A model generated the notes under the pieces. It was not told the DNA's origin and did not search any database. It saw only the letters and a program-made list of their open reading frames with translations. Source: Candidatus Shapirobacteria bacterium (GTDB lineage Bacteria > Patescibacteriota > Microgenomatia > UBA12405). Taken from it: 64,000 bases of DNA. Position numbers and translations under genes: made by a program. The stretch covers positions 12,505 to 76,504 of the forward strand of contig JBAZZE010000002.1 of assembly GCA_041658955.1 (NCBI GenBank), written 5' to 3'. Below are positions 1 through 64,000 of this stretch, piece after piece; the first letter of the stretch is position 1, and each line of letters begins with the position of its first letter.

Positions 1-658
1 CACCGTACATAAAATATTTTTCATTCCACCAGCCGACTTCTTGACCGATGTTTCGTCGCAACATATAAAATGCGCCGACGCAGCAATCGATGGGCTGGAC
101 CTTAGAGTAATCTTGATGTCCGAGAAGGTAGCCATTAAATAGGGCAGCTTTGGGGAATAGTCGGGACATGAAGGGAAGGAAAAAATGACAGAAAGTATTC
201 CAGGGTGTAGGAAATCCCCGATGGCACTCTGGCTGAAGTTCCCCGGTGAGAGTCAGAGTTACGTGACAGGTGGCGGTGTCGATTTTGGGGTGTTTATCAA
301 GATAATCGACCATTCCTTGAAAAGTATTGGGTTCGACTGAGGTGTCTGGATTAAGAAATAAAACGTATTTGGAACTGGGATCAGAAATTTCTACGGCTCG
401 ATTGTTACCAGCGGCAAAACCAATATTGCCACCATTTTGAAGGTACTTAAAATTTATTTTAGGATGAGAGTAGCCGGTTTTTTTAATAATTTCCAACGAA
501 TTGTCGGCGCTAGCATTGTCGACAAGGATTACTTCAATTTGGGAAGTTAAAACCGAACGGCAAATTGATTCAAACAATTTTTGAAGATAAGTCAGAGCAT
601 TGTAATCAAGAATGATGACTGACAAAACCGGTGACTTACTTTTTGGTGATGGTTTCAT
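1..658 (-). CDS. GT2 family glycosyltransferase, 5'-partial in window (C-terminus runs off the left edge)
   Basis: Minus-strand translation from ATG at 658..656 gives MKPSPKSKSPVLSVIILDYNALTYL...VILVDNASADNS...GAFYMLRRNIGQEVGWWNEKYFMYG. The N-terminal motifs are GT2-A/rhamnosyltransferase-like and FMYGED is a classic GT2 motif. It is not in the ORF track because it is edge-truncated. It overlaps the 3' end of the next gene by 23 nt. Confidence 0.75.
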   Translation of the reverse strand, partial: MKPSPKSKSPVLSVIILDYNALTYLQKLFESICRSVLTSQIEVILVDNASADNSLEIIKKTGYSHPKINFKYLQNGGNIGFAAGNNRAVEISDPSSKYVLFLNPDTSVEPNTFQGMVDYLDKHPKIDTATCHVTLTLTGELQPECHRGFPTPWNTFCHFFLPFMSRLFPKAALFNGYLLGHQDYSKVQPIDCCVGAFYMLRRNIGQEVGWWNEKYFMYG

Positions 659-1850
659 AAATGTGATTAAGTTTTTCTACACTGGTCTCAAAAGAATAGT
701 CTGCCTTGATAAGTTTTCTGGCTGACTCCCCCATTTGTTGACGATACTTTTTATCCTCGAATAGTTTGTAAACATTTTTAAGAATTTCTTTCTTGTCACA
801 GACAATTGCGTCCTGATAATTGGTTATTTTGATATTGCCCATACCACCTTCAGGGTTGGTAATGACCGGAATTCTAAAGGTCATGCCTTCGAGAAATTTG
901 TTGCGAGTGCCACCCCCGCTACCCATCGGAGCGAGTAAAAGCCAACAGTGTTCATAATAATATTGAAGGTCATGTGGGCCGACAGAGTCAGCTTCGGTAA
1001 CAATAATATCTTCGGAGTTTAGATGTCCAAAAAAATCAACTGAATTTCGACCGACGATGTAAAATTTCGCGGTTGGATATTTTTTCTTTATTTTTGGCCA
1101 ATAATCACGAAGAATGATTTCAGCTGATTCTCGGTTTTGCATCCACTTCATATTGGATGCTCCAGAAAGAATTGAGGGGTACGTCGATCGAGGTGTCTTG
1201 AGAGGCAGTTCAAAATGTTCGGGGTCGACCCCATCTTCAAAGACATGAATATCTTGACGGCCAGTGGCCTTGATAACAAACTCGCGGTCTTCTTGGCTAA
1301 ACATCATCACGGTGTGAGTCTGTTTCCAAAACCGAGTCTCCCAGTATTTTAGTTTGAGAACGTCTATCCACAAAAGTGGGGCAACTAGCTTTTTCCAACC
1401 CGATAATGATCGGACAAAATGTTCGTAGATGGCGTACTCGATAGTGACATCGACAAGAATGGTGGGGATTTTGACTTCGGGGATATTTAGAATTGGGTAA
1501 AGGCAATCACAATGAACAACATCATATTTATGGGTATTAATCTCAGTCTCGATGGCTGATTTTAGATCAGCGTTGATGTAATTAACTAAAAGAAATGGGT
1601 ACCAGCTAAATCCGGCCATGAGGATATTTTTTAGACTCCAAGTGGGTCCCCTTTTGATCAATATTACTTTCTGACAATATTGCTTAAGATCGCTAAGGCC
1701 TTCGTCGTTGCGACTGTAACAGATCAGGGTAATGTTGTTAGTCTTGGACAAATATTTTAGGGTAAAGAAAGAGTGTCGCTGACCTCCTGACTGGTTTAGC
1801 CTGGGAATATAAGGCGTGATCATGAGGATGTTGCGTTTCTTTTGGGTCAT
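636..1850 (-). CDS. GT4 family (GT-B) glycosyltransferase
   Basis: 404 aa. It has a GT-B C-terminal domain with the E-x7-E-like region (NKFLEGMTFRIPVITNPEGG) and overall Glycos_transf_1 architecture. Confidence 0.75.
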   Translation of the reverse strand: MTQKKRNILMITPYIPRLNQSGGQRHSFFTLKYLSKTNNITLICYSRNDEGLSDLKQYCQKVILIKRGPTWSLKNILMAGFSWYPFLLVNYINADLKSAIETEINTHKYDVVHCDCLYPILNIPEVKIPTILVDVTIEYAIYEHFVRSLSGWKKLVAPLLWIDVLKLKYWETRFWKQTHTVMMFSQEDREFVIKATGRQDIHVFEDGVDPEHFELPLKTPRSTYPSILSGASNMKWMQNRESAEIILRDYWPKIKKKYPTAKFYIVGRNSVDFFGHLNSEDIIVTEADSVGPHDLQYYYEHCWLLLAPMGSGGGTRNKFLEGMTFRIPVITNPEGGMGNIKITNYQDAIVCDKKEILKNVYKLFEDKKYRQQMGESARKLIKADYSFETSVEKLNHIYETITKK

Positions 1851-3304
1851 GGAGAAAGTTTTAGAATAATATAACTATTATTTTTGACTACACTTGGATA
1901 TTTAGCAATCAAGTCATTGGTATGTTTATCATAATTCAAAGATAGAAGATAGACAGGCCTTGGGGAAAACTCTTTGACCTTGGCATCGATATCATATATT
2001 TCGGTGGGCCAGCCAAAAAAACCAGTGTGATAAAGAAGGGTAGTATCGCCATTATTTGGGGCAATAATTAGACTATCTTGGGGGAGAAATTTTTGTGCTT
2101 CAATTCCGGCGGTGATGATCATGGGGTTATTGATCCGGTAATAGTCCTTAATTTTAGTTAGAGAAAAATAAGATGAAAGTATAAATAGTGAACTGATGGC
2201 TAAGACTTTGAGTGGGAGAGAACTGAAAACAAATTGCGATATATAGAAATAACCAATCCCGCCCAACATGGCTAGAGAAGGAATTATTAGAGTTTGATAA
2301 TAATCGTGTTGGATATTGCCCTGAGCGATGATAATGAAATAAAGTAAAATCCCAGCGACTAGGCTAAGAGCCATTGGTTGAGAATACTTTTTTTGATAAG
2401 CCAGTCCTAGAAATATGGGAATTACCCCAAAATTACCAAGGATGAGGATGCTTAATCTTTCTTGAAATAACCATTGCCACCAATGAGGTCGGAAGGCAAT
2501 CAGTTTATTGAGAAAACTAAGATTGTAACCATGGTACCAAGCCGGAAAAGTAGTGGTGACGCCATTATTTAGCAACCAATTGCTACTGGGAATGCCTTCG
2601 GGGAACTGGGATATCCAAACACGCCATAGAGCAAATGGCGTTAGAGCGATAAGGGCAAAAATGATTAATGACAAAAAAGATTTCTTAGTAAAATATTTGG
2701 TTTGGTGAGTCAGGATAATGGTCAATAAAGTCGGAAAAAGAATAAGCCCGGTATAAGGTTTGACCAGAAGTGACAGGGCTAAGGCTATGCCAGAAAAAAG
2801 TAAATGATCTGAAAACAGATAAAGAGAAAGTAACATAAAGAAAACAGCAGCTGGTTCAGGAAGAGTTACTCGAGAATAAAAAACATTAAACGGTAAGAAC
2901 ATGAACAGAGCCAAACTAAAAAGGGAAGGCAAATATTGCGAGGTAAATCCTTTGACGATAAAAAATATAAGCAAGCCACTACCAAGAGATAGAAGGATAG
3001 AGACTAGGCGTGAGGCAAGAGTCACATTGCCACCGATTAGGTAGGAAACCCCTAGAGACATGGCATTGTAGATCGGGGCTTCGACCATACGATAGCCCTG
3101 AGGATTTTCTTTACCTGATTGGGTCGATGAAATATCGTAGTAACGAGGATGTAGAAAATCAAAACCCTGTTTTTGATAGACCTGAGTGACCGCTACAGTA
3201 TCGGTTTGACGAAAGGAATGCCAATCGGCGACAGGTTCATTTACTCGATAGAGTCGAGCCATGAGGCCAAAAAGTAATACCAAAATGACTAATATTTTTT
3301 TCAT
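1847..3304 (-). CDS. Polytopic membrane protein, GT-C-fold glycosyltransferase-like (PMT_2/ArnT-like superfamily)
   Basis: 485 aa with about 11 predicted TM helices. An N-terminal periplasmic-loop motif (WHSFRQTDT) is followed by many hydrophobic segments and a C-terminal soluble domain. There is a 4-nt overlap with the upstream gene. Confidence 0.45.
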   Translation of the reverse strand: MKKILVILVLLFGLMARLYRVNEPVADWHSFRQTDTVAVTQVYQKQGFDFLHPRYYDISSTQSGKENPQGYRMVEAPIYNAMSLGVSYLIGGNVTLASRLVSILLSLGSGLLIFFIVKGFTSQYLPSLFSLALFMFLPFNVFYSRVTLPEPAAVFFMLLSLYLFSDHLLFSGIALALSLLVKPYTGLILFPTLLTIILTHQTKYFTKKSFLSLIIFALIALTPFALWRVWISQFPEGIPSSNWLLNNGVTTTFPAWYHGYNLSFLNKLIAFRPHWWQWLFQERLSILILGNFGVIPIFLGLAYQKKYSQPMALSLVAGILLYFIIIAQGNIQHDYYQTLIIPSLAMLGGIGYFYISQFVFSSLPLKVLAISSLFILSSYFSLTKIKDYYRINNPMIITAGIEAQKFLPQDSLIIAPNNGDTTLLYHTGFFGWPTEIYDIDAKVKEFSPRPVYLLSLNYDKHTNDLIAKYPSVVKNNSYIILKLSP

Positions 3305-4683
3305 TTAGAGACTTTTTTCTGGTTGAGGATTTGATAATAAAATCCCATCATGATCCAAAATAAATAGGCTGTTTTTGAGGCTTCAAAGACATCAATTAAG
3401 GTGGCATTGATCAGAAATGTAATCATGGCGGCAAAAAATAAAAGTGAGGGGCGGGAACGCACTTGATAAGTCCGGATTGTAAAATATAAAAATATCAACA
3501 TAAAAGTCACAAATCCAACTACACCACTCTCCCCCAAAAGCCGGAGATAATCGTTGTCGGTAGCCAAAGTGATCGAACCAAGTCCGGTTCCAAAAAGAAT
3601 ATTTTTCTTTAGGGCAGTAATGGCTCGAGGCCATTCGGCATTAAAACGAATTTCTCCAGATCGGGCAACGCCAACATCAGCATCGATGGGAATTTGTTCT
3701 TCGATTGGTCCTTTGCGAATAATAGTTGGTTTGGGAGTAACTTTGTTGATGACTGGAGAAACTACTGCGATAGGTCCTTTGGTAGGGGTGATTACAGCGA
3801 TGGGGGTTGGGGTAACCATAGGAGTGGTGACAAAGAACTGGTTTTTTAGGGCAGGAATAGTGGCGAGTAAGCGCTGATTAAGATCTTTGGAATTGACTAG
3901 GCTAAAGGCAAAAACAATAGTCACTGGGACAATCCAAAAATATTTACGAAGTAAGAAAATTGCTAGACACATGCCTCCGTAGAATGCGAAAATGGAGACT
4001 CGGGATGCGGTAAGGGTAAGAATTTGAAAAGAAAGAAGCCAGAGAATAATATTGGTGAGCCTTAGCCAAATGTTTTTTTGAGTGACAATGACTCCCCCAA
4101 TTAATACCAAAACAATACTTAGGAATGCTGCCAAATCGTAGTGACCAGCAAAGGTGGAACTGATGCGGGTCCAATTATCCATTTGCAGTAGTTGGCCTTT
4201 GCTAAATTCAGAATTCATGGTCGAAATAACTGGCAGACTAAAATATTTTTGGCCAAAACCATAAGCAATTACTCCTGCAGTTGCTAGAGCTAAGAAAGTA
4301 TAAAATTCCTTAAGATGTGGGTAATCTTTAGTAGTAGAAATGGTTAAAAAGAAAAGAGAAATGTATTCAAAACGGCGAAGTAAGTGGAGAAGGAGGATGT
4401 TTACCGGTTCTGTTTGGTTAATAAAGTAGGCATTAATAAAACTTATGACAATAGCGATAAGATATGCGGCAAATAGTTTGGTGATGGGTTCTTTGAGAAC
4501 TGGAAACTTATGGCGAAGTTGGTATATAAGCCAAAACAATAAAGAGATAGTGACGATGATATCGTCAAGACGAATAGCCACATAGGTTCCAGTCACTGAG
4601 GCTAGAGGAAATTTGGGATACAGAGGGATAAAGATAATCAGAACAGCAAGGATGGGACGTAGGAGAGAAAATCTTTTAAGCAC
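3301..4683 (-). CDS. O-antigen ligase/polymerase-like (Wzy_C domain) membrane protein with a Pro/Thr/Val-rich low-complexity loop
   Basis: 460 aa and polytopic. The C-terminal motif FGTGLGSITLATDNDYLRLLGESGVVGF matches the WaaL/Wzy_C signature (G.G.G...HN.YL...E.G..G) with D in place of H. Residues 283-326 (nt ~3705..3837) form a P/T/V-rich low-complexity segment. Confidence 0.6.
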   Translation of the reverse strand: MLKRFSLLRPILAVLIIFIPLYPKFPLASVTGTYVAIRLDDIIVTISLLFWLIYQLRHKFPVLKEPITKLFAAYLIAIVISFINAYFINQTEPVNILLLHLLRRFEYISLFFLTISTTKDYPHLKEFYTFLALATAGVIAYGFGQKYFSLPVISTMNSEFSKGQLLQMDNWTRISSTFAGHYDLAAFLSIVLVLIGGVIVTQKNIWLRLTNIILWLLSFQILTLTASRVSIFAFYGGMCLAIFLLRKYFWIVPVTIVFAFSLVNSKDLNQRLLATIPALKNQFFVTTPMVTPTPIAVITPTKGPIAVVSPVINKVTPKPTIIRKGPIEEQIPIDADVGVARSGEIRFNAEWPRAITALKKNILFGTGLGSITLATDNDYLRLLGESGVVGFVTFMLIFLYFTIRTYQVRSRPSLLFFAAMITFLINATLIDVFEASKTAYLFWIMMGFYYQILNQKKVSK

Positions 4684-5566
4684 GGCGTAAATATTTATAA
4701 AGATGTAACTGAAGAAAACGGTTGATAGATATAAGGTATTTTAATAATTTTTGTTCAACACTTGATCGATGCATTCGGAAGAAAGCACTGATGCCATCGT
4801 ATTCACGGTCATAAATAATTTGTTTACTGGTGGAGGAAGCTCCACCCAGATGAATAATTTGGGGACCGACTAGATACCACAGTTGAAGTTTGGGGTAGAG
4901 CAAATGAATGCGATAACACATCTCCATTTCTTCACCATACATAAAGAAATCAGGATTAAAACCTTTGACCTTAACAATCATTTCCCGACGAATAAGCATA
5001 AAAGCTCCAGTTACCCAGTCTTGGGGATGGTCTTTTAAATAATATTTGTCGTGGGTGTAAAAGTCGGGTGAATGTGGATGGTAAGGTGGGATAAAAAAAT
5101 TAACAAATGGTAAGTCGTCGAGGTGAAGTAGAAGAGAGGCGATGTTTAAAAGCGTGGGGAAGTATCCCCCACTAGGCTGGATGGTTTTATCTTTATTGAG
5201 GAGTTGGGCAGTGCAACCATAGCTTTCTGGGTGGCTACTAAGCCAATCAAGGGATTGGCTAATGGCACTGTGAAGAATAATAGTGTCGGTGTTGAGGAGG
5301 AGTAAATAATTTCCTTGAGATACTTCTATTCCTTGGTTGTTGGCCCGACCAAAACCAACATTTTCTTGGTTAACAATTATCTTGATGGGCCCTTTAAGTT
5401 TTTTGACTTTGGCGACACTGTCATCAGTGCTGGCATTATCAACCATGATGATTTCGTAAGGAGTGTCTTTTAAGCCTTTGTCAGTAAAAATTGACTTAAT
5501 ACAATCAACGGTAATATCGGCGGTATTCCAGTTAACTATGATGATTGAAAGTATTGGTTTATTCAT
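4676..5566 (-). CDS. GT2 family glycosyltransferase
   Basis: 296 aa. N-terminal SIIIVNWNTADITVDCIKS...MVDNASTDDS is a GT-A DxD-type fold. Confidence 0.8.
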   Translation of the reverse strand: MNKPILSIIIVNWNTADITVDCIKSIFTDKGLKDTPYEIIMVDNASTDDSVAKVKKLKGPIKIIVNQENVGFGRANNQGIEVSQGNYLLLLNTDTIILHSAISQSLDWLSSHPESYGCTAQLLNKDKTIQPSGGYFPTLLNIASLLLHLDDLPFVNFFIPPYHPHSPDFYTHDKYYLKDHPQDWVTGAFMLIRREMIVKVKGFNPDFFMYGEEMEMCYRIHLLYPKLQLWYLVGPQIIHLGGASSTSKQIIYDREYDGISAFFRMHRSSVEQKLLKYLISINRFLQLHLYKYLRRA

Positions 5567-6098
5567 TTTTTTTGAGGAAGCTTCGATAACACCACCATAT
5601 AGCTATTAATAAGATTTCAGTTCCAAAAAATCCAATTAATCTTTGAGTGAAACTGGTGGGATATGATTTGACGGTAATTTTTGATTGGTACTCAGCGCCG
5701 TTGTAGATCAGTTTATTGGCGATTCTTTTTTCTGGTTTGGTGAAGACGTCATTTTGCCAGTCATAACCATTGATAAAGACAGAGCCTTTGAATGGAAAGA
5801 CAAATTCTTCGAGGTAATAACTTTGGATGGTGTCAGTAATAACTTCTTTGGCTTTTTCGGGTGGATGATTTAGTTGAATTCGCAGAGGACCATTTAAGTT
5901 GGCTTTATAGAAAGTAATGACTTCAGTCCGCGATAGATTGGTAAAATATCCGGAGACATTTTTAAGCTGGGTGGTATCACCAGGCAGAGTAGAGCGGACT
6001 GAGTTGGTAAGGTCAGGGATGTGAGGTAACGGGACTGATAAATAAGTTACCGCTAATATATTGAAAATTACCAAAAAAATTATCAGAACTTTATTCAT
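5559..6098 (-). CDS. Hypothetical membrane-anchored protein (N- and C-terminal TM helices)
   Basis: 179 aa with an N-terminal hydrophobic helix (LIIFLVIFNILAVTYL) and a C-terminal helix (ILLIAIWWCY). No recognisable catalytic motif. Confidence 0.4.
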   Translation of the reverse strand: MNKVLIIFLVIFNILAVTYLSVPLPHIPDLTNSVRSTLPGDTTQLKNVSGYFTNLSRTEVITFYKANLNGPLRIQLNHPPEKAKEVITDTIQSYYLEEFVFPFKGSVFINGYDWQNDVFTKPEKRIANKLIYNGAEYQSKITVKSYPTSFTQRLIGFFGTEILLIAIWWCYRSFLKKNE

Positions 6099-6099
6099 G

Positions 6100-6693
6100 T
6101 TATTGAAAGAGCATTACCCGTCCAAGATTGTAACTGGGTTTTTTAATACGTCGATCAGATATCTTTTTCGCAGGGACACCACCCCAGACTTCAAATGCAG
6201 GAACATCTTTGGTGACGACAGCTCCAGCGGCGATAACTGCCCCTTCGCCAATGGTGACGTTGGGAAGAATAATTGCCCGAGGTCCGACAAAAACATAATC
6301 TCCAATAGTTACTGGCCCAAAAGAATTGTCGTAAGTGTCGGAGTGGATGTCGTGTTCGTCATTGTAGATCATCACCTCAGAAGCGAGACTGCTGTGATTG
6401 CCGATGGTCAACGGAGCTCGACCATCAAGAAAACAACGACTACCGACGATAGAATCATGACCAATTTTGATACCACTGGGTTTAAAAAAATTGGCTCCAA
6501 GATGAATAGTCGAATCGAGTGGTAGATCCATGCCGGAAAGATTGTAGAAAAATTTTCGAATTAAGTGACTGGGGATATAACCAACTAGTCGGAGAATATA
6601 AAGCCAAAACTCTAAGCCAATAGTTATCAGCCGATTGATAGTTTTGGGGATAATGTTGCCCAAATTTACTTTTTGACCAACGTACTCATTCAT
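6100..6693 (-). CDS. Hexapeptide-repeat (LbH) sugar O-acetyltransferase, WcaF/NodL-like
   Basis: 197 aa. Tandem hexapeptide repeats (IGDYVFVGPRAIILPNVTIGEGAVIAAGAVVTKDVP) and the C-terminal WGGVPAKKI are typical of the WcaF/Lac/Mal acetyltransferase family. Confidence 0.8.
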   Translation of the reverse strand: MNEYVGQKVNLGNIIPKTINRLITIGLEFWLYILRLVGYIPSHLIRKFFYNLSGMDLPLDSTIHLGANFFKPSGIKIGHDSIVGSRCFLDGRAPLTIGNHSSLASEVMIYNDEHDIHSDTYDNSFGPVTIGDYVFVGPRAIILPNVTIGEGAVIAAGAVVTKDVPAFEVWGGVPAKKISDRRIKKPSYNLGRVMLFQ

Positions 6694-6700
6694 AGTGGAA

Positions 6701-7810
6701 TTATACCTTATTGAAGGTATTAATAAGCATTTTGGCTGAATTAGCCCAGGTGTAATGATTGGCTTTGGCGGAACCTAGTGCAATCAGTTTTTTACGAAGT
6801 ACTGGAGACTGAATATCAATCAGGGCTTGGGTAAGGGAAGAAGTATTAGCGGGGTCGATTATGATAGCTGAGTCCTCTAAAACTTCGCGATAGGCGGGAA
6901 TGTTAGAGGCAATGACCGGAACTTTTGATTTTTGACTTTCAATGGCCGGTATACCAAAGCCTTCGTAAGTACTAGGAAGTACCGAAGCTATGGCGTTTTT
7001 ATAAAGTGTCCATTTTTCTAGTTCGCTAATATAATCAGTGAAGATTACTGATTTTTCTAAGTGATTGGCAGTAACATGCGAAAAGATGGTGTCGTATTGC
7101 CAACCCTTTTTACCGGCGATAACAAGTTGAAACTGAGGGTCTTTTGATTTTTGGAGTTTGAGAAAGTCTGCAAAAGCATTGATCAAAAATGGAATGTTTT
7201 TATTTGGTTTGAGAGTCCCGAGATAGAGAAAATATGGTTTGGTAATCCCAAATTTTGTCTTTACCTTGGCAAAATCTTTGTCGGTATTAACAGGAATATC
7301 CCCCACTCCATTTGGGACGACAGTAATTTTGTCTGGAGAAATTTTGTAAATTCGATTGATTTCGTTTTTGGTAAATTCGGAAACAGCTACAATTTGGTGA
7401 GCGCCGAAAATTGATCGTTTGGTCCAATTGATTAGCTGATAAATGTCTTTGGAGTTAAATTGGTCTTGAGCCTCGAGATACCCCAGATCATGGATAGTGG
7501 GGATAGTGGAAACTGGAGAAAAACGAGGTGAATAGTGACTCGGTGACCAAAATAAATCGAGTTTGATTGATTGGGTAAAAAGTCTAAAGGGTAAAGCAAT
7601 AAATGTCCAAAGTTTTTGGGGACCAAAGACATGATATTGCCAGTTGTCACTTTGCGGTGGCATATCTGAAAGTGGTGGTTGTTTTAAATAGAGGTGGTAA
7701 GTATTTTTTTTGTCCTGTCGATAAAGTTCCCAAATAATATTGAAAGCATACTGACCAACTCCGACTCGAACATTATGATTGGCTTCGTTGGCATCTATTC
7801 CAATTTTCAT
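6701..7810 (-). CDS. GT4 family glycosyltransferase
   Basis: 369 aa with the GT-B C-terminal motif STYEGFGIPAIESQKSKVPVIASNIPAYREV. Confidence 0.8.
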   Translation of the reverse strand: MKIGIDANEANHNVRVGVGQYAFNIIWELYRQDKKNTYHLYLKQPPLSDMPPQSDNWQYHVFGPQKLWTFIALPFRLFTQSIKLDLFWSPSHYSPRFSPVSTIPTIHDLGYLEAQDQFNSKDIYQLINWTKRSIFGAHQIVAVSEFTKNEINRIYKISPDKITVVPNGVGDIPVNTDKDFAKVKTKFGITKPYFLYLGTLKPNKNIPFLINAFADFLKLQKSKDPQFQLVIAGKKGWQYDTIFSHVTANHLEKSVIFTDYISELEKWTLYKNAIASVLPSTYEGFGIPAIESQKSKVPVIASNIPAYREVLEDSAIIIDPANTSSLTQALIDIQSPVLRKKLIALGSAKANHYTWANSAKMLINTFNKV

Positions 7811-7812
7811 AT

Positions 7813-8955
7813 TTATGAATTAAATGTTTTGGTGTAGACCGACAAGGTTTCGGAGGCGGTCTTGGCCCAAGAAAATTTGGCTGCTTGACGATAACCTCGA
7901 TTAATAAGAGTTCTTCTAAGTGTGGGAGAATTGACAATATTGGTAATTGCTTCAGTTAATTCTTTGGTGCTAGTGGGATTGACTAACAGGGCCGCCTGTC
8001 CGGCAACTTCAGCCAGAGAAGATAGGTTGCTAGTAATAACGGGGGTACCGACTTTCATTGATTTGATAATTGGGAGGCCAAAACCTTCATAGGTACTGGG
8101 GTAAGCAAGGCACAAGGCACTAGCGTGTAAAGCCACCAAATCTTTTTCGGGAATATAACCCAGTACTTTGACTGAGTTGTCCCCTGGTGGCGAGACGTCA
8201 TCTCCCCAGCCGTATTTACCAGAGATAGCCAACTCTACTTTTGAGGTTGGATGAGCTCTTTTAAATTGAGTAAAGGCTTGGATAAGTCGGCTCAAATTTT
8301 TACGAGGTTCGCGAGTACCTTGAGTGAGGATGAAGTTAGAAAGACCGTATTGTTGGTGGATTTTAGCAATCTTTGATTGTCTTTCTTTGAGTGACAATTT
8401 GTGGAATAAGTCGAATTTTTTTTCGGCTGCTTCGTAAATAACGGAGATTTTATCGGCTTTAATTCCAGGAAAAATTCGAGTCAGATCATTTTTAGTACTC
8501 TGCGACACGCAGATAAAATGGAAACATTCGCGGACAGCATGGGAGAGTTTTTTCTTAAATGTAGCAATGGTTCGGGGGTGCTGATCTTCGGGAAACAAAA
8601 ATGGAACAAAGTCGTGAACCGTAGTTATGGTTTTGGCCCGAGTGGTGGGCGGATGAGTCCAGTCCCAAGTATGGAAAATATCACAACGACCAATAAACAT
8701 TTCGATGGGGAAGATATGAAGATCATTCCAGAGGTAGGATAAAAGTGTAGGCGGAAAATAGTGGCGGAAAATTTTAACGTTTTTGTACTTAGTGAGCTCT
8801 TGTATTTCGGCGGGCAGGGGTTGGCGAAGTGAGGAAAAGAAAAGCTTATATTGGTTTTTGTGATCGATCAAAACCAAATTACGGACCAGATTTGAAGTGT
8901 AATTACTGACTCCGGTGCCATAGGGAACTGCGGAAACATCAATACCGATAATCAT
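7813..8955 (-). CDS. GT4 family glycosyltransferase
   Basis: 380 aa with the motif PSTYEGFGLPIIKSMKVGTPVITSNLSSLAEV. Confidence 0.8.
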   Translation of the reverse strand: MIIGIDVSAVPYGTGVSNYTSNLVRNLVLIDHKNQYKLFFSSLRQPLPAEIQELTKYKNVKIFRHYFPPTLLSYLWNDLHIFPIEMFIGRCDIFHTWDWTHPPTTRAKTITTVHDFVPFLFPEDQHPRTIATFKKKLSHAVRECFHFICVSQSTKNDLTRIFPGIKADKISVIYEAAEKKFDLFHKLSLKERQSKIAKIHQQYGLSNFILTQGTREPRKNLSRLIQAFTQFKRAHPTSKVELAISGKYGWGDDVSPPGDNSVKVLGYIPEKDLVALHASALCLAYPSTYEGFGLPIIKSMKVGTPVITSNLSSLAEVAGQAALLVNPTSTKELTEAITNIVNSPTLRRTLINRGYRQAAKFSWAKTASETLSVYTKTFNS

Positions 8956-8958
8956 ATA

Positions 8959-9855
8959 TTATTTGTTAATTATAAGAGAAGAACGGATCAAATACGATAG
9001 ATTACGTAGCCTTTCGATCATGATTGATGGTAGGTTGGTGAGTATCTGCGATATTGAATAATTTTTTATAATTAATTTTATCCAGTTACGAAGAGTGTAG
9101 TACTGGCGAAGGGTACCCATGTTATTACTGGTACTTCCGCCCAAATGATAGGAAATGGCAGTAGGAATAAGCAAGCTTTGGTAATTATTTTTAGATAAGC
9201 GAAAAGCTAGGTCAACATCTTCAATATAGGCAAAAAAAGATTCATCAAACAAGCCGACTGTTTCTATGGCGGATTTTTGATAGACCACTACAGCGGCGGA
9301 GCTACCCCAAACAGGAATGTAGGGAGCTTTAAGATTGTCACCCCTCGACTTTGCTCGGGGTAAACTTTCTCGCAATGACGATTTGTAAGGTTGGCCGTTA
9401 TTTATATTTTCGCAACGTCCGGACATGAAGTATTTAAAACCTTGTGATTCTATTTTTGAGCCATCATAGGACAAGACTGTGCCACAAAATGTAGAATATT
9501 TAGGATTTTCAGTTATGGCTTTAGATATAAGCGAGAACCAATCGGGATTTAAGTTTAGGTCATTATTGAGTACACAGACGTAATCGTATTTAGACGTTCG
9601 TATCCCATCGTTGACTGCCTTGGCAAATCCAAAATTTGATCTTAAAGCTATCAGTTTAGAATTTTCCGGGAAAAATTTTTTAAATATTTCGGGACTGTTA
9701 TCGGTAGAACCATTATCAACTAAAATTATTTCAAATTTTGATTTTGGACAACTGAGAATAGCTTTGTGAAGTGTAACCAAACAGGGCTCAATAAACTTGG
9801 CGCCGTTAAAGTTGGGTATGACAATACTAAAATTGGGGGAGTTCGATTTTGTCAC
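8959..9855 (-). CDS. GT2 family glycosyltransferase
   Basis: 298 aa. FSIVIPNFNGAKFIEPCL...ILVDNGSTDNS. It is a paralog of the GT2 at 15396..16388. Confidence 0.8.
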   Translation of the reverse strand: MTKSNSPNFSIVIPNFNGAKFIEPCLVTLHKAILSCPKSKFEIILVDNGSTDNSPEIFKKFFPENSKLIALRSNFGFAKAVNDGIRTSKYDYVCVLNNDLNLNPDWFSLISKAITENPKYSTFCGTVLSYDGSKIESQGFKYFMSGRCENINNGQPYKSSLRESLPRAKSRGDNLKAPYIPVWGSSAAVVVYQKSAIETVGLFDESFFAYIEDVDLAFRLSKNNYQSLLIPTAISYHLGGSTSNNMGTLRQYYTLRNWIKLIIKNYSISQILTNLPSIMIERLRNLSYLIRSSLIINK

Positions 9856-10285
9856 CGGATTTTAGGTTTAATTTTTGACTATCTCCAGAATTTAGTTCGA
9901 TGACATATTGGGATGGTGCAGTACTGCGGTAAAGTTTTTGTTGAAGGTCAGGGACTGAAGGTTGAGGTACCGCATTTTCAATATTGATAATTTTGCCATC
10001 ACCATCAAGGAAAATCATATCGAGTGGTATTAGAGTATTTTTCATCCAAAAGATTTGTTCTGTAGGTGCTTCGGAGACAAAGATCATGCCACAGTTACTG
10101 CAAAGTGAAGTTCTTTTCATTAGGCCGTTTGATTTTTGAGTGACAGTAGAGGCAATTTCCAGAGTGTATTCTTGATCCTTTATCTTTAAAGCAGTCTTTT
10201 TAAATGGAGTCAAAGCAAAGAAATTTTGATAAATAATGAAAGAAAAAATGCCTAGTGCTATTAGGATGATGATATTTTTTGCCAT
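9827..10285 (-). CDS. DUF192 domain protein (N-terminal signal/TM anchor)
   Basis: 152 aa. The core GLMKRTSL...GMIFVSEAPTEQIFWMKNTLIPLDMIFLDGDGKIINI matches the DUF192 consensus (GLM.R..L...GMLF.f....fWMknT.iPLDiiF.d). Confidence 0.75.
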   Translation of the reverse strand: MAKNIIILIALGIFSFIIYQNFFALTPFKKTALKIKDQEYTLEIASTVTQKSNGLMKRTSLCSNCGMIFVSEAPTEQIFWMKNTLIPLDMIFLDGDGKIINIENAVPQPSVPDLQQKLYRSTAPSQYVIELNSGDSQKLNLKSGDKIELPQF

Positions 10286-11451
10286 AGTGACTCCCCTATT
10301 CTATCCCAAGTATGGGTAGTTGCGTAGGACAATCCTTGAGAACCATATAGCTTTAGATCCTGCGGATTATTTAGCGAATTTATTTTTTTGGAGAGATCAA
10401 GTGGATCACCTGTTCTAAATATTATTCCAGCGTTAGAACGATTAATTAATTCGGTGGAGGTTGGTATGTCAGCGCCGATAACGGGAATACCTCGGGCCAT
10501 GGCTTCGAGTAAGACAATACCAAAACTTTCTTGAGTTGATGCTGAAATAAGAATTGAGCACTTGTCGAGCAATTTTTTGAGGTCTACATCGGAAAATGAA
10601 TTAATCAGGGATATCCGATTCTGGTAGGACTTAGGAAGTTTTTTGATTTTTGATCTAATAACCGGAGAATAGAGTGTAGTTTGTCCTGCTAGAGTTAGGG
10701 TTGTGGTTGGTGGAAGATGCTTTAGTGAATCAATGATAACTTCGATACCCTTGTGGGCGGCGAATGAACCAATATAAAGGAGTTTTAGCACTTTAGAAAG
10801 TTTGAGCCTTGGAACTTTAATTAGAAGGGATCTATCGATGCCATTACCCACGTTTATCATTTTGGACAATGGTATTCCAAAATGTTGATGAAAATAATTT
10901 GTTTCAAAATCAGTTAAGGTCCAAATAAAATCTGAAGACTTTAGAGCATGAATTAAAAAAGGATTATGAAAATCTTTATCAGTAGGATGAAAAGAAGCGT
11001 TGACAAGAATTTTAGTCTGATGGCGAATAATAAAATTTGAGATAAGCCGCAAGAAATTAGCATAGAGAACAATAGTGGTTGGTAGTGGACCGGCAATAAT
11101 ATAGTCTGGTTTGAATTGGAGATAAAACTTTAAAAACTTTAGAAATGGAAATGGTTTAAAGATCGGTCCTTTGGTAAATACTGAAAATATGGGAAAAAGT
11201 CTTGATACAAGTTTTAGTGGTCGATGGAAGATTGTATAAACTGGAAGTTTAAACTTAGAATTGTTCGAGTTTGGTTTAGTAAAGATGGTTCTATATGAAT
11301 GTGTGAAGTCGTCAGTGGAAGAGGCATCGCTACAAAGAGAGGCTACAGTGTGACCTTGGGTTTTAAAATAATCCCCTACTTTGTGAATAACTCTAGAACC
11401 GCCATCGATTGCGGGTGGGCAAATGTGACTGATTAGTAAAACACGGGCCAT
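10261..11451 (-). CDS. GT4 family glycosyltransferase
   Basis: 396 aa with the motif STQESFGIVLLEAMARGIPVIGADIPTSTELI. Confidence 0.8.
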   Translation of the reverse strand: MARVLLISHICPPAIDGGSRVIHKVGDYFKTQGHTVASLCSDASSTDDFTHSYRTIFTKPNSNNSKFKLPVYTIFHRPLKLVSRLFPIFSVFTKGPIFKPFPFLKFLKFYLQFKPDYIIAGPLPTTIVLYANFLRLISNFIIRHQTKILVNASFHPTDKDFHNPFLIHALKSSDFIWTLTDFETNYFHQHFGIPLSKMINVGNGIDRSLLIKVPRLKLSKVLKLLYIGSFAAHKGIEVIIDSLKHLPPTTTLTLAGQTTLYSPVIRSKIKKLPKSYQNRISLINSFSDVDLKKLLDKCSILISASTQESFGIVLLEAMARGIPVIGADIPTSTELINRSNAGIIFRTGDPLDLSKKINSLNNPQDLKLYGSQGLSYATTHTWDRIGESLWQKISSS

Positions 11452-11474
11452 TTGTTATAGTATAGTTTACGAAT

Positions 11475-12410
11475 ATGCTCAAAAAAGTATTGTCTTCGGA
11501 GTGGCTTAGGGCTGTCTTGTCAGTTGGACTTATATACTTTGCTTTTAGAAAGGTAGATGTCCTTCACCTGTTTAAAGAATTTACGATGGTACCGCCGTGG
11601 TTTGTGGTGGTAATGATTCTCTATTTTATTATGACTACCGCGATGGGCGGTATTCGCTGGAGCTGGCTAGTATTAGAAAAGACAGGTCTAAAAGATTATT
11701 GGAATTTCACTCGGGCAGCATATCTAGGTGGTTTTTATGGACTGTTTTTCCCGACCGGACTGGCGGCTGACGCTATTAAGTGGGTACCCCTTTTGAGTCG
11801 GTATCCGGAATTATCTAAAACCAAAATTGCTGCTTCAGTGCTGATTGACCGGATTATTGGACTCGCGGCGTTTGTAATCGTCGGGTTTGGGGCGCTGCTT
11901 ATGGGTCAGTCTCTGGGATATGTGTTTCCCCCTATATTACTATTGGTGTTTGGAGGATTATTCTTCGGAACTGTCGGTTTTTTTATTGTAGTTTTCTTAT
12001 TTGATTACGAAAAATATTTTGATAATTATTTTGGTAGGTTTACATTGTATAAGAGACTAATTCAGGTGATGGATATATTGAAAAAAGGTAATCGTAGAAG
12101 AATCCTTAATTGTTTTTTACTTTCCCTGGCTGCAGAGCCAATTTGGATGATACCAACTTGGTTTTATAGTAATATTTTTGGAGCCGGAGTAAGTCTATTG
12201 CAGGTCTATATTTTTATACCGGTAATTTCCTTAATTTTGCTTCTCCCGATATCAGTGGCTGGTTTTGGCGCTAGAGAGAACTTATTTTTATTTTTCTTAG
12301 TACCGCTGGGGTATGCTCCAGAAAAAGTTCTTCTGATGTCTACCTTTGGTGGAGTTTTGGCTGTGCTAAATAGCTTAATTGGTGGATTATTAATTTTTAT
12401 TAAAAAATGA
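11475..12410 (+). CDS. Flippase-like membrane protein (LPG_synthase_TM / UPF0104 family)
   Basis: 311 aa with about 8 TM helices. The motif IRWSWLVLEKTGLKDYWNFTRAAYLGGFYGLFFPTGLAADAIKW resembles the lysyl-PG-synthase TM/flippase-like domain that commonly accompanies GT2 polyprenol-phosphate glycosyltransferases. Confidence 0.55.
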   Translation: MLKKVLSSEWLRAVLSVGLIYFAFRKVDVLHLFKEFTMVPPWFVVVMILYFIMTTAMGGIRWSWLVLEKTGLKDYWNFTRAAYLGGFYGLFFPTGLAADAIKWVPLLSRYPELSKTKIAASVLIDRIIGLAAFVIVGFGALLMGQSLGYVFPPILLLVFGGLFFGTVGFFIVVFLFDYEKYFDNYFGRFTLYKRLIQVMDILKKGNRRRILNCFLLSLAAEPIWMIPTWFYSNIFGAGVSLLQVYIFIPVISLILLLPISVAGFGARENLFLFFLVPLGYAPEKVLLMSTFGGVLAVLNSLIGGLLIFIKK

Positions 12411-13378
12411 TTTTAATTGTCGGAGGAGCTGGATATATAGGTTCTCAAGTAAATAAATATTTAACGAAAGAGGGTTATGAAACGGTAGTGTTTGACAACT
12501 TGAAGACCGGGCATGAAGAAGCCATTAAATGGGGTAAATTCTTTAAGGGAGACCTAGCCAATATCGCCGATATTGAAAAGGTGTTTACAGAATATAAGAT
12601 TGATTTGGTATTTAATTTTGCTGCCTATATTGAAATGGGTGAATCGGTAGCTGAGCCTGAAAAATATTATTACAACAATTTGGTAAACACTCTAAATCTG
12701 TTGTCGGTAATGCGCAAACATGGGGTGGATAAAATAATCTTTTCCTCGACGGCTGGAGTGTTTGGAGTGCCAGAAAGAGTACCGATTGCCGAGGATGATC
12801 GAAGAGAACCTATCAATCCCTATGGCCAGACAAAGTTCATGATCGAGAATGTCTTTAAAGACTACGGACTCGCGTATGGACTTAAGTATGTCGTTTTTAG
12901 ATATTTCAACGCTTGCGGAGCCGATCGTGATGGTGAGCTAGGCGAGAGTCATCAACCAGAATCACATCTTATCCCGCGGATTTTTATGTTTGCCAAAGGA
13001 GAGCTACCAGAATTTGTAATCAATGGTGATGATTTTGATACACCGGACGGGACTTGTATTCGAGATTATGTTCATGTGGAAGATCTGGCAAGAGCACACG
13101 TACTAGGCGTAAAACACCTTCTAAGTGGCGGCGAGAGTAAATTTTATAACCTGGGAAGTGGTAGTGGTTATTCCAACAAAGAAGTGGTTGAAGCCGTCAA
13201 AACAGTTACTGGAATTCCCTTTGAAGTAAAGTTCGGCGCCCGCCGCGCGGGTGATAGTCCTCGGCTACTAGCTAGTATCGACAAAGTCAAAGCTGAGCTA
13301 GGCTGGGAACCAGAATATAAAAAAATTGAAGATATTGTCAAAACTGCGTGGGCGTGGGAACAGAAGAAATCGTTGTGA
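12407..13378 (+). CDS. galE: UDP-glucose 4-epimerase (extended SDR)
   Basis: 323 aa. MILIVGGAGYIGSQV (Rossmann GxxGxxG), a catalytic YGQTK motif, DGTCIRDYVHVEDLA, and full-length similarity to GalE. Confidence 0.9.
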   Translation: MILIVGGAGYIGSQVNKYLTKEGYETVVFDNLKTGHEEAIKWGKFFKGDLANIADIEKVFTEYKIDLVFNFAAYIEMGESVAEPEKYYYNNLVNTLNLLSVMRKHGVDKIIFSSTAGVFGVPERVPIAEDDRREPINPYGQTKFMIENVFKDYGLAYGLKYVVFRYFNACGADRDGELGESHQPESHLIPRIFMFAKGELPEFVINGDDFDTPDGTCIRDYVHVEDLARAHVLGVKHLLSGGESKFYNLGSGSGYSNKEVVEAVKTVTGIPFEVKFGARRAGDSPRLLASIDKVKAELGWEPEYKKIEDIVKTAWAWEQKKSL

Positions 13379-13390
13379 TATAAGTAAACA

Positions 13391-14062
13391 GTGATAATAA
13401 ATATTATTGTTCCGGTATGTAATGAGGAAGGAAGAGCGGTAGATACCATTCGGGAAATACTCATAATTAGTAGGAATAACTTGATCGTAGTGGATGATGG
13501 CTCGACTGATAAGACGTTTTCGATATTGAAAAAGAATTTTCTTCTGAACAAACGGATTACGCTTTTGTCTCATGCGTTTAACTTAGGTAAGGGTGCGGCA
13601 GTCAAAACGGGGGTGGAAAAAGCGTGGGAGAATGGTGCAGAGGCAATAATTGTAATTGATGCTGATGGTCAGCATAATCCCAAGCATTTGCCAGAATTTG
13701 AGAAAGAATTGATTAGAAACAGAATTGTCTTTGGTTATCGAGACATGGGAGTTAAGGCACCACTAGTTCGTCGTTATGGAAATATAGTGGCATCAAAATT
13801 GATTGGACTTATATTCAACATTCATAAAAAAGATTTGTTATCGGGATACCTAGCTTTTAGAAAAGAGGTTTATCCCCTACTTCGATGGTATTCGACACGG
13901 TATGGACTAGAGACAGAAATGGCCGCAAAAATAGGTAGAAATAATTTGGCTTTTTCTGAAATTAAAATTGATACAATTTATAAGGATAAGTACAAAGGAG
14001 TATCGATACTGGATGCCATTAAAATCCTTTTGCAAATCCCAATTTGGTTTTTTGAAAAATGA
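13391..14062 (+). CDS. Polyprenol-phosphate glycosyltransferase, GT2 (GtrB/DPM1-like)
   Basis: 223 aa, with GTG start. IIVPVCNEE...VVDDGSTDKT...VIDADGQHNP is the classic GtrB/dolichol-P-sugar synthase signature. Confidence 0.8.
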   Translation: MIINIIVPVCNEEGRAVDTIREILIISRNNLIVVDDGSTDKTFSILKKNFLLNKRITLLSHAFNLGKGAAVKTGVEKAWENGAEAIIVIDADGQHNPKHLPEFEKELIRNRIVFGYRDMGVKAPLVRRYGNIVASKLIGLIFNIHKKDLLSGYLAFRKEVYPLLRWYSTRYGLETEMAAKIGRNNLAFSEIKIDTIYKDKYKGVSILDAIKILLQIPIWFFEK

Positions 14063-14388
14063 ACATCCAAGGAGTCCAGCTAGCATTACTAGGGTTTGCT
14101 TTATTCATGATCTATGTACTATATCTTCATTTTAAAAAAAGAGAAATAACTCCACTAATTTTTTTGGCGTGGATGATTATTTGGAGTATGTTTATCACTG
14201 TTGTTCTGTTTCCAAAAATTCTTCAACCTTATTTGAACAATATGTTCATGCTGACAGTAGTGGATCTAATTATGGTGATAGCGTTTATGGTACTGACTTT
14301 TGTGACGGTCGAAAATAATATTAAGATCAGAACACAAGAAGAAAAAATGGAAATACTAGTGAGAAAAATAAGTAATGTTAAAAAATAA
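14059..14388 (+). CDS. DUF2304 family small membrane protein
   Basis: 109 aa with 3 TM helices and a C-terminal charged helix (IRTQEEKMEILVRKIS). It is translationally coupled immediately downstream of a GtrB-like GT2, the usual DUF2304 context. Confidence 0.55.
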   Translation: MNIQGVQLALLGFALFMIYVLYLHFKKREITPLIFLAWMIIWSMFITVVLFPKILQPYLNNMFMLTVVDLIMVIAFMVLTFVTVENNIKIRTQEEKMEILVRKISNVKK

Positions 14389-14394
14389 AATAAT

Positions 14395-15399
14395 ATGTTT
14401 CAGGCTATGGATAGAAAAAAAATAAGAAACATACTAATTGTCGGAGGAGCTGGATATATTGGATCGCATGTGAACAAGGAACTCTCAAGAAATGGCTATA
14501 AAACAATTGTACTTGATAACCTTTCGACCGGAAGTGAAGACTCAGTAAAATGGGGAAAATTTATTAAAGGTGATTTAGGTGACACAGATGTTTTAGATAA
14601 CGTTTTTAAAAACCATCTAATTGATGCCGTAATGCACTTTGCGGCATATAAAGCTGTGGCTGAGTCGATGATTGACCCAAGAAAATACTATCAAAATAAT
14701 GTAATAAACACGATAAATTTATTGAATGTGATGATGCGCCACAAGATAGACAAATTTGTTTTTTCTTCTTCTGCAGCTACTTATGGCGATGCAAGATATA
14801 ACCCTGTTGATGAGCTACATCCACAATTACCGATGAACCCGTACGGTCGGACAAAGTTGATGATAGAACAAGTGTTAATGGATTATTACCATGCTTATGG
14901 TTTCAAATCAGTATCTTTTCGGTATTTTAACGCGGTCGGGGCAGATAGAGACTCTGAAATTGGTGAGCGAAGTGGTGCTGGTCTAAACCTGATACCACTT
15001 GTTTTTGATGCTGTTTTTGGTAGAAAAAATAGTATTAGTATATTTGGTACTAACTATTCAACTCCTGATGGTACTTGTGTCCGCGACTATATACATGTAT
15101 CCGATTTGGCAATGGCACATATTAAAGCACTAAGTTTTTTTGATAGTGGAGGTGAATATGATGTATTTAACCTTGGTAATGGAAAGGGCTTTTCTGTTCG
15201 TGAGGTTATCGATACCACCAAGAAAATCACTGGAGTTGATTTTAATGTAATTGAAACAGATCGACGAGCTGGTGACTCAGAAATAGTAGTGGCAGATAGT
15301 AGTAGAGCTCAAAAAGTATTGGGTTGGAGTCCTGAGTACACTGACTTGAGAAAAATTATTGAGACAGTATGGAAGTGGGAAAATAAGAAGAAAATCTAA
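14395..15399 (+). CDS. galE: UDP-hexose 4-epimerase, second GalE paralog (possibly UDP-GlcNAc/GalNAc specific)
   Basis: 334 aa. ILIVGGAGYIGSHV, YGRTKLMIE, DGTCVRDYIHVSDLA. By eye it is about 50-55% identical to the first copy. Confidence 0.85.
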   Translation: MFQAMDRKKIRNILIVGGAGYIGSHVNKELSRNGYKTIVLDNLSTGSEDSVKWGKFIKGDLGDTDVLDNVFKNHLIDAVMHFAAYKAVAESMIDPRKYYQNNVINTINLLNVMMRHKIDKFVFSSSAATYGDARYNPVDELHPQLPMNPYGRTKLMIEQVLMDYYHAYGFKSVSFRYFNAVGADRDSEIGERSGAGLNLIPLVFDAVFGRKNSISIFGTNYSTPDGTCVRDYIHVSDLAMAHIKALSFFDSGGEYDVFNLGNGKGFSVREVIDTTKKITGVDFNVIETDRRAGDSEIVVADSSRAQKVLGWSPEYTDLRKIIETVWKWENKKKI

Positions 15400-16388
15400 G
15401 TTTTATTTTTCATTAGGTCGAAAAAGATGCGACGTTTACTCATCGTTCTGGAGTGTTTAGCTAGAACTGGAAAGTATGCATGAAAAAGTGCCTGAGGGAC
15501 AGTGATTATTGATTTGAATCTATCTATTTTGACTGTTTGTTTGATGAGTCCTGACATATTGCGCAGTCTTTCTTCAATGATTTGGAAGATATTATCTATA
15601 AGTTCTTTCTTTGTATAAAGTTTTTGGATGATAAATATCCAGTTTTTGGAATCATGAATATGTCTAAAGTTCCCCATTTTTTTACTAGTACCGCCACCGA
15701 GGTGGTATGAAATGGCGGATGGGACCAGAAGTGTTTTGTAACCTAGTTTATGTAAGCGAAGGTTTACGTCAACATCTTCTTCGTACGCAAAGAAATCTTC
15801 ATCAAATAGTCCAATGTTAATTAAAGTTTGTCGATGATATACAATTACTGCTGCTGTACTTCCCCAAATAATTGAGTTGATCATTCTTTGATTTTCTTTT
15901 TTGTCATACACTTTTCCTGAATCTATGTTTTCACACTTACCTGAATATTTGAAGTTTAGGCCAGTAGATTCATAGTGTGTTCCTGCTTTGTTCAAGACAG
16001 ATCCACAAAAAGTTACCATTCTATTATTTTTAGACCTTTCTATCGCGTTGATTATTTTAGGAAACCAGTCTGGTTCAAGGGTCAGGTCGTTATTAAGTAA
16101 ACAAACGTATTCGTACTTAGCTTTGATAATTCCTTGGTTCACCGCAGGGGCGAATCCCCTGTTTATTTTGTTATATATTACTGTTTTATCCTGCTTGGCT
16201 AGGACTTTGTTAAATACTTCAACGCTATTATCGGAGGAACCGTTATCGACCAGAATAATTTCAAACTTAGAATTGCTGCATAATGAAATAGATTTGATGA
16301 GAGCTTTAAGGCAATCTTCTAGATATGTAACACCGTTATAACTAGGAATAATAATTGAAACGTTTGACATTTGTTTTACTAAGAACAT
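15396..16388 (-). CDS. GT2 family glycosyltransferase
   Basis: 330 aa. VSIIIPSYNGVTYLEDCL...ILVDNGSSDNS. Its stop overlaps the galE stop in CTAA. Confidence 0.8.
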   Translation of the reverse strand: MFLVKQMSNVSIIIPSYNGVTYLEDCLKALIKSISLCSNSKFEIILVDNGSSDNSVEVFNKVLAKQDKTVIYNKINRGFAPAVNQGIIKAKYEYVCLLNNDLTLEPDWFPKIINAIERSKNNRMVTFCGSVLNKAGTHYESTGLNFKYSGKCENIDSGKVYDKKENQRMINSIIWGSTAAVIVYHRQTLINIGLFDEDFFAYEEDVDVNLRLHKLGYKTLLVPSAISYHLGGGTSKKMGNFRHIHDSKNWIFIIQKLYTKKELIDNIFQIIEERLRNMSGLIKQTVKIDRFKSIITVPQALFHAYFPVLAKHSRTMSKRRIFFDLMKNKT

Positions 16389-16455
16389 TATACCAATACT
16401 TAGTTTAATCTTTTATAAAAATATAAATAAATAGTGTTTATATAATTTAATATAC

Positions 16456-16464
16456 TGTTATAAT
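16456..16464 (+). promoter_or_regulatory. Candidate extended -10 element (TGtTATAAT) 6 nt upstream of the acyltransferase ATG, possibly a leaderless transcript
   Basis: TGTTATAAT at 16456..16464 in an 82-bp AT-rich divergent intergenic region. There is no SD sequence before the ATG at 16471. The background is AT-rich, so a chance match is plausible. Confidence 0.2.
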
Positions 16465-16470
16465 GTAAAA

Positions 16471-17445
16471 ATGAGAGACAAAGTAATAGACGTAGCAAGA
16501 GGGATTGCTATTATTTTGGTAATTATAGGACACTCGATACAATATAGTGTACCAGCTTTTGATAGTAATTTAATTTTTAGATACATTTATTCTGTTCACA
16601 TGCCGTTGTTTATGTTTATAAGTGGTTATACATTATTTTTTAGTAGAAATAGAATAAATATTAATTTTTTGATTAAAAAATTCAATTTACTTGTAGTCCC
16701 CTTTTTCTCTTGGTTTATTATTAGTTTTTATTTAAAAAACACTTATTTAACTCAAAGTTTCATCACTAGGTTAATCCAACTTTTAAAGTCACCTGATTAC
16801 GGATTGTGGTTTTTATGGGTGCTTTTTTTAATAAATATTATTTTTATTTTATTATTTTTTATTATTGATAAATTAAAATTTTACGAACTAGAAGATATAT
16901 TTATAATATTTGGTATTTACTTAATCTCAATAATTCCAACAAATGTATTAGGATTGCATCTAGTAAAGTGGTATATTGTATTTTTTTGTATAGGTTATTT
17001 TGTATCAAAGTTTAAAACTATATTATTAAAATCATTGGTTAATTATCAATTTTTAGCGGTATTGCTTTTTGTACCATTTGCATATTTCTGGAATAGAACA
17101 ACCCCACCATCTTTTAATTTGTATTTAGGAAACCATTTTACAAGAGAAATTGTAACAGTAATTACTAGTTTGTATTTATATTTAACACCTTTAACAGGGA
17201 TTGCTACTATACTGTCTGTTTCTAACATTGTTTCAAAACTTAAATATTCAAATATATTTATCTTTATTGGTGGAATTACTTTAGAGATTTATAGTTTACA
17301 TACTTTTTTCTTACATACCCATGGTCAAAGTTTCCTTAATATAAGTTATACATTTTTTACAACTTTAGCTTCTACAATATTGGCCATAATTATATTGAAG
17401 AAAATTATGTTTCTTCGATATATTCTTTTTGGGAGGATAAGTTAG
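16471..17445 (+). CDS. Acyltransferase family 3 (OafA/NolL-like) integral membrane O-acyltransferase
   Basis: 324 aa with about 10 TM helices. The N-terminus RDKVIDVARGIAIILVIIGHSIQY fits the Acyl_transf_3 consensus (R...D..RG.Ai..Vv..H). Confidence 0.65.
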   Translation: MRDKVIDVARGIAIILVIIGHSIQYSVPAFDSNLIFRYIYSVHMPLFMFISGYTLFFSRNRININFLIKKFNLLVVPFFSWFIISFYLKNTYLTQSFITRLIQLLKSPDYGLWFLWVLFLINIIFILLFFIIDKLKFYELEDIFIIFGIYLISIIPTNVLGLHLVKWYIVFFCIGYFVSKFKTILLKSLVNYQFLAVLLFVPFAYFWNRTTPPSFNLYLGNHFTREIVTVITSLYLYLTPLTGIATILSVSNIVSKLKYSNIFIFIGGITLEIYSLHTFFLHTHGQSFLNISYTFFTTLASTILAIIILKKIMFLRYILFGRIS

Positions 17446-18803
17446 ATAAACTTAATTTTGTTAGTTGCAAATACGACCATTTTCATGAGTAACCATCCGT
17501 GTTTGAATCTAGATATGTTTGTTGATCCGTATTCCCTGGCTTTATATCGGATAGGTACTTCAGAGAATTTCAAATTCATCTTGGCACAACCAAAAATTAA
17601 ATCGTAATCTCCAAAAGGATCAAAATTTCCAAAATAATTTCGGTTTTTTTCAAGTTTTTTATAGTTTTCACTTGTAAGTACTTTGGTCCCGCATAAAGTG
17701 TCTTTAATTTGTTGATCTAGAAGCCATGAAAATGCAACTGAAAAAAATTTGTTACCAATTATATTCAAAAAACGCATAGCTTCATCTTCCATTGGATAAA
17801 CTAATCGACAACCGTTTATATATTCACCTTTCCCAGAGTTTATGGCATTGTAAAATTTCGGAAGATCTTCCGGTGGTACTGTAAGATCTGCATCTAAAAT
17901 CATTAAGATATCACCTGTTGCAATGGAAAAACCTTTTCTGACCGCATCCCCTTTTCCAATACCTGTTTGTTTTGTGTATAAAATATTTCTGTCTTTGTAC
18001 TTTTTAGCAATTCTAATGATTTCTTCGTAGGTTCCGTCTGTGGATCCGCCTTCTACAAAAATAATTTCAGTTTTTTTTCCCATAATTGGAGTTCTTAAGA
18101 CGGCGTTTTCAATATTACCCTTTTCATTTCTGGCGGCAATGACAACACTTACAGAGTGCTCCAATGGATTATTTTTTGTGTATCTAGCAATTATGTAATT
18201 AGTTAAATTAAATAATTTAAATACAGGGAACTTACCTACATATTTATTTAAAAGATTCGAAAATATAGGTATATAAATTGGAAAAAGAAACCTACTTCCG
18301 CTTTTTATAACTTGATAACCTTCTAAATCTAACAAATTACATATATCGTTGGTAGTAAGCCAATTAGTTCTTTTTTGTGGTGCCTTTAATCCTAGTTTTT
18401 CAGCTATATCAAGTAGAGGAAGCCATAAAAAGCTGTGGTAGTTTATTATTATCCGGGTATTTTCATTACAATTATTTTTTATTTGATTAAATAGGTACTG
18501 AATATCATTTATCTTTGATAATTGGTCAGAAATTATAATATAGTCAAAGGTACCTTTTATATTAATAGAATCTTCTTTTGCGTAAATGAACTTTATGTGA
18601 CGATATTTTTTTGTTGCGAATTCGACTAAATGTTTTTCAAACTCAATACCCACACCATTTTTCGGCTTTAAGCTATTAATTAAGTAGCCAGTTTTTGAGC
18701 CTATTTCAAGAACACTTGACCCTTCTGGAATATTAAATTTAAAGAAAGATTCTAAATCATGATGATAAAAAATATTTTTATTTATCCATTTTTCTTCATT
18801 CAT
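17442..18803 (-). CDS. Bifunctional class I SAM methyltransferase (N-terminus) and GT2 polyprenol-phosphate/DPM1-like glycosyltransferase (C-terminus) fusion
   Basis: 453 aa. N-terminal VLEIGSKTGYLINSL is SAM motif I. The C-terminal half has VSVVIAARNEKGNI...FVEGGSTDGT...ILDADLTVPPEDLPKF, a GT-A domain. Confidence 0.7.
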   Translation of the reverse strand: MNEEKWINKNIFYHHDLESFFKFNIPEGSSVLEIGSKTGYLINSLKPKNGVGIEFEKHLVEFATKKYRHIKFIYAKEDSINIKGTFDYIIISDQLSKINDIQYLFNQIKNNCNENTRIIINYHSFLWLPLLDIAEKLGLKAPQKRTNWLTTNDICNLLDLEGYQVIKSGSRFLFPIYIPIFSNLLNKYVGKFPVFKLFNLTNYIIARYTKNNPLEHSVSVVIAARNEKGNIENAVLRTPIMGKKTEIIFVEGGSTDGTYEEIIRIAKKYKDRNILYTKQTGIGKGDAVRKGFSIATGDILMILDADLTVPPEDLPKFYNAINSGKGEYINGCRLVYPMEDEAMRFLNIIGNKFFSVAFSWLLDQQIKDTLCGTKVLTSENYKKLEKNRNYFGNFDPFGDYDLIFGCAKMNLKFSEVPIRYKAREYGSTNISRFKHGWLLMKMVVFATNKIKFI

Positions 18804-18810
18804 AGTTTTT

Positions 18811-20754
18811 TTAGTTTAAAACGATATCGTTTCCAATTTTTAAATTTGTCACACTGTCAAACATTTGTAACTTTAATGTACAGTCATTGTCGACATTGCT
18901 GAACGTATTGTTGATTATAATGTAATTTTGATCATTTAAATGGTTTTCGTCAGTATTGAATAACCATGTTTCTGGAGAAAAAAATGTTTGCCCTTCTCGT
19001 ATTGGTATTTTTGCTAGAGTGCAACTAATTTTAAAAACGTATTCATCGTGAGGTGTGTAATCATTCTGACTGATTACAGCAGAAAACTGAACATATTTGC
19101 TGGTTTTGCTTAACGTATAGGATAAGACTGATATTTTATTATTAAAAGGTTTTGTGACATCAGATTGCGTCTTTTTAATAATTGGAAAAAATATTTTATA
19201 GATATTTATATTTTTACCTGTATTACTTATGAATGTTTTTTGAAGTGAATAAGGAATGGCGCTATTTTCAATTAGTTTGTTAAAACTAGTAAATATTTCT
19301 AAATCCCGACTGTTCGAAATTTCGTCAGATATTATTATGTAATCAGGATCGATTACTTTAATTCTTGACAGAATATCATCGGTCGAATTTCTATTTAATA
19401 CTGGTCCGGTAAAATAAATATTCTCATTGGGGTGAGTTTTGGCAAGCAGATAAGAATAATTGTTATGGTTTATCTGGCTTTTACTATCAAGTACAAGGCT
19501 ATATCTTGAGTATTTTGGTTGTCCAGAAATATAATCAATAATTTCCTGAGTTTTCCAGTTGTTTTGGCTTGGGGAATATAAATGACTTGATGAATCTGTT
19601 TTTATTTTGTTAAAAAAAGATAGGTTAAATAGTTGGTATATTGGAAAAATAAATAATAATATCCAAAAAATATTTTGATGTTTCTTTTTAAACTTATATT
19701 CATTTATTAACAATGATATCTGTATTGCTAACACAGGTAAAATTGGTTGAATGTATCTAATTTCCTTGTTCACTCCGAATGTTAAAAGTAATGCCGGAAA
19801 TAAAAACCATGAAAATAAAAATAAAAAGATGTTCAGTTTTTCCCTGTTTAAGTTTTTAAAACTGAATAAGCTTGCGATTAGTAGAATAGAGTAATATACC
19901 GAGATCCCATTTCTTGAGATACTTTTGAAATAATTTAGAACCGTTGATAATGAATATACATTTGTTGATCCATAATCTTTGGCAATTTCACCATAAGATG
20001 TTGAAATTGCAAACTTTGAGATAGTATTAAAATTTGGATAATACCAAGTAGACGATACAACAATAAAAATAAATATTGCGACTGAAATATTTATTATTAT
20101 TTTTTCTAATGGGACATTTTTTTTGGTAATTTCTTTTATGAAAATATAAACACTTGGAACTAATACATACATTGGAAAGTTCACTTTGGTAAGTAGTCCT
20201 AATGCAGCAACTATACCTAGAGAGATGCAATTACGGATTGAGTGAAACACATTGTCTTTGAGCAATATCTGCAAAAAGATAACGACAAGTAATGTAAGTA
20301 AGTACTCAACATAGAATTGTCTATTCAATGCATAAAATAGAGGCATAGTTTGAGTAATAAATACCGAAATTAATGCTACTTTTATATTTACTAATTTTCT
20401 AACTAATAAAAATAAATAATAGTTAAGTAACAATAATGAGACCCAATTTACTATCATAGCAGCGTTCTCTTTTGGTCCTAATATAAGGTAAAAAGGTAGT
20501 GGTAGTAAGCTTAATAATGGTGCTTTTTGACCACTAAAAGCATTAACGTAGCTTTTTGAGAGTCCACTCAACCCTTCAGATTTATAGCTGTTGTATATAT
20601 GTATTGAGTTTTCTAGATACCAAGATTGATCATACGATGGAAGCGCGGTATCTCTTTTTGTCCAATAAATGTTAATCGCAACTAATAAAATAGAAAAAAG
20701 GGCTAGAAATATATACTCTATCCTCACTTTTTTCAGTAAAGTTAAGGAAATCAT
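18811..20754 (-). CDS. Large polytopic membrane protein, GT-C-fold glycosyltransferase-like with a C-terminal extracytoplasmic domain
   Basis: 647 aa. The N-terminal ~400 aa has at least 10 TM helices with a first-loop acidic motif (SYDQSWYLEN). The C-terminal ~200 aa is soluble. The gene is very AT-rich. Confidence 0.45.
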   Translation of the reverse strand: MISLTLLKKVRIEYIFLALFSILLVAINIYWTKRDTALPSYDQSWYLENSIHIYNSYKSEGLSGLSKSYVNAFSGQKAPLLSLLPLPFYLILGPKENAAMIVNWVSLLLLNYYLFLLVRKLVNIKVALISVFITQTMPLFYALNRQFYVEYLLTLLVVIFLQILLKDNVFHSIRNCISLGIVAALGLLTKVNFPMYVLVPSVYIFIKEITKKNVPLEKIIINISVAIFIFIVVSSTWYYPNFNTISKFAISTSYGEIAKDYGSTNVYSLSTVLNYFKSISRNGISVYYSILLIASLFSFKNLNREKLNIFLFLFSWFLFPALLLTFGVNKEIRYIQPILPVLAIQISLLINEYKFKKKHQNIFWILLFIFPIYQLFNLSFFNKIKTDSSSHLYSPSQNNWKTQEIIDYISGQPKYSRYSLVLDSKSQINHNNYSYLLAKTHPNENIYFTGPVLNRNSTDDILSRIKVIDPDYIIISDEISNSRDLEIFTSFNKLIENSAIPYSLQKTFISNTGKNINIYKIFFPIIKKTQSDVTKPFNNKISVLSYTLSKTSKYVQFSAVISQNDYTPHDEYVFKISCTLAKIPIREGQTFFSPETWLFNTDENHLNDQNYIIINNTFSNVDNDCTLKLQMFDSVTNLKIGNDIVLN

Positions 20755-23732
20755 TTGAACAAGGTTAAATATTTATCAAGATTTTTGGAATCATCGAGAT
20801 ATTTGTGAGAATATTTTAAGCAATTATCGGCTATTTTTTTATAGAGTTTCTTTGAATTAGACAAAAGACTAATTTTGCCTGCAAATTCATCAATGTTTTC
20901 GGACTCACACAAGTAACCATTACTTCCGTTTGTGATTATTGTAGGTAATCCACCGACTGATGAAGAAATTACCGGCTTCCCCATGGAGAGTGCTTCTAAA
21001 ACAGTATTGGGTCTTCCGTCTACTCTGGATGTTAGGACAAGGACATCGCTTGCATTCAAGAAAGCTCCCGGATGCACCATTCCTGTAAGTAATATTTTGT
21101 TATTGAGCTTTAACTTGTCAATTAAGTCTTGGCATTTTGCAAATTCTGGTCCTGGTCCTGCTAGTACAAAAAAAAGTTTTTTGTTTGATCTAAGTTTATC
21201 TGCTATTTTAATAAATATATCTGGACCTTTTTCTTCTGAAAGTCTTCCTATAAATGAAACAATAAACTTATTATGTGGCAGACCAATAGGCCATTCAGAC
21301 ATTGTTTTCCATCTTTCAATTTCGGTTAAGTCTACACCGTTTTGAATAAGAGTTACATTGCTAGAGGTTTCATTATAGACTTGGACTAATTCGTTATAAA
21401 CGTTTTCATTTTCAGCGATAGTATGATCAATGTATTTGGAATATTTGCGATTGCTGGTAAAGTGAACATCGGTGTTGAATTGTTGGTCAAAGATTTTTAT
21501 GTGAGGAAAATCGACTTTTAATTTCGGGAGAATTTCATAAAAGTATTTACTACCACCCAAAAAAATGGTTCCTATACCCCGTGTTTTTATGAGATATAAA
21601 ACAAACTCATAGTACTCCTTCTCATTTGTGTAGATATTGGGAAGATTGAACAAGTCTTTAGATATGTTGGAATATTCCTTTGACGTGTCTATAAGTAGTT
21701 CGTCAGCCTTAAGGGATGTGACAAATGATATATGAAAATTATTTTTGACAAGTTTTTTTGAAATTGCCCTGAATCTTTTATCAGCACCGCCAACTATGGT
21801 GTAAGGTAGTGCAAAAAGTATGTTTCTTTTGTTAAATTGTGTTTTTTTTGAACCGGCCATATTCTCAAGTGGATTGGTTGCAATGTATCTATCATTACGT
21901 TTGTAAAATTTAATTGAAGCTGTTTCGTTGGTATACAAATCTTTGTGAATTTCTTTTATAGTTTTGTAGAGTAAGTCGTTATTTTTTCTTGCATTATCAA
22001 TCATTGAAACACCATGTTTTCTATATAAGAATAATGGCTCTTCGACAACAGAACCCATTCCACCATTTTTGGCTATGTTTATCCAGAATTCCCAGTCTTC
22101 ATATCCCATTTTTTCCATTTTTGTCGAATAACCTCCGACTTTTTCCCATATTGATTTTGTAAATACTGAAGAAACTATTTGGCTATTGGATTTCATTATT
22201 ACTGCCAAGTCTAGTGGCTGTGTTTTCCAAATAAAGGAACCTCCTTCAAATTCTTGTAACCATGAACCGCAAACGTCAAGCTTATTTGTTTCAAGGAGTA
22301 ATAAAGTTTTTTCTAGGTAAGTAGGAGCGATCATGTCGTCTGCGTCTAAGCAACAAATATATTTACCTTTAGCTACCTTTGTGCCATTATTTCTAGCCGT
22401 GGGTAATCGGCTATTGACTTGGTGAATTACTTTTATTTTTGGATTATTTATTTCTGAAAGAACTTTTTTTGTAAATTCATCAGTCGATCCATCATTTACT
22501 ACAATAATTTCAAAGTTTTGAAAAGTTTGTGACAATACTGAATCAATTGCATTGTTCAAATATTTTCCGTAGTTGAAACACGGGATAATTATACTAACTA
22601 ATGGTTTATCGTCTGGCCATTTTTCAAGTGTAAATTTAACTGGATGATATTTTATTTCGGTAACTAAATTCTTGATCTTTTTTTTGATATTCTTTAGTTT
22701 ATTTTTTATTCTTGAAACTATATTAGTCCTATTCGGGATAATTTTATCCAGAACACTTAACCTAATAAACATTATTATTTTCCATGAAAGGGAATTTTTT
22801 ATTTTTAAAATCTCATTATTTAAAATAAAGACATTTTTTTCATGTTGGTCAATTATTTTACTTTTCTCTTCCAAGATATTTGTGTATTTTATTTCTAATT
22901 CAGAAAGTGATCTGTTTTTGTGTAAACTATTTTTTTGTGTTGCTTTTAATTTTTCACCAAGTTCTTTAATTAGGCTCCTGGAATATATTAAATCAACCTC
23001 TTTACTAAGTATTATGTCTAAATATTTTTGACCTAAAAGTTTTTTATGTTTATTTAAAATATCTGACATGATGGATATTCTATTTGAGTCAGAGTTTTTC
23101 AACATAGAGCCTTTTCGATCTCGATAAAAGAATAGGACTTCCGGTATAACAATAGAGGTGTAACCTTTAGAAATTATTGAAATCCAAAAGTCCCAATCTT
23201 GGTAGCCAGATAATTTTGTATTGTACCCATCTACATCCTCCCAACATTTTTTTCTGAACAAAGAACTTACTGTAAGTGTATTTTTTACAAGACAATTTTC
23301 AAGTGTCATTTCCTCAGTTTCCCATATATAGTTGCTAGATTCGAAGACTTTTGCCCAACAAGAAACTATACCTATTTTGTTGCTAGTTTTGATTTTATTT
23401 ACTAGTTTCTTTATATAATTTTTATCTACGTAATCATCAGCATCGATACATGCGATATATTTCCCATTTGCTAACTTTATAGCATTATTTCTGGTGGCGG
23501 CCAGTCCTTGGTTTGTTTGGTCAATAAATATAATTTTGTCCTTATAATTTGCTTTTAGTTTTGTTAATTCTTTCAGAGAATAAGTATCGTCAGATCCGTC
23601 GTTAACAAGAATAATTTCAATGTTTTTGTAGCTTTGGTTAAGACAACTTGTAATACATGTCTCAACATATTTACCTAAATTAAAGTAAGGAATTACAATT
23701 GTTACTAAAGAGTTCGATTTGTTTTGGATCAC
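20751..23732 (-). CDS. Tri-domain glycosyltransferase: GT2, coiled-coil, GT2, GT4 (candidate glycan polymerase with a coiled-coil spacer)
   Basis: 993 aa. The first GT2 domain has VTIVIPYFNLGKYV...ILVNDGSDD...CIDADD. A ~100-aa heptad-rich charged linker follows (LKATQKNSLHKNRSLSELEIKYTNILEEKSKIIDQHEKN...KNKLKNIKKKIKNLVTEIK). The second GT2 domain has VSIIIPCFNYGKYL...IVVNDGSTD...CLDADD. The C-terminal GT-B domain has GRLSEEKGPD...LEALSMGKPVISSSVGGLPTII. Confidence 0.75.
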   Translation of the reverse strand: MIQNKSNSLVTIVIPYFNLGKYVETCITSCLNQSYKNIEIILVNDGSDDTYSLKELTKLKANYKDKIIFIDQTNQGLAATRNNAIKLANGKYIACIDADDYVDKNYIKKLVNKIKTSNKIGIVSCWAKVFESSNYIWETEEMTLENCLVKNTLTVSSLFRKKCWEDVDGYNTKLSGYQDWDFWISIISKGYTSIVIPEVLFFYRDRKGSMLKNSDSNRISIMSDILNKHKKLLGQKYLDIILSKEVDLIYSRSLIKELGEKLKATQKNSLHKNRSLSELEIKYTNILEEKSKIIDQHEKNVFILNNEILKIKNSLSWKIIMFIRLSVLDKIIPNRTNIVSRIKNKLKNIKKKIKNLVTEIKYHPVKFTLEKWPDDKPLVSIIIPCFNYGKYLNNAIDSVLSQTFQNFEIIVVNDGSTDEFTKKVLSEINNPKIKVIHQVNSRLPTARNNGTKVAKGKYICCLDADDMIAPTYLEKTLLLLETNKLDVCGSWLQEFEGGSFIWKTQPLDLAVIMKSNSQIVSSVFTKSIWEKVGGYSTKMEKMGYEDWEFWINIAKNGGMGSVVEEPLFLYRKHGVSMIDNARKNNDLLYKTIKEIHKDLYTNETASIKFYKRNDRYIATNPLENMAGSKKTQFNKRNILFALPYTIVGGADKRFRAISKKLVKNNFHISFVTSLKADELLIDTSKEYSNISKDLFNLPNIYTNEKEYYEFVLYLIKTRGIGTIFLGGSKYFYEILPKLKVDFPHIKIFDQQFNTDVHFTSNRKYSKYIDHTIAENENVYNELVQVYNETSSNVTLIQNGVDLTEIERWKTMSEWPIGLPHNKFIVSFIGRLSEEKGPDIFIKIADKLRSNKKLFFVLAGPGPEFAKCQDLIDKLKLNNKILLTGMVHPGAFLNASDVLVLTSRVDGRPNTVLEALSMGKPVISSSVGGLPTIITNGSNGYLCESENIDEFAGKISLLSNSKKLYKKIADNCLKYSHKYLDDSKNLDKYLTLFK

Positions 23733-24355
23733 TTGCGTTTGAATATTTGAATGTTATCTATGTACCAGTATTGAATGCCGTTTATTTGTTTCATTTTGTC
23801 TTTTAAATTTAGTGTTAGTTTTTTGTCATAATGAAAGCCTTTGTTTTTGAACTTTTGCTCCCACCACTTTTTTGATTTTAAATTGACATGATCATGTCCA
23901 GTTTGACCTGGTGTAGCAGCTGTAAATATAATTGTGTCACTAGATTCCGTAAGACTTTGGATTAAGTTTGTAGAAAACTTTTCTTCAACATGCTCTGCAA
24001 CTTCTAAGCATAAACATAAATCAAATTTTGATGTACTATGGTAAACATTTCTTAAGTCAAAAATTTTAAAATTCTTGGAGTTTATTTTTCTGTACTTGAA
24101 ATTTGATTTACTACCATCAATACCTAAAATTTTTATATTGTGTTTTTCAAAAGGCTTGATTATATCCCCAGTCCCGCATCCAAAATCAATTACCGAATTT
24201 GGATCTATTTGTTTAATGATAAGTAGCGCGAATTTATCTACCCAGTTTTTATCTCTTAATTCTGATGTGGCAAATTTATCATCATAAATTATGTTTAGAT
24301 CTAGTTTTAAATATTTTAAAATTCGTATGATAAACGTGTTTATTTTGTTGTACAT
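23729..24355 (-). CDS. Class I SAM-dependent methyltransferase
   Basis: Motif I is VIDFGCGTGDIIKPF and motif II-like is DLCLCLEVAEHV. The track ORF extends to 24439, but the start at Met29 (24355) avoids a 77-nt same-strand overlap with the upstream GT4, so I prefer the shorter start. Confidence 0.65.
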   Translation of the reverse strand: MYNKINTFIIRILKYLKLDLNIIYDDKFATSELRDKNWVDKFALLIIKQIDPNSVIDFGCGTGDIIKPFEKHNIKILGIDGSKSNFKYRKINSKNFKIFDLRNVYHSTSKFDLCLCLEVAEHVEEKFSTNLIQSLTESSDTIIFTAATPGQTGHDHVNLKSKKWWEQKFKNKGFHYDKKLTLNLKDKMKQINGIQYWYIDNIQIFKRK

Positions 24356-24362
24356 ATATGAT

Positions 24363-25508
24363 CTATGGGATTTGTAGTATTTTATCAAGAAAAGTAATAG
24401 ATTTATCCCAAGAATAATTTTTAGTGGTCTTCGCTCCATTTTTCACCAATCTTGAAAAAAGTGAATTGTCTCTTATCAATTTTTGTATTTTTTTAATTGT
24501 GTTTTCTATTTCTCCAGCATTAGTTACAAGTGCATTTTTTCCGTCGACAATATATTCATCATAGCCTGTTACTTTGGCAACTATTGGTACACCTCCACAA
24601 GCCATCATCTCAAGTGGAGGGCCAAAAAATCCTTCTACTGTAGAGAGCTTTAATAGTATGTCGCACGAAGAATAGATGTGACGCATCTGATCCATTGGAA
24701 CTCTTTCGAAAAAACGATCACAATGCCACTCTGGTTTTGGTTGTCCATCATAGGAGACACACCAGACTTCACAGTCAATATCTTTAATTACTTTGAATGC
24801 TTCTTCCATACCTTTGAATGGCAAATTTATGGCACCTTCAAGTAAAATACGTTTTTTATTTTTTGGTTTTGTTTCTAGTGGGGTATCTGGATAAAAAATA
24901 TCAGTATTTATCCCGTTTGGGACATAGTAAGATTCTTTGCCAAAATTGTCTTTGAGAAATATTTGGAGCCACTTGGCTATGGCAATAAATTCGAACGGGA
25001 AAGTGTAGGTGCGACGCACACGTTCTTTCAGATAACTTCCTGTAGGATAAAAACGGGTTTCGTCTGATTGAACTAAATATATTTTTCTTTTAACGTTAAG
25101 GAGTAAGACTTCATAGGCCGTGATCCAGCCGGTGGCGACTACCGTCTGGTAAGTTTCGATGAGTGTTTTGTTGCCCTGAAGTGGAACTACTTTAACCTCT
25201 TGCCCTGGAAACCAGGATAAATCAGACTTGTTGTCATGGCTGGCAATAAGAGTATTGTAACCAAGTTTTTGTAATCTATTAAGATGTTCACAAACTACAG
25301 CAACTCCACCGGTGATATTAGTTGTGGGAATAATGTAGCAGATGGATTTTGGAATAGTTTTTGTTTCTTTCTTTTTGGAAAATTTTGAAGATAGATATCG
25401 TAATAAAAATATAATGTCTTCTAAAACATATTGAGGATTTCTTATCTGAGTGCGAATTATTTCTGGAACTAGTTTTCTATATAGATTCATTTGTCTTATA
25501 CCACTCAA
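24363..25508 (-). CDS. GT4 family glycosyltransferase
   Basis: 381 aa with a GT-B C-terminal domain (LSTVEGFFGPPLEMMACGGVPIVAKVTGYDEYI). Confidence 0.75.
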   Translation of the reverse strand: MSGIRQMNLYRKLVPEIIRTQIRNPQYVLEDIIFLLRYLSSKFSKKKETKTIPKSICYIIPTTNITGGVAVVCEHLNRLQKLGYNTLIASHDNKSDLSWFPGQEVKVVPLQGNKTLIETYQTVVATGWITAYEVLLLNVKRKIYLVQSDETRFYPTGSYLKERVRRTYTFPFEFIAIAKWLQIFLKDNFGKESYYVPNGINTDIFYPDTPLETKPKNKKRILLEGAINLPFKGMEEAFKVIKDIDCEVWCVSYDGQPKPEWHCDRFFERVPMDQMRHIYSSCDILLKLSTVEGFFGPPLEMMACGGVPIVAKVTGYDEYIVDGKNALVTNAGEIENTIKKIQKLIRDNSLFSRLVKNGAKTTKNYSWDKSITFLDKILQIP

Positions 25509-26427
25509 TAGTATTTTTTAGTCCAGTTTTAAAATCAGTACTGGCTTTAAAACTGAATTCTTTTTCTGCTTTTGAGGTATCAAGACACCTGCGGGGCTGA
25601 CCATCTGGCTTTGTGCTGTCCCAGACAACCTTACCTTCGTAACCAACTATTTCATTGATTGTTTCGACTAATTCTTTGATAGTGATCTCCATTCCTGAAC
25701 CAAGATTGACAGGGTCAGAACCATTGTACTTATCTGTCGCCATGACAATAGCCTTGGCGGCATCTTCGACATATAAAAATTCACGACTGGCACTGCCGGT
25801 TCCCCAGACTTCCATGGTGGGACTACCGGAATCCTTGGCTTCTATGGACTTTTTGATGAGAGCTGGAATGACGTGTGAGGAACTGGGGTCAAAATTATCA
25901 CCCGGCCCATAGAGATTGACAGGGAGAAGATAAATAGCGTTAAAACCATATTGTTGGCGGTAGGCTTGGGCCTGGACCAGAAGCATTTTTTTGGCAAGAC
26001 CATAAGGGGCATTGGTTTCCTCGGGATATCCGATCCATAGGTCAGATTCTTTAAAGGGTACTTGGGTGAACTTGGGATAGGCGCAAACAGTGCCGATGGC
26101 CACAAATTTTTTGATGCCGGCTTTGCGTGATTCCTCCATGAGCTGAGTGCCCATGATGATGTTGTCATAATAAAGTTCACCTGGTTTTTCGCGGTTGAAA
26201 CCTATTCCGCCTACCTTGGCGGCCAGATGGATGACAGTATCGATCTCTTGTAACGATTTTTTAATTTGGGGAACGTCTGTAAAATCTACCTCAGCGTGAG
26301 TTGGGTAATAAATATTTTGAGGGCTTACTCCTGCATCAATTAATTGTTTTTTAACATTTTGGCCCAAGAAACCACTGCCTCCGGTCAGGAGAATTTTTTG
26401 ATCAAACATTATTAGTAGTCCGCCCAA
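25477..26427 (-). CDS. fcl: GDP-L-fucose synthase (GDP-4-keto-6-deoxy-D-mannose 3,5-epimerase/4-reductase)
   Basis: 316 aa. [15 protein letters not shown] and a catalytic YGLAKKM (YxxxK) motif, with full-length similarity to Fcl/WcaG. It lies immediately downstream of gmd. Confidence 0.9.
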
Positions 26428-27488
26428 CTATTAACCTTGGCTTCGTTTTCGAGGTCGAATTGAACCATGATGGACACTAATTCTTTAAAATTAATTTTAG
26501 GTTCCCATTTCAATAACTTTTTAGCTTTTGATGGGTTACCTAATAAAAGGTCGACTTCTGCAGGGCGAAAATATTTGGGATCAACTTCGACTAATATTTT
26601 TTTAGTTTTTTTATCATAACCTTTTTCATCGACACCTTTGCCTTTCCAGATAATATCGATACCAACTTCTTTGAACGCCAACTCGGTAAACTCACGAACA
26701 CTGTGAGTCTCACCTGTGGCGATGACAAAATCATCAGGTTTGGGTTGTTGAAGAATTAACCACATGGCTTCGACATAATCTTTGGCGTGTCCCCAGTCAC
26801 GCTTGGCATCGAGGTTGCCTAAATATAATTTATCTTGCAGACCTAGCTTGATATTGGCAACTGCTCTGGATATTTTCCTAGTTACAAATGTCTTACCCCT
26901 TCGAGGTGATTCATGGTTGAAGAGGGTACCATTGCTGGCATGAAGCCCATAACTTTCACGATAATTTTTGGTGATCCAGTAAGCAAAAACTTTGGCGCAA
27001 CCATAGGGGGAACGTGGGTAAAATGGAGTGGTTTCATTTTGGGGTATTTCGACTACCTTGCCATACATTTCACTCGATGAGGCTTGGTAATAACGAGAAT
27101 TAGGTGCGTAATTACGGATAGCTTCAAGAATGCGAAGTGCACCATTAGCGACAATATTGGCCGTATATTCGGGAATTTCAAAACTAACTTGGACATGGCT
27201 TTGGGCTCCAAGATTATAAATTTCGTCTGGCTGGATTTCACGAATTAGCTTATCGATAACGGTAGGTTCACTTAAATCACCATAATGCAAAAAGATATGT
27301 ACATCTTTATTGTGTGGATCGCGATAGATGTGGTCGATACGACTGGTGTTGAAATTACTAGATCTTCTGATAATTCCATGAACTTCATATCCTTTTCCTA
27401 ATAGCAATTCAGCAAGGTAGCTACCGTCTTGACCGGTAATTCCAGTGATAAGGGCTTTTTTGGTTTTATTGTTTTTGATCGTTTTCAT
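26412..27488 (-). CDS. gmd: GDP-mannose 4,6-dehydratase
   Basis: [45 protein letters not shown] is near-canonical Gmd. The track ORF starts at 27533, but Met16 (27488) gives a typical Gmd N-terminus and a smaller overlap with wzt. Confidence 0.9.
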
Positions 27489-28206
27489 ATGTTTGGCAGA
27501 CTGTAGCGGTGTCTCCGATTTGTTGAAGTGCATGATGATTTATATAAATAGCACTGGTGCAAAAGGCTCTGACCTGCGGGAGTGAGTGAGAGACAAATAT
27601 AATGGTAACACCAGAATTTTTGAATTCTTCCATTTTGGAAAAACATTTGGCTTGAAAAGCGGTGTCGCCGACTGCTAGAATCTCGTCGACAATAAGAATT
27701 TCGGGATTGACATGAATGGCGATACTAAAGGCAAGGCGCATGTACATTCCAGAGCTGTAATGTTTGATGGGCTGGTCTATAAACTCGGTAAGTTCGGAAA
27801 AATCAAGAATACTTTGGAAATTATCATCGATTTGGCGACGGCTAAGTCCGAGTATGGCGCCATTAAGATAGACATTTTCTCGGCCGGTCAGTTCGGGATG
27901 CATGCCAGCGCCTAGTTCGATAAGGGGTGAGACTTTACCATGGACATGAATTTTACCCTTACTAGGACTCATGACACCGGCAATGAGTTTTAAAATAGTG
28001 GACTTACCGCTTCCATTGGGTCCGATAACGCCGACACACTCCCCTTTTTTGATTTCAAAACTGACATTACTAAAGACGGTAAATTTGTCGACTGTTTTTT
28101 CTCCGTAGATCAGAGCGGGAAGGAATTCTTTAAAAGTTTTCTGATTGTTGCGCGAGAAATCTTTGGTTACTTCATCGAATTTGATGGCTATATTATTTAT
28201 TTCCAT
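27466..28206 (-). CDS. wzt: ABC transporter ATP-binding protein, polysaccharide/teichoic acid export type (Wzt/TagH-like), short form without a C-terminal carbohydrate-binding domain
   Basis: 246 aa. Walker A is GPNGSGKST, the signature is [10 protein letters not shown], and Walker B is ILIVDE. It is paired with the ABC-2 permease just downstream. Confidence 0.85.
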
Positions 28207-28208
28207 AG

Positions 28209-29009
28209 TTAGACGTTGTCGGCGAATATCTTTTCGCGGGACTTGAAATAAGCTAGTCCTGTTAAAAGTGTAAAAATTGAAAGTATAAGCGCTATCGTCA
28301 GAGACAAATAGTTTGGCTCCCCTCCACCAAGGATTGTTTGGCGATAAGCATTAATTATCACTGCCATTGGGTTGAGTTGAAAAAGAAACTTATATCTCTC
28401 AGGTACGATATCCGCAGGGTAAATTATTGGGGTTAAGTACATCCAAAGCATTAAGACAAGGTTTAGTAAAAACTGAATATCACGATATAGGAGGTTGGCG
28501 GCAGCAAAAAATAAAGACAGACCCAATGTGAAGATTTGTTGAATTATAAAAATAGGAATTACCCAAAGAATATTGACATTAATAGGAATCTGGTAGGCAA
28601 TCATGTAGAACACGAGGATAGATAGGGCAAAGAGAAAATCAATTATCTTGGCTATGGTTGTGGCTAGAACTAATATAGTTCTAGGAAAATAGATTTTGGT
28701 GATTAAAGAGGCTGAGCTTACTAACGAACTGCATGAAAAAGAAAGAGAGTTGGAAAAAAGTGTCCAAGGTAGTAGCCCGACGAAGAGAAACACTGAATAA
28801 GGAATGTGTGAAGAAGCATTGGTGGGAATGCGCATGATGACAGAGAAGGCAAAAGACATAACCAACATCTGGGCTAAAGGATTGAGAATAACCCAAAAGT
28901 AGCCAAGAACTGACTGCTTGTAACGGGCCTTGACCTCACGACCAACCATCTGCCACAGAAGCTCCCGCCATTTTACGACCGCATGGAGTTCTTTTAGTAG
29001 AGACATCAC
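28209..29009 (-). CDS. wzm: ABC-2 type polysaccharide export permease (Wzm/TagG-like)
   Basis: 266 aa with 6 TM helices. N-terminal RELLWQMVGREVKARYKQSVLGYFWVILNPL is the ABC-2/Wzm signature. Confidence 0.85.
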   Translation of the reverse strand: MMSLLKELHAVVKWRELLWQMVGREVKARYKQSVLGYFWVILNPLAQMLVMSFAFSVIMRIPTNASSHIPYSVFLFVGLLPWTLFSNSLSFSCSSLVSSASLITKIYFPRTILVLATTIAKIIDFLFALSILVFYMIAYQIPINVNILWVIPIFIIQQIFTLGLSLFFAAANLLYRDIQFLLNLVLMLWMYLTPIIYPADIVPERYKFLFQLNPMAVIINAYRQTILGGGEPNYLSLTIALILSIFTLLTGLAYFKSREKIFADNV

Positions 29010-29149
29010 GAATCTATTATATACGTTAGAACGGTGATTGGGGGTGAATAGGCAGAGGTTTGAAGATTGCGCGTCACTGTCCGGTGCTTTGATCGGACCA
29101 TGTCGCTCCTCGCTATGACGTGGTGGTGATTGTAAGTTAAAATAGTGAC
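29010..29149. promoter_or_regulatory. Divergent intergenic control region (wzm to the left, SDR/CofD-like/TMTC/rSAM operon to the right) containing a GC-rich ~80-nt element
   Basis: This is the largest non-coding gap in the window at 140 bp. It is GC-rich relative to its surroundings, with TAAAAT 15 nt before the ATG at 29150. It contains the repeat described separately. Confidence 0.35.
29051..29123. repeat. Repeat copy A: GC-rich element GGCAGAGGTTTGAAGATTGC...CCATGTCGCTCCTCGCTATGACGTGG (homologous to 45912..45961)
   Basis: Direct by-eye alignment to copy B gives 19/20 identity over the first block and ~24/26 over the last block. Copy A carries a 27-nt insert containing a GTCCG...CGGAC hairpin. 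Confidence 0.7.
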
Positions 29150-30049
29150 ATGAATAAGAAAGTGGTGGTGGTTACTGGAGCAACTGGGAATATCGGCAAG
29201 GTGATGGTAAAAAAACTAATCGATAAGGGTTATCTGGTTCGAGCATTACTTCGTAAAGAATCGGAAAAACGTTGGAAAAATGAAAAAAATATCGAGATAT
29301 TACGAGGCGATATTAATGATGTAAAAGTTCTTAAAAAATTATTTGAGGGTGCTTATGGAATTATTCACTTGGCGGTAGAAATGGACTCGGCTTTGCCATG
29401 GAAAACTTTTAAGGACGTTAATATAGATAGTGTAAAAACTATTCTAGAAATTGCGCCAAAAACTAGTCGCCTACTATTGGCTTCGAGCGTGGTGGTTTAT
29501 AAAGATACTGGTAAAGAAGCTCGGGACGAAACGTGGGATCTGAAAACTACTGGTGGAGTGGATAAATATATTCGATCAAAACTTTTGGCCCTGAAAATGA
29601 CTCGTAAATCGAAAAGAAAAGTAATTACGGTCATGCCTAGTACAGTCATTGACCATGAAATTTTTGGGAGAGAACAACTGGTGAGTAACAATCCTCTAAT
29701 AAAATGGTTGTGGAACAATGTGGGTGGTGGGATCCCGGGTGGCCTGATGGCGGCTGTGGGTGATCGGAGCCGGATAATGAATTTTGTGGAAGTAAAGGAT
29801 GTATCTGAAGGAATAATCCTCGCTTTAGAAAAAGGAAAAATGGGTGAAGAATACATTCTTTCCGGGGAAAGTCTTACCACTGGAGAATACCTTAAAGAAA
29901 TGTCTAAACGTTGTGGAAAAAGTTATCTAAAGATTCAAATACCCAAATTCTTTTTAAGATTATTTGGAATAGGACAAGTGGTGAATATGAATTTTTCGTA
30001 TAAAAAAGCCCAAAAAGAGTTAGGTTATACTCCTAAATGGAAACTATGA
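29150..30049 (+). CDS. NAD(P)-dependent epimerase/dehydratase family protein (extended SDR, NmrA-like)
   Basis: 299 aa with an N-terminal VVVTGATGNIGKVMVKKLIDKGYLVRALLR Rossmann motif. Confidence 0.65.
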   Translation: MNKKVVVVTGATGNIGKVMVKKLIDKGYLVRALLRKESEKRWKNEKNIEILRGDINDVKVLKKLFEGAYGIIHLAVEMDSALPWKTFKDVNIDSVKTILEIAPKTSRLLLASSVVVYKDTGKEARDETWDLKTTGGVDKYIRSKLLALKMTRKSKRKVITVMPSTVIDHEIFGREQLVSNNPLIKWLWNNVGGGIPGGLMAAVGDRSRIMNFVEVKDVSEGIILALEKGKMGEEYILSGESLTTGEYLKEMSKRCGKSYLKIQIPKFFLRLFGIGQVVNMNFSYKKAQKELGYTPKWKL

Positions 30050-31020
30050 CCCGAGGTAAGAAAATATGTACGATAGGTGGTGGTTCAGGAATGCCGATAG
30101 TAAATAATGCTTTATTAAATGCTGGGTATAACCAAATCTGCTCTATCGTAACTACATTTGATAGTGGTGGCGATACTGGAAGAATGCGGACAGATGAGAG
30201 AGGAAAGATATTGGCTTTTTCTGATTATTGGCGCTCACTAATCTCATTGTGGGATGATTCAAAACAAAAAGAAGTGTGGCAAGAGATGCTCAGATTTCGC
30301 GATGGTAGAGAAAGAAATTTTGGAAATATATTTTTTCAATTTTTAGCTGAACGATCGGGAGGACTAAATTCAGTTGATGAATTGTTTTGTTCGCTAACTG
30401 GAGCTAAAATTTGTGGTCAAGTAATCCCAGTATCAAACGAGCCGGCGCATGTTTGTTTTGAAACACAATCGGGTAAACAATATGAAGGCGAACATTTTTT
30501 GGATCAACTGCGGATGTCGAGAGATCGGGTAAAAAATATATGGCTAAGTCCAGAGGTGGAAGCAAGTAAAGACGCTTGTAGAGCGATAGAAGAATCAGAA
30601 GCGATTATATTTTGTCCGGGGAGTATGTATGGTTCGTTACTGGTCAATTTGCTTATGCCGGGAATTAGAAAAAGCATTATTGCCTCGAGAGGTAAAAAAA
30701 TATTGATGACCAATATTATGTCGACAGCAAATGAGAATCATGGATTTGACACAACTAAGTACCAAGAACTTTTTGAAAAGTATTTGGGAAAGAAAAATAT
30801 TATTGATGTGATTCTGATGGCGGATATAAATGCTTTAAAAAAGGTTGATCTTAAGAAGGTGCTGGAATACTACGCAATGGAAAGCTCTTTTCCGATCACT
30901 AAAGGTAGTGGTACAGTCAGAGTGGTAGAAGATGATATTGCGACTATCGAGAAAAAGAATATGCGTCTACGACATAGCGAGATCAAACTGTCCACAAGTT
31001 TAAAAAATCTAATAGAATAA
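30037..31020 (+). CDS. CofD/YvcK-like family protein (2-phospho-L-lactate transferase / UPF0052 superfamily)
   Basis: 327 aa. N-terminal KICTIGGGSGMP and SIVTTFDSGGDTGRMR match the CofD/YvcK consensus (GGG.G...V..dDGGS.G.lR). There is a 13-nt overlap (translational coupling) with the SDR gene. Confidence 0.55.
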   Translation: METMTRGKKICTIGGGSGMPIVNNALLNAGYNQICSIVTTFDSGGDTGRMRTDERGKILAFSDYWRSLISLWDDSKQKEVWQEMLRFRDGRERNFGNIFFQFLAERSGGLNSVDELFCSLTGAKICGQVIPVSNEPAHVCFETQSGKQYEGEHFLDQLRMSRDRVKNIWLSPEVEASKDACRAIEESEAIIFCPGSMYGSLLVNLLMPGIRKSIIASRGKKILMTNIMSTANENHGFDTTKYQELFEKYLGKKNIIDVILMADINALKKVDLKKVLEYYAMESSFPITKGSGTVRVVEDDIATIEKKNMRLRHSEIKLSTSLKNLIE

Positions 31021-31028
31021 TAGAATAT

Positions 31029-32747
31029 ATGTCTCAGAAAAGACTCAAAAAGATTCGAAAAATCCAACAAGAAGTAGAAAGTGTAAAGGTCGTGTCAATA
31101 CCTGAAGGTGAAAAGCTGAACATTATTAGAACTATAAAAGATAATTGGATATTTTTGGTGTTGATAACGGTGGCGATTATAGCGGTATTTGCCAATGGAA
31201 TGAATGCAGCTTTTGTGTCGGATGACTATGCGACGATTCTAAATAACCCTGATATAACAAAGTGGTCATATGCTTTTCAGGGTGGGGCGTCGACTTATTT
31301 TATAAATAGTATGGTCGCCAAGATGTTTGGGGTAGTGCCACTCCCCTTTCATTTGAATAGTTTGTTTTTGTACCTGATTACCTGTTATCTGGCTTTTGTG
31401 TTTGTACATCATTTATTTGGGCGAGGAGTGGCTTCAATTACTCTGTTTTTATTTGCAGTTCATCCAATCCATGTGGAAGCGGTGACCTGGATATCGGGTA
31501 AGCCATATCTACTGATTGCGATGTACGTATTGCTGTCGATGATTTGGTTTATAAAATTTATTGAAACTGAAAATATTTGGTATTTAGTCGGGACATTTCT
31601 ATCGTTTGTAATGGGGTTTTTGACCGACAATCCCCGTCCATTTTCTTTGTTCTTAATAATGCCTTTATACATGTGGCTCAAAGGAGTCGACATCCGAAAA
31701 AATAAATGGTGGAAGTATTGGCCACTGACACTGATTCCGATAGCCATAATCACGGTGATTGTGTGGCCACATATTATGATGCGGGTTGGGGTAGTTAATT
31801 CAGGTGTAAATACCTCAGATAGTTTGTTTTATAACCCATTTTTTCAATACCCCACCGGAATGGCCAAGTATTTACAATTGTTGTGGGCTCCAATTGATCT
31901 TACCTTGTACCACACGATGTATGTTTTCCCGGTATGGCTAAACTGGGCAATCCTACTGATGTACTTAACTTTGATTGGTTACTTTTCCTGGAAAGATAAG
32001 AGATATGCATTTGCTTTAATCTTTATTTTTGCGGCAATACTTCCTTCGATGATGCCAGTAAAGGTTAGCTGGTTGGTAGCAGAACGATATGCTTATCTTG
32101 GTTCACTAGGATTTTGTCTGTTTTTGGGATTAATTCTTCATGAAATGTCAACCAAAATTAAATGGGTGGCTGGCGGGCTAATGGTGGTGATACTAGTCTT
32201 ATCAAGTGTTAGATTAATGTTGCGAAATATTGACTGGACTACAAATCATAAGTTGTGGGTAAATACTTGCCAAGTTTCACCAAATTCTCATAATGCTTGG
32301 AACAATATCGGCGATGATTACGATAAACTGAAACAATACGATAATGCGGTAAAAGGTTTTTCTCAATCAACAGTAATCAAACCGAATTATGCCGATGCTT
32401 TTCATAATCGGGCCAATATCTTTTTTAAGATGGGTAGAAATGATCTGGCGCGACAAAGTTATAACACTGCTCTGTACTACAACCCAGGGTTATACCAGAC
32501 TTACCTAAGCCTGATTAATATTGATTTAATCGAAAGAGATTTGGATAGTGCCCTTAATCATGCTAAGACAGCCCTGCAAGTAAATCCAAACGATCCAACA
32601 ACTCACTACATTTTGGCAGTAGTCTTGTCGCAGAGAAATGAAAATCAACAAGCGATTGATGTACTCGAGAGATTGGTTAAAGCTTATCCCGGTTATCGAC
32701 AAGCACAAGAGGCTTTAGTTCAGCTAAAAGGAATGATTAAAAAATAA
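31029..32747 (+). CDS. TMTC-like protein: N-terminal GT-C membrane domain (DUF1736/PMT-related) fused to C-terminal TPR repeats
   Basis: 572 aa. FVSDDY and AVHPIHVEAVTWISG match the TMTC/DUF1736 hallmarks (F.DD and HP.H.E.V.WIS). There are about 10 TM helices. The C-terminus (aa ~440-570) has at least 4 TPR-like repeats (AWNNIGDDY..., ADAFHNRANIFFKMGRNDLA..., TTHYILAVVL...). Confidence 0.65.
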   Translation: MSQKRLKKIRKIQQEVESVKVVSIPEGEKLNIIRTIKDNWIFLVLITVAIIAVFANGMNAAFVSDDYATILNNPDITKWSYAFQGGASTYFINSMVAKMFGVVPLPFHLNSLFLYLITCYLAFVFVHHLFGRGVASITLFLFAVHPIHVEAVTWISGKPYLLIAMYVLLSMIWFIKFIETENIWYLVGTFLSFVMGFLTDNPRPFSLFLIMPLYMWLKGVDIRKNKWWKYWPLTLIPIAIITVIVWPHIMMRVGVVNSGVNTSDSLFYNPFFQYPTGMAKYLQLLWAPIDLTLYHTMYVFPVWLNWAILLMYLTLIGYFSWKDKRYAFALIFIFAAILPSMMPVKVSWLVAERYAYLGSLGFCLFLGLILHEMSTKIKWVAGGLMVVILVLSSVRLMLRNIDWTTNHKLWVNTCQVSPNSHNAWNNIGDDYDKLKQYDNAVKGFSQSTVIKPNYADAFHNRANIFFKMGRNDLARQSYNTALYYNPGLYQTYLSLINIDLIERDLDSALNHAKTALQVNPNDPTTHYILAVVLSQRNENQQAIDVLERLVKAYPGYRQAQEALVQLKGMIKK

Positions 32748-34141
32748 TGAAAAGAATATTAGTCCTAAACCCACCTTCAAGTGATAAGACAATCAACCGT
32801 GATATGGCCGGAGGCCTCGGGTATAGCGCTGGAGCGGGAGTAGTTCTGCCGCCTATTGACCTACTGAATGTGGTGACTACCCTGAAGAAGAAAAACAAAG
32901 TCTATTTTGTGGATGCTATCGCTGAGAAGATTGATGAACTGTCGTATTTTGTGGATCTGATAAAAAGCAAAAAAATTGACATCGTTATTTCGGGATTGGC
33001 GCTACCAACTGTATCTGAGGATACTGAATTTGCTAAAAAATTAATGGATAATGTACCTGGATTACGGGTAATATTTAAGACTGGGATTAATTATAAACAA
33101 ATCCTCGAACGGGTACTCAAAGATTCGGGAGCAGAACTAATAATTTTTGGAGAGTGTGACCTAACTATAGAAGAATTTTTAAGCGGTAAGAGAAGAACCG
33201 GATGTGTTTACTGGAAAAACAATAAGGTCGAGTTGGCACCAATGACAATTGAGGATCGGATAAAAAACTTAGACGAACTTCCCCTGTCGGCTCGTGAGGA
33301 AACAAAAATTGATCGATATCGCTATGTACTGCTTCCGGGTGTGGTGACAACCATGCAAACAAGTCGGGGTTGTCCATATCCATGTGGATTTTATTGTCCC
33401 TATCCCCTAGTTCAGGGTAAGACTTGGCGAGCCATGAGTAATGAACGTGTCATTAAAGAATTGAAGGTTATCAGTAAGCTAGGAATCAAAAGTGTACTGT
33501 TTCGAGATGCTACGTTTACGCTGGATAACAAAAGAACTGAAGAGCTATGTAACCTGATAATTAAAAATAAGTTAAAGATTCGCTGGTGGTGTGAGACTCG
33601 GATAAATGTACTAACTCCGGATTTGTTGAAGATTATGAAAAAGGCGGGGTGCCTCGGTATTAACGTGGGCATTGAAACATTGGACCAGGAACTGATTATT
33701 TATCAGGGAAAGCCAGGAGTAACACTAGAGTCGATACAAAAAATAAGAGCGGTAGCTAAGGAAGTGGGAGTTAGACTGCATTTTCTAATGATCATCGGAC
33801 TGCCAGACGATAATTTGAAAACAATGTCCAATACCTTTGACTATCTAGTTCGACTTAATCCTGAGTCAGTTGGGTTTAGTACGATAACTCCGTACCCTGG
33901 GACAGAAATGTTTGCTGATGCGATGAAAGAAGGACTAATCCAAGACTTTGATTGGAATAAGTTCAATGGAAATATTAGCAATATGAGAACGAAGTATTTG
34001 TCATCTTTTGACATGATAATTCTTCGCAAGATGCTACTAGGAACAGCTTTCATTATGAAGCAACCTCCAATAATTTCGGTTCCGGCAGTAATAGTGATAA
34101 AAATAATTCTCAAGATATGGAAAACAGCCAGAAGAGAATAA
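32747..34141 (+). CDS. Cobalamin-binding radical SAM protein (B12-binding domain plus radical SAM core), paralog 1, with a noncanonical CX3CX3C motif
   Basis: 464 aa. The N-terminal Rossmann-like B12-binding region (ILVLNPPS...VDAIAEKI...DIVISG) is followed by a TIM-barrel radical SAM core. The Cys cluster is SRGCPYPCGFYCPY at 33371..33397, verified in the nucleotide sequence. Confidence 0.75.
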   Translation: MKRILVLNPPSSDKTINRDMAGGLGYSAGAGVVLPPIDLLNVVTTLKKKNKVYFVDAIAEKIDELSYFVDLIKSKKIDIVISGLALPTVSEDTEFAKKLMDNVPGLRVIFKTGINYKQILERVLKDSGAELIIFGECDLTIEEFLSGKRRTGCVYWKNNKVELAPMTIEDRIKNLDELPLSAREETKIDRYRYVLLPGVVTTMQTSRGCPYPCGFYCPYPLVQGKTWRAMSNERVIKELKVISKLGIKSVLFRDATFTLDNKRTEELCNLIIKNKLKIRWWCETRINVLTPDLLKIMKKAGCLGINVGIETLDQELIIYQGKPGVTLESIQKIRAVAKEVGVRLHFLMIIGLPDDNLKTMSNTFDYLVRLNPESVGFSTITPYPGTEMFADAMKEGLIQDFDWNKFNGNISNMRTKYLSSFDMIILRKMLLGTAFIMKQPPIISVPAVIVIKIILKIWKTARRE

Positions 34142-34998
34142 GGTTTAGTATCATAATTCCGACTCTAAAAAGGCAAGAGATCTTAAAAGAGGCATTGGCA
34201 CTACTAAATAAGGAAATCGATAAAACCCGTGACGAAATCATAATTGTGGAAGGAAAAAATGGCCCATCAAAAGCCAGAAACGAGGCCATAAAAAAAGCTA
34301 AGGGGAAGTACCTACTGTTTTTAAATGATGATAGTTTTGTGGAGAAGGGGTTTATAAAATCACATATTGATTTTCATAATTTGCATAAGTCTGAATCGGC
34401 TGGAGTAGTGGGGCTGACCGAAAATCATCCGGAAACTGTAAAGATTCGGGCAATGAAATGGTTGGTGGGTCAAAGTGGGCTACACTTTAATTATCGATTT
34501 AAATATACTGATAAAATCCGTCAAATCCCCTGGTATTATTTGTGGACCTGTAATTTTTCGATGAAGAGAAGTTTTCTTATTAAAAATGAATTGTGGTTTT
34601 GTGAAGATTTTCCAACTGCGGCTTGGGAAGATATTGAGTTTGCTTTTCGGGCTAAACAAAGTGGATTAAAATTGTATTTTGATAGTCAAGCCAAGGTCTG
34701 GCATTTTCATCAACTAAAGTTTATTGATATAAAAAATCGATTCATAAGTCATGGTCGTGGTTTGTATTATTTGAAGTCAAAACTTCCAGTAAACTTTTTA
34801 CCATTTTTAGTAAAAAACAATATCGGAGGAATAATTATGTCAGTAATGGAATGGCGGATTATGAATCGAATTAGAAACATATTGGAATGGATTGTAAAAA
34901 CCACCGATAATTATCCAAATGTAATCATGCAATGGTTAGTAGTTAAATGGAAATCAGATGGCTATACCTTTGAATCTAAAAAAATGTCCGGTCTGTGA
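34117..34998 (+). CDS. GT2 family glycosyltransferase
   Basis: 293 aa. FSIIIPTLKRQEIL...GPSKARNEAI...LFLNDDSF. Confidence 0.75.
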   Translation: MENSQKRIRFSIIIPTLKRQEILKEALALLNKEIDKTRDEIIIVEGKNGPSKARNEAIKKAKGKYLLFLNDDSFVEKGFIKSHIDFHNLHKSESAGVVGLTENHPETVKIRAMKWLVGQSGLHFNYRFKYTDKIRQIPWYYLWTCNFSMKRSFLIKNELWFCEDFPTAAWEDIEFAFRAKQSGLKLYFDSQAKVWHFHQLKFIDIKNRFISHGRGLYYLKSKLPVNFLPFLVKNNIGGIIMSVMEWRIMNRIRNILEWIVKTTDNYPNVIMQWLVVKWKSDGYTFESKKMSGL

Positions 34999-35812
34999 GT
35001 CAGCAAATAATCTGGAATGGAGTGTAAATACTAATTATCTAGAGTGTTCGAAGTGCAAGTGTGTCTGGTTGGAAAAGAAGTCCAAAAGTACCTATGATAA
35101 GGATTATTATGATCGGGGAAGTAAGGGCTGGTTGATGAAAGTAGTCGACATCTTTTCTTTTTGGGACAGGTACCATACTTTGAATTTGTCCAAAAGTGAC
35201 AGAATTTTGGAGATAGGCTTTGGTGAGGGTAAATTCTTAAAAGAGCTAATGTCTAAGAAATATAATGTTGCCGGGGTAGAACAATCAGAATATGCCAGAG
35301 ATAAAATGAAAAAGATTCTTGGCTCTGAAAATGTTTTTGATGATATTGAAAAGGTTTCGGGAAAATTCGCGGTGGTAGTGATGTACCATGTGTTGGAACA
35401 TATTCAGGAACCAAAAGAATATCTTAAAAAGATAATGAGGATATTAATTCCGGGAGGGAGATTGATTGTGAGAGTCCCAAACGTAGATTCATTGGAGGCC
35501 AGACTGGCTGGGCCTAATTGGTATCACTTAGATTATCCGAATCATCAGATATTGTTTAGTGAAGCCGGACTTATCAAAATGTTTGAGGATGTGGGTTTTA
35601 AAGATATCAAGAGTCGTAACTATTTTGGAGAATACCGGCAAGTTTTGGGTTACTCGATACTGTCCAAGCTGGGACTTAGACTCAACAAATGGCAGTTGAT
35701 TATTTTTCAAATAATGACTATCCCAATACTTTGGATCTTTTCGGTCCTAGTGGTTCAACATGGAGTAATTGAGGTTGAGGGAAAAGTTGGTAATTCCAGT
35801 AATAATACATAA
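34958..35812 (+). CDS. Class I SAM methyltransferase (type 11/12) with an N-terminal CxxC...CxxC zinc-ribbon and a C-terminal TM helix
   Basis: 284 aa. CPVCES...CSKCKC is a Zn ribbon, ILEIGFGEGKFL is motif I, and the hydrophobic tail is LIIFQIMTIPILWIFSVLVV. Confidence 0.65.
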   Translation: MAIPLNLKKCPVCESANNLEWSVNTNYLECSKCKCVWLEKKSKSTYDKDYYDRGSKGWLMKVVDIFSFWDRYHTLNLSKSDRILEIGFGEGKFLKELMSKKYNVAGVEQSEYARDKMKKILGSENVFDDIEKVSGKFAVVVMYHVLEHIQEPKEYLKKIMRILIPGGRLIVRVPNVDSLEARLAGPNWYHLDYPNHQILFSEAGLIKMFEDVGFKDIKSRNYFGEYRQVLGYSILSKLGLRLNKWQLIIFQIMTIPILWIFSVLVVQHGVIEVEGKVGNSSNNT

Positions 35813-37286
35813 GCCAGTAGGTGTGACGAGCGATTTCGATAAGAGGTCCACCAATAAATTCACTAAAGATACGCGAATAGTTACCTGAACTGATGTGACT
35901 GTTGATGCGATTAAGACAATTTTTGAGATAATATTTTTTGGTGATAAGGGAAGGATTAAAACGGGTGGAATGCCACTTAGATTGGTAACGGATAATATAT
36001 TTGATGTCGATAGTGTCATTAATTTTGGCTTTACCGGTTTGGGCGCGGATTAATTCACTCCAGTTGTTGTGAGCTGAGGTGCGCTGAAATTCATCGCTAC
36101 GCATGAAAGCGTCACCAAGGTAGGTTCCGGGGAGTGGAGAAAGCACTGAGGCCCAGACGATGTCTGGTTTGGAGCGAGCGATGAGGTTGTCGGTCATCAT
36201 AACGTCTTCAATGGTTTCGGTGGGCATGCCAATCATTAAATTGGCATTAGCTAAAATTCCGTACTGGTGACAAAGGTTGATAGCATATTCGTTTTGTTTG
36301 GCATCGGTCCCCTTGTTGATGACTTTGAGCATCCGGTCGGAACCAGATTCGATACCGAAACAAATCATTTTGCAACCACATTTTTTGACCATCTCCATTA
36401 CTTCGGGATTGATGTAATTGACACGGGAGTAACACCACCAATCGAAGTGGAGTTTTTCCTTGACAATAAGGCTACTAAATTCTTCCATCCATTTGCGATT
36501 GGCAGTCAGAGTATCGTCCCAGAAAATAATACTTTTAACGTGATATTTGTTGATAAGTTGTTTGATTTCCTTAATGACATTGGGAGCGGAGCGGAAACGG
36601 AAAGGTCGTCCAAAAAGTTTGTCGATGGTAGGTTGACACATGGTACACATAGCCGGACAGCCACGACTAACGAAGAGGTTGGCGTATGGGTAAGACATGG
36701 GAAAAAATAGATCATAGGCATGTTCAATGTAATGACCACTTTGGAGAATTTCCCGATCTGGAAATGGTAGAACATCAAGGTTTTTAATGAATTCCTGGGG
36801 AGGATTCATGATGATCTCTCCTTTCTTGTTTTTATAAGCAATTCCTTTGACTTTTGATAATGGTATTTTTTTATCAAAAGCATTGATTAGCTCAACGGCA
36901 GTTTTTTCGCCTTCGCCGTAGACTGCGGCTTCAATGTCGGGAATGGCGGCGGCTTCACGAGGTAAAACTGAAGGGTGGGGTCCGCCGATGATTAAGTGAG
37001 CTTTGGGGAGAATTTTTTTGACATCTTGAACTAGATTTTCGATCAGGTCAGCTTCGGTGGTAAGTTGAGAAAAGCCAATGTATTTGGGATTTAGTTTACG
37101 TAAAATTTTGGCGAGAGCTGACAGATCAGGGAGAAGTCGAAGATCTATCTGTTTGGTAGGAATGTGGTGGGAATTGAGGTAGGCAGAAATATTGGCGATG
37201 CCAAGTGGAGAAACATAATGGTGGTAGCGATCTTTGTGAGGAGGTGTATATTGACCAACAAAGATGAGGACCACTTTTGTTTTCAT
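35718..37286 (-). CDS. Cobalamin-binding radical SAM protein, paralog 2
   Basis: 522 aa. An N-terminal B12-binding-like domain is followed by a canonical SRGCPAMCTMC (CX3CX2C) motif and a radical SAM core. Its 3' end overlaps the convergent methyltransferase gene by 95 nt. Confidence 0.75.
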   Translation of the reverse strand: MKTKVVLIFVGQYTPPHKDRYHHYVSPLGIANISAYLNSHHIPTKQIDLRLLPDLSALAKILRKLNPKYIGFSQLTTEADLIENLVQDVKKILPKAHLIIGGPHPSVLPREAAAIPDIEAAVYGEGEKTAVELINAFDKKIPLSKVKGIAYKNKKGEIIMNPPQEFIKNLDVLPFPDREILQSGHYIEHAYDLFFPMSYPYANLFVSRGCPAMCTMCQPTIDKLFGRPFRFRSAPNVIKEIKQLINKYHVKSIIFWDDTLTANRKWMEEFSSLIVKEKLHFDWWCYSRVNYINPEVMEMVKKCGCKMICFGIESGSDRMLKVINKGTDAKQNEYAINLCHQYGILANANLMIGMPTETIEDVMMTDNLIARSKPDIVWASVLSPLPGTYLGDAFMRSDEFQRTSAHNNWSELIRAQTGKAKINDTIDIKYIIRYQSKWHSTRFNPSLITKKYYLKNCLNRINSHISSGNYSRIFSEFIGGPLIEIARHTYWLMYYYWNYQLFPQPQLLHVEPLGPKRSKVLG

Positions 37287-37330
37287 TTTAACTATTATGA
37301 CAGCTGTAGGAGTTTGTGAAAAGATGGTAA

Positions 37331-37336
37331 TATAAT
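37331..37336 (+). promoter_or_regulatory. Candidate -10 hexamer (TATAAT) 3 nt upstream of the rSAM paralog 3 ATG (leaderless-type arrangement)
   Basis: TATAAT at 37331..37336 with the ATG at 37340, in a 53-bp divergent intergenic region between two rSAM genes. The 3-nt spacing is even closer than the 6-nt spacing at 16456..16464. This is weak evidence in AT-rich DNA. Confidence 0.15.
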
Positions 37337-37339
37337 TCT

Positions 37340-38788
37340 ATGAAGTTGAAAAAACGAGTTCTGGTAGCCAATTCTGTAGGTAAAGATGATGATGGAAATC
37401 ATTACATCTTATTTCCTTCACGGTGGTCAACTTGTGTTGGCAAGACAAAGTCATTTAATTTTTATCCGTATGAACTAGGATATTTGTCTTCAATGCTAAA
37501 ACAGAATAAGGGTTTGGAAGTTAAAATGGTTGATGGAAATTACGAGGAACTGGATGCCGAGCAATATTTTGAAAAATATAAAAATTTTAAGCCAGATTTT
37601 TTGGTGGTTGAGACATCATCTGTCGTTTACAAATATGATCTTAGATTTGCCCTAAAGTTTAAGAGAAAATATGGAACTAAGATAATATTTTGTGGACAGC
37701 ATCCGACAGCCTTTCCAAAAGAAGTACTAGCTGATGGTGTTGATTTTGTGGCAACTGGAGAATATGAACCAGCGGTAGTCAAACTAGTAAGCGGTGGTAA
37801 GGCAGAATCAATTGATGGCATCTATCCAAACCCAGTCAAAGAGCTACTAGATGTACATACACTCCCCTTTCCTGAGGATGATGATATTAGTCGGATGAAC
37901 TACACCCGAATTGGTGGATGTGATTATAAAGAAATTGAGTTTTTCGCTACTCGTGGTTGTCCAATGAACTGTAACTTTTGTGTAGCCAGACAGACTTACT
38001 ATGGTAAGCCGAACTTTCGAGTCAGAGAAGTACAAAACGTGATTGATGAGATTAAATATCTCCGAAATAAATATCCGGAAATGGAGGGTATTTTTTTTGA
38101 TGAAGAAAATCATAATTCCAATAAAAAGTTTGTGATGGAGTTATGTCAGGCCATAATTGATAATGGACTGCAGGATCTGAAATACGATGCTATGTGTGGG
38201 TATTGGACTTTTGATGAAGAAATGCTGGCTATGATGCGAAAAGCTGGTTATTATAAAATCCGAATTGGTATAGAGACTGCATCTGTAAAAACAGCCCAAG
38301 GAATGGTTAAAAATGTGAATGTTGATAGGATCATTGAAGTACTAAAAATGGCTAAGAAAGTGGGGATGAGGATGTATGCTACCTTTACTTTTGGTTCGCC
38401 TGATTCGAATGTGGTGGAAGACGGTAAGACTTTGGACTTGATTGAAAAGTTAACTAAAGAAGGCTTACTGTGGGATTTCCAAGCTTCGGTGTGTACTCCC
38501 CAACCTGGGACACCTTTTTATAATCTGCTTAAAAGCCGGGGAAATCTGCTGACCGATGACTGGCGAAAATATAATGGCAATACGGCAGTCTACGAATACC
38601 CGGATTATAAAAAAAGAGAAATCGAGAGTAACTTACCAAAGGCCGCATGGCTCTACCTAAAGACTAGGGTGAGAAGAAGTGGTGTGGCGGGGACAGTAAT
38701 GGAGATTGTTAAGCGCGATGGCTGGAACTCGTTTGGAGTCAAGCTAGTAGCTTTTGGCAAAGCCTACTATCGAGCGATAACTGCCTGA
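37340..38788 (+). CDS. Cobalamin-binding radical SAM protein, paralog 3
   Basis: 482 aa. An N-terminal B12-binding-like region is followed by a canonical TRGCPMNCNFC motif and a radical SAM core. Confidence 0.75.
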   Translation: MKLKKRVLVANSVGKDDDGNHYILFPSRWSTCVGKTKSFNFYPYELGYLSSMLKQNKGLEVKMVDGNYEELDAEQYFEKYKNFKPDFLVVETSSVVYKYDLRFALKFKRKYGTKIIFCGQHPTAFPKEVLADGVDFVATGEYEPAVVKLVSGGKAESIDGIYPNPVKELLDVHTLPFPEDDDISRMNYTRIGGCDYKEIEFFATRGCPMNCNFCVARQTYYGKPNFRVREVQNVIDEIKYLRNKYPEMEGIFFDEENHNSNKKFVMELCQAIIDNGLQDLKYDAMCGYWTFDEEMLAMMRKAGYYKIRIGIETASVKTAQGMVKNVNVDRIIEVLKMAKKVGMRMYATFTFGSPDSNVVEDGKTLDLIEKLTKEGLLWDFQASVCTPQPGTPFYNLLKSRGNLLTDDWRKYNGNTAVYEYPDYKKREIESNLPKAAWLYLKTRVRRSGVAGTVMEIVKRDGWNSFGVKLVAFGKAYYRAITA

Positions 38789-39963
38789 TAGATATTTTCA
38801 AATCGAGTTTTCCAATTCCAGTTCTCAATTGTTAGGGCGCGGGCGTCAATCGAGTGTATTTTATAAAACTCCTTGTCAGTTAAAAGTTTGACGACTGCAT
38901 CGGCAAATTTATCAACATTTGGAAGCGGTACTTTTACCATCCCTTTTGGATAATAAGTTTTGAGTGCCGGAAGGTCAAATGATACTCCGGGAAGTCCCCA
39001 AGCCATAGCTTCGGCGGCGGCCATCCCCCCACTATCATAGGTAGCTGGATGAAGAACTATTTTACTATTTTTAATGAGAGCAAATTTTTTTGGGCCTACT
39101 AAAAAGCCAATTACTTTTATATTTTTAGTTAGATTTAATTCTTTGATCCGAGAAGTCATTCGACTCATCAGTTCACCATCACCAACTATAACCAGTTGTG
39201 CTTTGGGAAGTTTTTTAGTTACTCGTGACCAGATTTCGATCATTTCCATAACTCCTTTTTGATTGTGGAGGCGGCCTAGAAAAAAGGCATCGTAATGACG
39301 TTTTGCTATTGGTTTTAATGAAGAAATGATTTTCGAAGAAGGTATGGTGACTCCGCCTTGAACGATTATAATTTTGTTTTTTGGTAAACGATTGTTTTCG
39401 AAAATTTGGATATCAGGAAAGGACGTAACAAACACAAAATCTGCCAAAAGACGGGCAAGTAATACAGTCGGTCTTTGGGCTAAATAATAGATAAGACCAC
39501 GAATCGGGTGGTGGTTAGTTAGATAGGGTGATGTCGGGTCTGTGGGAAAAGGGGCCAGAAGATAGTAACCACATAGCCATTTTATTTGGGGATTAAATAT
39601 TTTGGCAAAAACACCAAATGTCAAATCACCATAAAAGTCGGAAGAAGTGTAAATATACTGGTATTGTTTAAAAAGTTGCCAATGAGTAAGGCTAAAGATT
39701 TTGGCGGTAATAAACCGGAGAGTATGGTGAATGGTTAGATGAAAAGTAGAAAGGTGGGTGACAGTAGGTAGTGAAGTAGTGGTAATAATTTTGAGATTGA
39801 GTTGGTTGCGAAGAATAAGTCGTTTGGCTTCGGGGGATGCGAGAGCGGTGATGTCAAAGTGTGGTTGCCAATATTTGATGAGGTTTAGAAAAATTCGGTC
39901 TCCCCCGCTGAGGCTAGTACCAAGGTTGGCGTGGCAAACAACGAGTAGTTTTGGCTTGAGCAT
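38767..39963 (-). CDS. GT4 family glycosyltransferase
   Basis: 398 aa with a GT-B C-terminal domain (GGMAAAEAMAWGLPGVSFDLPAL). Confidence 0.7.
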   Translation of the reverse strand: MLKPKLLVVCHANLGTSLSGGDRIFLNLIKYWQPHFDITALASPEAKRLILRNQLNLKIITTTSLPTVTHLSTFHLTIHHTLRFITAKIFSLTHWQLFKQYQYIYTSSDFYGDLTFGVFAKIFNPQIKWLCGYYLLAPFPTDPTSPYLTNHHPIRGLIYYLAQRPTVLLARLLADFVFVTSFPDIQIFENNRLPKNKIIIVQGGVTIPSSKIISSLKPIAKRHYDAFFLGRLHNQKGVMEMIEIWSRVTKKLPKAQLVIVGDGELMSRMTSRIKELNLTKNIKVIGFLVGPKKFALIKNSKIVLHPATYDSGGMAAAEAMAWGLPGVSFDLPALKTYYPKGMVKVPLPNVDKFADAVVKLLTDKEFYKIHSIDARALTIENWNWKTRFENIYQAVIAR

Positions 39964-39979
39964 ACTCTGATATTATATA

Positions 39980-40606
39980 GTGATGAAAGAGGAAGTGAGA
40001 ATTAACTTAGGTTCGGGTCCGGATGGGATAAAAGGCTGGATTAATTACGACTGGGGATTGTTGCCACTTTTTGGGAAGTTTCCATTATTTAGAAAGGTAT
40101 TAGTAACTTTAGGGATATTGGATAAGAGTTACGAAAGAAAGTGGGAGGGAGTGATTCTACATGATTTACGCAAGGGAATACCGATGGCCGATAATAGTGT
40201 GGACTGGGTTTATAGTTCTAATTTTTTAGAGCATTTGGAAAAATATGAAACTGAAAAGTTATTATCTGAGTGCCTTCGGGTACTAAAAGTAAATGGAAAA
40301 ATTAGAATAGTCGTGCCTGATATTGGCAAGGTAATGGAGAAATATAAAAATACTGGGGATGCTGATGTATTTTGTCGGGAATTTTATGGATATGATAAAG
40401 ACAAAATGTTTGGAGTAAGTAAATCAGCTGTCAGAGGTCACCAATGGATGTACGACTATCAGAGTTTAAGTAATCTTTTAAATAAGGTTGGTTTTGTAAA
40501 GATAACTAAATCGACTTTTCGCAAGAGTACGATGAGAGATATTGAATTACTCGATCTTTCGATTCATCAAGAGCTGGGACTGTATATTGAAGCGGAAAAG
40601 AATTAG
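39980..40606 (+). CDS. Class I SAM methyltransferase (Methyltransf_11-like)
   Basis: 208 aa. VDWVYSSNFLEHLEKYETEKLLSECLRVLKVNGKIRIVVPD is the motif II/III region of type 11 methyltransferases. Confidence 0.6.
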   Translation: MMKEEVRINLGSGPDGIKGWINYDWGLLPLFGKFPLFRKVLVTLGILDKSYERKWEGVILHDLRKGIPMADNSVDWVYSSNFLEHLEKYETEKLLSECLRVLKVNGKIRIVVPDIGKVMEKYKNTGDADVFCREFYGYDKDKMFGVSKSAVRGHQWMYDYQSLSNLLNKVGFVKITKSTFRKSTMRDIELLDLSIHQELGLYIEAEKN

Positions 40607-41721
40607 TAGTGCTTAGCAATAAAAAGAATATTGTCAGAAGAATAATGTTTTTTGGCGTAAGATAGACAATTGCTTTTTAGTTTTTTCAAAATGGATGGAT
40701 TTTTATAAAGCTTTTTAATGGCGTTCTCTAGGTTTTCAGATGTAGGGGGTACGATTAGAGCGATAGTTTTGTCGACTGCTTCGGTGGTACCACCGAGGTT
40801 TGAACAGATAACTGGAGTACCACAAGCGACTGATTCGGCCAAGACTCTTCCCCAGCCTTCTTGATAGATAGAGGGTAGGCAGAAAATAGTCGATTGTTGA
40901 TAATATTGAGGTAATGACCGATATGGGACATCACCAATTAATTTGATGTTGGAGTGTTTCAGAGATAGTTGACGAAGGCTGTTATATTGAGGTCCGGTAC
41001 CAATAAAATTAAAAGTAATTTTAGGAAATTTTGGTGCTAATAATGCAAGAGTTAGAGCATTTTTAGGTGGTATTAATCTACCAATAAATAAAACTGAAAA
41101 ATTGGATGAAGTTTTTTTAGTTGGTTTAAAGCGATACAGATCAATCCAATGGTAATAACGAAAAATATTTTTTTTGAAAACACCAAGAGATGTTAGTTGT
41201 TTTACTGATTGGTTTGATTGGGTTAGGACACAATCAGTACTATTTAAAATATTTACCAAAAGATTAGTGGAAAAAGAGTTAAGTGGGACGTTATCGTAAG
41301 TCGAATAAATAGATGTGATGTGCCGTTTTATATTGAATACTTTTTTAAGTATGTTGCCAATCAGGGCAGAATTTAGTCCATGAGAATGGATAGTGTCGAT
41401 GTGGGGTCGATTGACTAATAGCCAGACGAAAGAACGTAATAACAAATATGGGGTAATATAAAGAAAGTTGACTAGAGGGTATTTTTCTAAAATATGAAAG
41501 AGGTTGTGACCTGGTAAATAAAAACGACGAATATATAGATGATCGGTAACTTCAATTTTGTTATAGCTGGTCTTGGTAGAAAGTGGAGAATAGGTAAGAA
41601 CAACTTGGTTATAATTACGTTTCTCGAGTTCGGAAGTTAGGTCTTCAAGATGGGTTTCGGCCCCACCAATGTTTGGTCTGAAGAAGGGAGTGATGTGAAG
41701 GATTGTTTTTATTGGTGCCAT
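40603..41721 (-). CDS. GT4 family glycosyltransferase
   Basis: 372 aa. QEGWGRVLAESVACGTPVICSNLGGTTEAV. Confidence 0.75.
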   Translation of the reverse strand: MAPIKTILHITPFFRPNIGGAETHLEDLTSELEKRNYNQVVLTYSPLSTKTSYNKIEVTDHLYIRRFYLPGHNLFHILEKYPLVNFLYITPYLLLRSFVWLLVNRPHIDTIHSHGLNSALIGNILKKVFNIKRHITSIYSTYDNVPLNSFSTNLLVNILNSTDCVLTQSNQSVKQLTSLGVFKKNIFRYYHWIDLYRFKPTKKTSSNFSVLFIGRLIPPKNALTLALLAPKFPKITFNFIGTGPQYNSLRQLSLKHSNIKLIGDVPYRSLPQYYQQSTIFCLPSIYQEGWGRVLAESVACGTPVICSNLGGTTEAVDKTIALIVPPTSENLENAIKKLYKNPSILKKLKSNCLSYAKKHYSSDNILFIAKHY

Positions 41722-42740
41722 TGTTTTCGGTCTAGTGGTTTTAATAGGCCTAGTTTAAATTTGATGGTTTGGGTGCCGTAATTATAAAGGGTTATTAGAC
41801 AAGCTAAGGGATGAAAAAACCATGCTGGATCAGGTTTTTTGATAAAACCTCGGAAGGTGTCATAAATCATCGGAAAAATAGTAACTACATAAAGACAGAA
41901 ACGGATGGTCGGCATTAAGTTGTTTTGAGTTAGAGGGTAAGTCCGGTCGTGTCTATAAGTATAGAGGTCGACAGCCCGACGTAATTGTTTACGATTGAAT
42001 TTGGAAATGGAAGATTCACAATAGGTGTGGATAATACCAACTTTGACTTTGGCGAATTTTAGAGTTTTCTTCTTAGTAAGAATGGTTGATAAAAAGTCGA
42101 TGTCAAAAAAGTAGTCTCCAGACAAATATTTCTTGGCGATAGACGAGCGATAGATGGTGCCGTTGGCGCCGATAGTTGGAAGTGGAGATGTACTGTTAAA
42201 ACGAATAAGTTGGTAATATTGGTGGTCAACAATATTTAGATTTAACCCGGTCCAAGTGTTACTGAGTAGACTTTGCCGATCATAATTTTTGGCAATCAGA
42301 GTGTAAGGATCATTGACTCCAGTTAAGGCGCTATAGCGTTCGATAAACCCACCTTTGGGTCTGTAAGTGTAACTCCATGGTTCAGCGCCAATTGTGTTTG
42401 GTGATGAGATAAGCGGGATAAGCATTTTAGATAACCAATCGGTATCTGGGAGGATGTTGTCTGAATCGACTAGGGCAACAAAATCAGTAGTAGCTTTTTT
42501 GATACCAAAGGCTTTGGCTGACTCTCCTGTTTTAAGTGGATTGTGAATCACTTGAGTACGATAAATATTGGTTATTTTAAGGGTTGAATCAGTCGAGCCC
42601 CCATCGACAATGAGAATGGTTATTTTATTTTGGGGATATTTTTGATCAACAATTGACTGCAGACAATCTATTAGAACAGACCCAGAATTTAAGGTGGGAA
42701 TAATAAAAGTTACTGATGGAAATTTAGAGGATACCGCCAT
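41709..42740 (-). CDS. GT2 family glycosyltransferase
   Basis: 343 aa. VTFIIPTLNSGSVLIDCL...LIVDGGSTDST...LVDSDN. Confidence 0.75.
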   Translation of the reverse strand: MAVSSKFPSVTFIIPTLNSGSVLIDCLQSIVDQKYPQNKITILIVDGGSTDSTLKITNIYRTQVIHNPLKTGESAKAFGIKKATTDFVALVDSDNILPDTDWLSKMLIPLISSPNTIGAEPWSYTYRPKGGFIERYSALTGVNDPYTLIAKNYDRQSLLSNTWTGLNLNIVDHQYYQLIRFNSTSPLPTIGANGTIYRSSIAKKYLSGDYFFDIDFLSTILTKKKTLKFAKVKVGIIHTYCESSISKFNRKQLRRAVDLYTYRHDRTYPLTQNNLMPTIRFCLYVVTIFPMIYDTFRGFIKKPDPAWFFHPLACLITLYNYGTQTIKFKLGLLKPLDRKQWHQ

Positions 42741-44259
42741 AACGATGGATGAGTGAAAAAATCCAATAATCTAGTGGATAGTCAAAGAACTTTAGTCGCC
42801 AACGAATGGTAACTAAAAGTAGAGCAATATAATAACCAGTGGTAAAGGCAACTTTTGCCAGTGGATTTTTTAGGCGAGGATACAACATGGTATAGGTATC
42901 TCGGTCCATAATTCCAAAAATATATTGAGTTAACATGGCAGTTAATCGAGCATCATGCGAACTAATCCACTGTTGGCGAATCGTCTCCTTGAAAGCGTTT
43001 TCGGGTGACATAAGATAATTGGTCCACTGCTCAAAACTAGTAGGTGCTTTTAGTCCTAGACTCACTGCACGGTTGTATAATGATGCCCCAGGGTATGGTA
43101 AAAATACGTAGTAAGTATAACGGTTACGATTGCTAATTTTTAATAATCTATCGATAAGACTTAGTGTAGACCGGTATTCGGTAGCTACAAATTCGTCATT
43201 TTCTTGGGGATTTTTGGACCATGGTAGGCCGACTAAAAATGAATAGAGAATTTTAATATTATGTTGGTGACAGAGCTGAGTGAATTTGACTATTTCGTCG
43301 ACATTCATGTCTTTACTGATAAAGTCGAGTGATTTTTGATCACCTGATTCGGCTCCGGTGAGGATCATAGTGCAACCAGCTTTTTCCATGAGATCCCAGG
43401 TTTCTGGTTTATAGCGACTAAGCTGCCCAGCTCGACCGTTGGCATTGCCAAATTTGATGGGAAGTTTTCTCTCGATTAATCCCTGACAGATTTTTTGGAC
43501 TCGGTTTTCATCAACAAAAAAATTGCTATCATAAACAGCAATTGAGTCGGCACCATAAGTTCTATATAAGTTTTCCCATTCGTCCAAGACTTTTTCAGCG
43601 GGAACGGCTTTCCAGCTGCGTTTGTTGACAATCTCTTCAACACAAAAGGCACAACGATGAGGACAGCCGTAACTACTAATATAAGGTGCCGTTCGAAGTC
43701 CATATTCAGTGGGGATGGTACAGTTGCTGACATCGATGAGGTGATAGGGAAGGGGTGGAACAGCTGCCAGGTCGACAGGTCCCCTGTCTGGTGTTTCAAT
43801 AATCTTCTTTCTTTTTTTATAGACCAAACCTTTGACACTCTGAAGATCAGTTTTGTTTTCCAGAGCGTGGACTAACTCGGTAAAGGTGATGTCACCTTGA
43901 CCTTTGACTACAATATCGACATGGGGATCTTTGACAGTTTCGTGAGGAAGAATTGAAGGGTGCCAACCACCCCAGACTATGGGAACTTTGGGATATTTTT
44001 TCTTAAATTTTTTGGCTAATTTTAAACCATCATATATTTGGTGGCCAGTCATGGCACTAATACCAAGACAAATAGCATCTTTACCAGAGGACAATAATTC
44101 TCGTTCGTAATTTTTTTGAAGGTAACGAGTGTATATTTTGATGTCGTAATTTTCTTGATCAAGATAGCGGGAGATGGCTAGTAGGGCTAAAGGCACTCCA
44201 TGCCAGTTTCTTTCATAAGGTAGTGGGGAGGGAAAGAAGAGAAGAATTTTTTTGGACAT
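42724..44259 (-). CDS. Cobalamin-binding radical SAM protein, paralog 4
   Basis: 511 aa. An N-terminal B12-binding-like domain is followed by a canonical SYGCPHRCAFC motif and a radical SAM core. Confidence 0.75.
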   Translation of the reverse strand: MSKKILLFFPSPLPYERNWHGVPLALLAISRYLDQENYDIKIYTRYLQKNYERELLSSGKDAICLGISAMTGHQIYDGLKLAKKFKKKYPKVPIVWGGWHPSILPHETVKDPHVDIVVKGQGDITFTELVHALENKTDLQSVKGLVYKKRKKIIETPDRGPVDLAAVPPLPYHLIDVSNCTIPTEYGLRTAPYISSYGCPHRCAFCVEEIVNKRSWKAVPAEKVLDEWENLYRTYGADSIAVYDSNFFVDENRVQKICQGLIERKLPIKFGNANGRAGQLSRYKPETWDLMEKAGCTMILTGAESGDQKSLDFISKDMNVDEIVKFTQLCHQHNIKILYSFLVGLPWSKNPQENDEFVATEYRSTLSLIDRLLKISNRNRYTYYVFLPYPGASLYNRAVSLGLKAPTSFEQWTNYLMSPENAFKETIRQQWISSHDARLTAMLTQYIFGIMDRDTYTMLYPRLKNPLAKVAFTTGYYIALLLVTIRWRLKFFDYPLDYWIFSLIHRYGGIL

Positions 44260-44983
44260 AAAGGCTATTGATTGGTGTCTTTTGAACCAACTTATAGCCT
44301 AATTTTAACAGATATTGATGGAGTGAGAGACTGGACTGCGTTTCGACACAAATTACCTTGGGATGATACTTATTCCAATTGTTACTTTTGAGAACTGTTA
44401 GGTCATGACCTTCGGTATCTATACTAAGTAGGTCAAAATTATCGCTATTTGATAAATGTTTATCAAGGACAGCCGATAAAGACGAAACTTTTATATTGGG
44501 GGTACTAACTAAAATAGAATTATTTTTTAAGTTATGTTGATATTGTTTTTCCGAAAAGGTGGAATTAACATCAGGAAACATTTGATAAAATTTTAGAAGT
44601 CCGGAACTGTCAGATATGCCAATGTTAAGGTTGATATCACGATCTCTTTTTTGTTTATAAAGCGAGAGGAGTTGGGGGTTTGGTTCGATATTTATACCCT
44701 GACTCCCGTGTAGATAGAAAAAGTAGGTGTTGTTAAATTTTTGAGGATGATTGGCACCGATATCAACGTAGAATATTTTTTTAGAATTTAAAAGTTTTTT
44801 GATAATCAGATCCTCATTGTATTGAGAGTAGGATTTTTGGAGAAATTCATAAAATATTTTGCGATAAAGGAACTGGAGTGTAAGTTTGATTGTCCAATAA
44901 AATCCGTAGATACGGAATTTAGTTAGTAGCTGCCTTACTAACGAGAGGGAAGTCTCGGAGTTTTTTGAGGTATTTAATGGCAT
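44213..44983 (-). CDS. FkbM family methyltransferase
   Basis: 256 aa. QYNEDLIIKKL...FYVDIGANHPQKFNNTYFF matches the FkbM consensus (GED..l...vvDvGAn.G). Confidence 0.65.
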   Translation of the reverse strand: MPLNTSKNSETSLSLVRQLLTKFRIYGFYWTIKLTLQFLYRKIFYEFLQKSYSQYNEDLIIKKLLNSKKIFYVDIGANHPQKFNNTYFFYLHGSQGINIEPNPQLLSLYKQKRDRDINLNIGISDSSGLLKFYQMFPDVNSTFSEKQYQHNLKNNSILVSTPNIKVSSLSAVLDKHLSNSDNFDLLSIDTEGHDLTVLKSNNWNKYHPKVICVETQSSLSLHQYLLKLGYKLVQKTPINSLYVQKNSSLLSLPTTL

Positions 44984-46484
44984 AGGTAAATAGATGCTTG
45001 ATATCGTCTAAAGAGCGGATAGACAAGACTTTACGAATTAGAAAACGAGGAGTGAGAATGCCATGGAAGAGACTCTGGACGAGTTCTAACTGTTCATTGT
45101 CGGATAGAGGTGACTTCATTATGGGATGGCGCATGTCGTATTCATTCCAGTCCTCAGTTTTTAACCAATTGTTGTCTTGGCATTGCTTGAATAATGGGGT
45201 ACCAGGATAAGGGACTACAATAGTTGCTTGCATACTGTCGGCTAGACCATCACGGAAAAGACTACGAGCCTCTTCAAGGGTATTAAGGGCATCTTGGCGA
45301 GTTTCCCAAGGGTAGCCGATCATAATGGTCAAATGTGGTTCTAAACCGGCTTTTTTGGCCATGATCAGTGTTTTGCGTGAGTCTTCTACTTTGGTGTTTT
45401 TGACAATCATGTCGAGGGTTTTTTGGTTACTTGATTCAAGTCCATAAAGAATAAACCTAAAACCAGCTTTGCCCATGAGGTCATATTGTTCTTGGTTGAG
45501 GGCCCCAAAGCGCATATTACAGCCCATGACAACTTTTTTGTGAAGTCCCCTCTTGATCATCTCGTTACAAAAGTCGCGCAGCCAAGGCCCGATAGGTAAC
45601 GTCCCGGCATCGTCAAAAATTTCTCGAATACCAAGTGAGGCCATATATTCGATTTCATCAACCGTGTGTTTGACTGAAAAATTACGAAAATTATTGCCTG
45701 GGAAAATACTAATCCAAGAACAAAAAGTACATTTACCCCACCAACAATCTCGTCCAGTCATCAAATAAGCGCCGGGGTGGTATTTGAAATTGGTATTGTC
45801 ATTGCCGTAGAGTTTCCAATTGGTGAGCTCTCGGTTGATGGGAGGAAGAGTGTCTAGATTGTGATGTTTTAGGGCAAATTTGCCAGTATTAACTATTACC
45901 CGTTTGGATTTGGCAGAGGTTTTAAGATTGCCACGTCGCTTCGCTCCTCGCAATGACGTGGGTTCTTCCTTTGACCAAAAAAAGAATCCTGGCTCGAGTT
46001 TTGTACCATTTACTAAATGTTCGACTAAATTCATCGTCATAAAATCGTAGTCGCCACCGGTAATGACATAATCTACTGGCGAATTTTTGAGTGATTCTTC
46101 GGGCATTGCGGTGACATGGTCACCGAATAGAACAACTTTTAGATTCCACTTATTGTCCTTAGAAGCGGCTGATTTTAAGTCTTTGATAATAGCCCAGTGT
46201 CGTTTGATGGTGGGAGTCTTGGATTCGATGGCCACAAGTGATGGCCGCCATTTTTTAATTCGAGCCAACCACTTTTGATAAGATATTTTTTCAGCAATAG
46301 CGTCATCCCAATAGACTTTGTATCCCAGATTGTGAAGTGCAGAGGCACCATAAGCCGGAATAACTGGCAAAATTACATTGCCGGTGTTGGTCCACTGAAA
46401 TTGGCGGTTTTGAGCTAGAAAGGGAATACCTTTGTCGGTTTCCAATGGTGGGTAAGAAATGGCAATTGAAAAGCTCTTTTTCAT
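44919..46484 (-). CDS. Cobalamin-binding radical SAM protein, paralog 5, with a CX4CX2C motif and an internal basic insert homologous to the intergenic element at 29.05 kb
   Basis: 521 aa. The Cys cluster GRDCWWGKCTFC is at 45720..45746. Residues ~173-193 (EEPTSLRGAKRRGNLKTSAKS) are encoded by repeat copy B. Confidence 0.7.
   Translation of the reverse strand: MKKSFSIAISYPPLETDKGIPFLAQNRQFQWTNTGNVILPVIPAYGASALHNLGYKVYWDDAIAEKISYQKWLARIKKWRPSLVAIESKTPTIKRHWAIIKDLKSAASKDNKWNLKVVLFGDHVTAMPEESLKNSPVDYVITGGDYDFMTMNLVEHLVNGTKLEPGFFFWSKEEPTSLRGAKRRGNLKTSAKSKRVIVNTGKFALKHHNLDTLPPINRELTNWKLYGNDNTNFKYHPGAYLMTGRDCWWGKCTFCSWISIFPGNNFRNFSVKHTVDEIEYMASLGIREIFDDAGTLPIGPWLRDFCNEMIKRGLHKKVVMGCNMRFGALNQEQYDLMGKAGFRFILYGLESSNQKTLDMIVKNTKVEDSRKTLIMAKKAGLEPHLTIMIGYPWETRQDALNTLEEARSLFRDGLADSMQATIVVPYPGTPLFKQCQDNNWLKTEDWNEYDMRHPIMKSPLSDNEQLELVQSLFHGILTPRFLIRKVLSIRSLDDIKHLFTYAIKYLKKLRDFPLVSKAATN
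45912..45961. repeat. Repeat copy B (inside the rSAM paralog 5 CDS): GGCAGAGGTTTTAAGATTGCCACGTCGCTTCGCTCCTCGCAATGACGTGG
   Basis: It is homologous to 29051..29123 in the same + strand orientation. It contains the inverted pairs CCACGTC/GACGTGG and ATTGC/GCAAT. Confidence 0.7.
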
Positions 46485-46515
46485 AAACTAATACTATATT
46501 GGTAGGAGTATATTA

Positions 46516-47487
46516 TCAACCTCCAAGATAGCGATCTTTACTTAACCGGTGAGGTTTAAATGATAATTCTGAGGTAAAGAATCCCCAGATAAATAATAAA
46601 CCATAATAGATATGAGTGAGCGGGATAGTAACTGAGGCTAGAAGTGATGTTAATAATTTATTTTTATTAAAAATAAATATAAGAAAGGTTAAAATTAACA
46701 ATCCTAAATAAACAAAAAGTGGAATAATGTAGAAAGGAACTTTAGAGAAAAGTAAGGGAATTGTGAGGCAATAGATGACAAAAAGACTGGGAATTAGGTA
46801 ACCGATTCGAAAACTAGTTTCAGGGTAAATACGAGCGAAGTTGCCACGATGAAGGGCATATCGCGTGATTTGTTGAAGATGAGGAATGATGACTGATCTT
46901 CGATGGTGAAATACCTTAATAGAAGGGTGATAAAAAATTATTTTATTAAGTTTTTTAGTTAGGTCAAGGCAAAGGATAGTGTCTTCTCCTGGCCAATGAT
47001 GAGTGTTAAAACCCTTTACTAAGTTAAAGTCGGTTTTCTTGACTATTAAATTGACTGAAGGGAAGTCATCGACAATTCTTGAGTTTGAAATAGTGTTACG
47101 ATAAACGCCAGCTCCTCCACTGCCCATGAGTGATGACCAGACTAATCCAGAAGCTTGTTGATATAGGTTGTCTGATGGTGGAGTTAGACAAGGACCACAA
47201 AAAGCAGCAAAAGTTGGGTGTTTAATAATTTGACGATAAATATTTTTTAACCAATTTTTATCAGGATAGGAGTCATCGTCAATGAAAGCCAAGTAATCCC
47301 CTTTTGATTTTTTGGCACCCAGATTTCGCTTGACTGCTGGAGAGAAAACGCCAGACATCTTATCGTCAACTATTATTAGTTCAAAGTTCTTAAAAGTCTG
47401 GTGTTTGAGCGCGGCTATTGTTTCCCGAAGGTAAGGGGTAATAGTCCGAACCGGGATTATGATTGAAAAGTAGGGAGTCTTATTCAT
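46516..47487 (-). CDS. GT2 family glycosyltransferase with C-terminal TM helices
   Basis: 323 aa. FSIIIPVRTITPYL...LIIVDDK...AFIDDDSYP, with C-terminal hydrophobic segments. Confidence 0.75.
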   Translation of the reverse strand: MNKTPYFSIIIPVRTITPYLRETIAALKHQTFKNFELIIVDDKMSGVFSPAVKRNLGAKKSKGDYLAFIDDDSYPDKNWLKNIYRQIIKHPTFAAFCGPCLTPPSDNLYQQASGLVWSSLMGSGGAGVYRNTISNSRIVDDFPSVNLIVKKTDFNLVKGFNTHHWPGEDTILCLDLTKKLNKIIFYHPSIKVFHHRRSVIIPHLQQITRYALHRGNFARIYPETSFRIGYLIPSLFVIYCLTIPLLFSKVPFYIIPLFVYLGLLILTFLIFIFNKNKLLTSLLASVTIPLTHIYYGLLFIWGFFTSELSFKPHRLSKDRYLGG

Positions 47488-48292
47488 ATTCTCCGGTGTT
47501 AATTCTCATTTCCAAATCTTTGTCGTAAACCCATTTGCGGCGATTTTTATCATCGTAATAATGAATAATATAAAGCCGGTAAAATACCGCTAAAGAATCT
47601 TTTAGACATAACAAAACAACTTTCATAAATGAGCTATCAAGATGGGTTCCGGAAAAATCATAGTTAAGTTTGATGGGAGCTTCATAAATTCTGGTGAAAC
47701 CAAGATGTTTGGAAACAGCCAAGACTTCGAGATCAAAGGCAAATGTTTTGATAAGTAAACGAGGGAGGATTTTATTGAGAACTTGTTGCTTAAATATTTT
47801 GATACCAGCTTGGGTGTCATGAAGATTTATCCGGAGTAAAAAAAGTGAAATTAGGTGAGCACCAAAACTAATAATGCGACGATGAAGAGGGTAGGATATT
47901 TGCGAGGCAGGATGAAATTTGCTTCCCACCACAATATCGGCTTCATACCATTCCATGTGTTCCAGAAGCATGGAAATACCGTTGGGGTCGATTTCCATTC
48001 CTGAATCTATAAAAGCCACATAGTCGCCTTGGGTGTGGGCGGCCCCATAACGGATGGCATAACCTTTACCATGATTTTGATTGTAGCCAATTACTTTTAA
48101 GTTGGGGTGATGAATGGTACTGGCAATCTTAAAAGAGTTGTCGACACTTTTTCCATCAATTACAGCAATAAGTTCGAATGGATAACGAATTTGTTCGAGT
48201 GTCTTGAGGATGGTGTTCAGGTCTTTTTTGATAGTAGATTCCTGACGATAAACCGGGACAATTACTGACAAAAAATGTAATTGACTTTTCAT
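47480..48292 (-). CDS. GT2 glycosyltransferase (DPM1/GtrB-like polyprenol-phosphate sugar synthase-like)
   Basis: 270 aa. LSVIVPVYRQESTI...AVIDGKSVDNS...AFIDSGMEIDP. Confidence 0.7.
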   Translation of the reverse strand: MKSQLHFLSVIVPVYRQESTIKKDLNTILKTLEQIRYPFELIAVIDGKSVDNSFKIASTIHHPNLKVIGYNQNHGKGYAIRYGAAHTQGDYVAFIDSGMEIDPNGISMLLEHMEWYEADIVVGSKFHPASQISYPLHRRIISFGAHLISLFLLRINLHDTQAGIKIFKQQVLNKILPRLLIKTFAFDLEVLAVSKHLGFTRIYEAPIKLNYDFSGTHLDSSFMKVVLLCLKDSLAVFYRLYIIHYYDDKNRRKWVYDKDLEMRINTGEYE

Positions 48293-49443
48293 CGATTTTT
48301 TATCAATTCATAGACCGCTAAAGTTTGTTTGGCTGTTTGTTGCCAAGAAAAAAACTTGGCACGTAATATTCCCAACTTAGATTGTTTAACTAATTCAGCT
48401 TTATTTTCCCAAAGTTTCTTCAAAGAATTCTGGAGGTGATGTTGTTTATATGGATCAAAAGTAATACCAACTTCTCCCATAATTTCGGGAAGGCTTGTCT
48501 CTGAACTATAAACTACCGGAGTTCCTGATTGCATGGCTTCTAGAGGACAAAGTCCAAAACCCTCCGCATATGATGGTTGGCAATAAATTGTAGCTAGGTT
48601 ATATAAATACGGTAAATCTCCACTGTCAATGAAACCCAACCGGTGAACAAGAGGATTACTAAATAATTTTTTTAGGATAGATAAATGTTTCAATTGAGGG
48701 CTAGGGATATTCAATAGATGCCGAATTAAATCCATGGGTCGACTGATACTTGGTTTTTCGAGTTTTAATTCGTTAATATCGATAGCTTGTTTGCCAGCAA
48801 TAACCAGAGGATAGTTTAGATTTACACAGGCTTTGACTAAGGAAGGAATATTTTTATTCCAATTTATATCACCTGTATAAAAAACAAATTTATCAGGTAA
48901 ATTGTTTTTCTTTTTTATTTGGGCTAATTTTTTTTGATCGGTAATTGGTTTGAAATCAGGGGTTGCTCCTTCGTAAGTAACGTAAATTTTATCTGCAGGA
49001 TATCTTAAATTTTCAGATATTATATTTTTAGAATAATGGGAAACAGTAATAATATAATCTGACTGGCGGGCTTTTAATCGCTGAATTTGCCACTTCATAA
49101 AACCTCTTATTCCTGAGGGAAAATGTTTTTTAAATTGGATCGGGATGAGGTCATGAATGGTGATTATTTGAGGAACTTTGGTTTTGGGTGGTAATGTCAA
49201 ATAAAACGGATCGAAGTAGGGATAATGAACCAAATCATAATCTTCAATTTTCAATTGGGAATCTTCAATCAGAAATATTTCGAAGTTTTGATATTGGGGA
49301 TTTGACTTAACTTCGTGCTGAAGTGCAGTAACCAGGTTGCGGGTATAAAAACCAACTCCCCTTTTGGAATTGCCGTCGTTAAGTGGAGATACGTCGATGG
49401 CTATTTTGAATTTATTACCCATATTAGTCCCAGTCCTTACCAA
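48289..49443 (-). CDS. GT4 family glycosyltransferase
   Basis: 384 aa. SYAEGFGLCPLEAMQSGTPVVYSSETSLPEI. Confidence 0.75.
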   Translation of the reverse strand: MVRTGTNMGNKFKIAIDVSPLNDGNSKRGVGFYTRNLVTALQHEVKSNPQYQNFEIFLIEDSQLKIEDYDLVHYPYFDPFYLTLPPKTKVPQIITIHDLIPIQFKKHFPSGIRGFMKWQIQRLKARQSDYIITVSHYSKNIISENLRYPADKIYVTYEGATPDFKPITDQKKLAQIKKKNNLPDKFVFYTGDINWNKNIPSLVKACVNLNYPLVIAGKQAIDINELKLEKPSISRPMDLIRHLLNIPSPQLKHLSILKKLFSNPLVHRLGFIDSGDLPYLYNLATIYCQPSYAEGFGLCPLEAMQSGTPVVYSSETSLPEIMGEVGITFDPYKQHHLQNSLKKLWENKAELVKQSKLGILRAKFFSWQQTAKQTLAVYELIKNR

Positions 49444-50356
49444 TAGTTATTTTTTGATTGGTAGAGGTGAGTTCAAAATATTTTACATAAGCTAAGGGGA
49501 AGCGAAGTGAAGAATACCAAGAAAAGACAAAACCGGAAAAACCGTCAAGTATTCCTTTGTGACGAATGTAAGTAAGCAAAAACCACCAAATTGGTTTGAC
49601 TAAAAAGTAATTCAAAAATGAAAGAAAAGATAGGGGAATTTTCTTTTCCTGAAGTTCGGTGGCAATGTTTGAGGTATAACGGTTGTTTCTCAGAAGATAT
49701 CTAGAAAAAGTAGGATCGGCAAAATGTAAAAGATCGGAACTAAGCCAACCTACCCGCCCATCGGTTTGAATTTGTTCATGAACATCTTTAGCTGGTTGTC
49801 GGCTCAAACTTTTTCTAAAAAGACGAATTTGACCATCAGGATAGACCCCACCATAGCGGATGAATTTACCGAGAAAATAATTGAGACGAGGTACAAAAAA
49901 GGCAGTGTATTCGTTCGAAAGTGAGCCGTATTGGCCATCTCGAGCCTGAAGAATTTGTTGATGCCGTAAAAATAAAGGATGAGAGTTTAATACTGAGTTT
50001 GATTGTTCGGTCATTTTTTCCGAACTAAGAGAAAGTAATTTTTGAATTTCTTTTGATAACTCTTGACTGACTGCTTCATCAGCATCAAGCAATAACACCC
50101 AATCATGCTTACATTCATCTATCGCCATTTGCTTGTTGATATGAAAGTTTGGTTTGTTGGTGGTCGATATGATCCTAACAAAGGGATATTTTTTGGCTAG
50201 GGTAACGGTGTTGTCTGCTGACTGGCCATCAACAATGATGATTTCACTGGCTAAACCTTCTATGCTTTTTAGACAACGATCGATATTGGCCGACTCGTTG
50301 TAAGTGGCAATGGCAACTGAAAGTGGAGTATTATTTTTCATAGATTCTAAACCCAA
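49424..50356 (-). CDS. GT2 family glycosyltransferase (WaaE/KdtX-like)
   Basis: 310 aa. LSVAIATYNESANIDRCLKSI...IIVDGQSADNT...LLLDADE. Confidence 0.75.
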   Translation of the reverse strand: MGLESMKNNTPLSVAIATYNESANIDRCLKSIEGLASEIIIVDGQSADNTVTLAKKYPFVRIISTTNKPNFHINKQMAIDECKHDWVLLLDADEAVSQELSKEIQKLLSLSSEKMTEQSNSVLNSHPLFLRHQQILQARDGQYGSLSNEYTAFFVPRLNYFLGKFIRYGGVYPDGQIRLFRKSLSRQPAKDVHEQIQTDGRVGWLSSDLLHFADPTFSRYLLRNNRYTSNIATELQEKKIPLSFLSFLNYFLVKPIWWFLLTYIRHKGILDGFSGFVFSWYSSLRFPLAYVKYFELTSTNQKITIGKDWD

Positions 50357-51935
50357 TAGTACCTCCGGGAAGAACTAATGAAGCGATAGGTACTGCCTTG
50401 ATCTCTTCATCCCCAGCGATAACTAAACTTTTGGCCGGGATGGAATCCCAGTTGATTTTACCAAAATTGAGGTTATCAATCTTCTCTACGGTAGAAAAAC
50501 CGTATTTATCAGGTGGGGTGAGTTGAATTTGAGGTTGTATTTTTTGGGGAGGATATTTAGTAAAAAATAAATACAAAATGTAGGGTTGGTCGTAGGTTGA
50601 AGTAAAGTAGATCTGATCATATTTTGATTTTTGACTATCAATAAAGGGCATTAGTGAAGAAAAACCAGTGTTCCAAGCATATGGGTATCGTTGAGGAGCA
50701 TGGACAAAATAAGCATCGACAAAATAAAAAATCGAGAATATATAGAGAACAGTAATAATAAAGAAATTGTGTGGTCGATATGACTTGGTCAAATCGATAA
50801 TTCCAAATAATCCTGCACCTATGAATATTGATAAAGGAATAACCATGGGTAAGGCTCGGAGGGCTGATGGTGCTTGAAAAGTTAGCGAAGAAGCCAACGG
50901 AGATATGAAGAGTAGGGACAGAGAGAGAAGGGCTAGTTTTTTAGTGTTTTGATTTTTGAGTAAATAGATTATTCCAATAATTAATAGAGGTAGCTCGATA
51001 AGATGTAGCTGTCCCATATCTGGAGACTTGGATCGAGGTACTTCATCACCTTTTAGAAATAAGAAATTTAAATCAAAATGGGAGACGTATTTTTGAGCCC
51101 AAGAGATAGTATAGAGGACCCGTTTATTATGCATAATTCGGTTGGAAAGTAGTGTATTGCCATGTTGATTAAGTAGTTCTTCAGAACGAGCAATTGGACC
51201 ATAGTCAGCGGTGAGGCCGACACCGCCAAATCGTGCAGCTCCACCACTACTCAAAAAAGAAACTAGGACTGGGACAGCAATAACTGCGGCAAAAAGAAAT
51301 GGAAAAATAATTGACTTAAAGTGGGAAATTAGGAATTTAAAATTAGTGGTAAATAGGAATAAGCAAATTAAAGGGGCGACAATTCTAGCTGAGTGATAGA
51401 CATAAAGAGAAGCGACAAAAGATATTAGCGAAAACAGAAAATATTTTGTCTTGGCCGAATAAATGTATTTATAAAACAGATAAATCCCATAAGTCATAAA
51501 GAACAGAGCAACTGATGATTCCCAGGCGCCACGACTAAAGTGAATATGCCATGGAGAGACACTTAAAATAAATGCACTGGACAAAGCAAGCGGATGCGAC
51601 GTAGATAATAAAAGTACGAGTTGATAAAAGATGTATATAGTTGCTAAAGATAGGATTACATTGGGAAGACGAACTGCCAATGGAGTTAGTCCGATGGCTT
51701 TTATAAATGGCATAGCCAGATAAACATAACCACCTGGTTTATAGTCCCCAAAGGAACGAAAGTGTAGAGGCCAACTGATGCCATGTTCATCCTTGCCAGT
51801 CTGTAATAAGGAATAAGCATTGTAACCAAGGGCAGCTTCATCAGGGTTTAGAGCGGGAAGAGTATCTATGCGGTAGATTCTCAATACAAGCGCTAATAGT
51901 AATACCAATATTAAAAATATTTTAGTTAGTTTCAT
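50331..51935 (-). CDS. PMT_2/ArnT-like GT-C membrane glycosyltransferase (polyprenol-phosphate-sugar dependent), tandem paralog
   Basis: 534 aa. The first-loop motif LPALNPDEAALGYNAYSLLQTGKDEHG...FRSFGDYKPGGYVY carries the DE...Y hallmark of GT39/GT83/PMT_2. There are about 11 TM helices and a C-terminal soluble domain. Confidence 0.75.
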   Translation of the reverse strand: MKLTKIFLILVLLLALVLRIYRIDTLPALNPDEAALGYNAYSLLQTGKDEHGISWPLHFRSFGDYKPGGYVYLAMPFIKAIGLTPLAVRLPNVILSLATIYIFYQLVLLLSTSHPLALSSAFILSVSPWHIHFSRGAWESSVALFFMTYGIYLFYKYIYSAKTKYFLFSLISFVASLYVYHSARIVAPLICLFLFTTNFKFLISHFKSIIFPFLFAAVIAVPVLVSFLSSGGAARFGGVGLTADYGPIARSEELLNQHGNTLLSNRIMHNKRVLYTISWAQKYVSHFDLNFLFLKGDEVPRSKSPDMGQLHLIELPLLIIGIIYLLKNQNTKKLALLSLSLLFISPLASSLTFQAPSALRALPMVIPLSIFIGAGLFGIIDLTKSYRPHNFFIITVLYIFSIFYFVDAYFVHAPQRYPYAWNTGFSSLMPFIDSQKSKYDQIYFTSTYDQPYILYLFFTKYPPQKIQPQIQLTPPDKYGFSTVEKIDNLNFGKINWDSIPAKSLVIAGDEEIKAVPIASLVLPGGTIGFRIYEK

Positions 51936-53532
51936 AAGCGTAAAAAGTAGAAGTATTATTGATAGGGCTGAGTGGAGTTAGGGTTTTTAGGTCAATCCCC
52001 TGTCTGATGGCATCATCATAGGAAAGGATTAAGACTTGTTTTGGTTGAGTCTTTTGAAAGCTAAAACTGGGTACTTCAAACTTAATATTGTCAATTTTTG
52101 AAATTTTTCCAGTATCTTTGCCATCAACTGTAAGAGATGCTTGTGCTTGATAATCCCTGGGTGGATATTTTGAGTAAAAAAGATAATAGATATATGGTTG
52201 ACCGTAGAAATCGGTAAAAGTGACTTGTTTGTCTTTACCATGATCGATGACATATTTGGCAGCTTCTTGATAACCGTAGAGTAAATGAGCCGGAGAAACT
52301 TTGGTCATGTGATGGTAATAAAGGTCTTGATAGTAAATAAAAGAGACTAGGTAAGCAGAAAAAATGGTGATGGGTATAAGAATGCTTTTAATTTTGTTGA
52401 AAGTAAAAATAATTCCTTTGGCAGCAAAATACATTAGAGGAATAGAAAGTGACAAGGTTCTAACGGGTTGAATGCTATCTTTTGTAAGTGCCCCGGGAAG
52501 TGGCCCAATAATTAGCCAGAGTAGAAAAATAAAATCTGGCTTTTTGAGGGAAGAGACAAGAGTAGAAAAAATTCCCAAGATAACAAATATAATTGAAGGA
52601 TAGAGAATAACTCCAATATATGGAGCTGAGTGTCGTTGAATTTGCCAGTCACCTTCAAATATTAAAAACTTTGGAGAAAAATGATTAAAGTAACGAGTAA
52701 GGAAATTTTGAACAAAAAAGATGGCTTCGTTATGGAAAATGTTGTAGTTTAGTTGATTACTCTCACCTATAATTTGCCGGGTGTCATTGGTAGGTCGATG
52801 ATAATTCCAAAGGGCGTAGACACTCAGCCGGTTGGCATCATTTTGGGTAACTAGTCCGTAAATAATTGGGAGTGAAAGCAAAATAAGGGGAAGGGCAAGA
52901 CGAAGAATGTTTTTGAATGATTTGAATACAGAAAGATGGGTAAAAAAAAGTATTGATAATAAAAGCGGGGTCATTATTTTGCCACCTTGGTAGGTATAAA
53001 ACGTTAAACCGAAAATGAGCGAAGACCAGATTAGTTTTTGATTTACAAAAAGTAAGGTAGCCAGCGCTAATTCGAATAAAAGGACATTGGTTTCCCAGGC
53101 ACCACGGCTAAAGTGAATATTCCACGGGTTAAATGAAATGAGAAGAGCAGTAATTAAAGCTAGTTGCTTAGATTTTGGACTAAGTTTTAGAATTAAAAGA
53201 TAAATAAGAAGTGGTAGAAGAGAGCCGAGAATAATCGAAGGGAGTCTAACTGAAAGTGGATTTAGACCAAAAATAGCGACAAAAGGAATGGTAAGGTAGA
53301 CGTATAAACCAGGTTTGTAGTCTCCAAAGGATTTGAAAACTAATGGTAGAGTAGCGCCATATTCATCTTTACCTGTTTCCAAAATGGAATAGGCATTGTA
53401 ACCGAGTGAGGCTTCATCCCAAAGTAGTGGAGGATAGCTTGAATTGAAGAGCCTTACTCCTAGAGCTAAAACAGTGATGAGAATAATGGCAAATCTATTC
53501 ATAGCTGATGATATCAAACGCGGGTGAGCCAT
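51922..53532 (-). CDS. PMT_2/ArnT-like GT-C membrane glycosyltransferase, tandem paralog
   Basis: 536 aa. PPLLWDEASLGYNAYSILETGKDEYG...FKSFGDYKPGLYVY. Confidence 0.75.
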   Translation of the reverse strand: MAHPRLISSAMNRFAIILITVLALGVRLFNSSYPPLLWDEASLGYNAYSILETGKDEYGATLPLVFKSFGDYKPGLYVYLTIPFVAIFGLNPLSVRLPSIILGSLLPLLIYLLILKLSPKSKQLALITALLISFNPWNIHFSRGAWETNVLLFELALATLLFVNQKLIWSSLIFGLTFYTYQGGKIMTPLLLSILFFTHLSVFKSFKNILRLALPLILLSLPIIYGLVTQNDANRLSVYALWNYHRPTNDTRQIIGESNQLNYNIFHNEAIFFVQNFLTRYFNHFSPKFLIFEGDWQIQRHSAPYIGVILYPSIIFVILGIFSTLVSSLKKPDFIFLLWLIIGPLPGALTKDSIQPVRTLSLSIPLMYFAAKGIIFTFNKIKSILIPITIFSAYLVSFIYYQDLYYHHMTKVSPAHLLYGYQEAAKYVIDHGKDKQVTFTDFYGQPYIYYLFYSKYPPRDYQAQASLTVDGKDTGKISKIDNIKFEVPSFSFQKTQPKQVLILSYDDAIRQGIDLKTLTPLSPINNTSTFYAYETN

Positions 53533-55072
53533 CGAGAAAGTTAATGGTTTTAATTACTTTTGAACTTTCTGTTGGGTAATTTTGGGGACTGGATATTAGA
53601 AGAGTGTTTTTGGGAAATTTCATGTCTTTGATTTCCCAATCATTTTTAAATTCAAATTTGTCAAAAGCGTCAACCCAATACCAATCAGAATGAAAGTTGG
53701 TGGATAACTTGGGATCGTTTTGATAAGTGGATGGACTGATTGGCCAATAAAATAGAAAAAACTCATGTGGTTCACCATACTTTTTGGTAACAATAATTCG
53801 ATCATATATAGAATAATTTTCCTTTGCAATATCGATTGCTTGTTGGTAGCCAAATTGCCAGGCAGAAGAATATTTTTGATTGTAACTAAGATATTTTGAC
53901 CAATAAAAAAGGAAAAATATAAAGATGGTAACTATGATCAGCCGATAATCAATTTTTATTTTTGAGATACCGATAGTTATAAAAAGAATATAAAAAATTA
54001 GACCGGTACTGGAACGAAGAACAGGAAAATCACCAACGGTTAGAGCTGCTGGTAATAAAGTAACGAGAAGGATAGGAATTAGATAAAAATACCGACCATC
54101 ATTTAATGAAAATAAAAGACCGATATACAAAAATGGCATCAGGATTAAAAAGATAATCCCAGTTTGGGGTACAGAAAGTTGCTGATTTTGAGTGCCATTT
54201 ATAAACAAGGGAAAGGGGTTAAATTGGTTTAAATAATTTATAGACAAAGTTTGAAAAAAGTAGACAGGGCGATTGTTTATTAGTCGATTGATGAATTGTG
54301 GACCAGTAAATGAATTTCGCTTGAGGTTAATAAGATTCACAGCATTGGGATTTATAATGCCCACCCAACGATTGCGAGCAAATGATGTTGGCGAGAAAAG
54401 ATTGATCAAGTTGGGAATTACTAATATTGATAAAACTATCAGAGCGGGGGCTATTTTTTTGGTGATTTTAAAGGGATGAAAATAATATAAAACCGGAAGA
54501 AGTAAGGGAACGATAATCCGAGTATTGTGATAGGCATACATGGATAGTCCCAGAAAAACACTAGAGTATAGAAGGTTAAGGGAACGGTTTTTATCGAGAA
54601 TAAAGTGATAAACACCCATTAACAAAAGAGTTTGGGAAAAGGTGGATTGAAACACCCCGCGAGAAGGAAAAAATGCCCAAGGTAAAAAAGCCGCTAATGT
54701 CATAGCGATTAGGGCAAGGTGTTCCTTTTTAAATAAAAGTTTGGCGAAAAGGTATGTATAAACTACAAAAATTAATGAAAAAATGACAGTTGGTAGACGA
54801 ATACTTAAGGCATTGAGGCCCAAAAGTTTGATAAAAGGGATGGTGAGATAAAGGTTGAAAGTAGTCGGATAGTCACCGTATGCTCGGAAGTTAAAAATAG
54901 GGAAAGCAGTCCCCCACTGATCACGGCCTGTTTCTAAAATAGAATAAGCGTTGTAGCCATGGGAGATTTCGTCCCAATTTAATCCCGTGGGAAGAGAATC
55001 TATTTTCCATAAACGGAAAAAGGTTGCTAGAAATAGAATTATCCAGAAAAATGTTTTATGATTTAGCTTCAC
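53495..55072 (-). CDS. PMT_2/ArnT-like GT-C membrane glycosyltransferase, tandem paralog
   Basis: 525 aa. LPTGLNWDEISHGYNAYSILETGRDQWG. Confidence 0.7.
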   Translation of the reverse strand: MKLNHKTFFWIILFLATFFRLWKIDSLPTGLNWDEISHGYNAYSILETGRDQWGTAFPIFNFRAYGDYPTTFNLYLTIPFIKLLGLNALSIRLPTVIFSLIFVVYTYLFAKLLFKKEHLALIAMTLAAFLPWAFFPSRGVFQSTFSQTLLLMGVYHFILDKNRSLNLLYSSVFLGLSMYAYHNTRIIVPLLLPVLYYFHPFKITKKIAPALIVLSILVIPNLINLFSPTSFARNRWVGIINPNAVNLINLKRNSFTGPQFINRLINNRPVYFFQTLSINYLNQFNPFPLFINGTQNQQLSVPQTGIIFLILMPFLYIGLLFSLNDGRYFYLIPILLVTLLPAALTVGDFPVLRSSTGLIFYILFITIGISKIKIDYRLIIVTIFIFFLFYWSKYLSYNQKYSSAWQFGYQQAIDIAKENYSIYDRIIVTKKYGEPHEFFLFYWPISPSTYQNDPKLSTNFHSDWYWVDAFDKFEFKNDWEIKDMKFPKNTLLISSPQNYPTESSKVIKTINFLDGSPAFDIISYE

Positions 55073-56639
55073 GATATAGTTTGATTATATATAAAAACAC
55101 TCCAATTAGGCTGAGAATGTTGGCAAAGGAGCGGATAGGAGTGTTTTTGAATTGTAATAAATATTGGTAGTGACCTGCTGGTAATTCAAAGCTAATTTGA
55201 CCGTATTTTGGGTCAATTTGGTAATTTGTTTTTTGATTATTAACAGACAATTCCCAGTTTGGAAAATAAGTCACTGGAAGGATGATGTTGGCACTAGGAG
55301 TATCAACAGTAAGCTCACCACTGATTTGATGGCTGTTTTTGGTAAATAAAATGTTGGTTATTTGGCCAGTGATAGTGTTTGCCTGGGTGGGAGCCATTAT
55401 TTCTGGGAATGAAGTGGTGGAACGAGGCCAATAATCTTTTAAACCGGCTCCACTTTGGCGATAAATTTCCTGGGTAGTTAGTTTTTGACCATCGGTAAGG
55501 GTGGGGTACCAAATATCTTCTTTGAAGTAATTAATATTTAACCCAATGGTTAGGAAAATGATTATTAATAATAAAAATTTGTTTTTGGTAACGATTCCAG
55601 AAATAAAAGAAAAACAAAATACGACAAGTCCCAAAAAGCGCCAAGGAAATTGATAGTAAGGCATAAAAGAAAGAATCTGCCAGATAAAAGTAGATCGGTT
55701 ATGAGTTAAAAAAGTCGCAAAAAGTCCGATGCCAAAAAAAGTAAATATAGTTTTTTTGAAAGATGAACGGATGGCAATTAAAAGGGCAATAAGGGGAAGT
55801 ACCCAATGAACAATACCTATCTGAAGAGAAAGATCATCAACAGGTCCCCAAAGCGAGGCGCCGTAACCCCAAAAACGAGAAATAAATAATTGGTTGATAG
55901 TGGCAAAGTGAATAATGTAGTTGAAGTAGCCTTGAGTCATGCTACTGACAGTAGTAAGATTTTTTTCAAAAAAAGCCGGAATAATGAAAAAAGCAGATAA
56001 CAAGATTGAATAAATCGAGTTTTGAATAAGGTAACGAGTATTTTTATGAATAATAGAAAATATTAAAAGTACTGGAAGAAAATAGACTAGAGTGAGGTTG
56101 TGACTTAAGAGAAGGGCGGTGAGAGAAATAATAAAAAGATTGGTTCGTTTTTTATATAAGGAATACATGATAAGTGGTAAGAGGTTGATGGCCCAGTGTT
56201 CGGCTAGAGCACCTCTGACAAAGCTATCTAAGGAATGATATGGAGCAAAAGTATAAAGAACACTACTGACAAGTCCGCCAACTGGGCCAAAGAATGAGGA
56301 AGAAAGTAAATACATGCCAAGTGAGCCGATAAAAAAGGGAATAATGAATGAAATCTTCAGGCTATCAATCAGGGATAATCCGGCGAGATGAAAACTCTCA
56401 GCAAATGCGTAAGGTAGAGGGGAATAAAAGTTAAAAAGTGGGTAGGTGTATCCGAAACCTCCGTCGGGAATCAAACGACAGGGAATTTGACGGTCAAGAA
56501 CACACTGGTGAAATTGAGCCAGTCGGAAAACATGCATATCATCTTGCATACTAAAGTAGCCAGGGCGCCATAAACGATGTGAGGCAAGTAGAGCAAAAAG
56601 AAGAGGAATAATGATGATTAGTTTAAATTTTTTGATCAT
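55056..56639 (-). CDS. YfhO-like polytopic membrane protein (GT-C fold candidate)
   Basis: 527 aa. The N-terminus HRLWRPGYFSMQDDMHVFRLAQFHQ resembles the YfhO N-terminal DD..FH..R motif. There are at least 12 TM helices and a C-terminal soluble domain. Confidence 0.4.
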   Translation of the reverse strand: MIKKFKLIIIIPLLFALLASHRLWRPGYFSMQDDMHVFRLAQFHQCVLDRQIPCRLIPDGGFGYTYPLFNFYSPLPYAFAESFHLAGLSLIDSLKISFIIPFFIGSLGMYLLSSSFFGPVGGLVSSVLYTFAPYHSLDSFVRGALAEHWAINLLPLIMYSLYKKRTNLFIISLTALLLSHNLTLVYFLPVLLIFSIIHKNTRYLIQNSIYSILLSAFFIIPAFFEKNLTTVSSMTQGYFNYIIHFATINQLFISRFWGYGASLWGPVDDLSLQIGIVHWVLPLIALLIAIRSSFKKTIFTFFGIGLFATFLTHNRSTFIWQILSFMPYYQFPWRFLGLVVFCFSFISGIVTKNKFLLLIIIFLTIGLNINYFKEDIWYPTLTDGQKLTTQEIYRQSGAGLKDYWPRSTTSFPEIMAPTQANTITGQITNILFTKNSHQISGELTVDTPSANIILPVTYFPNWELSVNNQKTNYQIDPKYGQISFELPAGHYQYLLQFKNTPIRSFANILSLIGVFLYIIKLYREAKS

Positions 56640-58231
56640 AAATTAGAAAAGATCTGAAAAGCTTCACCTTCTTGGAATTTTTTAGGAAGAATCTCTTTAA
56701 GTGTAAACCTATTTGGAATAGTAACTGATTGTGTTGTAGGGATGACAAAAAGAGTTGGAGTGGTAGTAGAAGGAAATGCATTTAAGTTTATTTGGCCAAA
56801 GCAATAACGATTGTCAAGACATTTGCCTGAAAAATAATTTGTATTTAGTTCGGTCAAATGAGCAGTTAGAGGTTCGTGGGGAAGAAATGGATAATAATAA
56901 AGAAAAAACGGAAGAAACGGTTCGGCTGTGTCTGAAAAATAAATCTGATGGTCAGGATATTTGGTGGTAGCTAGTACGGCTTCTTTAAGGTTAGTGTGCC
57001 AAGTTCGGGCAGATAGCTGAGGGTAGTGATTTTGATAATAATGCCCAAAATTTATGAGAAGTAACAGATAAAATGGGGTTATTAGAGGAATTTTTGAAAG
57101 TGCTAGCGAGGAAAAATAAATTAATGAAGGAAGAATAATTATTAGTCTGGTGGCATGTGGACCAAGTGAATCGCGAGTCAGGGCAAATGGAATCGGACCT
57201 AAAATAAGTACCCAAAAAAATAAAAGGCCTAGTTTGGTTGGCTTTTTGAGATATAAATAAAGTCCGTAAAGTATCATGAAAAAATCAATGATGTAAAACA
57301 TACCATGCTGACCAAAACCTTGACGGAGGTTTTTATCACCTTCGAGAAATAAAAATTCTGGAGAGAAAGAATATAAATAGTTTTTGACAAAACGTTCTAC
57401 GATGAGCTGATACTTGTTATGAAAAAGATAGGATAGAGGTGGGGTGGGAACACCCACTTCGTCAGGATGTTCTAAAAGAATATCTTGGTACCTTAAGGTA
57501 TCAGTGATTTGTTCCCGATGAGGTTCGGTAAAGATACTAATATAAGAAAAGCGATAACCAGCTCGACCTTTAAGGGTGTCGACTGCTAGTGGAGTTAGGA
57601 CAAGTAATCCAATAAAAAACGAAATAATTAAAGCTTTGGGTTTTGGTTTCCAGATTAGATAACAAAGAGGAACTAGGAAGACTATAAATAACTTGGCAGT
57701 GCTGTAAAAGTACGCAGAAAGCGATAAAGAAATTACGGAGGCTACTAGATAGATAGTTTGGTGTTTTTGGTGGTGTTTTTGCCAAAAGTAAATACCGGTT
57801 AGTAGACAAAAAATCATGCCGGAAACTTCAAATCCGGTGCGACTGTAGTGAATGGCCCATGGGGAAATGGCTAAAAGAAATGCAGCAAATACAGAATTGG
57901 TTAGCAAATAAAATACCGCAACAGACAAAATACCGAAAATTGCTGATGGTAGTCTGACACTCAGTTCGGGAGATGAAGTAAAATTTTGGACAGCTGCAAC
58001 AGAATATATATAGAGTGAAGTTCGCCAATCGGAAAATGATTGAAAATGGACGGGAAATTTGTTGCCAAAATAGTCGGCATGGTTTTGGTTAAAGGTTTTG
58101 GCTTGGTAGCCGGCATCAACTTCATCAGAAAAAAGTGATGGGGGTAGCGTGGTAATCCGACTTATCCGAGGAAAGACTGCCAGAAAGGCAATAGTGATAA
58201 AAATAACGATGGATAATAAACGCCGGTTCAT
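56636..58231 (-). CDS. PMT_2/ArnT-like GT-C membrane glycosyltransferase, paralog
   Basis: 531 aa. PPSLFSDEVDAGYQAKTF...FQSFSDWRTSLYIY. The same DEVDAGYQ motif appears in the partial gene at 62983. Confidence 0.7.
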   Translation of the reverse strand: MNRRLLSIVIFITIAFLAVFPRISRITTLPPSLFSDEVDAGYQAKTFNQNHADYFGNKFPVHFQSFSDWRTSLYIYSVAAVQNFTSSPELSVRLPSAIFGILSVAVFYLLTNSVFAAFLLAISPWAIHYSRTGFEVSGMIFCLLTGIYFWQKHHQKHQTIYLVASVISLSLSAYFYSTAKLFIVFLVPLCYLIWKPKPKALIISFFIGLLVLTPLAVDTLKGRAGYRFSYISIFTEPHREQITDTLRYQDILLEHPDEVGVPTPPLSYLFHNKYQLIVERFVKNYLYSFSPEFLFLEGDKNLRQGFGQHGMFYIIDFFMILYGLYLYLKKPTKLGLLFFWVLILGPIPFALTRDSLGPHATRLIIILPSLIYFSSLALSKIPLITPFYLLLLINFGHYYQNHYPQLSARTWHTNLKEAVLATTKYPDHQIYFSDTAEPFLPFFLYYYPFLPHEPLTAHLTELNTNYFSGKCLDNRYCFGQINLNAFPSTTTPTLFVIPTTQSVTIPNRFTLKEILPKKFQEGEAFQIFSNL

Positions 58232-58263
58232 GTGATAATAGTTTATTTTATACTATCCACAAT

Positions 58264-59544
58264 ATGATTAGTTTGTTTAATTATCCACCAACTGAGGAAC
58301 AAATTTGGATTCTGATGAAAGTGGGAATCGGCGGTGAAGCTGGGCTATTAGCTTTGCGGATATTGACAATTTTATTAACGGGAATAGTTTTGTGGTTGTG
58401 GTTTAGTAAACTCAAAAATATATTATCGATAAAAAGTTCGATATTAGCAGTTGGCTTGCTTTTAATATCCCCCACAATGTGGGTGTTATGTTGGTCATAT
58501 CCGTTAATGATAGTAAAAATAGCTGTAGTGCTTTTGATACTGTCATATTTAAAAACCAAATGGTGGGTGGTGGTACTTATATTACTAGGAATTGGATTTT
58601 ATAATGTGAAATTCCTTAAACAAAATCCGGCAATATTATCGAAGATAACTATGGCTGATGCCAAAAATGAAGTAAATATGAGATTTATGTCGGAGGATAG
58701 CTTGCGAATAAAAATGGAATTACCTTTGTGGTGGCGACGAATAGGTTATAACAAAATTTTTATTACTTATCGTGAGGTTTTGGCTGAAGCTTTACCTTTT
58801 CTTGATTTGGAAACTCTTTATTTTCAGGAAGTACATCCGATGGAGCAAAAGTCAGTGGTTTTGTTTTATTGGCCGGAAGTTTTTATATTAGTAATCGGAA
58901 TTTATTTTTGGGTCACTTCAAAGATAAATAAAAACGCTATGAACATGCTGGTAATTTTGATACTAATTGCTTTTACTGATTATTTATTTTCAAATACGGT
59001 GGTATACCAACGATTTATTTTGATGTTAATTCCACTGTCTTTAATTATGGCGACTGGTGCTGAAAAAATATTGACTAATAATAAATATATCGGTGGATTG
59101 GTGACTATGGTGGTGCTGTATGCAGTCTATGTTAATGGTTATGACATTACTCACCGAGCTGACTTTTGGCTAGACAATCGTCCGTTAGTCTATAAATCTT
59201 GGTATGCCGGAATCAGAACTCTTGGTGTTGAAAATTATCCAAAAATTTATATTTCAACCCTGATCGGTAACAGTGATAATTACTGTTGGTTTTATCTTGG
59301 AGAACAATGTAAGTCTGAAAGGTTCGTATTCAATAGTTTTGATCTTTCTAAGGGTAATATTGATAATGGTCTATATGCTGGGTTTACAGGTGAATTTGTT
59401 GGCCCAAGATTTAAAAATGATTTTAATACTGATTGGGAAACCCAACTCCCATCATTGGGACTGACTTTAATTTCAAAAGAAAATATTCGAGATACTGTGG
59501 CGTACAAGTATGGTAACGATATTGGTTTAGTGGTCAAAAAATGA
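58264..59544 (+). CDS. Hypothetical polytopic membrane protein (possibly a degenerate PMT_2-like paralog lacking the DE motif)
   Basis: 426 aa with about 8 TM helices and a C-terminal soluble region with weak resemblance to the C-terminal domains of neighbouring PMT_2 paralogs. Confidence 0.35.
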   Translation: MISLFNYPPTEEQIWILMKVGIGGEAGLLALRILTILLTGIVLWLWFSKLKNILSIKSSILAVGLLLISPTMWVLCWSYPLMIVKIAVVLLILSYLKTKWWVVVLILLGIGFYNVKFLKQNPAILSKITMADAKNEVNMRFMSEDSLRIKMELPLWWRRIGYNKIFITYREVLAEALPFLDLETLYFQEVHPMEQKSVVLFYWPEVFILVIGIYFWVTSKINKNAMNMLVILILIAFTDYLFSNTVVYQRFILMLIPLSLIMATGAEKILTNNKYIGGLVTMVVLYAVYVNGYDITHRADFWLDNRPLVYKSWYAGIRTLGVENYPKIYISTLIGNSDNYCWFYLGEQCKSERFVFNSFDLSKGNIDNGLYAGFTGEFVGPRFKNDFNTDWETQLPSLGLTLISKENIRDTVAYKYGNDIGLVVKK

Positions 59545-61193
59545 AATCAAAGATAGCTATTATAATCGTGGTGGTAACGATGGTGTTGGGAATAATCTTA
59601 CGGTTTACTGGACTTGATAAGTCCCCTCCCTCACTAGGATTTGATGAAGCAGCTCTTGGTTACAATGCTTATTCACTTTTACTTACCGGAAAAGATGAAT
59701 ATGGAAATTTTTTACCAATATCTTTACGCTCCTTTAATGATTTTAAACCGGCTTTATATGGGTATTTGACTATTCCTTTTATTAAAGTGTTTGGTCTAAA
59801 TGAATCGTCAGTACGAATGGTGTCGGCTGTGGCAGGGATTGTGTCATTGTGGTTTTTATATAAATTTTTGTCAGTTTTTATAAAGGACAAACTAGTTTGT
59901 AGCTTAGTATTTTTATGGCTGTCTTTTGAACCGTGGAGACTGCATTTTTCCAGAAACGCTTTTGAGACACATCTCTCATCAGCATTCTTTTTAATGGGTG
60001 CTTATTTTTTAATAAAAAATAAAAAGATACTTTGGAGTTTATTGTTCTTTGGTCTGTCTGCCTATAGCTATCATTCGGCTCGATTGAGTGTGCCAATGTT
60101 GATAGTACTTTGGGGAATAGACCCTTTAAAATGGTTTTGGATGGATAGTGTCAAGGAAATGGTTACCTCAGTTTGGAATGGAGTAACTAAAATGTGGTGG
60201 ATACTGGCACTATTTATTATTATAGTCATTCCAGTATTTATGGCCAATAGTAGTTTGGTGTTGACTCGATTTAATCAAGAAAACGTATTCAAAAGATTTT
60301 ATCCATACGCACCAAAAGAATTTGTACAAGGTATAAACCCCTTTTTGTCGTTTAACTCAAATGCTTTGTATTACTTTGGAGGAATCATAAGTGGTCATGT
60401 GATGTCTTACTTCTCTCCGATTAATTTGAATTCGAGAATATACGCTTGGGTAAAAATGTCACCACAATTTATACCGGGAATGGGGATGTTGGGATGGATT
60501 GAAGGAGTAGTGTTTTTATTTGGGTTGGTAGTGGTCTTTAAAAACCTAAGAAAATCTTTTGAACACCGCTATCTTATTTATTGGATGATTTCTGGAATTG
60601 CTCCGGCGGCGGTTACTTGGACTTGGTATCACCCATTACGTTCTTTAAATATATTTCCGGCGATTGAAATAATAGTGGCCCTGGGAGCGGTGGAGATATT
60701 AAGGATGATTAAAAACAAGCTGTGGTATGTCTTAATCGCTGTTATTTTAATAATAAGTGTGGTTTACACTATTAATAACGAATTGCTTTATAGTGCCTAT
60801 GAAAACCATGGTGAATATCAACCGGGAGGTTTTAGAGAAGGAATGATGACTCTAAAAGAATTATCAAAAGATTATGATCAAGTAATAATTGATTCTCCTC
60901 ATGCCCAGAGCTTTATATTTGTACTTTTTTATCAAAAAATTGATCCAAATATTGTCCATAAATATGCAGATATTCGACCCAAGCCGGGGGTGGAGGGAAA
61001 TTTAAACTTTAACTTTGAGAAATTTGTTTTTAGACCAATTGATTGGCCCAAGGATAGGAATCTGAAGAAAACGATTATTTGGACTGATGACACGATGAGT
61101 AAAGAAGAGATTGAGGCCATTCCAGGTGCTAAACTACGTATGGTAGTGCCGAACGCTTTATATGACACTGCTAGAATAATAACCATCGAATAA
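59541..61193 (+). CDS. PMT_2/ArnT-like GT-C membrane glycosyltransferase, paralog
   Basis: 550 aa. PPSLGFDEAALGYNAYSLLLTGKDEYGNFLPISLRSFNDFKPALYGY. Confidence 0.75.
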   Translation: MKSKIAIIIVVVTMVLGIILRFTGLDKSPPSLGFDEAALGYNAYSLLLTGKDEYGNFLPISLRSFNDFKPALYGYLTIPFIKVFGLNESSVRMVSAVAGIVSLWFLYKFLSVFIKDKLVCSLVFLWLSFEPWRLHFSRNAFETHLSSAFFLMGAYFLIKNKKILWSLLFFGLSAYSYHSARLSVPMLIVLWGIDPLKWFWMDSVKEMVTSVWNGVTKMWWILALFIIIVIPVFMANSSLVLTRFNQENVFKRFYPYAPKEFVQGINPFLSFNSNALYYFGGIISGHVMSYFSPINLNSRIYAWVKMSPQFIPGMGMLGWIEGVVFLFGLVVVFKNLRKSFEHRYLIYWMISGIAPAAVTWTWYHPLRSLNIFPAIEIIVALGAVEILRMIKNKLWYVLIAVILIISVVYTINNELLYSAYENHGEYQPGGFREGMMTLKELSKDYDQVIIDSPHAQSFIFVLFYQKIDPNIVHKYADIRPKPGVEGNLNFNFEKFVFRPIDWPKDRNLKKTIIWTDDTMSKEEIEAIPGAKLRMVVPNALYDTARIITIE

Positions 61194-61194
61194 G

Positions 61195-62415
61195 ATGAGA
61201 AAAATATTGTTATTGGCGGCGACATTATATTTACTGGTAGCACCTTTCACTTATCATCCTGATAATAAACTGGTACTGTACTACGCAACTCTAGGTAACG
61301 GAAAAGTTTGGGATATCTATAGCTACCTCAATACAAATTATGATGCTGCTCCGAAGTTCCACTATCCACCAATGCATTATTGGGTGGTGAAAGCAGAATA
61401 CCCGCTAGTTAGACTGGTTGGTGGAAAGGGAATTGAAAATTGGTTAAGACGAGGGGCAAACGAGGCTTTTGATGACCCTAATATATTTATATATAATTTG
61501 GCAACAAAACTGCCTATCTTAGGATTGGTGCTGCTAACCGGTTGGTTAATATTCAAAATCTGTTTGCAACAGGGATTTAATAATTACAAATCGAGGTGGG
61601 CGGCTGCTATATGGTTGTTTAATCCAATTATTTTTTATAGTGCTATTGTCATGGGACAAAACGACATGTTGGCGATTGCTCCGTTTATGGTGGGTTGGTA
61701 CTTGATGAGTTCATATCCTTGGGTAGCGTTTGCAATATTCGGAATAGCTAGTGGAATAAAAACATACCCGTTAATATGGGCAATATATTTGGCATTTACT
61801 TATGTAAAGTTCCCCATTTGGAAACGACTTGGACTAGTTATGGTCAGTATAGGTATCTATTATCTGACAATGGCACCATTTTTGAGATATGAATACTTTA
61901 GGACTGATGTTTTGTATTCTGGTTTGGCGACACGGATGTTTGAAGCTGGAATTGATATTGGACTGGGTGATAGAGTACTGATTGTGCCACTACTATTGGG
62001 AATACTTTTGTTGGTGGCTATAAGTAAAAAAATAGGTAAATCATTTGTGAATACTGCTAAATTATTGGTCGCAGTTAATTTAATCATTTTAGGTTTTATC
62101 CATTTTCATCCCCAGTGGTTTATTTGGATAGTACCTTTCTTATCGATATATCTTGCATCACATAAAAAAGATTTTTTGAGTTTATGGCTTTTATTGGGAG
62201 TTATGGTTGGAGTGGTGTTGCTTTTTGATGATAAGTTTTTATACTGGGGACTATTGAGTCCTTTAAACAATGGACTGTTAAACTTGCCTTTAATTCGTGA
62301 TGTATTGGTTGCTAAAGGCATGGATGTGATGTTGCTGTCGAATTTACTACATACTTTGGCAGCGGCTGTTGGTGGTTATTGGTTTTGGAAAGTATTAAGT
62401 GAAAAGAACAAATAG
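61195..62415 (+). CDS. Polytopic membrane protein, DUF2029/GT87-like (GT-C-type mannosyltransferase-like)
   Basis: 406 aa with about 10 TM helices. An HYPPMHYW (YPP) motif sits in the first loop. Confidence 0.35.
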   Translation: MRKILLLAATLYLLVAPFTYHPDNKLVLYYATLGNGKVWDIYSYLNTNYDAAPKFHYPPMHYWVVKAEYPLVRLVGGKGIENWLRRGANEAFDDPNIFIYNLATKLPILGLVLLTGWLIFKICLQQGFNNYKSRWAAAIWLFNPIIFYSAIVMGQNDMLAIAPFMVGWYLMSSYPWVAFAIFGIASGIKTYPLIWAIYLAFTYVKFPIWKRLGLVMVSIGIYYLTMAPFLRYEYFRTDVLYSGLATRMFEAGIDIGLGDRVLIVPLLLGILLLVAISKKIGKSFVNTAKLLVAVNLIILGFIHFHPQWFIWIVPFLSIYLASHKKDFLSLWLLLGVMVGVVLLFDDKFLYWGLLSPLNNGLLNLPLIRDVLVAKGMDVMLLSNLLHTLAAAVGGYWFWKVLSEKNK

Positions 62416-62986
62416 ACCTCTTCGAATATTTGTTGTTCTATTGGGAATAATGTTGTTTTTGGCTGGGTTATTTTTGGTGGTGTCAGTGATACCCTCAAAA
62501 GTTACGGTTGAAAACTTTAGGCTATATTCCACTTTATTCCCTAATTTATCGGAAAAGCAAAAATTTGAAGCCAATTTTGTATCTATTTATCCTGGTTTGG
62601 AGCGGATTGATGTATTGTTCAAAAACCCAAATTTAGAAAGTCGGGATGAGTTGAAAATAAAAATATTGAGAAATAGCGGTGAGATAGTTTATCAACAGGA
62701 CTTTTCGGGATTTAATTTTGGTGATACTTCACATGCTAGACTCGATTTTCCAAAAGGAACCGTAAGAAAAGGAGAAAACTTGTCGGTGTTAGTTGAATTG
62801 ACCAAGGTAATCGATGGGAAATTAATGGTGGGAACAAAAAATGGTGAATTGAATTTTATTCAATACTACAATTCGAATACTGCTGGCGCTGTAGTGGGTA
62901 GAATGGTGAATACTTTGAACAAGGTTGTTGGTCAGCCTATTGTGGTTTTGTTACCAATAGCTTTTGGAGTGATGACAATATGGTAG
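62399..62986 (+). CDS. Hypothetical protein with an N-terminal TM anchor and an extracytoplasmic domain
   Basis: 195 aa. An N-terminal hydrophobic helix (IFVVLLGIMLFLAGLFLVV) is followed by a beta-rich soluble domain. No motif recognised. Confidence 0.35.
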   Translation: MKRTNRPLRIFVVLLGIMLFLAGLFLVVSVIPSKVTVENFRLYSTLFPNLSEKQKFEANFVSIYPGLERIDVLFKNPNLESRDELKIKILRNSGEIVYQQDFSGFNFGDTSHARLDFPKGTVRKGENLSVLVELTKVIDGKLMVGTKNGELNFIQYYNSNTAGAVVGRMVNTLNKVVGQPIVVLLPIAFGVMTIW

Positions 62987-64000
62987 CTATTATCAAAAAG
63001 AATATTTGGCTAATTTTAATCTTATTTTTGGCGATTGGGTTGCGGATGTATCGGTTGGATTATCTTGAATTATTTGGCGACGAAGTTGATGCTGGATATC
63101 AAAGTTATTCGATATTATTACACGCTAAAGATTATCGAGGAAATTGGCTGCCACCATATATGGAAAGTTTTTCAGAATGGAGAGCGCCAGGATTGATGTA
63201 TACAATGGTGCCGTTTATTAAACTATTGGGATTGAATGAATGGGGAGTGCGGATGCCGTCGGTCTTTTTTGGAGTGGTGTCTATAGTCGGGTTTTATTGG
63301 CTGTTACTAAGATTAAAAGCGTCCAAAAAAGTAGCTTTATGGTCAGTATTGTTTTTAGCCATTTCTCCGTGGCATATCCAATATAGCCGATCGGCTTTTG
63401 AACTGACACTACTATCGGCAATGTTGGTATGGGGTATGGGTTATTTACATAAGGGAATTATTGAAAAGAAAAATATTTATGTTGTATGGTCAGCTCTGGT
63501 ATTTTCTATCTCTATTTATACCTACAATACGGCTAATATTTATGTTCCATTATTTTGTATAGTGATGCTAATTCTGTTTAGAGCTAACTTAAAACAAGCT
63601 TTTGTTTTGATAGTTTCCGGGGCGATTATTTGTCTACCACTTATATACCAAATAGTCTTTGGTCATGCCGCAGAGAGGTTTTCAAAAGTATCAATTACCA
63701 ATAATAAAGAAGTAGTGGCAATGATAAATGATTATCGAAATGCTGATAACTCGTCACTGATGTCAAAAGTATTTTTTAATAAGTACACGGTATCGATAAG
63801 ACGAGTCTTGTTTAACTATACAAATGCATTTTCAGGAGACTTTTTGTTTAGAACTGGAGATGTAACTTTTAGACATTCACTCCATCAAGTAGGATATTTG
63901 TATTGGGTGATGTTGCCACTAATAATCATTGGATTATTAAGTGCCAATAAATATATGGTGATGTGGCTATTGATTGCTCCCATACCTTCTAGCCTGACTT
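62983..64000 (+). CDS. PMT_2/ArnT-like GT-C membrane glycosyltransferase, 3'-partial in window
   Basis: The ATG at 62983 overlaps the upstream stop. Translation MVAIIKKNIWLILILFLAIGLRMYRLDYLELFGDEVDAGYQSYSILL...FSEWRAPGLMY continues to the window edge without a stop. It is not in the ORF track because it is edge-truncated. Confidence 0.7.

Follow-up and report, generated by a model that had tools for sequence, protein, structure and literature searches.

A conserved array of GT-C-fold membrane glycosyltransferases in Candidatus Shapirobacteria, with a probable role in surface-glycan assembly

What use would a bacterium whose genome spans roughly 0.6-1.1 Mb have for a dozen membrane glycosyltransferases? 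The question arises from a 64-kb stretch of DNA from Candidatus Shapirobacteria (Microgenomates, CPR). In this stretch, hereafter the window, genes are named by the lower of their two coordinates (Table 1). The cluster is real: open reading frames were present at all coordinates named in a first-pass annotation of this DNA, and its estimate of about 12 GT-C-type proteins was upheld. The total of 12 GT-C-fold proteins comprises nine of the PMT_2 type (nine proteins of the window match Pfam PMT/PMT_2), one YfhO/PTPS-related-like protein (55056), one GT87/DUF2029-like protein (61195) and 58264; an acidic first-loop motif is present in 11 of the 12. For a genome of this size such a density is exceptional. 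ArnT and Pmt usually occur in one or two copies per genome, and the annotation had extended that expectation to such enzymes in general; the rule holds for ArnT and Pmt but not for this lineage or for mycobacteria.

Six PMT/PMT_2-type paralogs, sharing 28-35% pairwise identity, lie between 50331 and 64000. The annotation had described a tandem array, and while six paralogs are indeed packed into 13.7 kb, they are not ordered head to tail: four on the minus strand and two on the plus strand form two divergent arms, interspersed with genes other than PMT_2. The last paralog, 62983, is cut by the window end; its ortholog in a relative (L085) is full length at 514 aa and closes the array. The same relative encodes a 194-aa counterpart, at the same place, of 62399, for which no Pfam or NCBIfam match was found. 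The minus-strand arm begins with 56636 and belongs to an operon of 14 co-directional genes running from 58231 down to 40603 with mostly overlapping stop and start codons. In this operon, genes for GT2, GT4, DPMS-like, radical SAM and methyltransferase proteins accompany the YfhO-like gene and four genes of the PMT_2 type.

Table 1. Coordinates of the GT-C genes and associated features in the window.
Coordinates	Strand	Feature	Basis
1847..3304	-	PMT/PMT_2-type GT-C, 485 aa, first loop RQTDT	Pfam
13391..14062	+	Second DPMS/GtrB/PpgS-like GT2, 223 aa	
17442..18803	-	Methyltransferase fused to DPMS/AglJ/ArnC-like GT2 domain, 453 aa	
18811..20754	-	PMT_2/GT22-like GT-C, 647 aa, in low-GC segment	Pfam, composition
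31029..32747	+	PMT_2-like membrane domain with C-terminal TPR repeats, 572 aa, first loop SDDY	
44919..46484	-	B12-binding radical SAM enzyme, conserved with core	Pfam, synteny
46516..47487	-	323-aa GT2, about four TM helices at the C-terminus; core operon	Pfam GT2, Glyco_trans_2_3
47480..48292	-	DPMS/GtrB/ArnC/PpgS-like GT2, 270 aa, with a single hydrophobic helix at the C-terminus	
48289..49443	-	GT4 (GT-B) cytoplasmic glycosyltransferase; core operon	Pfam, synteny
49424..50356	-	Soluble GT2, 310 aa; core operon	Synteny
50331..51935	-	PMT/PMT_2-type GT-C paralog, 534 aa, DE at residues 32-33; conserved-core anchor	PMT 27.8 bits
51922..53532	-	PMT/PMT_2-type GT-C paralog, 536 aa, DE motif; core member	Pfam PMT 32.4 bits
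53495..55072	-	PMT_2-type GT-C paralog, 525 aa, DE motif; core member	PMT_2 32.6 bits
55056..56639	-	YfhO/PTPS_related-like GT-C membrane protein, 527 aa	Pfam matches via orthologs
56636..58231	-	PMT_2-type GT-C paralog, 531 aa, motif DEVDAGYQ	PMT_2 28.6 bits
58264..59544	+	Degenerate PMT_2 paralog, 426 aa, without TM1 and DE first loop	hhalign
59541..61193	+	PMT_2-type GT-C paralog, 550 aa, motif DEAALGYNAYS	Weak Pfam, 17.7 bits
61195..62415	+	GT87/DUF2029-like GT-C, 406 aa	Homologs match PF09594
62399..62986	+	195-aa protein, hydrophobic helix at both ends; kept inside array	Hydropathy
62983..64000	+	PMT/PMT_2-type GT-C, N-terminal 339 aa only, motif DEVDAGYQSYS	PMT_2 36 bits

A Pfam search covering PF13231, PF02366 and PF09586 returned GT-C family matches for the six paralogs: all match PMT (PF02366) and/or PMT_2 (PF13231), five with at least one match above the gathering score. 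The exception, 59541, nevertheless aligns over its full length with the others and keeps the DE despite its weak score. The six align end to end with invariant D32-E33, R89, P128-W129, S134-R135 and R235, so that the DE residues survive careful alignment. The longer motif ascribed to all six, DE(A/V/I)..GYNAYS, is found in four; 56636 and 62983 carry DEVDAGYQ(A/S)(K/Y)(T/S), leaving DE..GY common to all. Across 80 loci, no exception was seen to DE (286 of 286 array members) or to R235 (297 of 297). An AF2 model of 50331 (pLDDT 81.9) gave GT-C proteins as its best 42 PDB matches, including STT3/PglB, ArnT, ALG9/12, Pmt4, Emb and AftA/B, with a likeness to the solved enzymes of TM 0.4-0.54 at 10-18% identity. 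A sequence-profile search of the PDB with the six-paralog profile found no PMT and no other chain, and NCBIfam matches all fell far under equivalog cutoffs. Taken together, Pfam, the invariant DE and the modelled fold support the prediction that the six are transferases of the polyprenol-phosphate-sugar type. This type of enzyme is already known: orthologs of 50331 (57-97% identity, more than 120 clusters) are labelled GT39 or ArnT-like in public databases. What seems new is the conserved array and its degenerate paralog, 58264.

Other GT-C candidates nominated from the sequence were borne out to differing degrees. Both PMT and PMT_2 score above cutoff for 1847, 18811 matches PMT_2 (45.8 bits) and GT22, and the TMTC-like label of 31029 agrees with a weak PMT_2 match (22.7 bits) and its TPR repeats. 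Direct Pfam searches gave no match for 55056 or 61195, and support came through their relatives. Among 33 orthologs of 55056 (locus tag WC851_01065 at NCBI, 100% identity), 16 match PTPS_related (PF10131) and eight match YfhO (PF09586); they align with the PMT_2 orthologs by hhalign (73%, E 3e-5) and D33 is invariant in the first loop (..SMQDDMH..). Similarly, 11 of 31 homologs of 61195 match GT87/DUF2029 (PF09594), sources name them DUF2029 or GT87, and H21 and D23 of the first loop are invariant.

The DUF2029-like assignment of 58264, by contrast with that of 61195, was rejected. Alignment to the six paralogs by hhalign (97.2%, E 3e-11, covering columns 87-454 only), an AF2 model with GT-C fold matches (pLDDT 89.9) and the N-terminus of its family identify a degenerate PMT_2 paralog, with NYPP[TS]x[EQD]Q in place of DE..GYNAYS and further invariant residues missing. 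The family is small, with 100 representatives among 1.84 billion proteins. Judged by these residues, 58264 is probably non-catalytic. It overlaps 59541 by 4 bp, and in related loci 59541 orthologs lie downstream of a 58264-type gene where one exists; we infer that it is probably a non-catalytic partner of 59541. The GT-C heterodimers EmbA-EmbB and Pmt1-Pmt2 are comparable, in that here, too, two GT-C paralogs sit side by side, are co-translated and always occur together. However, both subunits of those heterodimers retain catalytic residues while 58264 lacks the DE loop, and the pairing is a lead at the gene level.

The annotation also named three DPM1/GtrB-like GT2 genes as possible sources of lipid-linked donors, and here it fared well: the best matches of 47480, 13391 and the C-terminal domain of 17442 lie among DPMS, GtrB, ArnC, PpgS, AglJ and PgfS, whereas those of the control GT2 proteins 41709, 46516 and 49424 are not polyprenyl-phosphate-sugar synthases. 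In the PDB search 46516 was not DPMS-like. The top PDB matches of 47480 are DPMS (5mlz, 1.3e-9), GtrB and ArnC, and in NCBIfam both 47480 and 13391 score best against PpgS. Thus 47480 is probably a polyprenyl-phosphate-sugar synthase. It shares the operon of the array, of which it is the most conserved gene (orthologs 54-94% identical); 13391 and 17442 lie elsewhere in the island. The radical SAM enzyme 44919 has HpnJ as its best NCBIfam match (1.5e-36, under cutoff). The island also carries a Wzm/Wzt-type ABC-2 transporter, a Wzy_C-like protein, epimerases, a GDP-mannose dehydratase and a GT2-GT2-GT4 protein of 993 aa. The 64-kb window yielded no flippase of the GtrA type, no priming phosphoglycosyltransferase and no LCP ligase.

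From the observed families and fold, the invariant motif, the synteny and the relatedness of the donor synthases, we suggest that the region forms the GT-C end of an island, exceeding 64 kb, for surface-glycan biosynthesis. It probably serves to build or decorate a surface glycopolymer or lipoglycan step by step outside the membrane, with polyprenyl-phosphate sugars as donors. In the predicted order of action, 47480, 13391 and 17442 would transfer sugars from nucleotide sugars to polyprenyl phosphate on the cytoplasmic side, the lipid-linked monosaccharides would be flipped across the membrane, and up to eleven distinct GT-C enzymes (one YfhO/PTPS-like, one GT87-like and nine of the PMT_2 type, whose first loop carries an invariant Asp-Glu or a comparable acidic motif) would move the sugars singly onto an acceptor outside. 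Several points weigh against this scheme: the lack of flippase, priming and ligase genes in the window, the distant likeness to solved GT-C enzymes, the NCBIfam scores far under equivalog cutoffs, and the ratio of three or four donor synthases to eleven transferases, by which several GT-C enzymes must share a donor. Each old, conserved paralog may have a separate linkage or acceptor specificity, the set forming an assembly or decoration line instead of redundant copies. The acceptor would most likely be a glycopolymer or lipoglycan whose synthesis the GT2/GT4 enzymes of the same operon start in the cytoplasm and which the ABC-2 transporter exports; the cytoplasmic GT2/GT4, the Wzm/Wzt-type transporter and the sugar-nucleotide enzymes point more towards such a target than towards protein.

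The leading alternative, possible but considerably less probable, is protein O-glycosylation, with PMT-like paralogs each modifying Ser/Thr residues on distinct secreted or cell-surface proteins (pili, an S-layer or disordered Ser/Thr-rich regions) and further GT-C enzymes extending the O-glycan, on the model of actinobacterial Pmt and streptococcal GT-C protein glycosyltransferases. A protein acceptor stays a live rival because the paralogs match PMT like PMT_2 (PF02366 is over cutoff for 50331, 51922 and 1847) and because the nearest characterised relatives of 49424 are the peptide- or protein-glycosylating GT2 enzymes SunS, ThuS and GmaR. The first-loop DE motif is a hallmark of PMT (GT39), but MIR domains are absent and the six-paralog profile matches no PMT in the PDB by sequence. 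One Pmt suffices for known bacterial O-mannosylation, against six or more paralogs here. TMTC-like 31029 joins PMT_2 to TPR, and the three putative donor synthases also match PgfS, the donor synthase of streptococcal protein glycosylation (PMC12041528); yet the 64 kb encodes no candidate acceptor protein, and the array is co-operonic with polysaccharide-type GT2/GT4 genes in an island with an ABC-2 exporter.

Comparison with relatives bears on a further alternative, that of a fast-diversifying, partly redundant repertoire in which copies are gained, lost and swapped, varying surface antigens against phage or host without fixed roles. The multi-copy array recurs: loci of 21.6 kb contain 3-9 GT-C genes (median 7), of which 2-8 are PMT_2-type (median 5), and the kind, number and orientation of the distal genes differ between species. 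At least nine ortholog groups recur across 80 loci; those of 51922, 53495 and 56636 occur in 63, 57 and 24 loci, and groups without a member in the window occur in 18-20 others. The low-GC cassette carrying 18811 looks acquired. The annotation's "diversifying family" therefore stands for the distal set but not for the proximal genes 50331, 51922 and 53495, which hold their position at 45-83% identity in nearly all species. The core order (53495, 51922, 50331, then GT2, GT4, DPMS-like GT2, another GT2 and radical SAM) was found again in nearly all Shapirobacteria species examined (about 48 loci of at least 15 kb), and positional orthologs of the paralogs are about 45-89% identical. The paralogs are old: their identity is merely 28-35%, and therefore none are recent duplications. 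Nor does the array diverge unusually, its genes being 74-89% identical to those of an 83%-identical relative versus 70-94% for the GT2/GT4 neighbours. In four of five paralogs the C-terminal domain is conserved to the same degree as the membrane module, that of 56636 being the exception (41%, below the remainder of the protein). We consider such a repertoire improbable. Gene order and conservation indicate that the array is ancient and syntenic, and it is conserved throughout the lineage and apparently undescribed. If it assembles a glycopolymer or lipoglycan, as we favour, the three proximal GT-C genes may provide a lineage-wide core and the species-variable distal genes variable outer decorations.

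ArnT-type transfer of aminoarabinose or a similar sugar onto membrane lipids, giving cationic-peptide resistance, is very unlikely: JGI labels orthologs '4-amino-4-deoxy-L-arabinose transferase-like', ArnT is among the best fold matches and the GT2 proteins match ArnC, but ArnA/B/D-type genes are absent from the window, the host group, CPR, is not known to have lipid A, the fold search places ArnT no closer than STT3 or PglB (by sequence the PDB matches none), and one lipid modification does not need six or more paralogs.

Among known systems, GT39 (eukaryotic PMT1-7, actinobacterial Pmt) and ArnT (GT83) share with the array Pfam PMT/PMT_2, the first-loop DE and the GT-C class A fold, but differ in sequence (10-18% identity, no sequence-level PDB match), in the MIR domains that the array lacks and in copy number (1-2 versus 6-9). 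Multi-component transmembrane glycosylation has precedents in Gram-positive CsbB/GtcA/YfhO, GacI/GacL and lactococcal Csd and in Gram-negative GtrA/B/C (PMC8035078, PMC11127046, PMC9574508), where a GtrB/DPMS-like GT2 and a GT-C enzyme decorate an exported polymer; the array likewise has a YfhO/PTPS-like member and an ABC-transporter-dependent polysaccharide pathway in its island. Those systems combine one GT2, one GT-C and GtrA as a strain-specific add-on, whereas the array, with no GtrA seen in the window, has up to eleven GT-C enzymes and 3-4 GT2 and is a conserved core feature of its lineage. In the mycobacterial and corynebacterial PIM-LM-LAM and arabinogalactan pathway (Ppm1/PpgS, PimE (GT87), MptA-C, EmbA-C, AftA-D and Rv3779), many different GT-C enzymes work one after another on a single glycoconjugate outside the membrane, as proposed here; their donors are polyprenyl-phosphate monosaccharides, the products of DPMS-like GT2 enzymes. 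The GT87-like member, the cytoplasmic GT4 enzymes as possible primers, the PpgS matches of 47480 and 13391 and the Emb and AftA/B fold matches extend this likeness. The array proteins, at about 530 aa, are short; they are of the PMT_2 type, have a small C-terminal domain and lack sequence-level orthology to Emb, Aft and Mpt. Their genes are packed operon-like in a CPR host, whereas the mycobacterial counterparts are scattered.

The window is nearly wall-to-wall coding: it contains 55 ORFs of 150 aa or more, and ten ORFs lie within 50331-64000 (genes are named here by their start coordinate). The first-pass annotation had described this end of the window as a tandem array of membrane glycosyltransferases of the GT-C superfamily. 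While the cluster is real, the strands and coordinates of the ORFs show that it is two-armed and interleaved rather than head-to-tail, with a gap of only 32 bp separating 56636 in the minus arm from the start of the divergent 58264 in the plus arm. The minus arm belongs to a run of 14 co-directional ORFs reaching from 58231 down to 40603, with stop and start codons mostly overlapping. This run ties the GT-C genes to a donor synthase, cytoplasmic GT2 and GT4 enzymes, radical SAM enzymes and methyltransferases. The small protein encoded in the plus arm, flanked by the GT87-like and PMT_2 genes, has a hydrophobic helix at either end, and a 194-aa counterpart is found at the equivalent place in a relative.

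Genes of the GT-C array, with coordinates in the window and basis of assignment
Feature	Coordinates	Strand	Basis
PMT_2-type gene	50331-51935	minus	Pfam PMT and/or PMT_2
PMT_2-type gene	51922-53532	minus	Pfam PMT and/or PMT_2
PMT_2-type gene	53495-55072	minus	Pfam PMT and/or PMT_2
Membrane-protein gene among the minus-strand PMT_2 genes	55056-56639	minus	
PMT_2-type gene	56636-58231	minus	Pfam PMT and/or PMT_2
DE-less GT-C paralog	58264-59544	plus	Profile match to the six paralogs
PMT_2-type gene	59541-61193	plus	Pfam 17.7 bits and full alignment
GT87/DUF2029-like gene	61195-62415	plus	PF09594 matches of homologs
195-aa protein, no family match	62399-62986	plus	
PMT/PMT_2-type gene, cut by the window end	62983->64000	plus	

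Six genes of the array (50331, 51922, 53495, 56636, 59541 and 62983) match the Pfam models PMT (PF02366) and/or PMT_2 (PF13231), the families in which the first-pass annotation had proposed to look for them. Five have at least one match above the gathering score; 59541 is sub-threshold and aligns in full with the others. Pairwise identity among the six is just 28-35% over the whole length, ruling out a recent tandem duplication, and pseudogene decay is likewise ruled out because all copies are intact with invariant motifs. Residues conserved without exception in the six proteins are D32-E33, G37-Y38, D49, R89, P128-W129, S134-R135 and R235. The DE pair, located in the first extracytoplasmic loop after TM1, is also invariant in 32 orthologs, and in array members collected from 80 related loci DE was kept in 286 of 286 and R235 in 297 of 297; a loss of the DE residues on careful alignment was thus not seen. 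The longer loop motif that had been ascribed to all six is exact in four copies and relaxed to DEVDAGYQ in 56636 and 62983.

An AF2 model of 50331 (pLDDT 81.9, pTM 0.85) shows a polytopic GT-C fold, in which an N-terminal multi-TM module is followed by an extracytoplasmic C-terminal domain, and hydropathy gives approximately 10-12 hydrophobic segments. In a Foldseek comparison of this model with the PDB the best 42 matches were all GT-C enzymes (STT3/PglB/AglB, ArnT, ALG9/ALG12, Pmt4, Emb and AftA/B; TM 0.31-0.54, identity 10-18%), and a sequence profile of the six paralogs found zero matches in the PDB, ArnT included. The six paralogs are therefore only distantly related to known GT-C enzymes, and none of the solved structures is close to them. 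For the GT-C proteins, NCBIfam returned sub-threshold matches only (Agl23/TIGR03663 and the LA_3751/3752 family). Family membership and the presence of the DPMS-like GT2 gene 47480 in the same operon suggest that these enzymes would use polyprenyl-phosphate-sugar donors.

Three GT2 genes had been annotated as GtrB/DPM1-like, and this assignment held. The best PDB relatives of 47480 are Pyrococcus DPMS (5mlz), GtrB (5ekp) and ArnC, and its best NCBIfam matches include PpgS, AglJ, PgfS and ArnC; for 13391 and the C-terminal domain of 17442 polyprenyl-phosphate-sugar synthases were likewise closest, unlike the control GT2 proteins 41709, 46516 and 49424, whose best matches lay elsewhere. Because all NCBIfam scores fall well short of the equivalog cutoffs, these calls are family-level only. 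The 17442 gene (17442-18803, minus strand) encodes a SAM methyltransferase domain and a DPMS/AglJ/ArnC-like GT2 domain in one polypeptide. Three-component Gtr-type systems place a GtrA flippase beside a GT2 and a GT-C enzyme, whereas no GtrA-family protein was found among the scanned window ORFs, which were covered systematically from 150 aa upward. Since no GtrA was seen, the LPG_synthase_TM (MprF flippase-type) membrane protein encoded at 11475-12410 on the plus strand, two genes upstream of 13391, is a candidate lipid-linked-sugar flippase.

Further GT-C candidates are scattered through the window. Three that had been proposed from sequence alone were substantiated by Pfam: 1847 (PMT and PMT_2, both above cutoff), 18811 (PMT_2 at 45.8 bits, and GT22) and 31029, where a weak PMT_2 match and C-terminal TPR repeats give a TMTC-like architecture. 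A CofD/YvcK-family gene (PF01933; 30037-31020, plus strand) lies immediately upstream of 31029, in the middle of the island. Support for two others came through relatives rather than directly. The product of 55056, annotated as YfhO-like, has no significant Pfam match of its own (E 1.7) and none in NCBIfam; its orthologs (48-84% identical) match PTPS_related (PF10131) in 16 of 33 cases and YfhO (PF09586) in 8 of 33, and its profile aligns with the PMT_2 group by hhalign (73%, E 3e-5). Similarly, 61195, annotated as DUF2029-like, lacks a direct Pfam match, while 11 of 31 homologs match PF09594 (GT87/DUF2029) and an ortholog at 80% identity is named a DUF2029 protein by NCBI. The 55056 and 61195 products are 100% identical to WC851_01065 and WC851_01085 of a Candidatus Shapirobacteria MAG at NCBI. 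Counting these two on the strength of their relatives, the window has 12 GT-C-fold proteins, in line with the initial estimate of about a dozen; eleven are plausibly catalytic and one (58264) is probably non-catalytic.

The first-pass annotation had also taken 58264 for a DUF2029-like protein. This was discarded: it has no Pfam match, PF09594 included, and instead aligns with the six PMT_2 paralogs (hhalign probability 97.2%, E 3e-11), from their column 87 onward only. The AlphaFold model (pLDDT 89.9) matches the folds of ALG12, ArnT, ALG9 and STT3. Throughout the 58264 family the ~70-residue DE..GYNAYS loop is replaced by a short NYPP[TS]x[EQD]Q stretch, and TM1 is also missing in 58264 itself and its nearest relative; 58264 keeps none of the invariant residues of the N-terminal module (positions 32-135, including DE, R89, P128-W129 and S134-R135). 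It is a small family (100 representatives among 1.84 billion proteins) whose position is fixed: 58264 overlaps 59541 by 4 bp, and in related loci with a 59541-type gene a 58264-type gene always lies directly before it. The 58264 family may be a conserved, catalytically dead GT-C paralog, and its proposed role is that of a non-catalytic partner of 59541.

Orthologs of 50331 at 57-97% identity fall into more than 120 clusters and are labelled in their sources as GT39, ArnT-like or phospholipid carrier-dependent glycosyltransferase. Genome contigs, one genome per species, were searched with an alignment of these orthologs, yielding 204 relatives, of which 80 loci were kept; the same search with the single protein 56636 as query returned zero relatives. 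Almost all of the kept loci are from Shapirobacteria, some carrying mislabelled TPA titles. Many TPA MAGs (L005, L009, L012, L013, L016, L024, L025 and others) are titled 'uncultured Gammaproteobacteria', and one 'Candidatus Methanoperedens'; they carry a Shapirobacteria-type locus at 52-61% identity with identical gene order, and the titles are evidently wrong.

Best-hit mapping of ORFs from related loci onto the window showed that almost every locus of 15 kb or more repeats one gene order: 53495-51922-50331-49424 (GT2)-48289 (GT4)-47480 (DPMS-like)-46516 (GT2 with TM)-44919 (radical SAM)-41709 (GT2), with 47480 the best conserved at 54-94% identity. The distal genes 55056, 56636, 58264, 59541, 61195 and 62983 are kept in some species and replaced elsewhere by other GT-C types. 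Among the 36 fully flanked loci, the number of PMT_2-type genes ranges from 2 to 8 (median 5) and that of GT-C-like genes from 3 to 9 (median 7). Single-linkage clustering resolved at least nine ortholog groups that recur between loci; two of these (18-20 loci) have no member in the window. Relative to an 83%-identical locus, the array genes are 74-89% identical and their GT2, GT4 and radical SAM neighbours 70-94%, and the C-terminal domains are as well conserved as the membrane modules, 56636 excepted. This is the nearest relative with sufficient sequence, and at about 83% identity saturation of synonymous sites is to be expected. Taken together, the conserved order, the neighbour-like divergence and the conserved C-terminal domains indicate an ancient and individually constrained family whose core is fixed and whose periphery is variable. 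The earlier description of a diversifying family therefore applies to the periphery, which varies between species, and not to the array as a recent or generally fast-diversifying expansion. In the 83%-identical relative the array closes with a 514-aa ortholog of 62983. Beyond the array end in this relative (L085, JACPHO010000001.1, 1-2106) lie a convergent GT2 gene (269 aa) and a gene whose product, at least 718 aa long, has no Pfam match; the island therefore extends past the window end.

The array (~14 kb) is embedded in a glycan-biosynthesis island of at least 64 kb, in an organism whose genome measures roughly 0.6-1.1 Mb. Of the 55 window ORFs, 31 are glycosyltransferase genes. The remainder of the window encodes 8 GT4 and 11 GT2 enzymes, a 993-aa GT2-GT2-GT4 protein, a Wzm/Wzt-type ABC-2 transporter, a Wzy_C-like protein, GDP-mannose 4,6-dehydratase, several epimerases and acyltransferase_3. 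Five radical SAM genes are present (32747-34141 and 37340-38788 on the plus strand; 35718-37286, 42724-44259 and 44919-46484 on the minus strand), four with a B12-binding domain. One of them, 44919, is conserved beside the GT-C/DPMS core in almost every Shapirobacteria locus, and its best NCBIfam match, at 1.5e-36 and below cutoff, is HpnJ, the radical SAM enzyme that contracts the hopanoid sugar ring. These genes and the HpnJ match suggest radical chemistry on lipid-linked sugars.

Base composition varies along the island. Plus-strand GC skew is about +0.12 to +0.37 across the window irrespective of gene strand, and cumulative skew rises near-monotonically, a marked replication-strand asymmetry. 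At ~16000-25000 the skew is near zero and GC content is 28-31%, compared with 35-41% elsewhere. This segment encodes acyltransferase_3, the 17442 fusion, GT-C 18811, a methyltransferase and the 993-aa GT2-GT2-GT4 protein, and has the look of a variable cassette that was either acquired horizontally or inverted recently.

In the best-supported reading, the product is a glycopolymer or lipoglycan whose synthesis begins in the cytoplasm. Polyprenyl-phosphate sugars would be made at the inner face of the membrane and flipped, after which the eleven GT-C enzymes would draw on them one after another on the outer side and so build or decorate that product; the donor sugars, acceptor and flippase of this pathway are inferred. 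Alternatively, the array enzymes could O-glycosylate proteins, for which there are streptococcal GT-C precedents (PMC12041528). This remains a serious rival, since the paralogs match the PMT model, carry the first-loop DE motif and have a SunS-like GT2 neighbour: the core-operon product of 49424-50356 (minus strand), whose nearest characterised relatives are SunS, ThuS and GmaR, cytoplasmic peptide or protein glycosyltransferases.

Extending the glycopolymer or lipoglycan reading, Shapirobacteria and perhaps other Microgenomates could possess a lineage-defining lipoglycan or wall glycan, made largely outside the cell and with a complexity like that of mycobacterial LAM or arabinogalactan. Here a conserved assembly line of as many as nine GT-C enzymes, encoded in an operon, would include a dedicated pseudo-glycosyltransferase subunit (the 58264 family) that pairs with an active paralog. 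Lipid-linked sugars would be remodelled by radical SAM enzymes (HpnJ-like and B12-dependent), and the variable enzymes of the distal part would give each species its own surface code for host attachment or phage evasion. We regard this full scheme as rather unlikely.

CPR/Patescibacteria account for a large share of bacterial diversity and live attached to or dependent on other cells, yet to our knowledge almost nothing is known of their surface chemistry. Lineage-wide conservation of the array core, and the commitment of an island of this size in so small a genome, mark the glycan product as central to Shapirobacteria biology. The DE-motif enzymes, the donor synthase 47480 and the 58264/59541 pair offer concrete targets for expression, glycomics and structural work. 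The enzymology is of a known kind, and the single proteins already carry GT39 or ArnT-like labels in public databases; what is new is that an operon-encoded array occurs across the lineage, that it is so dense for a genome of ~1 Mb or smaller, and that it includes a conserved DE-less paralog. No description of the array was found in the literature on CPR, Patescibacteria or Shapirobacteria glycosyltransferases, where multiple dolichol-phosphate mannosyltransferase copies have been remarked in Peregrinibacteria (PMC4736985) and GT87 with DPM copies in a saccharibacterium (PMC6031116).

Compared with known systems, the array differs from PMT and ArnT proper. Eukaryotic PMTs (GT39) carry MIR domains in a large luminal loop, whereas the six paralogs have no MIR match in Pfam, and ArnT (GT83) is encoded in an arn operon with ArnA/B/C/D, whereas no ArnA/B/D-type genes occur among the scanned window ORFs. 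In function, the proposed Shapirobacteria line resembles the assembly of mycobacterial LM, LAM and AG, or the multi-component systems by which Gram-positive bacteria decorate their wall polysaccharides (PMC8035078, PMC11127046, PMC9574508).
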